NCBI GenBank assembly: GCA_012295275.1
Contig: CM022678.1
Location: 7,130,001 to 7,194,000 of the forward strand
Direction of reading: 5' to 3'
Source: Chrysomallon squamiferum
Taxonomy: Eukaryota; Animalia; Mollusca
DNA: 64,000 nucleotides
Below the pieces are notes generated by a model, which had not been told where the DNA came from, did not search any database, and saw only the letters and a program-made list of their open reading frames with translations. Of the stretch, positions 1-64,000 are shown in pieces. A program made the translations under genes and the position numbers. The stretch's first letter is position 1. Every line of letters starts with the position of its first letter.

Positions 1-2672
1 GGTTCACCTAGCAAAATCTTTTCCATAACAAACTGAAACAAATAAAATACAACATCAGAATGAAAATAGGTGTTTTATGAGCATTAAACTTTTGTTAACA
101 TATCCTCACAAACAAACACATGAACCATGTACACATACACATACACACATATACTAATAAACATACACACGTATAATTCCACAAAGCAACTCCCACACAC
201 ATGAAGCTTTATTTTAAAAACTTCTAATATTTTCATTATCAGTTTCCTTTTAATTCTACATTTATTATTCCATTTCCTTTCTCAAAACTAATTATTTCTT
301 ATTGTTTTCTTTTATTTCCTCAACACAGACACCTATGTGATATTCACATGAATCCACACATGCATGCATCATTATATATAAATACAACAAACAGCCTATT
401 TCATGATCTGCAGTTACAAATGTGTTTAAAATCTTACTGTGTGTTTACAGATATATCGAACTGTTCATCTGAATCAACTTACTTTTAATGCCTGCTGCAT
501 AGGAATTTGCAGTAACTCATAAGCAGGAAGGGACATCACCAAAATACATAGTTTAGCCTGTGTACGATAATAATATACACCTAATGTTGCACACTGCATA
601 AACACACAGACACACAGACATATCAACATAAATCATATATACATACAAACATGCAAATACACATACTCAGATATATACACACAAACACAAAACAAACACA
701 TACACAAATACATATATTCAGACACATACACACCAACATAAAACACATTAATAAACACACAAACTGTAACACACAAGCATAAAACACACAAATACACATA
801 CTCAGACTTACAGAGAAACAAACACACACAATATATACTCAATAGAGAGACAGACAGACTGACTCCTACAAACATTACTCTTTTCAATAAAACCTTGTGT
901 CTGGCTGTGTTTATGTGTGATTATGCATGTGTAGGTATAGGTGTGTATATATGTCTGTATGTGAGTGAGTGAGTGTGTATGTATGTGTGTGTCTGTCCTT
1001 CGCTAGTTTCTATATTAATGATATATTCTGAATGCAAATGTATATAACATATATACAATGTGAATGTTTTTCAAGCACTTCCATGCATAAGTGAACAAGA
1101 GTTCTTTTACCTTCACATAGGTTACAGTCTTTGGAGACATGGCTGAGTAACATCCCACTTTAGAAAGAAGTCTGTTAATATCAGGATCACTGCTTCCAGT
1201 GATGGATATTGTTCTCTCCTTCAGTTCTTCAAACCTGACAGAGTAACAAAAAGAATCTAAATAATCTGTGATAGAGATTTTAAATATCTTAACTTTCAAG
1301 CAACTGAGTTCATATTTCCTTGATTATATTTTCATTGTATGAAATTATGTTTTGCTCAGTATAATATATATAGTGTGTGTGTGTGTGTGTATGTTAAGGA
1401 TGTAAATATTTATATTTCTCAACAAAAAAAGTATATATATAAATATATATTTACACATATGTACACAGATACATAGAAATAGATATATAGATATACAGAC
1501 AGATAGATAGTCTCCCTCAGAGATAAAGAGATGAAAATAGATAAAAGATACTTAGATACATAAAAAGACAGATAAATATAGATAGATAAATAGATAAATA
1601 GAGAGACAGACAGACAGACAGAGAGACAGACAGATACCATTTAGATGGTGGAATTTCCACGTCGGGACAACTGGTTATAAAATTGGCTCTTTTCTCCATT
1701 TTGCGTTGTCTATGTTCCAGAAGCTCTCCAGAAGTGAGCTGATCAAAGCAGTCCAGTTTGACCTTGAACTTCATAAACCTTTCTCTGAAATGATTTTAAA
1801 AAAAAAAAAAAAAAAAAAGAATCACAAATTCACTGTAATAGGTCAGTTGTAAGATGACAGGCATAATGTCTAACAAATAACAGCAATGTCAGTAGACTTT
1901 TTTGCCATTACGACCAAAGCCAAATTACTTTTTCATAAATGGTTAACCCTGCACCCAGTAGGTGATGTGTCGTTCTGGATTTGGGGTTCAATGTACTGTT
2001 AAGAATGCTTGCATTCATTTGTTTGTTCATTCGATCATTCATTCATTCATTTGCTGCTCATTTATGCATTCATAGGTTTGTTTTATTTTTGTTTATTCAT
2101 GTCTGACTGACATCCATTTATTTTTAATTTTGTTTTCATTCATTTTCATTCATTTATTTATTCATTTACCAACAATTTATGTTTAATTGTGGATTTTTAT
2201 TTTCTATTTTTTTTTTACTTAATATATATATATATTTTCTTTCTTTCACACATCCTCTTTTTTCTTTTTTATTTTTATTTTTATTTTGTTTTTATTTTAA
2301 TTTTTTTTTTTCTTTTTTCGTCTCCAGGTTTTGTAATTATTTATTCCTGTTTGGGGATAAAAGAAAAAGAGACAAGAAATGAAGTTGGCAACCTTTCTAA
2401 TCGTGACAGCTCATTGTCTACTTCTCTTTCTTCATTCTGTTTTATCTTCTGAAAATTCATCTGTGCCTTCTCAGTTATCTTCAACTTGTCATCTGCATTC
2501 TGCTTTCTGTGACCGGAGAAACAGAACAACATACAGACAGACATGTAGCAACAGATTAAATAGATAGACAGACAGACAGATATATAGATACAGAAAATGA
2601 GCTAGACAGATAGTGAGAGAAAGAGAAAGAGATGGTGTAAGAAAGACAGGCAGACAAAAGAGAGAATGGGTG

Positions 2673-2751
<79 letters not shown>

Positions 2752-3051
2752 AATCAATGAAAGAAAACAACAAAACAAAAGGTAAAAAATAATTTGTTGA
2801 GAGTACTTCAAATATTTTTCTAAAGCTTACACAGAAGGGGAGACTGCAAACAGCAGGTATATAAAAATACAATCAACAAATTGCATTATACTTAAATTTG
2901 TTAAAAGAAAAAAAATTAAAAAAAAATAATATATAAATAAAGATTACTGAACTGGAATAAAAATAATAATGAAAGAATGAAAACATGCTTTAAAGTAGTG
3001 AACAAATGAAGGAAGTATATAAATAATTTTTAAAATAAGAGAATACATTTA

Positions 3052-3118
<67 letters not shown>

Positions 3119-3332
3119 GAAGACTATTTCTTTACCCTTTATTAACTACACTGCTGGTTTTCTCTGCTGCCACTTTCAGCCAAATTGGCAAAGATTTCTC
3201 TTCCCCCAGTTCAGCTATTGCTGAGTGCACAGTAAGCCTTTGAAATCAGGAATTAAAGAACTGACATTAACATGAACATGCTCTGATTTTAATTAACATT
3301 TTGTAATGTCACACACACACACACACACACAC

Positions 3333-3387
<55 letters not shown>

Positions 3388-4608
3388 CAATGAAGAGGTA
3401 CATGACAGATGAAGGATAAAGTTGAAGAAATCGTGTAGATCACAAAACTAAACCCATCGTAAATCATAAATTGACTATGTGGACCATTATACTACTGCAG
3501 CATCAGCAACTACCGCAGTGCTTACTTCTGTGGTGTTTTGCTGAACAGTGAATCGTCACAAGGAGATGCAGCTACAAGGTCGTCCCAAGTCTCCACTTTG
3601 GTCTGTTGTGGCAGATCTTTTAAACAGATTCTGAAATTTTAGAAATAATAATAAATACAACAAAAATTGTACAATCATTACTCTCACATCAAAATAACAT
3701 AATCACTATTTTACACATCAAAATAACATAATCACTACTTTTACATCAAAATAACATAATCAAAAAATAACATAATCATAATTTACCTCAAAATAACACT
3801 ACTTTTACATCAAAATAACATAATCACTACTTTTACCTCAAAATAACATAATCACTACTTTTACATCAAAATAACATAATCACTACTTTTACATCAAAAT
3901 AAAATAATCACTACTTTTACATCAAAATAACATAATCACTACTTTTACCTCAAAATAACATAATTACTACTTTTACATCAAAATAACATAATCACTATTC
4001 CTACACCAAAACAGCATAATTGCCACTGTTACACCAACATAACATAATCACCAATGTTACACCAAAATAACATAATCACCAATGTCACACCAAAATAACA
4101 GTCATTACTATCACTCCAAAATAACACAATCGCTAATCTTAGACCAAAATAACACAATCACTAATCTCACACCAACATACCACACTCACCACTCTGATAC
4201 CAAAATAACACAATCAATACTCTCATCAAAATAACACAATCACCACTCCGACACCAAAATAACAGTCACTACTCTCACACCAAAATAACACAATCACCAT
4301 TTTGACACCAAAATAACGTGACCACCACTCTCGCACCAAAAACATCAGCATCACCCAACCCCTACTACGCTGTAGAGCAAGTGTAGATTAGTTCACCCTG
4401 ATTCACCTTTCCCTCGAAGACGAAACTTTCCTGTCTCTACGTGCCTGAAGACAGTGCCCTGTTTTGCCATTTTCTCCCAGAAGCATCGATACATCAATGA
4501 CAGACAGACGATGTGACTGCATTTTTGAAAAGCGTCTGCAATCAAACAGTGTGTCATCAATGGAAGTGTCACCGTCTGTTGTTGTATGTCGTAGAAATGT
4601 TATTATTA

Positions 4609-4652
<44 letters not shown>

Positions 4653-6295
4653 TTATTATTATTATTACTATTATTACTATCATTATCATCATCATCATCA
4701 TGATTATTACTATTATTATTACTATTAGCATGATTATTATTATTATTATTATTACTATGATAAGCATTAAAGATACATTCTACTATATTTTAACTTGTAT
4801 ATTTAAATTTCTCTGAGTGTGTATGAATGTGCACTTCCATATATCCATATACATGCACAAACACACACACACACTCTTTATTTGTACAGGTGTGTGTGTA
4901 TATATATGTGTGAGTGTGTGTATGTGTATTTGTGCGTGTATGCATGCATTCATGCTTGTGCATGATTAACTGTTGATTTACTTATAAATCAGATTTGTGG
5001 GGTTTTTTTGTAGATCTTTGTTCTACTTACATCTGAGTAAACCGAGATGACTGATATTTTCTCAGCTCTCTAAGTAACTGTCGAGATAGAGGTTTCTAAA
5101 AATAAAGAAAAATAAATATATATATATATATATATATTATCAAAAAAAATTAATGGTACAAATAAGTGATATAAATAAATTTGTTTACTTCAAAATTATT
5201 TGTTATTAAGACATAAATGGTTATTTATACACACATACACACTCACATATATTTTGATATACACACATACATACATACATATTTAAATACCTTTAAGCAT
5301 ACTGCATGCCAGTGTATGTCTACATGTCTGTAGGTGTGTGTGTGTCTTAGTGTTATGTGTAAACTTTTGTGTATCTGAGTGTGTTTGTGTGTATATTTTT
5401 ATGTCCATATATAGATGTGTGTGTGTGTGTGTGTGTGTATTGTTTTGTTAACATGTTATATATTTTTGTGAGTTTCAGCATCTCTTTTGGCATCTGTTTG
5501 TGTGTGTGTATATCTATCTATCTATCTATCTAAATATATATATATATACACACACACACACATACATGTGTGTGTGTGTATGCATGTGTGTGTGTGTCTG
5601 TATATTTTTTATGTCTCCCTTGCAGTATGTCTGTTTGTCTGTTTGTATTAAGGTTTGTCTCTGCAAATCACTAAAAACTTACCCTGGTTTTCAGAGACTT
5701 ATTGCTTACACTTCTCAGAAACATTATAATTTCATAAATATTCTCCAAATAACTCATCTGATCTCGTTTTACTCTTTCTTTTGTAAGTGCCCTGAAGTAC
5801 AAAACATTCCACAGCCAACATTCAATGAGAATTCATTTACTGATTGACCAACAACTTAAAATAAAATGAGAATTTTTCTACCCATTGCCCAACACTTATG
5901 TTTCTGGTGATGTACATTTTAAACTCTTTTACTCACTCCTAGACTGGTGGTCAAGAAAAAGGATAATGTGGAGAAAAAAAAAACATAATATATATATATA
6001 TATTAAAAAGTAATTAAGAAATAATAATAAATGAAAATAAAAAGAATTTCAGTTTTAATAAACACACACACACACAAAGACACATGTTCATACATCCATC
6101 TGTGTAAACACACCAACACCCACATACACACACAAACACACAAGCACATATATACACATGCACACTCACACACACAGACACACATAGACACACACACACA
6201 CACTCACACACAGACACACAAACACACACACACACAGACACACAGCAAACTGTCTTAAAGGACCTGCACTGAGACTGCTAGATATGGGTGACAAG

Positions 6296-6327
<32 letters not shown>

Positions 6328-6344
6328 AAACACTCACACACACA

Positions 6345-6396
<52 letters not shown>

Positions 6397-6815
6397 AACT
6401 CTCACACACACAGACACACACACACACACACACACATACACACACTCACACATACACAAACACTCACACACACACAGACACACACTCACACACACACACA
6501 ACTCAAGTGCTTACATGAGATCCTGGGCTGCAGCAAACTGTCTGGAAGGACCTGCACTGAGACTGCTAGATATGGATGACAAGACACACACACACACACA
6601 CACACACACACAACTCAAGTGCTTACATGAGATCCTGGGCTGCAGCAAACTGTCTGGAAGGACCTGCACTGAGACTGCTAGATATGGGTGACAAGACACA
6701 CACACACACACACACACACACACAACTCAAGTGCTTACATGAGATCCTGGGCTGCAGCAAACTGTCTGGAAGGACCTGCACTGAAGACTGCTAGATATGG
6801 GTGACAAGACACACA

Positions 6816-6891
<76 letters not shown>

Positions 6892-6903
6892 CTCACACAC
6901 ACA

Positions 6904-6950
<47 letters not shown>

Positions 6951-7274
6951 AAACACTCACACACACAGACACACACTCACACACACACAACTCAAGTGCT
7001 TACATGAGATCCTGGGCTGCAGCAAACTGTCTGGAAGGACCTGCACTGAGACTGCTAGATATGGATGACAAGACACACACACACACACACACACACACAA
7101 CTCAAGTGCTTACATGAGATCCTGGGCTGCAGCAAACTGTCTGGAAGGACCTGCACTGAGACTGCTAGATATGGGTGACAAGACACACACTCACACACAC
7201 ACACAGACACACACAGACACACACACACACACACACACACAGACACACACACACATACACACACACACTCAACA

Positions 7275-7345
<71 letters not shown>

Positions 7346-7434
7346 CTCAAGTGCTTACATGAGATCCTGGGCTGCAGCAAACTGTCTGGAAGGACCTGCA
7401 CTGAGACTGCTAGATATGGGTGACAAGACACACA

Positions 7435-7489
<55 letters not shown>

Positions 7490-7516
7490 AGACACACACA
7501 CACACTCACACACACA

Positions 7517-7565
<49 letters not shown>

Positions 7566-7672
7566 CTCAAGTGCTTACATGAGATCCTGGGCTGCAGCAA
7601 ACTGTCTGGAAGGACCTGCACTGAGACTGCTAGATATGGGTGACAAGACACACACACACACACACACACACA

Positions 7673-7711
<39 letters not shown>

Positions 7712-7741
7712 AGACACACACATACACACACACACTCAACA

Positions 7742-7806
<65 letters not shown>

Positions 7807-7887
7807 CTCAAGTGCTTACATGAGATCCTGGGCTGCAGCAAACTGTCTGGAAGGACCTGCACTGAGACTGCTAGATATGGGTGACAA

Positions 7888-7952
<65 letters not shown>

Positions 7953-8408
7953 AGACACACACACACACACACACACAACAGACACACACACACACACACA
8001 CTCACACACACAGACACACACTCACACACACACAACTCAAGTGCTTACATGAGATCCTGGGCTGCAGCAAACTGTCTGGAAGGACCTGCACTGAGACTGC
8101 TAGATATGGGTGACAAGACACACACTCACACACACACACAGACACACACAGACACACACACACACACACACACAGACACAGACACACACATACACACACA
8201 CACTCAACACACAGACACACACACACACACTCACACACACAGACACACACTCACACACACACACAACTCAAGTGCTTACATGAGATCCTGGGCTGCAGCA
8301 AACTGTCTGGAAGGACCTGCACTGAGACTGCTAGATATGGGCGACAAGACACACACACACACACACACACAGACACAGACACACACACACACACACACAC
8401 ACTCAACA

Positions 8409-8465
<57 letters not shown>

Positions 8466-11400
8466 CTCAAGTGCTTACATGAGATCCTGGGCTGCAGCAA
8501 ACTGTCTGGAAGGACCTGCACTGAGACTGCTAGATATGGGTGACAAGACACACACACACTCACACACACTCACACACACTCACACACACACAACTCAAGT
8601 GCTTACATGAGATCCTGAGCTGCAGCAAACTGTCTGGAAGGACCTGCACTGAGACTGCTAGATATGGGCGACAAGACAGGCAAGAGAGTAGACATGGACG
8701 TTGTTAAACCAGACACTATTGATGGCAAACCAAGCTAGAATGAACGACGCAAAATGAAGTGAAATAAAATGAGGCGAAAGCACAGTAAAATACAGTTAAA
8801 CAACGAAGTGAAATGAAATAAGAAAGTAAAATGAAATAAGAAAGTGAAGTGAAATGTAATAAGAAAAATGAAGTGAAATATAATTTAAAGATGGAGTGAA
8901 ATGAAGTGAAATAAAATTAACGTAAAACAAAATAATGAAGTAAAATAAAATAACAAAATAAAGTGAAATAAAAACAAATGAAGTGAAATGTAATTTAAAG
9001 ATGGAGTGAAATGTAATTTAAAGATGGAGTGAAATGAAGTGAAATAAAATTAACGTAAAATAAAATTTAAAGAAATGAAGTGAAATAACAAAATGAAGTG
9101 AAATGAATTGAAATAAAATAAGAAAATGAAGTAAAATGTAATTAAAAAATGAAGTGAAATAAAATAAAATGAAGATATAATTTAAAAATGAAGTGAAATG
9201 AAATAAAAAAATGAAGCAAAGTAAAATAAAATGAATAAAATGAAGTGAAATTAACAGAAGTAAAATGAAATAAAATGAAGTAAAATAGAGTAAAACAAAA
9301 TAATGAAGTGAAATAAAATAACAAAATAAAGTGAAATAAAAACAAATGAAGTGAAATAAAAATTGGAAATGAATTAAAGTAAAATAATAAAATAAAACAA
9401 AATAAAGTGAAATGAATTAAAATAAAATGATGCAAATTGAAATAAAATAACAAAATAAAGTAAAATGAAGTGAAATAAAATAATAATGAAGTGAAATTAA
9501 AGTCAGGATGTATGTAAGGATATACTATTATCAGGATACATGCATGTAAAGAAACCTTAACATGATACAATTAGGTGTGCTAGGATATATTCCAAAGTAA
9601 ATACATCTGATCAGGATAAATTCATTAAGGATAAATTCCAGTGTAAATAAATGTTATAAGGATACATTACAATGTAAATAAGTCTGATCAGAATATGTGT
9701 GTGTAAGGATATATTCCAATGTAAAGAAACCTTATCAGGATATGAGCGGAAGGATATATCCAAAGTAAACAAAACTTATCAGGATATGTGTGTGCTAGGA
9801 TATATTCCAAGGTAAATAAACTTTATCAGGATACATGTGTATGCTAGTATACATTCTATTCTAATTAGCAGGATTATACCTATGCAAGGATATATTCCAA
9901 TGTAAATAAATTTTATCAGGCTATATATACATGTATATGTAAAGATACCTTCCAGTGTTAATAAAGATTATTAGTATACAAGCGTATGCTAGGATATGTT
10001 CCATTGTAGTTATCAGGATATATGTACAGATGTATATACTCCAATTTAAATAAACCATGTAAGGATATATAATAAATTCCAATGCAATTAAAGCTTATTA
10101 AGTTATATGTATGTAGAATATATTCCTACGTAAATGCATCTTATCTGGAATTTACTGTTGTAAAGATATATTCTTATGTAAATACGTCTTTACAGGAAAT
10201 ATGTGTGTAAGGATAAATTCTTATGTAAATACGTCTTTACAGGAAATATGTGTGTAAGGATAAATTCTTATGTAAATTCCTCTTATCGGAAAATACGTAT
10301 GTAAGGATATATTCCAATGTAAATAAGCTCTATCAGGAAATACGTATGTAAGGATATATTCCAATGTAAATAAGCTCTATCAGGAAATACGTATGTAAGG
10401 ATATATTCCAATGTAAATAAGCTTTATCGGTGTAAGGACACCTCTTCGCCTACATCATGTGATGACTGCAGGATATTTTGGATTACTTCCTCCTCATTCG
10501 GGGCCACCTCTGCCGAAGTTTCTGCTGCTATTGCAGACTCAGTCTCTGGAACTTGTACGGTTGGCTGCTGCATTCCCAGCAGATCCAAGTCATGAATCGA
10601 TACAATCACCATCTCGTTCTCAGGCGTCTCCATCCTTTTCTCGTGCTGTCAGTGGAAATATATTAATAAATAAACAAACAATAAATAAATAAATAAATAA
10701 ATAAAACAATAAACAACAAATAATCAGACAAATAATCAAACAAATAAACAACCAAATGAATAAAACAAATAATCAAACAAACAAATAAACAAATAAATAA
10801 AACAACAAATAATCAAACAAATAAACAAACAACTAAATAAAACAACAAATAATCAAACAAACAAATAAATAAATAAAACAACAAACAGTCAAACAAACAA
10901 ATAAACAAACACAGAAACAAAGAAACAATCAAATTAATTGATTAAAAACATTTAATCTGTTATTATTATTTTTTTTTTTTTTTTTTACTTTATGTTTGTG
11001 TTTATAGGTGTGGAGTGTGAGTGATTGTGTACAGATGGTTTTTGTATCTGTGTGTTTAATATATATATATCTGAAATTTCTGTATATGTTCATGTGTTTT
11101 GGTCTCTGTCTGTGTCTTTGTGTGTGTGTATCTGTTTGTTTGCATATGTATGTATATTAATAAATAAATAAATACATACATAAATAAACAAATAAAACAA
11201 CAAATAAACAAACAAACAAATTGCAGAAATAAATGAACACATTAACTAATTAAAAATATTTAGTCTGTTATTCTTAATTTCTTTATTTTTTACTTTATGT
11301 TTGTGTTTATATGTGTGGAGTGTGAGTGTTTGTGTAGAAAATGTGTGTATATATTTATTTGTGTGTTTGTGTCTGTATCTGTAATATATAAATTTATATA

Positions 11401-11993
11401 TTTTGTGGTTTATTGTCTGTTATGTGATTTTGTCTGTCTATGTGTATGTGTGTGTGTTTGTGTATGTAGGGAGGCAAGGTGGCAGTTGGAAATAGCAAAA
11501 CTGAAGGTGGAGAGACAAACAGACAAATGGACATACAGAAGAAACAGACATGGTGATTGAATTTTTATTTTTTTTTAATTTATATTATTTAACTTTAGTT
11601 GCTCTTGTTTTTAAAGTTTTGTTTTATTTAGGTTTTTTTTAAATAAAATTAATAACACATCATCCATTATAAACAATTTCTTGACCTTTTTGCACGGGTT
11701 ATCATTAACCAGTCAGTAAATTCAAGGACACCAACCTTTCATAGACATAAAAGTTTTTTTCAGACAGCCGCTCACCTCTACAAGGGTACCGTCATAGATT
11801 TTTCCAGCTTTCACAGATCGCACTCTTTCATTCGACCGTTTTATTGCCTGAAGGATCTTCTCATAGCCAGCTTTTGAATGTACATCAATAACTTGGGTGT
11901 CCAGTGATTCTGACTGCAAATCACATTACAGTAGTTTATATTTATTTATTTATTTATATATATATAAGATATATATGTATATATATACATATA

Positions 11994-12080
<87 letters not shown>

Positions 12081-12438
12081 TGTGTATATGGGCATGTAGA
12101 AAGGCAGTGAAACAGAGAAAAATAACCAGAATAAAATAAATGATAGATGGAGACAGGTAGGTAGTCAGATAAACTGAATTACAGACAAGTAAACATTTAT
12201 ATATATAGAGAGAGATAGATTGATAGAGAGATAGATAGATATTGATATAGTCTATGTACAGAATCTAATCAAATATATATGACAACAGAATATTCATTCT
12301 TAAAAACACACACACATATATATACACACACTTACTTACAATTATATATATATATATATAAATAAATATATATATATATAGTCTATATGCAGAATCTAAT
12401 CAAATATATATAAGACAAAAGAATATTCATTCTTAAGA

Positions 12439-12473
<35 letters not shown>

Positions 12474-14507
12474 AACACTTACAAACAGACACACTAAAAA
12501 CCTAATTTCTACATAGTTTTATAACACTCAGAAACACACTTAACCTGTGAGTTTTTTTCTACTGACTCAAATGATAAAATAACCAAATACATTAAACAGC
12601 TGGCACTTATATAAATAAATATAACAACTAAATACATACCAGATGCGACGTATCTTCTACTGGAGGCATCACGTCTTGCTCTTTCTCAATTATGTACGAA
12701 TGCATCTGAAATTTCTGAAAATGAATGTACAGATGAATGGATAAATGCATGGAGACTTTGCATGGATGGATACATTGACAGATGAATGAGAGAAGAATGG
12801 ATAAAGAGAATAATGGATGCATGGATGGGAGAATAGATATATGGACAAATGAAAGGAAGATTGAAAGAGCAAACAAAGTGAATGTGTTAATATCTGTACA
12901 TATTTTAGTACTGAGTTACTTTTCTTTTATGGTTAATTTAATAGCTATCATTTAAAAAACAGTCTTGAAAAATTATAATTTGAGTATAATTAACAAATTA
13001 ACCTTTAATGACCCAACATACTTAATAATAATTATTATTATTATTATCATTTCTATTATTAGGTGTCATTTATTATAAATTTCTTGTAAAATTATGGAGA
13101 AAAAAAAAGAAACACAGAAGAATTAACAATAATAATTATTATTATTACTACTATTTGGTGTCAGTTATTTTATATTTCTAATAACATTATGAAGGAAAAA
13201 AAACAAAAAAACATAGCATAATTGTAATCATTACTTGTGCCAATTGCATATTTTACAGAACATCAAAATTAAAAAGATTTAAAAAAATTTATATAAAAAT
13301 TAAAAAAAGAAAAAAGAAAAACATAAAATAATCATAACCATTACTTGTTGCATATTTTTCAGATAAAAAAAAAATCATAATAATTATATAAAAATTAAAA
13401 AAAGAAAAAAGAAAAACATAGCATAATCATAACCATTACTTTCAGAAAATCAAAAAAAAAAAAAAAAAATTATTTAAAAATTAAAAAAGTGAAAAAAAGA
13501 AAAACATAAAATATTTGTAATTATTACTTGTGCCAGTTGCATATTTTTCAGAATATCAAAATTAAAACAAAATTAAACAAAATTATATAAAAATCAAAAA
13601 TAAGAAAAACAGAACATAATCATAACCATTACTTATGCCAGTTGCATATTTTTCAGAACATCAAAAAAAATCAAAAATTAAATTATATAAAAAAAATCAA
13701 AAACAGAAAAAAAGAAAAACATAATATAATCATCACCATTAATTATGCCACTTACATATTCTAAAAAACATCACAAAAAAAAAAAAAAAAATTAAAAAAA
13801 ATTATACAAAATTCAAAATTGATACCTTTGTTGCTAAGGGGTTTTCCAGTGTATGCATAATAAGGTCTCTGGTATCGAGAATAATTTCTCCCGTGGGTCT
13901 GTAGGTGACACCAAACGGGGAGAAGAAGCCAGTGGACAGATTGTTCTCTCTTCTGTTGAATGTGTCCTTCCACAGATCTTCAGATCTCCACTCCTCAACG
14001 CGACTGCCATCTTCTCTCCAAACCTTCTTACAGATATAGATCGGTTTGTCTGAAATAATTTTTTTTTTATTTTTTCAAATAATGATGTGAAATAAATAGT
14101 AAGAATTTAAACAAAGACAGACACACACACACACAAATGTTTGTAAAACTTTTATATATGTATATGTGTGTGTATATATGTGTGTATATGTATATATATA
14201 TAGATATGTGTGTGTGGATGTGTTTGTGTATATATATTTTAAATGTCATGATATATATATATATATATCATGACATTTAAATTTTTACAAAAATATTTGA
14301 TTTTATGTAGCAGCTGAAATTGAAAATATTATTGAACAGTTTAAAACGTTATTTAGGAAATGGCTCTAACATCTCTGTTCAGTATGCTTTATATATTGTG
14401 TAATAAAATTATTGAATATAAAGTTTCATCTTACTCTCTGGTGCATAGTATTTGCGTTTCATGAACTTTCCAGCCAAACATTTGTGTATTGGGGGCCGAT
14501 ACTCCAT
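1..14507 (-). CDS. Uncharacterised protein, at least 16 coding exons, at least 614 aa, 3' end runs off the window start
   Basis: Minus-strand exons in order: 14435-14507 (ATG), 13826-14049, 12640-12714, 11776-11913, 10442-10645, 8607-8734, 5683-5791, 5031-5095, 4407-4535, 3526-3630, 3136-3237, 2393-2506, 1638-1784, 1111-1234, 483-557, <1-32. All are flanked by AG/GT and the phases chain into one stop-free frame: [55 protein letters not shown]...[84 protein letters not shown]. The exon 5 donor is weak (GAG|gtgtcc) and has in-frame alternatives. I recognise no family. Confidence 0.85.
2675..2748. repeat. (GA)n microsatellite
   Basis: Pure GA run. Similar runs occur near 3054-3116, 3337-3385, 16135-16198, 20345-20424, 20512-20585, 24607-24672, 42602-42665 and 45846-45928. 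Confidence 0.95.
3685..4340. repeat. About 28-29 bp minisatellite (CATCAAAATAACATAATCACTACTTTTA-like), about 20 copies diverging to the right
   Basis: Directly visible tandem units in the intron between exons 4407-4535 and 3526-3630. Confidence 0.9.
6243..8676 (-). repeat. Compound tandem array: 86-bp unit (exon 3' end plus GTAAGC donor) x12 plus one partial copy, separated by variable (CA)n tracts
   Basis: The unit AACTCAAGTGCTTACATGAGATCCTGGGCTGCAGCAAACTGTCTGGAAGGACCTGCACTGAGACTGCTAGATATGGGTGACAAGAC starts near 6500, 6612, 6724, 6989, 7099, 7344, 7564, 7805, 8034, 8265, 8464 and 8592, with a partial copy at 6243-6296. The last copy is part of real exon 8607-8734. Confidence 0.95.
8750..9500. 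repeat. Degenerate pentamer satellite (AAATG/AAGTG/AAATA)
   Basis: Visible periodic low-complexity purine-rich tract; it explains ORF 9142-9570. Confidence 0.85.
9500..10438. repeat. About 44-47 bp minisatellite (ATCAGGA...TGTAAGGATATATTCCAATGTAAATAA)
   Basis: About 20 degenerate tandem units, best conserved at 10180-10430 and abutting the donor of exon 10442-10645. Confidence 0.85.
11996..12076. repeat. (TA)n microsatellite, about 40 units
   Basis: Pure TA run. Confidence 0.95.
13190..13820. repeat. About 85-100 bp A-rich tandem repeat (AAAACATAGCATAATCATAACCATTACTTGTGCCAGTTGCATATTTTTCAGAA core), about 6 copies
   Basis: The core recurs near 13207, 13317, 13413, 13500, 13612 and 13715. Confidence 0.8.
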
Positions 14508-14963
14508 GTCTTAAAGATAAAACAAATCATTTGATCTTCAGGGTATATAATGTGAGAAATAGCTGTAATCATAAAAACACGCGCGCGCGCGCACGCACGC
14601 ATACATACAGTCGATTTGATAATGTTATTGTAGTTACTAAAATGATGATGATGGTGACGATAAAAATGATGGTGATAATAATTAAAATTAAAATTAAAAT
14701 TAATAACCGAGAATTGTAATAATCATCGATGGCGATGAACTAACGACATAAAATGTTTCTGCAAAAAATAAACCAAGTATGAAATATAACTTTTAGGTCC
14801 TTTGTTCAGATAGCTAGAGATGATTTCACAAATTCCGAAATTTTTTATATTTAAATATAACAATTATAATGACAAAAAATAAAATTAAAGAACAAAACAA
14901 ACCCGAATTACCCACCTACGAAACTATGGTTTAATTTGCTGCGCGTAACTACGCAGTTTTCTC

Positions 14964-14971
14964 TGACGTCA
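14964..14971. promoter_or_regulatory. Full CRE palindrome TGACGTCA in a CpG-containing putative divergent promoter
   Basis: Exact match to the CREB/ATF consensus, between the ATGs at 14507 (-) and 16099 (+), in a locally CpG-enriched stretch. Function is inferred. Confidence 0.45.
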
Positions 14972-15020
14972 TAAGCTAGTCCAAAAAATGTAGTGTTTGT
15001 GCCCACAACTCGTTGCTCGT

Positions 15021-15055
<35 letters not shown>

Positions 15056-15133
15056 GACACAAGTTGTGGTTCAATTAAAAATGTTTTAAATAGAATTTTA
15101 TCTTTGTTTGGTTCAAGCTGTGGAAAGAGAATT

Positions 15134-15178
<45 letters not shown>

Positions 15179-15585
15179 GGTTGTGTATGAGTAACTGTTT
15201 CGAATATAGTGGCAGTCGTATCGGATAATATTAATTATGTAAACCTATATACAAATCTAATGCTAATCTACTTTTATAATGACGAAACCGATACGCATCT
15301 GGAGCGGTTTGCAATACAAATAAATGTAAAATGGCAAAATTGACAGCTGATTAAATTATTACTCCGAAGGTCTTGGAGTGTCATATGTACTTTAGAATTA
15401 TATTTCAAAGTGATCATAAAATAACGATAACAGTTATGATGATAAATATGATGATAAAAAGGACGATGTTGATGATGATTATGATGATAAAACCAACTCG
15501 TAAAAGACGAAAAAAACCCAGCAAATTTGAATGATGTTCCCTGCATATGGCTTTTAATTTTATGATTTATTATTTTTTTCCTCGA

Positions 15586-15617
<32 letters not shown>

Positions 15618-16098
15618 TGCATACATATATATATACACACACACAGGCATACATACATACATACATACATACATTTTATAATTATTATAATTTTAAAAAC
15701 AGATTGGCTCTATCACGCGACTGGAAAAATAACAAATAAATAATAATAAAAGAAAAGAAGAAATAATAGTGATTATAAAATAAAACATGAAAAGTAATTA
15801 TAAAACAAACAAAAAAAAGTAATTATAAAATAAAATAAAACAAAACAAAATAAACAGTTTTCTGTATAACACTAGTCAACAAATTTTGAAATTTAATAAA
15901 TTACTGGCCAGTTTATTATATAATATTACTACGAAGCGCGTGATATTTTGAATATGTAAATTTCATAGAGAAATTTTTTATTTTTTTTTTTTTTTTTTTT
16001 TTATATAAAATTGACCAATAAGAGATCAGTACAATTTTAGAATTTTTAATCCGACACGTATTCCGTATTTTATCGAAACGATTTCTTTAGGAGACAAC

Positions 16099-16132
16099 AT
16101 GTTAGGTACGTTTTCAACTGAGAACAAAATAT

Positions 16133-16200
<68 letters not shown>

Positions 16201-16392
16201 ATCTCTCTGTCTGTCTGTCTGTGTCTGTCTGTGTGTCTGATTCGCTGTCTTTCTATCAGTACATCTGCATGTATGTCCATTTTTTTAGTTTTTAAAAACA
16301 ATGTTTTATACATTCATTCATTCATTCATTCATTATTTATATATTTATTTATTTATTTATTTATAGTGTAAATACGTCCTTGTGTCCATACG

Positions 16393-16428
<36 letters not shown>

Positions 16429-16607
16429 TAGCTGCTGTTGTATTCTTTGTTTGTCTAACCACGGGTGTGGTTGTGTCTGAAGAGGACCAGTTTGATAAGC
16501 ATGACAACATTGTCAAGCTAACTGACAAAACTTTCAATGAAACCGTTTTTGAAGATTACCAAGTCTTATGGTTTATTCTGTTTTATGACCATTCTAAGTA
16601 AGTAGTT

Positions 16608-16640
<33 letters not shown>

Positions 16641-16770
16641 GAAGTAGTAGCAGTAGCAGTAGCAGTAACAGTAGTAGTAGTAGAAGTAGTAGCAGTAGCA
16701 GTAGTAGTATCGTTATTATTATTATTATTATTTCTAGTGCTACTGTTACTACTACTACTATTACTATTGC

Positions 16771-16801
<31 letters not shown>

Positions 16802-19800
16802 TGTTGTTGTTAATGTTATTGTTATTATTATTATTATTATTGTTAATATTATTATTATTTTATTAACTAACGGATTAAGACAAATTTGTTCTGAATATAA
16901 TCGTATTCATATTTGGGAAGTGTAAAACATATTGTATGGGAAACATTGTATGGAAAATATTGTATGGAAAATATTGCATGTGAAACTATGGACGGGAAAT
17001 GTTGCATGGGTAACATTTGTAATTATTATTGTAATCAATACATATTTGTAAATTTATTCTAATTAATATAATCATATATATATATAAAATAATGATTATA
17101 AATAAATATTGATTATTATAACTATAAATATAATTATATTTATTAGAATAAATATTACAAATATATATATATATATATATATATAATTTTTATTTTTTAT
17201 TGCATATATATATATATATATATATGTAATCTTTATTCTGCTTCAAAACATCGGTAAGGTACCAATACATGCAACATAAATTCAACACCCGCATTCCAAC
17301 TGAAACATTTACGATCACGCGATACATTCTACGTTACGAAACTTAAATTCAGCATCTAAATTCCATTTCAAGGGTTTTTGCAAGAACACTGTGTTGGTCC
17401 TGAAACATATTTACAAGTACATGTGCGGTGTGTGCGGCATACATGTAACTTTGCAGTCACGAGATGAAATTCCATATTCAGTATTCTAAATGAACATATG
17501 TTTTTGATCGACTCGTGTCATATGTTATCATAAATTCATAATCTACATTCCTAGTTTGATATGTTTATGGCATATGACAGTGAAAGAAAGACATTGATAA
17601 TATATACATACATAGATACACACATACATACATACATACATAAATACAGACATTCAGACAGACATACAAACATACATACATACATACATATATATATATA
17701 GATAGATAGATAGATAGATATGTAATTCTAATTAATACATTTATATATATATATATATAAGGATAAATTCTTTTCAAACTTGATGAACTAAGATTCTAAT
17801 TAAATACATTTACACGACATAGTCATATTCGGACAAAAATGCTTAAATTGAACATGTTTGAACAGAATGCAAGTTCTAACTTAACACTTTATCTTCATAA
17901 CGTAAATAAAGCATATTTGTAAATGCTCAGTATTATAAATAAATCCATAATCTATAATCAAACCATTGACTAAGAGTGGACGTATAAATTCTAAATATAG
18001 CAACAGAAATTCGTAATTCCTTATCTTAGTTCATCAAGTTTGAACAAAATTTAAATAAAAAATAGATTACTATTAGTATATATGCAAATTACTCATACCA
18101 CCAATGAATATTTTCAAAAAAGTTTTAAAAACCATTGATGCGATAACTAAAGAGCGTGTCTAATGAGAATAAAAAACGAAACCATATCAATGCTTAGTTT
18201 TTTAATTGAATGCACAGAAGATAAATGTCATTTACCTCAGACACTTTCACTTAAGGGGCACAGAAAAAATAGAAGATGAAACGTACTTTTTAAAATTGTA
18301 GTTTTTTTTACCCCAAAATGACGTGTTTCTTAGACTTTGGGCCGGTTTTGATGAAATACGTCTCATTTGAAAGTTAATTTTTAACTCTTTCCTTGATAAG
18401 TGCAAACTAAATTGATGTCAGCTTTTGACCTTTTGTTTGACTTTGAATTCGATCTTGTAATTCAACTGACCTTGAAATGACGTCAAGTCAGAATTAAACT
18501 CCAAGATTTTACCAACAACATACATAAAAAAATTCCCAGGCGTAAAATGTTTTTTTTTTAGTTGTAAACTACACTTAAAGTGGACACACCTGACTATAAA
18601 ATGTCCATTTTGGCATTTCTAAGGCAGAATCGAAGATGGTAGTGTGGACATTTTCCTTTTTGGGACTACCCTAAAGTCTTTTTATAATTATACACAGAAA
18701 ATAGCATTCGGCCATTAATAAAACATTTTCAGGGCAATGTTTGGAATAGGAAATACACAGGCATACAGAATGGAACAGAACATTCAGAAACTAACTGTCG
18801 TAATAACTCATATTTGATTTAGTTAAAAATATCAACCACAATTGTGACTGAATTTGTTAAGATAATGTTAATTAGGATATGTTAAGTTAAAAGAGAGCAA
18901 AAACTCAGGAAAAGACAAGCAGATGTTCACATGTACACACTACCAGACCCCATCTCTGTCTTCTCTCTGACCCTTAATTCCTGAGCATTATCACATCTCT
19001 CTATCTCTCTGTGTATTTTAAAATGATCAATAACAGCTGTCATAAAACTATTAAATTCCGCCCTGAAAGGCTTTATCAACCTAAGTACCAATTTATTATT
19101 ATTATTATTATTATTATAACTAAAGGTAATGATATTATGTGTCAAAGTAACGATATTCATAATGCTAGACTGTTTTGTTTCACTGGAGTGACTGATAAAT
19201 ACACATATCAAAAACAAAATAAAATAAATGCTATAAAATAGGATATACCACAAACGAAATACTTATATGTACAAAAAATATTTTTAAAAAATACAAAATT
19301 TGGGTAAGTTGAATCAGTAAGTTAATATGAGCAAAATACAACGAATTAACATATTTTTCTAACTTTTTATCTCTTTTTTTTTTTAAAGCATGCTAACGAA
19401 AGTAATCGATGAGTGGACAAAACTGTCGCTATACGTGAAAGTTTGTATTTGATTTTGAATAATGAAACACAAACACACACACAACCATATACACAAGCAA
19501 ACACTCACAACCATATACACAAGCAAACACTCATAACCATATAACAAAGCAAACATAGAACCATATAATATAAATACATCACCATATTTAACCATATACA
19601 CAAGCAAACACACACAACCATATACAGAAGCACACACACAACCATATACACAAGCAAACACACACAACCATATACAGAAGCTAACACACACAACCATATA
19701 CACAAGCAAACACACACAACCATATACGCAAGCAAACACACACACAACCATACACGCAAGCAAACACACACAACCATATACACACGCAAACACACGTAAA

Positions 19801-20042
19801 CATACGCATAAACTGAAGCATACAAAAATACATACATCAATATTTAACTACAAACATACACACACACACACACACACACACATATTTACAAACATGCATA
19901 AACATGCATACAAACATACATACATACATACATACAGGCATATCTACCTACATACCAACCAACCAACATACATAATATATACATATGCAAACACCTACGT
20001 ACGGACATATTTATATTGATATATATACACATACACATACAT

Positions 20043-20087
<45 letters not shown>

Positions 20088-20341
20088 CACTCTTTAAGGG
20101 ATTTATGAAAATTGGTGTTGTAAGTAACGAAGACAGCGTCCTGATTCGCAGATACCACGTCCACACGTTTCCAACGGTTATGATATTTTCAAAAACGTTC
20201 AGAGAAAAACCCAAAACTTACAAAAGTTGGTATTATTATAAGTATCCCTTATTATCATCGTCGTCATCACTTTCGTCATTGTCATAGTTACCATCATCAT
20301 TAGCGTCATAATCATTATCATATTATCATAGGTCATTCAAC

Positions 20342-20426
<85 letters not shown>

Positions 20427-20508
20427 ATATATTTTTCTCTGTGTGCTAGTATGACTATATATTATTCAGTATTGTTTATGTTAATGTATGCAGCTGTACA
20501 TGTACTTT

Positions 20509-20589
<81 letters not shown>

Positions 20590-21228
20590 CCTACGCCCAA
20601 CAAATTAAACTTTAAGTTTCGGAGGTGTGCATGTAAAATTTGTTTTGAATATTAAATGTTTTTTATTTTTTTTATTTCTAGGTTATTTACTGGCTAGCTA
20701 TCTACTGCAAGGTGTAACTGGTGAAGCTAAATCTATCGGGTTACTTAGACTGAATGCGAATGAAGGAAGATCAAATAAGGTTAGTGGGTAATATAGCAGC
20801 AACAGTAACAGCAACAACAACAACAACAATGATGATGATGATGATGATGATAATAATAATAATAATAGCAACAACAAAAATAATAAAAATAACAAAAATA
20901 TTGATGATGATGATGATGTTGATGATGATGATAATGAATTTTGATGCACAGTGAATGTATTCGTAGTATATATGATATTCAGTAATACGTGTTTGAATTT
21001 ATTGCAGCTTTCAGCACATAATGTAAAAATAGCTGTTTTATTTCCTTTTTTTTCTTTCCTTATTTATTTATGTTTCTCTTTATCTAGTTTATTAACTTTT
21101 CATTTAATTAATTTTTAAACCTACTCTATTATTTATTTATTTACTTATTTATTTATTTACTTATTTATTTATTTATTTATTAATATATTTTATTTATTCT
21201 ATTTCAGTATCTTCGTGAAGGTTTATGA
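16099..21228 (+). CDS. PDIA6-derived single thioredoxin-like domain protein lacking CXXC, 156 aa, putative signal peptide
   Basis: Exons 16099-16105 (ATG TTA G|gt), 16432-16597, 19389-19440, 20099-20225, 20682-20779, 21208-21228 give MLAAVVFFVCLTTGVVVSEEDQFDKHDNIVKLTDKTFNETVFEDYQVLWFILFYDHSNMLTKVIDEWTKLSLYVKGFMKIGVVSNEDSVLIRRYHVHTFPTVMIFSKTFREKPKTYKSYLLASYLLQGVTGEAKSIGLLRLNANEGRSNKYLREGL*. It aligns by eye to the first domain of the neighbouring PDIA6, with intron phases 1,2,0,1,0 identical. The last exon is the least certain. Confidence 0.8.
17765..18052. mobile_element. MITE with about 30-bp terminal inverted repeats
   Basis: TTCAAACTTGATGAACTAAGAT (17773-17794) is the exact reverse complement of 18023-18044 and extends imperfectly outward. 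There is no internal ORF. Confidence 0.7.
18250..18675. mobile_element. Possible non-autonomous DNA-transposon fragment
   Basis: Higher-complexity, CpG-containing island with repeated TTGACCTT-like motifs and loosely inverted ends (TAAGGGGCACAGAAAAA ... TTTTTGGGACTACCCTA). Family not assigned. Confidence 0.3.
19017..19345 (+). repeat. Dispersed repeat copy A (about 330 bp), homologous to 45952-46305
   Basis: Shared blocks in the same order and orientation: AAAATGATxAATAACAGCTGTCATAAAACTATTAAATTCC, CAACCTAAG, (ATT)n, AAGGTAATGAT, GACTGATAAATACACAT, TTTGGGTAA, TATGAGCAAA. Confidence 0.85.
19470..19795. repeat. About 24-28 bp minisatellite (CACACAACCATATACACAAGCAAA), about 12 copies
   Basis: Directly visible tandem units; they explain ORFs 19383-19793 and 19505-19840. 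Confidence 0.9.
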
Positions 21229-21902
21229 TGAAGACATTCATCTCCTTTCACTAACAACATTTTAGTCTACAGGATTGGAATAACATATATACATAGCTTT
21301 AATATTTTGATATATATACAATTTATTCGTTCTTTCTTCATCTTTCCTTTCTTTATTCTTCCCTTTTCTTTCATTCTTCTTTTCCCTTTTCCTTTATTTT
21401 TCTTTTTCTTTCTTCTATTTTTTTTTTTTTTTTCTATCCAGGTTTCGCCTGTTCCAGACTTCAAGAACCTATACTCTTCTTTCTCTCTCTCTCTCTTTTT
21501 TTTTTTTTTGAGATAATTTAATATTTTATGTATCGCGATTTTGGGTATCGCGTATTGCTTGCCCTTTTCATTCGTTTATGGTAACCCTTATTGTTGTTTA
21601 ATGCATATATATATATATATTTGTTTGTTTGTTTGTTTGTTGTTGTTTTTATTACAAAACTTGAAAAGCCAGTGTATTCAAAATACGTAAGTATAACAAT
21701 GTCCATTTATATTATTTGATTTCCAGTAAAAAGTACTGATCGTTATCGTTCACTTTGATTCCTCGAACTTTTTTTATTTAAAATTATATATCATGGCTGT
21801 GACCCCGTTCAAAAGTTCGGGGAAACGAGAACATTAAGCAAATAATAAGTAAATAAATAAATAAAAGATTATATATTATATATCCATTATTATTATTATT
21901 AA

Positions 21903-21952
<50 letters not shown>

Positions 21953-22108
21953 TTTAAAATCAAAACACAATTTTAAAAAGAAGGAAGAAATTTTGAAGTA
22001 AGCTCATAAATTTCAAAACATGATAAAACCGTCAGTGTTACAGAATTATTTTAAATTTTAAACGTAAAATGAAAATTATACGAAGCAGTGTATAATTAAG
22101 TCTCTTTC

Positions 22109-22337
22109 GATGGCCGTAACTACATTGAGGCAAATGAGGCAATTGCCTCATACCCGAAATTGAATATGTTTATTATTATTATTATTTTTTTATATATATA
22201 CAAATATTTTATTTAAACAGTTTAAAGTATAAATGGCTAGAATCGAGGAGCTTTAGGGGGCTTATTGTTTTTGACATGCTCCGCTCGTCGATTAAGCGTT
22301 TTTGTCTCATTTTAAAACGAGTCTAGTGACGGCCATG
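22109..22337. mobile_element. Short TIR element (hAT-like MITE)
   Basis: Left end GATGGCCGTAACTAC versus reverse complement of the right end CATGGCCGTCACTAG (12/15). No clean 8-bp target-site duplication is visible. Confidence 0.5.
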
Positions 22338-22542
22338 TTTTCATCCAGCTTTATTTCAGCAGTATCTGTAAACCACATCATCAGCTACCGATCCTCTTTC
22401 GGTATAGAGAAACGATAATCCAGACGTGTATAACTGCCCACTGAGTAGACAGTTAAAAAAAAAAAAACGGGAGGTTGTTCGACTAAAATAATGTCCAGAA
22501 AATTTGTACTAGGCCTTCCGATAATAATAATAATAATAATAA

Positions 22543-22573
<31 letters not shown>

Positions 22574-22995
22574 AAAAAATTCGACTTTTATCGCACAAAT
22601 GAACTAGTCAAAATAAAAATTGTTGCAAAGGCGCCATTTGTGAAAAAATGGTCAGAGGTGTCGCTGCCTTGCTCACCCACTATCTAATAAAATAGATAAT
22701 AAATAGAACATTTTTTTTTTTTTTTTTTTATAATTAATTTTGATATTTTAATGGTATTATTAATGAAAGGCGCGTGGTTGATGATGTTTGAGAATTAGTA
22801 TTAATTGTAAACTTCGATAGTTCAGTCACCATGTTTATCTCTGTTTTATTTGTTTTCTTCCATTTGTGAATAAGAATCAGCATGCCAAAAAAAAAAAAAA
22901 AAAATAAAATAAAATAAGAATCAAAGAAAGAAAAAAAAAAAACCAAATATTAATGCAAACTTCGAAATGCAGATAAGAATGGTGTTGCTTTTCCA

Positions 22996-23032
<37 letters not shown>

Positions 23033-23427
23033 TATGGTGTTAATATTAATCCAAAATGAACTGTGGTTATTGCTACTGAACTTTCGGGAACACATCTTTT
23101 TAGAACAATGCTAAAACATGATCACTAAACGTGAATCGACAAACTAAAATTTCGCATCTACCCATTATGAATATCGATCATTTTTGGCGATTTCTCGCTT
23201 AGAGCAAACAATCTAAATCTAATAGGGACAGACATCACTGAACCCATTTTCTAAATATTTACCATCATTAATTGTGAGGTGATAGGTTTTTTTTTTCTTT
23301 TTTACTAGTGCTGCTACTACTACTCATGTTTGTACTACTACTGCTACACTACCGCCATTACTACAACTACTGACATTATTACTATTTCATAACCTTCTTC
23401 TTCTTCTACTACTACTACTAATAATAA

Positions 23428-23478
<51 letters not shown>

Positions 23479-23516
23479 GTCTTCTAGTGCTTGTTCGTGT
23501 AGTTTTTAATAGTTTC

Positions 23517-23548
<32 letters not shown>

Positions 23549-23903
23549 GTTTGTCTAATTAGTATAATAAAAATGATTTTTTTCCTTTCATTTTTGTGTT
23601 TTCATTTTTAAATTATTGAAGGAACTCATAACTGACAAACAACAGTTGGATGATTAAATAACTTCATTTACATTGAAATTAAATGATTTTTTGATTACTT
23701 GTGATGATTATAAATATAACAGAACATTACGCAATTGTCTTATAGAAAAGGTACATTTCTTTTTGTCCCATCGTATATAATTTGAATATTTAATATGTCT
23801 TTATTATATATTAAATACAATTTCATTATTTATATTTTTATTGTTTATTTTACGTTTTAAGTAAAGAAATAGCCTGTATTCAGAAATCCGGATACTGTAC
23901 AGA

Positions 23904-23951
<48 letters not shown>

Positions 23952-24135
23952 GTTTATTTCATGAAACTTTCAATTATCAAAATAAGTTGATCATTTTTTA
24001 ATATGCTTAACACTAACTACACCATTAAAATTATTTGTATAAAAACCGAAAACTAAGTCGCTTATACTTATAGTATTCACGGAAACGAATAAAAAGGTTC
24101 TTTCTCAAAGAGAGGAAAGTAACAACGAAAACAAA

Positions 24136-24603
24136 ATGGCTGCGAATGAAACGCAAATAAATGCAGACGATGTTACAAAGAAAACACCATCTGAAAATGA
24201 GATTAATGAAGATAAAACTTCTCAGGTGTCGGACAGTCATTCAAATACAAACTCTGAAAACAGAGATGTTGAAGAGAGCACAATTCCGAATGTAACAAAT
24301 GAATCCAGTTCTAAACAAGACAACATGTTCGGAAATCAAGCTGTTTTAAGATCGCGGTATCGAAACGCTAGAGAATACGCTCAAGTTTTGCAACCTTGGT
24401 TGTGGCAATATTATAACTACAACATGATGAATGCTTTTTTCTCAACAATGCCTCTTTATGCCATGAGTTGTAATCCTCAAATGAGTATGCCATGGACTCA
24501 GGCGCCAGGGTTGCCCCCTGCGGATGGGCGTGGCAATTCACTAATACGAACAGAAGGAACGGTACAGAGCAGCGATTTTAATGCTCGTGGACAAACAGGT
24601 ACA

Positions 24604-24675
<72 letters not shown>

Positions 24676-25294
24676 AGTACATATAAAGCTGCATACATTA
24701 ATGATTAACATAAACAATACTGAATAGTATATTATATACTATATAATATAGTCATACTTGCACACAGAGAAAAACATATACTCTCTCTCTCTCTACATAC
24801 ACACATATAATGATATATGACACACAATTATATGTTTAATTATCTCTCACTTTATCTTTCTCTCTATATGTATAAATGTACACACACACACACACACACA
24901 CACATACATAAATACACATACAACACATAAACATACAATTTTGTTTCATAACATTATACTTTCATTTTCAGGGAGAGAGTACAGATTGCCATCGTTTTGG
25001 AAGAGAGTTGCAGCAGAGTTGATTGATTTCACCCTCTTGTTCTATGTCAAGCTGATTGTCACTATTGTGGTCATGAGAGAAATGGGATACTTGTGAGTCT
25101 TATTATACACACATACATACAGTATGATACACACAAGCCTATCTATCTATCTAGCTATATATATATATATATATTCTTAAGAAACAGAACAAGCAAACTG
25201 CATTCTACATATACATATTTACAAGGTTTTTTTTTCCCACAAAGTAATTAAATGTCCAGTGGCAAAATTCTTTTCTGTTTTATGTATGTGTATA

Positions 25295-25327
<33 letters not shown>

Positions 25328-25418
25328 ATGTATGTATGTATGTATGTATGTATGTATGTATGTATGTATGTATGGATGGATGGATGGATGGATGGATATA
25401 TATAGGCAGATAGAAATA

Positions 25419-25482
<64 letters not shown>

Positions 25483-28016
25483 CACATACATACATAAACT
25501 TAATTTCAAAAATGAATGATTATTCCTTAATTGTTTATCTATTTATTTATCTGTTTATATATTTTGAAGGGTAATTATTTACGGTCTTAATCTTATAGAT
25601 GTAAAACTAATTTGATAATTTATTTAAAAAAAAAAAAAAAAAAATGTTTTTTTTTTGTTTCAGCAATGGCACGCAGGTGACTGAACTCTTCACTGACTTA
25701 AATGAGATTGACTATGACAAAGCTTTTGCCATTTCATCAGAGGTTATTGCTATGGAGATTGTAAACAGGTTGCTAATCACGATTTTTGAGGTATGCAGAT
25801 TTTCTTATTTATTTTAATGTTGTTTGCTGATCTTACTGCAGACATCATACTTATACGTTTTTTGGCAGTAACAGAAGAAAAAAAAAATGCTGTGCTTTTT
25901 TGTTGCTTTAGTTTCAGTATTTCTTATCTTTTTTCATGCTGTCAAAATTACTTTGACTGACGCATGAAAAGCATCTTACCAATCATTATTGCCGTTGAGA
26001 GATTTTTTAAATTGTGGATTTGGTTCTTAAGATTTCTTAAAAAGTCATTAAAATTCTAATGAGAAACTTGTAGATTTATTTTGATCTAGAAAATGGAATA
26101 AGAGATAAATCCTTTTATTTTCCTTTGTTTGTTTAAAATATAGTTATATCAGGTGTCAGCAAACCATAGATCTTGTCACTGTATCCTTTGGTCTCTTGTC
26201 AACACCCAAGCACGTAATTAAAATAAATAAATAAATAAATGTTATCAGTAATAAATTTCTCTATGTAAAGGTGAATAAACACTGAATATTTCAAAGCATA
26301 TTTAAAGAAACAAAAGATTATATTAATCACAAGTTTCTTATACTGATACAACCACTACTGTAACTGACCTCTTTTTGATCTCTAGACATTTGTCCATCTT
26401 CTGGATATACCCACTGACCACATGGTTCAGTATCATCTACTTTGCTGAAACCCTGGTGTAGACTATTGTTTTGAGACAGTGAATAAAAGAGTTGCATTGT
26501 GATAATAATTAATTCAGTCTTTTGTTTAAAATATGACTAGTGGTATAAAACAAATAAGTAATGCAAATCTGAAATTCATTTAAAATATGATTGTTTGAGA
26601 AGAGATTTTAGGTTAGCTAGTTATAAAATAATAATAATTATTATTATTATTATTTATTTTCCTTTAAAATTAGAGCTAATTCTTTGAGGACACTATTAAT
26701 ATTACTGATAATAGTGATAAACATTTCTGACTTTCATGCTGCATAATTATTATTATGATTACTTTTTATGTAAGTATTCATTTGTTTGTTTACAGACACT
26801 GTGTTTGAGAAAAGGGATAGGAACAGTAGGTGGCGCTACACCTGGCAAGAGACTTCTGGGATTGAAAGTTGTATCGTGTTATGAAATTTTTGAAGTTGCT
26901 GGTGGAAAAGTGTTTGTTGTCCCTGCTCAGAATATAGGATGGATGAAGTAAATAAATTTATTTATTTATCTGTATATCTGTATATCTGTGTATCTATATA
27001 TCTATCTATCTATCATTTTCTTTGAGTACTAAGTATTTCATCATTCTGTTTAAATATTTTCAGAAGAAAAAAAAATGCAACTTTTAATTGATTCCTTACA
27101 AATGCTAAACACATTCAAGAGACAGTTGCTATATGATGATGGCTTCAGTTAAAAAATGTTTATTAATACTTATTAAGTTTTCAGCTTTGTAATAAAAATA
27201 ATTAAAAATAATAACAATAGTTCTGTGATTTCTAATCTCTATGGTAGTGTTCGCTTGTGACACTTTGAGAACTCATAGCTGTAGTAAAAGCTATATATTT
27301 TTTAATACATTAGTGTTTATAATTATACTGCATAATTCATCATACTTTTATCGTGGTATAATATTTCACTTAGGGTCTCAAACATAAAAATTAACAACTA
27401 CTGCAGTGTATATTTATCATGAATTATGTATAAGCAGACAGTGTTGACATTTTTAATTTGGTGTTTTTCTATTGCTTTTTTCTCTATTATAGCATTATTT
27501 GATATTTTTTCTTATATCAAGGCTTTTAATTATTCAAAGAAAAACAAAATAATAATAATTTATGTAAATTTTTAAATTCAGATAGTAATTTTTAATGTTT
27601 GTTTATTTAAAAAAATAAATGAATAAAACAATTTAGTGTGTTGTGTTAAATCAGTTAATTGTGAATAATTTTTAATTTTTGTTGTAATATAATTTTATGT
27701 TGTTAAAATTTCTATATCCAGTATTTAATTTTTTGTTGTAATATTAGAATTTTGTTATTATTTAACATAAATATTTTTTGTCTCTGATACTCAAATCTTG
27801 TTTAATTTTGTACAAATATTTAAAATTATTATTATTAGTACAATATATTTTTTTTTTTTTTCTTTCAGTGCTCTTCTGCGATCAGTCATCAAAAACTTCA
27901 CAATTGCGTTTTTCTTTCCTGCCTGCCTGACGATATTTTTCTTCAAACACAACCAGGCTATGTACGATGTGCTCAGTAAAACCATTGTTGTTCAGACTCT
28001 TGAAGGGGAATTGTAA
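24136..28016 (+). CDS. FAM8A1: FAM8A1, RDD-domain membrane protein (HRD1/ERAD cofactor), 336 aa
   Basis: Exons 24136-24598, 24972-25092, 25664-25790, 26796-26947, 27869-28016 splice in frame. Characteristic segments: AREYAQVLQPWLWQYY, GREYRLPSFWKRVAAELIDF, GGATPGKRLLGLKVVSC, ALLRSVIKNFTIAFFFPA, QAMYDVLSKTIVV. Confidence 0.93.
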
Positions 28017-28106
28017 ATTAAACTTTTCTTTAAAAACAAAAAAAAACTATAGTATTTAAATATTCTACCTATCATGTGAAGATGGATCGTTGTCTGTTTT
28101 TTTTTC

Positions 28107-28137
<31 letters not shown>

Positions 28138-28703
28138 GTTAGAATCCGAATCTTTTATAAAATCAAGGAGGGTTGGCATATTTTTTTTTTTTTTTTTTTA
28201 AATTGTTTTAAAAAGTGTTTGCAGAATGAGGTGCTTCATTGTTGATATGTTATTTATGTCATGAGATGAACACAGGCATAGTTGTGCCTCTTAACAGATA
28301 GTAAGAATGAAGAGTGAAATATTTATTTTATGTCTCAAAGTGTTTTTGTTGGTAAATCACCGAATTAGTTCAGAGATATTTTTAATTTATTTTTTTATTT
28401 TTTCTTTAAACAATTCCAACATTCTTGCAGTCTTTCACAAAATATTTAATCTTGGACGTCTTGTTGAATATACCAGACATATTACTTACACAATTTTTAA
28501 TTGGTTAAATGTCTTGTCTTTGGTTAGGTGATTAGTACTGCTAAAATAACTGGACTTACAGTTGGATCAGATTTTGAGATCAGAATACATGTATAGTAAA
28601 TTCTGATATATTTTTATTTAAAGTCATTGTTGTTTTTAAAGTGTTACCTGAGTGAAATGTGACGTTTGTTTTGTTGTTGTTTATTCTTATTTATTTTTCT
28701 TTA

Positions 28704-28739
<36 letters not shown>

Positions 28740-28862
28740 TTGGCTTGTTTTATGTTGTATTGGATTAAACTTTTATATCAGAAAACAAAAACAAAATAAA
28801 ATAGTTTAAAATGTTCTCTTTAAAAGTAATTACAATTATAAAGCATTATCCAAATGTTTCTT

Positions 28863-28894
<32 letters not shown>

Positions 28895-30951
28895 ATTTCT
28901 CTAATCTGGTGTCATTAAAACACTGTGTACAAAAAAAACTGTTTTCTAGAAACATAATTCATTTCTGTGATCTTAAATAATTTGTAACATACAATACATA
29001 AATACATACACTTATATTGTCCATAAACAACATTATTATGCCATTTAGGTGGAGTCAGTGATCTGAAAAATTTAAATATTTTTCAAAGGCCATGCTGATC
29101 AATTTAGAAGTTTAATAAAAAGTAAATTTACATACCATAACAAAAAAAAAAAAAACATAGTAATAATAATAATAATAAAAAAATATAATTATAATAATGA
29201 AAAATAATAGTAATAACTACTACTACTTAATGATCTAGATATAAAATGAGAATATTAATCGAAATAATTCTTCAAAGATTTAAAAAAAGCTTTTCTAAAA
29301 GACTGAAAATAAAATTTCAGCTTGGTGATTCATTCAGAACTGTAATTTCTAAATATTTTTATTTTATTCATAGAACTACTTAATTCATACATCTATGGAC
29401 TATTGTGACTTTTTTTTTAAAATTTTGTCATAGTATTAATTTTCTGTGTTGTCTTATCAAGATCCACTTTAAAATATTTCCATTAATTTGTAGTGATGTG
29501 AAAAGAGAACATTTTGTTGACCCATACTTACAAAATTAAATTATTTATTTGTTTGTGGATACAAATACTTGTCTTCTGTGTGATTTTTGGTTTGTTTTTT
29601 TTTTGTTTTTTTTTACATTAAAACATTCACTTAGTCTGTAAAAAGATAGATTACTGGAATACTAATGACAGCAAAATCTTATTAGAAACATTATAAAACT
29701 GAATGTTATTTGGTAGAAAAGAATTAAATATGAGTATGATTTTTTTTATCTGCATTTTTAGTTGGTTTTCTCCAGTAATTCAGATAATTCATAAAAGGTA
29801 CAGTTGATGTAAAAATATATTTTCCTAGTATTTTATTATGATTTCCATATTAACTAAGGAAAAAACAAAAAAACAAAAAAATAATAAAATAAATTAAAAA
29901 ACACTATTAAATATAATTGTTTCTTTGTAAATAAATGAAATTATTATTTTTAAAACCATTTATATTTGTCTTTATTTTTGATTATTTGTATTTTAAACTT
30001 GTCATTAGATTTTGTTACTTTAATTGTTGAGTATATGTCAGAACATCATACACAAATAAACACTTAATCAAAATAATGTTATTTTAATGTATATACATGA
30101 ATAACGTAAGCAAAAGTTTTAAATTATTTTTTGATGTATTTAATTTAAAAAATGTAACATTCTTTAGTGTTAAAATGTACCTGAGTTGTTAGATGTGTGG
30201 TTACAGGTATGAAGAATTGTAGGTTCAAATCTCAAAAGTACATGATTTCTACCATTTCCCTGCTTTGTGCTTACATGACAGAGCACATGAAAAATGCTTG
30301 GATGTTAATAAATTAATTGCCCATTAAATAGCAACAACAGTTTTATTTTCTTACTGTATGTGCGATATATAACTATGTTTGAACTCATTCAGAGAATTAA
30401 AGTAAGCCAATCAGTTATTAAATAAAAACATTTTTATCTTCAGTATCATTACTCTCAAAATCACTGTAAACTCCAGATGTATAATTGTGATTGTTCAGAT
30501 TTATTTACAAAGAAGATGAAAACTTGATTGTCTCATTTCTTGGAATTTCCTGTACCATAGCCCATACTTGTTTAAAGCTCTTCATATTTTGCTAGTGCCA
30601 ACAGTTAACTCTTTCTTTTTTAATAAGCAGATATATCAGCTCAAAATTTTATTACCATTAACTGTGGCAAGTGGATTTATCTCATGACCTTAAAAACAAC
30701 ATCTTGTTATGCTGCAAGAAGTGGACATACAACCTTGGAGACATCCAAACATTGTATCAGACCAGTGTATGAGATAGCAATACACATATTAACCTTGCAG
30801 AAAGTTTGATTTTGCAGTGAAAGGGTTAAAAAGATCTTAGTACACTGTAAAACAAAACATTTCTTTCTTCTGATAGCCATTTTAATTCTGCCGTTTTCAT
30901 CAAAAGATGAAATGTGGATGTTTTAATAACAGAACAAGGTAAATGTTTCTA

Positions 30952-30982
<31 letters not shown>

Positions 30983-33900
30983 GCGCAGATTTTCTCAGTT
31001 ACAGTGCTTGAAAAGAAATAAATTAATTTTATTTATATTTCTTTTTAGTTTTGGTTTAAATATTCTCCATGCCACTGGTGACTGATGCAGCAAAATGCAG
31101 GGGATAAATTGAAATAAAAACAATTTAACAAAAATAAAACAGGAATACAACCTTAATATTTTGCTTCCAATGCAGACCGACTGCATAGGATTTATTGAAA
31201 TATGCTGAATTTATCACACTTAATAAAAATACAATAAACAGATTACAACCATTAATATTTATTCAGATCAAAAACAGTAATGTACAATAATACATCATAA
31301 CAAAACAAAGAGTCAGCATTAAGATTGTACTAACTTGAATGATAATCTAACGACTTCATCTTCTTATATTTAATGTAAGCACCATATTGAAAACAACAAC
31401 CATCGATGATATAATTAACTTATTAATTTAGCAAAAGATAATTTTTTCTTTGAATTGACCTTTTTTTTTTTATCTTTTTTTTTTTCTTACAATTAAACTA
31501 TTCTGTTAAAACATCAAAAATGATTAAACTTTCTTTGTTGCAGGAAAGACTGTAAAACGATTAACTTTCACAATGCCCCAATTAAAATGAATATAATTTG
31601 ATCAATTTAAACTGTTCTTTCACTTTTAATTGTTTTCTCAATCCATTTCAATTTGAGAACATTTCACTGAATACAATATACATGATGATATGGGGCAACA
31701 ATCCCATCCCTGAAAGTGTTATAGCAAACTAGCTCATAGATGAAAATTATGAGACATTCAAGGCTTTCAGAAATATTCTACAACCTTCAGGAAGATGTAT
31801 AAGAGACTATGAGTAGATGTTAATCTTTTTAGCTTTTGCAAGTAATGGAATGGGAATAATCATAATATTTTGGTTATTTCATTCAAAAATCCAATACATA
31901 AAGACCAGGCAAAAACACTCCAAAAATCTAATTAACGTGAGAGAAAGCTTTGTTATATTACAGGAGTATTTATTACAATAGAAAAATCTTATACAAATTT
32001 AAATAATTAAGAAAATAACTAAAAACAAAATGGTTTATCCCTTTATTTACTGTTGTAAAAAGCCTAATGAAATTCTGTGAAGTAAGATTGTTACCAGAGG
32101 TATTCACATTGGCACACAGAGAAATGGATACATTTCAATAGTAAAAAAAAAATTAAAAAATATAAATGTTGGTTCACATTTTTCCAGCAAATAATCTAAG
32201 TTTATGGGGGCAAAAACAAAGAATTTCATGCATTTACTTTTAAACATGTGCGTATGAAAAATAAATAAAACCAAGCTCCCTTCAGATTTTCTGCAAACTT
32301 TGATTAACTACGTCAGAAAGATTTCTACCTGAATTCTATGTTTACTTATAAATAATGTAGATTATGTCCATTTTGTTAAAACAAAATTTACACAGCATAA
32401 TGTAATTAACATGAATCAGAGTTACACAGGTCAAGCAAGCCCTCATGACTCCTATTTTGTTACTGTTTTAATGAACAAACCTATTTCATTATAAAAGTCA
32501 ATTTTCCAACCTATTCATCACAACTGTATGTTCAAAATTATAATAAATAATTTACAAATTTTTTTTTGGACAGAAGGTATATTAATTCATTCATGCACAA
32601 AAGCAATATATTTAATCTCTTTAATTACATATTTATGATGTAAAACGTGAAATGTATTTATTTTTGATATCTAAATGACTGGAAATATCATCCTTAGCTA
32701 CAACCTCTCCTGAAACTATACTCTGTGACTATGTTGTTTCGATTTTAAAAAAGTATTTTTTTATTTCATTAACCAACTATCTGATCGTATCATAAATTTA
32801 ATTTATTGTTTCACTAACAATTTAAATATAATATAAAATCTTGAAGAAAACAATATAGTGGAAATGCTATTAAAAAAAAAAAAAAAAAAAAAAAAGAAAG
32901 AATGAAAACAAAAAACCATCTAATTGTAAGGCCTCAGTTTGTGCAAGGACTGTATTCATTATTCTAAACCAGTTTTATTTATAATTAAAACTAAAATGAC
33001 AATATTAAGATCATTTTATACATGGAGTTATGAGACAATAAATTTGTTAACTTTAACCTAGAACACAAATTTAGAAATGATGACATCATATAAATAATGA
33101 GATTGATAAATATTTTAATGTAATACACAACAATTCTCTCAAATGACTAAGATATTAAAATACCTTTGCTCAGTACTTATTTCATTTCTTACTTTTTTTA
33201 TATATATATTTTTTTTTTACAAAATAAATAAAATTCATTTTATAATAATGCAGATGAATAATAAAACATTAATTTAGATGATTTTGTTATTTGGTTGTTT
33301 TTTTAAATTATTTTATTATATATATATATATATATATTTTTTGTAAAAGACTAAAGTGAAAGAAAATTTATATAATTACAATTTCAAATTGTAAAGAACT
33401 TTTTTTTTTCAAAACAAGTAAATCTCTAAATGAAGAAACTTTTATTATTATTATGTAAAAAAAGAAATAAATCAAAATCAAAATAATAAAATAATAATTA
33501 AAGAAAACAGAAATAATGTAATGCCAAATGATTCTTGGACCACTGTAACTTGTACATATACCTGAACACACATCACACAATATACACAACCAGGCAGTAG
33601 GTTAAATATTCAGAAACTTAACAAGAAGTGAGTAGTTGTTAAATGTCCACAAATGAACAGAAAATAAAAGTAAATGCATTTCCATGTACAGGTAACTGTA
33701 ACAAAAACATAAAAGTTTTGAAACTGAATTCATAAAGAAACCAACAAGAATTTAAAAAAATAATAATAATCCCACTGATAAAAGTGACAACACAGATTTA
33801 AAGTAATTCATTTTTACCTCTAGAACTGATTACTATTTTCAAAGATTACTGTTTGGGATGGTAAAATTCTGAATATTCAACCATGCTAATAACGTCATAC

Positions 33901-34009
33901 AGATTTGTACATGTATACGAATCATTCATCCCCCATACGTTTATTATTTTTGTTTCTTCTTAAAAACAGATGATGTTGTATATATATATACACAATGTTA
34001 GCACTATGA

Positions 34010-34827
34010 TCACAATTCATCTTTGCCTGTATCATCCAAATCAACATCACTAACGTCAATATCTTCTACAACAGGAAGCTGAAAAATATTTTTAAAATAA
34101 CAGTAATAAATGATTTTGGAACCTGGACTTGAGATTAAGAATAAAAGATAAAAGGTGTGTGTGTATAAAACATGTGTCTTTTTCTTTATCAAATTTAGCA
34201 ATTTGTAACTTGAAAATATATCTTGTGTGTGTGTGTGTGTTTGTGTGTGTATAATCATGTCTGAACTTCTGAACTTCAGAACTAAAGTTAATAAGAATTT
34301 TGTTTGTGTGTGTATAATCATGTCTGAACTTCTGAACTTCAGAACTAAAGTTAATAAGAATTTTGTTTGTGTTTGCCACTGTGTTGTGTGTAGAAACTTT
34401 GAAACAAATGACCTGAAAGATGCATGATCAGAAATTAATTCTAAGACAAAATTCCAAAGATCAAGTTTGGATGCTTCAAAAAAAATGGTAAAAAAAAAAA
34501 TCACGAAATGATTGTTACGATTTCAGTTAGTCTTTTCTTGTTGTTGTTGATATTACTATTCTTCTCTTATTATTATTACTGTCTGTTGTTTGTATTTTAT
34601 TTTGTTGCTGAAGGTTTAAAGGAGAATTTCACAGTATAAAACAAATAATGTATTACACATACCTCTCCATCTTTGCCATCCCAAGGCTCAATCTTTTCAA
34701 CTTGAGGTAATTTTCCATCTTTTATTGGTGCTGTGGACCCTCTACCATACTGCAGTTCTCTAAAAGTTGAAGTAATTGATAATGAAAATAAACATGTCGA
34801 TATCCCCAACAATAAATCACCCACAAC

Positions 34828-34892
<65 letters not shown>

Positions 34893-36629
34893 TCGTATTG
34901 TGCAAGACTGATAGTAATAGTTACTGAAAATATTGTAGTAGTAGTAGTAGTAGTAGTAATCATATTGACTGTCTAATGATTACAGTTAATAATTAATCTC
35001 ATGAGAAACCACATAATGTCAAGAAATTTTAATAAAGATTACTGAAAAAAAAAAAGTTAGTAAAGTTTAAATCCATACTTAGATTTATGACAGTTAAATA
35101 AGATAATGACATTTCTTCACAACTATAATAAATTTAAAAGCCAACCATTTTTAAAATTTTGTTTACAATCTGGTCAACACACACCAGAAAAAATAACTAA
35201 ATGAATTTATTGCTACAAAAATAAAAAGTTTCAGAATTAAAAATACACACACACATAAAACTGAAATTTTAATAAAAATTTCAAATCTGTGAATGACTAG
35301 TTACAAAATGTATGAATTTATTTCACAAACCTTAAAAATTCAGTAATTCCCTTCTCATCAAAAGCCTGCTTGAGCCATGAATATTTCATTTTTCTAGCAT
35401 TAAAAGCTGCAAGAGCCTGCAGAGAACAAGACACAGATTAATGGATGATGTAAATGCGAATGTTTTATTTAATGAGACAGAACAATTATTTATAGATAAT
35501 CTGTAGAAATATGATAATTATTATAAGAACATCAATGAATTTAACAGTATAATGTAAAAGGCAGAACTTTCATGAGTGAATATTATAAGATTTATTGAAA
35601 AAAAAAAAAATAATAAAAAAGAAGTGTGCATTGTCTAATGTAGTTATACAAAACTTTAATTATACAAACAAATTAAACACATTTTGAAAAATATATAATA
35701 GCAAATTAACAAAACAATATAACAAAAAATAAAAAAGAAGAAATATCTTCAGAATTTGTACTGTTTAGTTGTGTACTTCCAAATGAAACAGTTTTCCAGG
35801 ATATTTTTCTTTTCAAATTTTGTTTAAACATTGAGTAACTTACTGGATATCCAAATCCACCAATTCCAAAAGCCTCTTCTACTTTTGGTTGTGATGCACC
35901 TTCAGCCCACACCCATCTAAAAGAAAGCAAATAATTTGTGTATATTAACATCCACTCTGTATTTTAACGAGTTTCTACTGAATATTATATTACACAAATA
36001 TTACTAAAACAAAACTTTCTAAAACCATCACTGGTTGAAGTTATCAAGTAAAATTTCACAAAACTTAAAATAATTCTTGATTACAAAATTCATTATTTTC
36101 TTTTTCATTAAAATGGTGATGCAGTAAAGATAAATAAAAAATAATAAAAAAATAAAAAAAAAATAATAAAAAATTAATAATAAAATAAAATAAAAATAAT
36201 AATAGCAAAACCATTTATTTTGAACTTTATTTCAGAATCACTAGGAAACTTACCCCCACATATTTTTCTTAAACTTTTCTCCTAATTTTTTAAGCAAGCT
36301 AATATAATCGTTTCTACATTTTGACTGGCAGTCAAGAATGTGTGGAAGTACAGCCACAATGCATAGTTGATGTCCTTCATGGCACTCAGTCAAAACCTTT
36401 TCTTCCACCAGCTAAAATAAAAACATTTAATTTATCAGTAATTGACCTGAAATCATTGAAAATATTATATTAAGAGAAAAAAAAAAAAGCAATTTAGTTG
36501 TCACCTGAACTCTAAAATTAACTTGATTCATAAAAACAGTGAAGTTGTCATATCAACAGTGTAATTATCAAGATAATTATATTATCAAAATGACAACATC
36601 ATAGTTTTTATTAAAATGTTTATTTTCCA

Positions 36630-36662
<33 letters not shown>

Positions 36663-39600
36663 TAGAAAAAGAAAAATAAATAAATAAACAAATAAAATGT
36701 CAGTTAAAAAAAAAAAAAAAAAAAATAAAAGAAATTAAATAAAAAAATTTTAAAAATTAAATAAAATTTAAAAATAATAATAAAAAAAAATGAAACCAAA
36801 AATAATGATAAAAATTAAAATAATAGTAATAAAAATAATAAAAACAACATAATAAAAATAAACACATACTTGGTACACATCTGGAGGAGGAATGTTTTCT
36901 GCTAATTTATCTTTAGCCCAAGATACAATGTCTGAAGCTGTTCTTCCTCCATCATAGTTTACTGCTTCGTCCTTCTTCCCACTGGGGAACATTTTTATTG
37001 TTGGAAAACCTTGTATCTGTAACAGAAAATAACAATATAAATAAAATTCCATAATACACCTCAACAGTGCAATTTATTGAAATGTTATTTCTAGCTAAAG
37101 ATTTCTACTAATTAAAGCTAATTCTAATTCGTTAACACAATAAAAAGCTGATTTCTCTCTCTGCCAAGCAATATTATTCAAGTCTGTTAGATCTGTAACA
37201 GAAAATCTCTCATTAATTAAAGAAAATGGTATGTGTAGATAAAGTTTTCTACAAGGTAAATGTTAATGAATTAATAATGCAACAATAACTGAAAGCTAAT
37301 TTCTCTGCCCATGTTATTTTAGTCTAATGGACAGATAAATAATAACATAAAATCTTTTAATACACCTCAACAATTTATTTTATGGAAATGATGTGCCTAA
37401 CTGAAGTTTTCTACAAGGTAAATGTTGAACTTAATTAAATTATAATATAACAATAATATGATGCTAATTTCATTTCCTGTCTTATTTTAGCCTATTGGAT
37501 CTGTAGTAGATAAAAAATAAGTTAACATATCTCAGTGCAGATCAGCAACATTAATTTATGAAAATGATATGCCTAACTGAAGTTTTTCTAAAAGTTAAAT
37601 GTTAGTGAATTAATAATTTAACATTAACCTGAAATTAATTTCTCTGCCAAGTGATGTTATTTAAGTATTCTAATTAACAGAAATAAATGAATACAAATAA
37701 AAAAATCAAGTTACTGCAAAAGGTGAATTAACAAATATGATTTGTTAATATTATAAACACTACTAAATAAAACTCATTATACAATGTAATCAAATATATT
37801 GCAGAATGAACTTCTATCAACTGTATCTAAAATAACAATTCTGATTTAATTTACTTTTGTATCAAATTTCTATGCTGTAAAATTACATCCAAATTAAACA
37901 TAGCAAATCAGTTTCTATTTAAACACTAAAAAGAATTTAAAAAAATGTATCTTATTTATTTTTGTTATGCAGCAGTAATTGTTATTTTTTAATTATTTAA
38001 GTTACAGCAATGAAAAAAGAAATTCGAAAACAAAAATACTCACTCCATATCTGCTAGCCATAACGGTGTGTACTGTAGCATCCAAGGCACCAAGTTTGAC
38101 CTTGCCCTTCAATTCAGTAGCTGCCTGAGCCCAGTGAGGTGCAAGATTTTTGCAGTGACCGCACCATGGTGCATAGAATTCAACCAACCACATATCATCA
38201 CTCTCCATAACAGTCTTTTCAAAATTACTGTCGGTCAGTTCTACAACATCCTTGGGGTCTCCTGCCTGTAAAATAACAAGGATTTAATAAAAATATAAAT
38301 AAATAAATATGAAGATTTCTATTCACAAAACATACAAGTATAATTTTCTAGAAGAGGCTTATTCTTCCAAAAAAAAAACCCAACTAATTTTAAAGATGAT
38401 GTATTTATGATTCACTACTACAGAAACCGAAAAGTGATGTCATTAGTAAAAATACATATTTATAAAAGATGGATGGATGGAGATCTATACAAAAGAAAGA
38501 AGAAAAGAAGATATAAAATGTAGGTAAAAATGGACAAAATGTTCTACCTTTCTTCAATAATGTAATTAATGGTTATAGATATAGATGAAAAAAGAAAAAA
38601 AGAAAGAAAGAGATAAAGTAAAATGAACATGATATTCTTCCATTCTAGCTATGGATTTACTGGTTAGTAAACAACAGTAATTTGCAAAAGCTGGACAAAT
38701 AAAAAAGATGAAAGAGGATAAAATGGACATAATATTCTACCTTTCTACAAAAATGAGACCAATATTTATTACTGCTACCAATGTATAAGAGATGGGTAGA
38801 TGGAACAATACAGATGAAAGAAACAAAGAAAAAAGATACTAATTTATAAACAATGGATAGATAAAGAAAAAAGAAGAAAGATGGAATAAAAGTAAAATGG
38901 AGTCTACTACTTTTCCCTTGCCATGCGATTCTTTTTGCAATTAATGATAATGTTAATGACATTAATTTTGAAAAGATGGATGGATAGAAAAACAGATGAA
39001 AGACAGAACTTTATAAACAGTGGAAAGATAAAAAGATACAAATAAAACAAAGAAAAATGAAAATGCAAAAAGAAATGAAAGAAACTGGACCAGATCTTCT
39101 ATCTTTCCACTCGTACCTGAATTTTTTTCTGATTAATGATTATGTTATTATGTAATTTAGAAAAGATTGATTAGTATCTTACAGTCGGTCTAAGAAAAAT
39201 GACACTAATTTATAAATAATGGCTAGATTTAGATATAAATGAAACAAAGAAAGAAAAAGACACCAAAATGAATTTTAAAAAAAGGAGAAAAATCTTCTAC
39301 CTTTCCACCACCACCACCTGTCTTCCTTCCACCAGATCTTTCTTGTACAACTGATTTTAACTCATTCATAGCATGGTCCACAATTCCCTGAGATGTTCTA
39401 GGTCCTGAATTTCATTGAAAAAATCATAATAAAATTTTTAAATCATTAGAATATTAAACAAAATAAAGTCATTAACTAACTAATTACTGCATACCAGATA
39501 CATCTGAACAAATAATAAGAATCTACACTTTAATCACATTGTAAAAACAGCAATTTGTAATATCATTATGATAATAGAAAGAATCTGTAGCTTTTTCTCC

Positions 39601-42307
39601 AATCTGGTTTTGATGCCGTGAAATACAAAAATAAAGGAATATGAATACTTTGTAAACTTGTATCTAAAGTAACAGAAATAATACAAGCACAAGTGTACAC
39701 ATAAGCACAGACAAAAAAAAAGAAAATCTTAAAATTTATCAATTAGTTAAGTTCCAGTTATCTCAGGACCGTACAATAACAGACTCCACAAATATTTGTT
39801 TAAACAGAGAGTTTAGCATCAATATAATATTCAAATAATGTTTCATTTAATCAACTTATCTTATATTAATGAAATATACTGGACCATTTGTAATAATGTT
39901 AATTAAAAGGAATTTAAAACTATATGGGATTTAAAATACAACTTCTGTTTATTACAGGTTATAATTACAGAGGTGTATTTTGTAAAAATGACCTTTTTAC
40001 TGCTTAACCCCAAGCTAGTAGAAACAAAATGAGCTTGTATATGTATATGTATATGTATATATATATAATATCATTTATATGTCATTTTCCATATATATGT
40101 ATACATATATACACAGGGTATTATCTTTGATATTTTGTTTCATTTTTAAAGCTTTAGGGGAAAGCAAAATAAATAATACTGAAGGAGAAACAAAAGAAGA
40201 AAAAAAAAACAAAAAAAACTACATTATATATTCAAATCAGATAACAAAATTGCTAATTTTTTATGTTGTCTGTAAAATAATTGTTACAAATTCCACAACC
40301 TAAATAAACCTTAAAATAATAAGAGTTAAAAAAAAAGGAATAATTATAATGAAACATTACTGACCATTATAATCTTTAGGAGTCTTTTTGTTTTGTGAGA
40401 AAATCTTTATAGTTGGAAATCCACGCACTCCATACTGACCACCCAAACTCTTATGTTCATCGGCATTCACAGCAGCAATCCTAACAATACCCTGACAATA
40501 ACAATAAACACAAATATTAGCTTTGAATAAAGTTACCTGATCTTTTTATATCTGTTACAGATATTTGTTATTTTCATCACTATTGTTAAAAAATATAAAA
40601 ATATAAAATTTAAACACTAAAAGTATCTTTAGCGATAAAAAAATCTGAAAATTAACTATTTAAAAAAGTAAACACTACAGAATCTTTAGAGGTAAAAAAT
40701 AAAATAAAAATCTGAATGAAACGATACATGAAATACTAAACAGTACAAAAGGACATCTTTAGAGATATAAAAATGTGAAAATGAACTATTTATAAAATAA
40801 ACACTAGTGAATCTTTAGAGAAAAACATTTGAAAATAAACTATTACAAAAATTGAACAGCTACGATATCTTTAGCAAAACAATTACAATACTGTGTGGAT
40901 AAAACTGCTTTCATTCTTAACTGAAACACAACAGTTAATTTTTACACTTTTTAAAACACAATAAGTAAAGTAAGACTACAACACCGCCATAGAGCAGACA
41001 ACATAATAATAGATTTTTTTAAAAATTTTGTTTTTATTTTCTTTTATTATAAATTGTAATTTTTTTTATTAGTTAACAAAAATCCAGTCACAGATATGAA
41101 CATAGAACTGTGATATTTTGTTTTACATACCTTTAATACAGATGCTGCCTTCTTCCATTCAGGTGCTAATGCCTGACAATGACCACACCTTGTAAAACAA
41201 GTATACAATCATTATAAATTTTAAAGATAATTTAACATCATTTTTAAAATTCTCTGTATCCATCTCAACTGTATCAATTTCTAACTGTTTAACATTACAC
41301 ATATAAAAAGCTACAGAAATTATATTCGATATATATAGATTACACTATTTAGATATTATACTACATACAAATGCATTACATGTTTTTATGTATATTTATT
41401 GTAATCTAGCTTTAAAAACACAGAAAACTATAATATAGATATTTTAATCTGTCTGTCTGTTTTTATCTCTTGCATATATGAATATGTGTGGAATTTACAC
41501 GCCCATATACATACAAACATCAACATATCTCACACTGAACATAAAACAACATCTGTGTAAAATTATTTATCTTAATTTTTATTTCATTCAGAAAAAAAGG
41601 GAAAGCACCATTTTCCATCATCACAAATGTGACAGTTTACTTTTTGAGATAATAGTGGATATTATCTTACTTTATCCTGTAGTTATGTATCCTGTTAGTT
41701 ATATAACACTGTAACATGTATGTAAATATTGCTTATGAGTTAAGAATAAAACTGATGAAACTAAGAAAAAACATAAAACAATAGCTTTACAATATGTATA
41801 TAAACAAGCATATAAAGTGAGCTTAAAATTGATCTATATAAAAACAGTAATGCCAGTCTGTTATTTTAAATGAAATATATTTTGATTCTTTGACCAGCTA
41901 TTTGCTAACAGTGCTGTTTAGAGAGAGAGAGAGAAAAAAAAAAAAAAATGATTTTTTTTCTCAACATGAAAAGAGCTTGAAGTCAAGAACAGAATGCTAA
42001 AGAAAGTTCAACTTACCATGGTGCATAAAATTCCACAAACCAGATGGCATCACTTTCCATAACTTTCTTCTGGAAATTTGCTGAGGTGAGTTCTATGACA
42101 CTGTCAGATGAATCATATAATGCTGAAGTCATACTAAGGCCAATGGCCAGACAGAGGAAAAACACTGAAACAAAAACATTTACAGTAATTAGTGGATTAG
42201 TAAGTGTATCTTGTAAATAATGAAAAAGTGGTGATTAATAAATATTTTAGTCATAAGTAAAAACATTCTTCTTAAACAGTTATACATCAGAATACCACTA
42301 TATCAGT

Positions 42308-42355
<48 letters not shown>

Positions 42356-42597
42356 ATCTGGACCGATGATAAAATGAATGAGAGACTGAAAGAGCAGTGG
42401 TGGAAAATGGAAACCAACTCAACCACCTTGCAAGTTTGCCGTCATTATGTGCCCATGTAAAGCTATTAATTCATTAAAATTATCTTCAGTTTTGGATAAG
42501 ATAATGTATGTTTTGTTTATGTGAACCATCTAAAATATACACTTACAGTTCAGAAACAAGTTAATTCTAAGTGAAAAATATCAAAATAAAACAATTC

Positions 42598-42669
<72 letters not shown>

Positions 42670-43152
42670 AATAAGCATCTTACTCAATACCATCACTAGT
42701 ACTGAAACAGGATACAAGTTGGAAACAAAGAAGTTCATCAATGAGTGAGAAACTTATTTTATAATGACTGTTCAGCACAAAACTGGAACTCTTCAAGACT
42801 TAAACCAAGGACTGATATTTGTGATAAAGAAATGGGATAAAGTAGTAATTGCAAAACAGTAAATGAGAAATATGAATAATAAATAAATAAATAAATAGAC
42901 AGTAACATGAAACGTATGTTAAGTATAAATTATAGTAATCGTATATATTTTTAAACGTCATGATGATTCAGTTTATATCTCCACGTTTAACTGAACCGGC
43001 CAGTGCCATGGGAGGTTTCTCTTTTATCAGTTTTAATCTTATACAAAATTAAATATTTACTGAATACTTAAACACAGTGAGCAGTAATATCTAAACAAAA
43101 AAAAAAAAAAATGCTGTTATGTCATTCTAACATACTAATACATACCAATCAT
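34010..43152 (-). CDS. PDIA6: Protein disulfide-isomerase A6 (P5), 431 aa
   Basis: Minus-strand exons: 43146-43152, 42017-42164, 41131-41188, 40365-40491, 39301-39404, 38044-38265, 36870-37016, 36254-36411, 35844-35916, 35331-35416, 34663-34759, 34010-34078. Signal peptide, two FYAPWCGHC thioredoxin domains, Gly-rich linker, P5-type C-terminal domain ([24 protein letters not shown]), acidic tail and C-terminal KDEL. Confidence 0.97.
34240..34372. repeat. Near-perfect 63-bp tandem duplication in the last PDIA6 intron
   Basis: TTTGTGTGTGTATAATCATGTCTGAACTTCTGAACTTCAGAACTAAAGTTAATAAGAATTTTG occurs twice in a row. Confidence 0.9.
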
Positions 43153-43252
43153 GTTAAACCTTATCTCTGTCACGCACGATTTTCGAAATAAATACGCATC
43201 CACGCAAACAATGTTTTGAACCTACATCCAGACGTGAACATAAATGTCAAAG

Positions 43253-43271
43253 CGTGGCTCGTTGTCATTGG
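43253..43271 (-). promoter_or_regulatory. ER stress response element ERSE-I (CCAAT-N9-CCACG) upstream of PDIA6
   Basis: The minus strand reads CCAAT-GACAACGAG-CCACG, an exact consensus match 101 bp upstream of the PDIA6 ATG. Nearby are an ERSE-II-like ATTGGCCACG (43287-43296, minus strand, no spacer base) and CCACGTG (43318-43324). Confidence 0.85.
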
Positions 43272-44768
43272 TTAACGTTGTCATTACGTGGCCAATGGTA
43301 TGAGCGTTCTAATAAATCCACGTGTGAATTCCGCTGTTGTGATGCTTCTAATTTAACTAGATAAAGATCAAAAGATGCGCTACTGCTCGGTGCGATGCTA
43401 TAAAATGCAATATTAAATTCAGCTTAAGAATACAATTATTTTTTTCTGTATTTATTTATTTTATTGCAACGATTTATTTCTAATAAGTTACTGTTGCATT
43501 TACTTTATAAAATTTATCCAATTTTCGTCAGCGTGTTTTCTGTTTATGCTCAATAACCTTTGTTTACAATATGGGCCAAGGATTTCACAGTTATTCGTTT
43601 CATACCTCAGACACTATAGCAGGTTAAATTCAGAATACATCTGGCTCATGCTTTTAATTTCATACGTCTCAGCTGGCCTGTTTTACTTTTGACTCGACAG
43701 TTTTTGATTTTATCAGATTTAATTGAGAGTAAAATCGTTTCCAGATGTCACCCAGTTTTAATCAGAATAAAAAATACTTGATTCATTTTTAGAATGAATG
43801 AAATATTTATTTAATTACACCTGAAAGAAACTTTGTTAGGCATGTCCCCCAAACAGAAAATGATGCAGAAAACACAACTTTGATGATTATTTCTTCAATA
43901 AGACATTTCTCTCTGAACCACTGCCAAAATCTTGAGGTTTTTTTTTTTGTTTTTTTTTAATGAATATCCAGATGAATAGTCTGAAATAAAAATAAAAATA
44001 CCCTGCATATCATTTAAAAAGATTTCAGTACATGCTTTTAATTGTTAAATGTTTGTAATTAAAGTGTAACAAAGTTGAGGAGAGATAGGAAATGTCCAGC
44101 AAGATCTCTTATAAGGAAAAAGCACATCCTCTGCTTTACAGGGACAGTCTTGATAGAAACTATTTTTAGTAAGAAAGCACATCCTGTTTTCAAAAATTAG
44201 GAACCAGTGAAGGATGAATCTTTACCACACAGGTTACTCTTGACAGCAGGATATTTTTTTTAATAATAAAAAAGAGCACATCATCTGTTTTTGATACACC
44301 AAAGCAATGAGCGTTGACTCAAAACAGAAAGTCACATGCAGAAACCAAGTCGAGAATGGATCCTTGAACCTATACTACTACTGTTGCCAGGCAACATTTC
44401 TACCAGTAAGTAACAAATACAACCATTCCAGATACCTCAGTAAAAACCTTTTTAACAGCAAGTTTTAAAAAAGAACAACAAAGAACGAAAACATTTCAAT
44501 ATTTTTAATCAGTGATTAGTAGTATATACTGCATCAAAAATATAAAATTATCAAAAATCAGCAATGTGGCAGAAACAAAAACAGTATATTGTAGCACAAA
44601 TATATCCACCAAAAATAATATTTTAAACAGCATTCTGACAGAGAAATTGTGTTAAAAATTGAATTAACTGTAAAACATGATCATAAATAAAATAAAATAT
44701 TAGGTGTATAGGCTAGAGAAAAGGATATCTAGAACAGATGCAAATGATAAATTGTAACACTTTATTAA

Positions 44769-45070
44769 CCCTTTTGAATCCCGAGCTACCAGAAAAATAT
44801 GTACCCTTCACCCAGTACTCCTCAGGCAAAATGGCGGTAAATTTGGAATATTCGTTTTCCATCTCTGCAACCTTTCCAGCTGAATATCAAATAAGCATGA
44901 AATTAACAACAAAATAACATGATGGTAAAAAATATTAAGCATTTGGGTATAAATATTTATTATTATTATGATGATGATGATGATGATGATTATTATTATT
45001 ATTATTATTATTATTTGCTTTGTTGTGTGTTTTTTTTAAATTAAATTTTAACTGCTAGGATTCAAAAGAG
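44769..45070. mobile_element. piggyBac-like MITE with TTAA target-site duplication
   Basis: TTAA|CCCTTTTGAATCC ... GGATTCAAAAGAG|TTAA. TIRs match 12/13, and TTAA flanks lie at 44765-44768 and 45071-45074. Confidence 0.75.
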
Positions 45071-45842
45071 TTAACATAATTAACATGACACAAAATAATA
45101 TTTATATTACTCAGCACATTTTTACATTAATGGTTATTTGGTCACAATCTTTCTATTTATAATTAAAATGCTGAAGACCATTAAAAAGACAAAAACAAAA
45201 AGCACACGGATTAACTGAAATTTACCTCAGCCAAGTATACTACAAGACATACACAGAACCATCAATTCCTAACATTAATTTTTTATTATTTATACAAAAA
45301 AGGAAAAAAAAAAAAAAAAAATTTTAATATTTATAAAAGAAAGGTCAACAAACTGTTACTATTATTATCTCATTTGATTACCGGTAGAAAAAAAAATCAT
45401 ATTAAAATTTGAAAAAACTGAACATTAATTTGTAATTATTTGTGAAATATGATTATATTTTAATTTGTTTATAAGAGCTGGATCAACAAGAATGATCACC
45501 CATGCATGAACAGTGAGGCATAAACTCTGTTCAAAATTAAATTTGGTATATATTTTATTACCTTGTGATTGTTTATGAAATATTGTCAATTTTAATGTTT
45601 ACCAAATATGGTCCTAATTATAAATGTGACTAATAAATGTATTTTAAATGGTTTACCACCAAATGGGATGGAAAGTGCTACCAACCAGCTGTGTTAGTAT
45701 TACAGTAAGAAAAGTCATTTTTAACATCAAGATAAAACCATCTCTCTCTGTCTCTCTCTATCTCTCAATCAATCTCTCTCTCTGTCTCTCTCAGTCTCAA
45801 GTTCTCTCTTTCTCCCTTTCCTCTGTGTCTCTCAGTGACTGT

Positions 45843-45931
<89 letters not shown>

Positions 45932-45951
45932 AATTTCTCTTTCTCTCTCTG

Positions 45952-46033
45952 TTAAAATGATTAATAACAGCTGTCATAAAACTATTAAATTCCATCCTGA
46001 AAGACATTTTCAACCTAAGCACCAATGAAAAAA

Positions 46034-46088
<55 letters not shown>

Positions 46089-46305
46089 GTAAGTGAAGGT
46101 AATGATTTTATATGAAAAACTGTTAAGCTGATTTGATTCACTAGAGGGACTGATAAATACACATTTCAAAACAAACATAAAATCAATGTTATAAAATGTG
46201 ATGTACCAGAAAGGAAATACTGATATGTAAATAAAACATTTAAAAAAACCCCAAACATTTGGGTAAAGTGAATTGGTGCTTTGGTATGAGCAAATAACAA
46301 GAAAT
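45952..46305 (+). repeat. Dispersed repeat copy B, homologous to 19017-19345
   Basis: Same conserved blocks as copy A; both copies follow CT-rich tracts. Confidence 0.85.
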
Positions 46306-48340
46306 TTCCTAAGTAAATAAAATTGTTTAACATAGAAATTATTATTTAAAAAAATACAATAAAAAAAAAAAAAAAAGAAGATAAATACCCCCCCCCAGTG
46401 CCAACCTAATAAAGAAAAAAGCATCCTGGTATTAAAACACATCTTGCCAGTTTTATAAAATAGATATTATACACATAAACAAAACATCACAATTATTACA
46501 TCTCAGAATTCATTATTATTATTATTAAATAATTTAAACAACAGATCCATGTTTAATATGACAATATTTATACATATACATAATAAAATAAAAATGCTAA
46601 TTGAGAAAAAGTTTAATATCTTTCTGCCTGTAATTATAAATTTAGATAAAAACCATTATTTGTAAAAATTTTAAAATGAAAAATAAATGTATATATTTAT
46701 GAATATATATATATATATATGAATATATCTTGTCAAGTAACTAACCATAATTTTTTTACATAGTTGTGTATAAGTGTACATCTGCATGTATGTGTGTGTG
46801 TGTGGGTGCACTTATTTGTGTATATGTATGTGTGAGTATACATTTGCATGCATATGTATGTGTGTGTACACAAAATTTGTCACCAATTTAATAAAACAAA
46901 TGTATTCAAGATTTTGGTAAACATTATATCCAATATAACTGTCTTTTGCCTTGTACAGAGATGATGAAAAAGAAAGAAAGAACAAGAAAGGCACCACAAA
47001 AAACATAAGTTATCACACACAGAGTATATAACATCTTATTTACATACTTTATCACTCAAAGCATTCACTATTCATATTTAAAATAGATATCTACAGACTG
47101 AAGTTTTCTTATCATTAGTTGAAAAGGTCCAAAATCTAAATATTTATTTTGTCCAGCCAAGAAATTCCAAAATTTGAAAAGGTCCAAAATCTAAACATTG
47201 TTTTTTTTCCAGCCAAGACAGTGATACAGTTTTCCAAAGTTGAAGTGTCCACACTTTTTATTATTGAACAAAATTATTTAAAATAAAAATGTTTGCAGAC
47301 TGTGTCCATAGAAATATAAAAGTTTCTCAGGCTATGATGTTGTGTTCCAAAATCTTAATATTTTTGAATTGTGAATCACTTTTAGTCCCAAGCATTTCAG
47401 ATTAGGCAATCTTCAACCTATACCTCTTTAGAGCACAATTCTTGTAAATACATACACACTCATGTGTAATAAAAAGATAGAGAAAAGGAAAGACAGAGAA
47501 AGAGGGAGAGACAGAGAGAGAAATTGGATGAATTAATGTTTAACGTGATGTATTGATGAACAGAGAAAACAATGGAAAGTTTTTTCAGTCACTGAATATC
47601 AAAGGGTCTATTCATTGCATTTACTGAACAACCCAGCATATTATTATTACTATAAGCAAATTTTGGCTAATAGTTACAGTCAACTCTCATTATTACAGCA
47701 TCCATTACAACAAACACATTTTGTCACATTTTTACTTTCAGTGTTAATTGTACAGAAATTTTCGAGTTCACACAACACTGGCAGCCATTTTTATGGTGGA
47801 GAAAAATAAAACTCGGCCAGTTCCCAAATATTCTGACATTTTGTTTGATCTTCATTATAACACAAAGAATAACTGAACATATTTAAGGCACATTATGTCA
47901 TCCTAGTTAGTCAGATTATGCTGACAGTTAACCATCAGTTTACAGTCTTTCAGCTTCATTCTGATTATGCAGCTGATGTCTGACTTAAGATGACTACATT
48001 TTGTTGATTATACACAAATGTGACTATAAATGTTGTTCAGACATGCACTGATTTTTTTTGTGGTTAGGATGCAATAAAAAATATATTTATGAAATCATTT
48101 TATACAAACAAACTCTTTATACTGGCAAAATTAGGACATCAGAAACATGGCCATAGTAATGAGAGCTGATTGTAGAATTAAAATAATAACTAGATATGTA
48201 TACAAAATATATTTAGATTATTTTTATATACCACGAATGGTAATGGTACAATTTTTGAATTTTATACGTAATAACAGAGAAATTACAATATCACAGGTGC
48301 ATAATTTCAAATATTAATAATCAGATTAAAAACAACTTCC

Positions 48341-48944
48341 TTAACAGCACTTTTTAGAGTTTTCTCCCTTAGTTGACTCGTACAAATCTACCGTTCCGGA
48401 ATTGTGCAGATTTTTTTTCTGGGCGTCGGTTAAAGGCAGGCAGTGCTGAAAAACAAACTCGAAAACCTCTTGAACGTTGTGTCCATTTAAACTTGACGTT
48501 TCGAAATATGGTGCTCGCGAAAGTTTACTGACGTCGATATGTTCGTTCAGTTCTAAAGATAATTTCTTGCCTTCCTCAGCTAAAATTTCGCGGCTTTCTG
48601 GAGTTACCAAGTCCAGTTTTGTTCCCACGACAACCACAAGACAGTCTTTGTTGGCAGATCCTAGAAGTGGAGTAAAGCGAGCCCTATAGAAAATAAAAAA
48701 GAAGAAAAATAAATAATTTTTTTTTACAATAATAATATCAGTATTGGAATGAAATGTAAAAATAAAGTAAATGCATTTTATTATAACAGTAACACTGGTA
48801 TTGAAATGAAATGTGGGGTTTGGTTGTTACTGGTATAATGTTTATATAATACCTTTGTTACTGTTTTAGAATAAAAGTTGTTTATAAATCAAAACTGCAG
48901 TACATATAATCACTGTAATTATTGTTAGCATTAAACACACTGAA

Positions 48945-48985
<41 letters not shown>

Positions 48986-49744
48986 TAAATAAATAAAACA
49001 TTTTTAAAAATAAGAAAAAAAATTTAAATAAGAAATCAAAATGTAAGAAAAGGAAAAAACACAAACACACACAAAATAAAAATAAAAATAATATTAAATA
49101 ATCTAAAATATATTTTAGGAGAAAAAAGACCAGAAATTTTCAAACATAATCTCCATATTTTTCACTTAATACACTGATCCTATACAATCTGAAACTGACA
49201 TCTGACAAGTATATTAAACCTTTCCAATATATAAAACAACCATAAAACAGCTTCTGATTTTTCAAATAATTGCTTGAATAATGGAATCACAGCAGGCCTG
49301 TAACAAACATCAAATCAACAGCTTCTCTATAATTCAAAATTAATTCGGTATGAACAGATAATACCATGAAGCATAATTATAGGTGTGATGAAAACATGGC
49401 ACAACACATGACAAATACAGTTGTAAGTTTATAACTCAGTATACTGTTATTTCTGAAGTAGAAGTCAAAACTGGAGTTATTTTGGTGGGAGAGGGTCAGA
49501 GCTGAAACAGATGTAAATTATATAGATGTGACAGAGGTCAGCTATGGAAAACTGGCAAGATTGACATGATCTGATGAAGCTCAGGTATAGAAAAAATGTT
49601 TCAGGTTGAGACTGACTTACATATGCTGTTTAACTGATGCTGATACAGAATAATGTTAATAAATAAAAGAGCTAAAATTGATAAAAGCCACCATCTAAAT
49701 GTTAGAGGGGCTTATTGCAGAGATAGTCTTCACACACAACACAC

Positions 49745-49791
<47 letters not shown>

Positions 49792-51833
49792 ATACATACA
49801 CACATGTTGAAATGCCTTGATTTCCTGACTTGTCGCATTAATTTACAAATTGCTGAAGTTCAAAAAGGTTAAAAATGTCACAAAAAGGTAAATTAAAAAG
49901 GAAAGAGGCAGGCTTATTTGTTTTGAGAAATGAAATAAATTAAACGTACCACAATGATTCAAATGTCTTCACGTTGTTTATATCAAATGCTAAAATAGCA
50001 ACTCCGGCATTTCGACAGTAGAAGTTGGAGAGTCCAGTGTATCGTTCATCACCAGCTGTATCCTGAAGAGAAAAAAAATAACAATAAAATAAATAAAAAA
50101 ACAACCAGTTTAAAGTATTGCATAATAACAGATTAAACAAATAATCTGTACCTAATGTTAACAGTTCAAGGACGAAGTAAGAAACGAAACCATTTTATGA
50201 AGTTATTATAATATACACAACTAAATTACAAGTTTGTAGCTGGTTAAATAAAGTTTAATTCTTGTGAATTAAATAATTAAAAAATTATTATGCATAACCT
50301 GCACTAAAATACATTTAAACATAACATTATTTTTTAAATATTATAATTATTATAATGCACAAATGGGTGTTGAAATGTCATTATAACATTAACAGACATT
50401 TCAATATATCAAGACTAACATTATTTCAAACTGAATATTATCATTTTTTTTTTTTGCTTTTTTTTGACAAATGGAAAAAAGAACAAAATCATGCTGAATT
50501 AATAAACTGAAATATTCCTCATTTGTCAATATTAAACAGTGTGATACAACAAAGCTTACCCATAATGCAGTATAATATTGTATATCGTTACTCATAATCA
50601 CATGTTGCAAAAATGTTTTTCATAATATATTGTAACAATAGCCCTTCATAGGTAAAACTTGAACAGTTTGAATATTATACTTTATTATATTAAAATATGC
50701 ATGACAAAAATGCCATACTAAGTAATAAAGCTTAGATATACTAAAAACTTACCCAAACTGCAATATTATATGGACCCCATTGTTTAAGAAAGAATGCAGC
50801 ACCAACAGTCTAAAATGAAAATTATATAAATCACACTTTTGGGTAAACAAAAACTATTTTTCTAAATAAATAAATAAAATGAAATATTTCAAGATTTAAT
50901 AAACTTAATTAATCTTTCAAACTAAAAGTTTTAAAACAGTAATCAAGTGCTTACTATTGCATAATTCCTATTTTTATTATTGTATAATTTGTATTTTTGT
51001 CTTTGCAGACACTTTCTGTTAAACTGTACTATTGTTGTTGCTACATAATCCTTTAATACATATCTATATGATTGATGAATGGATGAAGATTCTACAGAGT
51101 CAGAGAGACAGATTAATGGACAGAATTACTTACAGGTTCCTGAGATTTAAATTTGCCTTCTATATATCTGCAGATGAAAGAGGTTTTACCTACAGCATAA
51201 TCTCCCATTATTATCACTTTCAGATCGCTGAAATAATAAATGACACAATATGTCATACTGAATAATGAATAATAATTATATTATTAACCAAACAGTACTA
51301 AATGAAAATAAAATAAAGAAAGAAAAGATAAAATAAATAATTCTGTTTGTAAAATTAAGTGTATTAAAACTAGGATGTCTTAAAAATAAATAAATAAATA
51401 AAAATAAATCCATGAATTAAACAAATCTTTCAAGACATCTAAAAAGAAAGCTTTATAATATATATATATATATATACACACATACATAGATAGATAGATA
51501 GATATAAACTATATATAATTTATATACTTTTTCTCAGGACAAGACAGCATAAACAGTAAGATTTTACAAATTCGTCTAGTTGCTTTAATTCTTTGGAATG
51601 GATATTAGAAGATAGATAAAACACGTGTAAAAATGACATATTGTTTAAAATTCAATCAGTCGAATACAAATCAATAATCTTTATTGTTGCAGCAATGTTT
51701 ACTTGAGTAGGCCTATTACTCAGAGTCACTGTCGGTGTCACAATAAAATCACATGACATCTAATATGATCTATCGATAGGTGAAATTAATTTTTCTGTGA
51801 AATTAACACTTACGCTTTCCTCTTTGTTGACAT
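48341..51833 (-). CDS. RAB20: Rab-family small GTPase, Rab20-like, 208 aa
   Basis: Minus-strand exons: 51814-51833, 51134-51227, 50753-50809, 49950-50062, 48341-48683. Motifs: G1 GDYAVGKT, TVGAAFFLKQWGPYNIAVWDTAGDE (short interswitch typical of Rab20), G4 TKLD, G5 ETSS, and a C-terminal CC prenylation motif. Exact orthology (Rab20 versus a Rab24-related paralog) needs phylogeny. Confidence 0.8.
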
Positions 51834-52450
51834 TTCTGATGTTATATTACACCACGCAGCATTTATAAACAAAGTAGTTTTATTACTATTATTATCTGTT
51901 ATAGCTTCTTAATAATTTAACAATCGTCTGGTTAATAAACTTTAACTTCCTCTACTTGAACCAATTTTTAAACGTTTGCTACGCTTATTTCGTTTCGTTT
52001 GTTGACAAAATACTAACTTTGAAAAAAAAATCAAGAAAGAAAGAAAGGGTTGCATGCATTTTAAAATTTAACATTCCCATATTTTAATATTTTTGTTTTT
52101 GAAAATGCAAGTTTACAAGTTTAAAAATTATTACCCGAAAATACTGAAAATATTTAAGTGTAAAAAAAAAGTTTGTTTTTTAATTAATTATAATATTTGA
52201 CATCAACCACTAATTAGTCAAATTTAAAAAAAAAAAGAAGAAATTAACCAAAAGAAATGTTTATGGCACAAGATTAATTAACTATATATGCAAAAATTAT
52301 TTTGCATTAACTATTCATTTTATCACCAGCGTAAGAACTTTAGTACAGTATATAATAATTACGAAAGAGTTGGTTTCTTGAAAAACTTTGGCCTATATTT
52401 TTGGCTTAATTCTGTATATCGAGCTAACCGAAAAAGGAATGAGTAGGGAA

Positions 52451-52474
52451 TGGACTTTGTCAGGTAACAGGTGA
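52451..52474. promoter_or_regulatory. HNF4-type motif (TGGACTTTG) followed by a DR1-like element (AGGTAA-C-AGGTGA)
   Basis: TGGACTTTG (52451-52459) is the reverse complement of the HNF4 motif CAAAGTCCA. The DR1-like element is at 52462-52474. Both lie 55-78 bp upstream of the ACOX1 ATG in the divergent Rab/ACOX1 spacer. Confidence 0.5.
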
Positions 52475-52528
52475 CTGGAGACATTTACTTTTGTCATTTA
52501 TCACACGTATTGGGTGTCGTAGTTTACA

Positions 52529-61549
<9,021 letters not shown>

Positions 61550-64000
61550 AAAATGTCTTTCCACTTTCAGATTTGCAATAGATATTTATTACATTGGATT
61601 GGTGAAAATTTAATATCCTTAAGAAAAAAAGAAAAAAAATTAATATACGGATTTTAGTTTGAAAAATATTCTGCAACTGATTTTTGTTAATTTGTTAGTC
61701 TGTTATTATTATATAAAAATTTATTTTTGTATACAGAAGAAGGGAATTTGTTTCAGAAGTCGATTTGTGAAAAATTTAATTATTATTACGTTATATTTTT
61801 ATATTTTTATACAGTAGAATCAGAATTTGTATTAGAAATTGGTGTAGGTGAATTTTTTTTTTTTATCAATTATGGATGGTGTTATTTGAAATAAATTGTC
61901 TGTTGTGAGATCTAAGAAAAATTTTTGAAATGATTTGTGTGTGTAAAGAAGTTTAATTCAGATTTTTGAAATGAAGAGAATTTTATAGTCCTATCACATA
62001 ATATCTTCAAACTTACCGATTTTTCTTTCATATTGTACATGTATATCTTTTTGATAATTTTATAAATTGTTTAAAAAATGTGGATAGTTTGTAAAATCTA
62101 TTTGCATTCAGATTATAAAAGAGATCAATAATAATAATATAATAATTAATATTTAGAATTAGTATTCCTGTTTCGCTGTAAGGTCAATATTAATATCCAG
62201 GTTTAACTGTAATGGTCCATTTTTTTTTAAACTCCAAAAAATGTAAGGTCTGTTTACAAGCTGAGATGTAACTGTAAAGATTAATTTTTAGATACAGACT
62301 TAACTGCAAAAGGCTTTATTTTTTAAAATATTATATTCCTTTTTTTTAAAATTAGTATTTAAGTTTAAAAACAGATTTATGACAAGATTGTGCAAATTTA
62401 AACCATGAACTTAGTTCAAAATTAAAGAAGCAAAAAACATCCCATTTGTTCACTATTACCAGTATTATTTTTAGCTTTATATTTACAACATATTTATTAT
62501 AGAATATTTCAATAGGAACTTTTTTTTTTTTTTTTTTTTTTAATAAGAATTGTAACCGAATTTTATATACGTGTATAGTTAACTGATTTATTTTGTATGA
62601 AATATTTAAAAAGTATTTATCAAACCACCAAATCAACCATGGATCCAGATAAATGGTGTGTATATATTGATCCACTTGCTACAAAAAAAAAAAACAACAA
62701 CCAACACTTTATTTTTGTTCAGTTTTACGCTTTGTATTTGAAAATGATAAATAGCATTCCACGTTAGATTGGTTGTAAGTGGTTTGAAATTTAGTTTGTG
62801 AGTATGTAAAATATTAATCCAAAAAGCTTGGGACTGGAGTAATCCCAGATTTCTGGATTTTCTAGTTTTCTGGACCAAGTGTAATATTTATATTATATTC
62901 TTAATATAAACAATAAAATAATGAAAAATAAAGAAAGTGGATTTGGCACAAATTAGCACATCCAAAACTTGTTTTTTTTTATGATTCTAGAAGTCAGATT
63001 AATGGTCTGGTACCTGTATGTAGCTCATATACGCACACACACACGTATGCATGCATGCACACACTCGCACACATATTCACTAAAGCATACTATGATTATA
63101 TCTCTTAAACATGTTTCAGGGAAAACCCCAATTTGACACTTTTGGAATAATTTACAATCATTTAAGACAAAAATTATATTTTTAAAAACATTTAAGTTTA
63201 TATAGTTTCTACATCTCTTTTTTTCATATTTAGATTTTTTTTAATTTTCCATTTATAATGAATGAATCTGTACCAGTTAATTTCGTGTCTCTATTTATTT
63301 TATTTGAGAAATCTAAACAGATGATCCTGGACATTGTTGTGTATTGTTGGTTGGGTTGAGTTATTTGTGTTGTTAAATATGGTTAGAATATATATATATT
63401 TTTTTTTTACAAATGTAATGTTTGTAAATTATGCTGAACTGAAGGAACTGTTAGTTGACTAACATTCTGTGCTGTTTATGATGTGATAAAAAAAAAATAA
63501 TAAATTTGAGAGAGAACAGATGTTTCTAAAATTAATGCAGTTTTCCTTGTTTTTGTTTCATTTTGAAATACATGTATATAAACCTACTTGAATTTATTAT
63601 TTATATTATTAATAATTTATTTATTTTAAATGTTTTATTTCATTTCTTTATTTTTTTTATTATTATTATTTTTTTTTTTAAATGAAGATATATCAAGTTA
63701 TAAATAAAACAGCTTGTTTAAGTCTATAGGACTTTTAAACAATTTCTTTTCTGTATACATATATATTCACAGGCCCTATAGAAATTCTACAAATATACAG
63801 ACCAAGACAAAATATATTTAAAAATACTTTATTGTATAAATTATAAAACGTATATATCAACAAAGATTATAAAGGAGCTTGTATTAAATGTATAGTTTTT
63901 GAACAACATTTAAATTTTTCTTTTACAAACAATGTTTTATAATCTAGCAAAGACAGCTAAACCTGTGGAAAATTGTTTGAATATCATTTCTTTAGTTTAA

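What the first reader, a model, noticed from the sequence alone, without database searches (positions are those of the whole stretch)
16099..21228. Hidden cysteine-free pseudo-PDI: a truncated, redox-dead local duplicate of PDIA6
Seen in sequence: six small exons splice into an intact 156-aa frame. The first five mirror PDIA6 exons 1-5 (39301-43152) on the opposite strand. Both genes have a 7-nt first coding exon (ATG TTA G versus ATG ATT G), intron phases 1,2,0,1,0, a 127-nt fourth exon and an AAG acceptor before exon 3. Fold residues persist ([70 protein letters not shown]), but APWCGHC is replaced by DHSNML with a 2-codon loss. The only Cys is in the putative signal peptide. Established: CXXC is needed for thiol-disulfide exchange, and redox-inactive PDI-family members such as ERp27 and ERp29 act as chaperones or adaptors. 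Inference: heavy divergence with intact frame and splice sites suggests a maintained gene. It could be a chaperone, a decoy modulator of PDIA6/IRE1 signalling, or a co-opted secreted protein.
Basis: partly seen in the sequence, partly recalled or inferred. Interest (0 to 1): 0.85.

Follow-up and report, generated by a model that had tools for sequence, protein, structure and literature searches.

The report
Cysteine-free PDIA6 offshoot in vent snail
A snail gene copied from the first five exons of the neighbouring protein-folding enzyme PDIA6 has lost both catalytic cysteines but kept its hydrophobic core, and likely encodes a small, probably secreted, non-enzymatic binding protein whose expression is untested.

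Summary
Six GT-AG exons give a 156-codon frame; the first five copy exons 1-5 (signal peptide plus domain a0) of the PDIA6 gene lying 13-27 kb away on the other strand, with all five intron phases shared. That PDIA6 is 84% identical to Gigantopelta aegis PDIA6 (next best 67%), so the host is likely a peltospirid vent snail. The copy is about 30% identical and synonymous sites are saturated, yet 28 of 30 core hydrophobic positions stay hydrophobic (1 of 1000 neutral simulations) and neutral decay never kept frame plus splice sites (0 of 20000): the fold was under selection. Both cysteines and the invariant Glu, Trp and Arg of the active site are gone, the cis-proline stays, no modelled C-terminus has an ER-retention motif, and the promoter lacks PDIA6's ER-stress element. 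Corrections: the net loss at the active site is one residue, and exon 6 is uncertain. Expression is untested and no orthologue was found. Best reading: a maintained, redox-dead, probably secreted thioredoxin-fold binding protein. A PDIA6 decoy acting through the a0 dimer helix is the bolder rival. Redox-dead PDIs are known, so this is a new variant.

The parts
16015..16019 (+). CCAAT box that aligns with the CCAAT half of PDIA6's ER-stress element; the CCACG half is absent
   Evidence: proximal promoter similarity is not significant (186 of 1760 control windows score as well)
16099..16105 (+). Exon 1 coding part, 7 nt, ATG, phase-1 GT donor
   Evidence: same length and phase as PDIA6 exon 1
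16432..16597 (+). Exon 2: predicted signal peptide, short acidic insertion, first strand, helix and second strand of the thioredoxin fold, one N-glycosylation sequon (residue 38), start of the degenerate active site
   Evidence: PDIA6 profile hit E 0.0015 in the six-frame scan
19389..19440 (+). Exon 3, 52 nt, AAG acceptor: cysteine-free replacement of the CGHC motif and helix 2
20099..20225 (+). Exon 4, 127 nt: central strands and the retained cis-proline motif (FPT)
   Evidence: 16 of 41 identical; profile hit E 0.00023; Atlas top hit a PDI fragment, 0.92
20682..20779 (+). Exon 5, 98 nt: equivalent of extended helix 4 (the dimer helix of PDIA6 a0) and start of a short tail; weakest similarity
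   Evidence: (6 of 32 identical)
21208..21228 (+). Proposed exon 6 (6 codons and stop); no KDEL-type motif; uncertain
21442..21516 (+). Alternative terminal exon behind a stronger acceptor; would add 24 residues with a hydrophobic end read from a CT/T run
24136..28016 (+). Intervening RDD-domain gene (FAM8A1-like; name recalled)
   Evidence: Pfam RDD hits on two exons, below the curated cut-off
34010..43152 (-). Parent gene PDIA6: 12 coding exons, 431 aa, two CGHC sites, C-terminal KDEL
   Evidence: 84% identical to Gigantopelta aegis PDIA6, P0040
43253..43271 (-). Perfect ER-stress response element (CCAAT-N9-CCACG) upstream of PDIA6
   Evidence: the only exact match in the window

Best explanation
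This is an inverted duplicate of PDIA6 exons 1-5 that has lost both active-site cysteines, and it likely encodes a maintained, single-domain thioredoxin-fold protein that is predicted to enter the secretory pathway, would leave the ER for lack of a retention motif, and likely works as a non-catalytic binding module. Shown: shared exon and intron plan, intact frame, loss of Cys53 and Cys56 and of Glu47, Trp52 and Arg116 (all five invariant in 70 of 70 PDIA6 relatives), retention of the core and the cis-proline. From established knowledge: without cysteines in the mature chain it cannot exchange disulfides. Inferred: transcription, signal cleavage near residue 18, glycosylation at residue 38, secretion, and that the remodelled, now apolar active-site face (Glu to Leu, Arg to Leu, Cys to Leu) binds a partner or client, possibly as a homodimer through the retained helix 4.
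For: Gene plan identical over five exons and unlike that of the second domain, whose N-terminal part and active site lie in one 222-nt exon. Profile of domain a0 scores it 51.4 bits, profile of domain a 36.1. Hydrophobic core kept at 28 of 30 positions; neutral simulations at matched identity give 20.0-21.2 +/- 2.5, and 1 to 2 of 1000 reach 28. Neutral decay to this divergence kept start, frame and 18 splice bases in 0 of 20000 runs at each of five divergences. Synonymous sites saturated (pS 0.77) against pN 0.46. None of the three C-termini modelled ends in a KDEL-type motif, whereas the parent does. The ER-stress element is present at PDIA6 and absent here. The end branch is 2.6-4.8 changes per column against under 0.1 for the parent's a0, more like a co-opted protein than a partner of conserved ER machinery.
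Against: No transcript or peptide evidence. No orthologue was found: exon 2 gave 2 hits among 1.84 billion representatives, both generic PDI-like multi-domain proteins, and word searches with exons 2 and 4 gave none, although Gigantopelta proteins are in that collection; these short queries are insensitive. Pfam recognises none of 3 exons tested. Surface positions are no more conserved than neutral (17 of 75 polar positions turned hydrophobic, within the simulated range). ER residence through a partner cannot be excluded. The true last exon is unknown, and the 21442 option would add a hydrophobic tail. No partner is identified.
Confidence: 0.45

Rival explanations
1. ER-resident, client-specific chaperone or escort in the manner of ERp29 or ERp27, kept in the ER by binding a partner or cycling with a secreted client.
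For: Signal peptide, fold core and cis-proline are kept. Human PDIA6 has chaperone activity besides isomerase activity, and ERp27 and ERp29 work without CXXC (PMC3500226, passages).
Against: ERp27 and ERp29 carry C-terminal retention motifs; none here. No b-type domain: no remnant of PDIA6 exons 6-12 near the gene. ER-stress element lost.
Confidence: 0.2
2. Natural decoy (microProtein) of PDIA6: the isolated a0 domain would pair with PDIA6 through helix 4 and cap its dimers and calcium-driven condensates.
For: It keeps exactly the module that dimerises and scaffolds condensates in human PDIA6: domain a0, extended helix 4 and a basic tail (PMC12431857 and PMC12611771, passages). The five interface positions named there map, by a two-residue offset, to Val, Phe, Ala, Ile and Gly: four stay apolar, Ala and Ile occur in 22 and 13 of 70 orthologues, and the tail has net charge +2 like the parent's linker.
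Against: The invariant Leu (70 of 70) became Val and one position became Gly (0 of 70). Exon 5 is the most diverged exon (6 of 32 identical) and the mapping assumes no gap. A partner of a conserved protein should not run on a branch 40-50 times longer. No ER retention, no shared stress element. Dimers and condensates are shown for human PDIA6 only.
Confidence: 0.15
3. A gene that was functional for a long time but is now silent or decaying (recent pseudogene).
For: Very long branch, no orthologue found, no family recognises single exons, uncertain last exon.
Against: No stop, frameshift or broken splice site; exon length changes of +18, -6, 0 and -6 nt are all multiples of three. Decay since the duplication is rejected; only very recent loss remains possible.
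Confidence: 0.12
4. An old member of another PDI subfamily, or an ancient PDIA6 paralogue, whose position near PDIA6 says nothing about a lineage-specific origin.
For: AU tests reject none of four placements (p 0.09-0.22). Without the signal region the peltospirid PDIA6 is no longer the best match (167 against a maximum of 179). It has the general molluscan residue at some peltospirid-specific columns. Molluscan PDIA1, PDIA3, PDIA4, TXNDC5 and ERdj5 were not in the trees.
Against: Five shared intron positions and phases, a 7-nt first exon, linkage within 27 kb; best BLASTP hit among 121 proteins is Gigantopelta PDIA6 (73.6 bits, next 61.2); 7 of the 21 columns flagged as peltospirid-specific are shared against 4 flagged ancestral; with the signal region the two peltospirid sequences score 217 and 218 against a maximum of 186 for the other 69.
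Confidence: 0.08

Closest known systems
PDIA6 (P5, ERp5), domain a0
   Same: Exon plan, signal peptide, fold core, cis-proline, extended helix 4; about 30% identity.
   Different: No CGHC, no catalytic Glu or Arg, no a or b domain, no acidic tail, no KDEL, no ER-stress element.
ERp29 (PDIA9)
   Same: Signal peptide plus one a-like thioredoxin domain without CXXC (PMC3500226, passages).
   Different: ERp29 is 261 aa with a retention motif and a helical second domain (recalled); this protein has neither and derives from PDIA6.
ERp27 (PDIA8) and PDILT
   Same: Redox-inactive PDI-family members.
   Different: ERp27 is b-b' with a retention motif; PDILT is 584 aa with non-classical active sites. 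Both are multi-domain.
AGR2 / AGR3
   Same: Small single-domain proteins of similar length (166-175 aa) in the secretory pathway.
   Different: AGR3 keeps one active-site Cys and a retention motif; different subfamily.
Biomphalaria multi-domain PDIA6 derivatives (P0001, P0003)
   Same: Gastropod PDIA6-derived proteins with degenerate active sites and no KDEL; their first domain falls in the a0 clade.
   Different: About 1400 aa with nine thioredoxin domains, several keeping one or two Cys; not joined with this protein in the tree, so likely an independent event.

Membership tests
PDIA6 orthologue | Two CGHC active sites | tested here: not met
   No Cys after residue 10
PDIA6 orthologue | a0-a-b architecture, acidic tail, KDEL | tested here: not met
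   No remnant of exons 6-12 in a six-frame profile scan of the window; no KDEL in three possible ends
PDIA6 orthologue | ER-stress element in the promoter | tested here: not met
   Only exact match is at PDIA6; none within one mismatch near 16099
PDIA6-derived paralogue (a0) | Shared intron positions and phases with exons 1-5 | tested here: met
PDIA6-derived paralogue (a0) | Closer to a0 than to a in sequence | tested here: met
   Scores 163 against 104; 51.4 against 36.1 bits
PDIA6-derived paralogue (a0) | Nested in the a0 clade in a tree | tested here: inconclusive
   Inside the a0 group in both trees, but long branch and AU tests reject nothing; most PDI subfamilies absent
PDIA6-derived paralogue (a0) | Leu-Val dimer motif on helices 2 and 4 | tested here: inconclusive
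   Four of five positions apolar but all five changed
PDI family / thioredoxin fold | Thioredoxin fold | tested here: inconclusive
   Sequence evidence strong (E 1e-17 to the a0 profile in a two-sequence search, 28 of 30 core positions, cis-Pro); no structure model of the spliced protein could be made
PDI family / thioredoxin fold | Cleavable signal peptide | tested here: inconclusive
   Hydrophobic residues 1-17 matching the parent's; no signal-peptide predictor available
Redox-inactive ER PDIs (ERp27, ERp29) | No CXXC | tested here: met
Redox-inactive ER PDIs (ERp27, ERp29) | C-terminal ER-retention motif and second domain | tested here: not met
Redox-inactive ER PDIs (ERp27, ERp29) | Chaperone or adaptor activity | not testable with these tools
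   needs bench assay

The most novel reading that the evidence does not exclude
A naturally evolved microProtein of PDIA6: the bare, redox-dead a0 dimerisation domain that pairs with PDIA6 and caps its dimers and calcium-driven chaperone condensates, tuning ER folding in a vent snail's secretory tissue; a natural counterpart of the engineered dominant-negative PDIA6 mutants.
Probability: 0.15. Interest if true: 0.75.

Novelty: new variant of a known kind. Interest (0 to 1): 0.45.

Why it matters
It is a clean example of a pseudoenzyme born beside its parent: the whole catalytic apparatus (two Cys, Glu, Trp, Arg) was stripped while the fold core stayed under selection, and the parent is there for comparison. 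With the independent Biomphalaria derivatives it suggests that gastropods repeatedly recycle PDIA6 domains as non-redox modules. If it binds PDIA6, it would be a natural regulator of the recently described PDIA6 dimer and condensate system. If it is secreted, it is a lineage-restricted, cysteine-free extracellular protein in an animal living in sulfide-rich water. Until expression is shown it remains a well-supported gene model in one genome.

Tried and rejected
Expression: no RNA holder listed; four coded runs laid on exons 3-6 matched simple repeats, and no listed piece spanned an exon, so they say nothing either way; exons 1-2 were not examined with reads. No whole genome is held, so other copies and synteny could not be searched. 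Orthologue searches with single exons: none; 2 generic hits; one metagenome locus, L001, is a chance match in a bacterial contig and was dropped. PDB by sequence: exon 2 best E 0.12 (ERdj5), exon 4 twelve hits, all PDI family, E 0.15-1.8; not significant. Atlas: exon 2 top hits unnamed at 0.93, one with 10% thioredoxin members. Complex prediction of the exon-5 peptide with Gigantopelta a0: no answer, score 0.00, not evidence either way. No structure model of the spliced protein was made. Careful 60-row tree did not finish; the quick tree was used; 22 named PDIA6, one PDIA5 and two Biomphalaria proteins of the 121 held went into it, and 19 rows into. Promoter similarity is not significant; no convincing intron similarity survives between the paralogues beyond short low-complexity matches. 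dN/dS on the candidate's own branch cannot be estimated: synonymous sites are saturated. Earlier scan findings: none. Literature: eight searches listed no paper on such a gene. Supplement file 3 of PMC11871041 (cut when stored; one further file unreadable) lists only a canonical four-domain PDI and a tryparedoxin-like protein and none of three short peptides; unannotated entries there cannot be assigned. Twelve of 13 supplements of PMC7142155 gave only a TMX3 row. A passage supporting the roles of the catalytic Glu and Arg was not found; those roles are recalled.
Full report
Observation. A complete PDIA6 gene of 12 coding exons (431 aa, two CGHC sites, KDEL) lies at 43152-34010 on the other strand, with an RDD-domain gene between them. 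PDIA6 exons 1-5 measure 7, 148, 58, 127 and 104 nt against 7, 166, 52, 127 and 98; all differences are multiples of three and all phases agree. The spliced product aligns to PDIA6 residues 1-148 with score 163 (42 of 137 identical), to the second domain with 104, and the best of 1000 shuffles scores 48-49. A six-frame scan of the window with a PDIA6 profile finds the PDIA6 exons and candidate exons 2 and 4 and nothing else under E 3, so no remnant of exons 6-12 survives beside the copy. Two details need correcting: the active-site span is one residue shorter, not two, and exon 6 is uncertain, since a stronger acceptor at 21442 or read-through of intron 5 would give other ends. None of the three ends carries a KDEL-type motif.

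Host and origin. The window's PDIA6 is 84% identical to Gigantopelta aegis PDIA6 and at most 67% to the other proteins listed, so the host is likely a peltospirid vent snail; the species was not established. The candidate's best hit among the 121 proteins held is the same Gigantopelta protein (73.6 bits, next 61.2). It shares 7 of 21 columns flagged as peltospirid-specific and has the general state at 4. That preference depends on the signal region: without it the peltospirid sequences are not the best match. Trees put it in the a0 group on a branch of 4.8 (quick tree, 60 rows) or 2.6 (19 rows) changes per column against under 0.1 for the parent, and AU tests reject none of four placements. 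Origin from a0 therefore rests on gene plan, linkage and profile scores (51.4 bits for a0, 36.1 for a). An origin on the peltospirid lineage is likely but its date is open.

Selection. Between the paralogues pS is 0.77 (saturated) and pN 0.46 over 143 codons. Neutral decay of PDIA6 exons 1-5 kept start, open frame and 18 splice bases in 0 of 20000 runs at each of five divergences, before indels are counted. At 30 positions that are hydrophobic in at least 90% of 70 PDIA6 relatives, the candidate keeps 28 hydrophobic, while stop-free neutral copies at matched identity keep about 20-21 and 1 to 2 of 1000 reach 28. Polar positions show no such signal. These simulations use a simple substitution model and one alignment, and cannot exclude very recent silencing.

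What was lost. Glu47, Trp52, Cys53, Cys56 and Arg116 of the parent are invariant in 70 of 70 relatives; in the candidate Glu, the second Cys and Arg became Leu, and Trp and the first Cys have no counterpart. The roles of that Glu and Arg in catalysis are recalled, not sourced. The cis-proline motif remains. The mature chain has no cysteine, so disulfide exchange is excluded. It has one N-glycosylation sequon. PDIA6 has a perfect ER-stress element at 43253-43271; the candidate keeps a CCAAT box without the second half. Human PDIA6 is reported to carry such an element (PMC3500226, passages).

How it most likely works. The signal peptide would take it into the ER; with no retention motif it would be secreted as a glycoprotein of about 16 kDa. 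A fold kept under selection with a rebuilt, apolar active-site face and a fast-changing surface fits a non-catalytic binding module (0.45). An ER chaperone for a special client (0.2) is the conservative rival. The bolder rival (0.15) comes from two papers of which I read passages: human PDIA6 dimerises through helix 4 of a0 and forms calcium-driven condensates that need the a0 dimer and the basic linker, and a linker mutant is dominant negative (PMC12431857; PMC12611771). The candidate is exactly that module. Four of five mapped interface positions stay apolar and the tail is basic, but all five changed, one to Gly, and exon 5 is the least conserved. A recent pseudogene (0.12) or an older paralogue (0.08) remain.

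What was not shown. Expression, localisation, structure and partner are untested. No orthologue was found with single-exon queries, which are insensitive.

Comparison and novelty. It works like the redox-inactive PDIs ERp27 and ERp29 in lacking CXXC, but fails their membership on retention motif and second domain, and it is not a PDIA6 orthologue. Biomphalaria has unrelated nine-domain PDIA6 derivatives with degenerate sites, so the route has precedent in snails. Eight literature searches listed nothing on this gene; of PMC11871041 I saw passages and parts of one supplement, of PMC7142155 a supplement search only, of PMC7736800 and PMC12561257 passages; unread or cut supplements could bear on expression. 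Verdict: real, maintained-looking pseudoenzyme gene; new variant of a known kind; interest 0.45.

Noticed in passing
window 43253-43271 (-): Perfect ER-stress response element about 100 bases upstream of the PDIA6 start, with further CCAAT and ACGT-core sites around 43280-43330.
   Followed up: partly
P0001, P0003: Biomphalaria proteins of about 1400 aa with nine PDIA6-like thioredoxin domains, most with one or no active-site Cys and no KDEL; one search listed no paper on them.
   Followed up: partly
window 10420-14920 (-): Multi-exon gene divergent from the candidate, about 1.2 kb upstream; four exons tested match no Pfam family.
   Followed up: partly
window 6250-8680: Tandem array of an about 75-base unit separated by CA microsatellites of varying length (seen).
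   Followed up: no
window 19020-19340 and 45955-46310: The same dispersed element of about 300 bases lies in intron 2 of the candidate and upstream of PDIA6, in the same orientation (seen).
   Followed up: no
window 52530 onward (+): Multi-exon gene that reads like peroxisomal acyl-CoA oxidase (recalled resemblance); another gene lies on the minus strand at about 48500-51900.
   Followed up: no
window 21442-21516 (+): Strong acceptor whose exon would give a hydrophobic C-terminus, possibly a GPI-type or membrane tail; it is read from a CT/T run and may be untranslated.
   Followed up: partly
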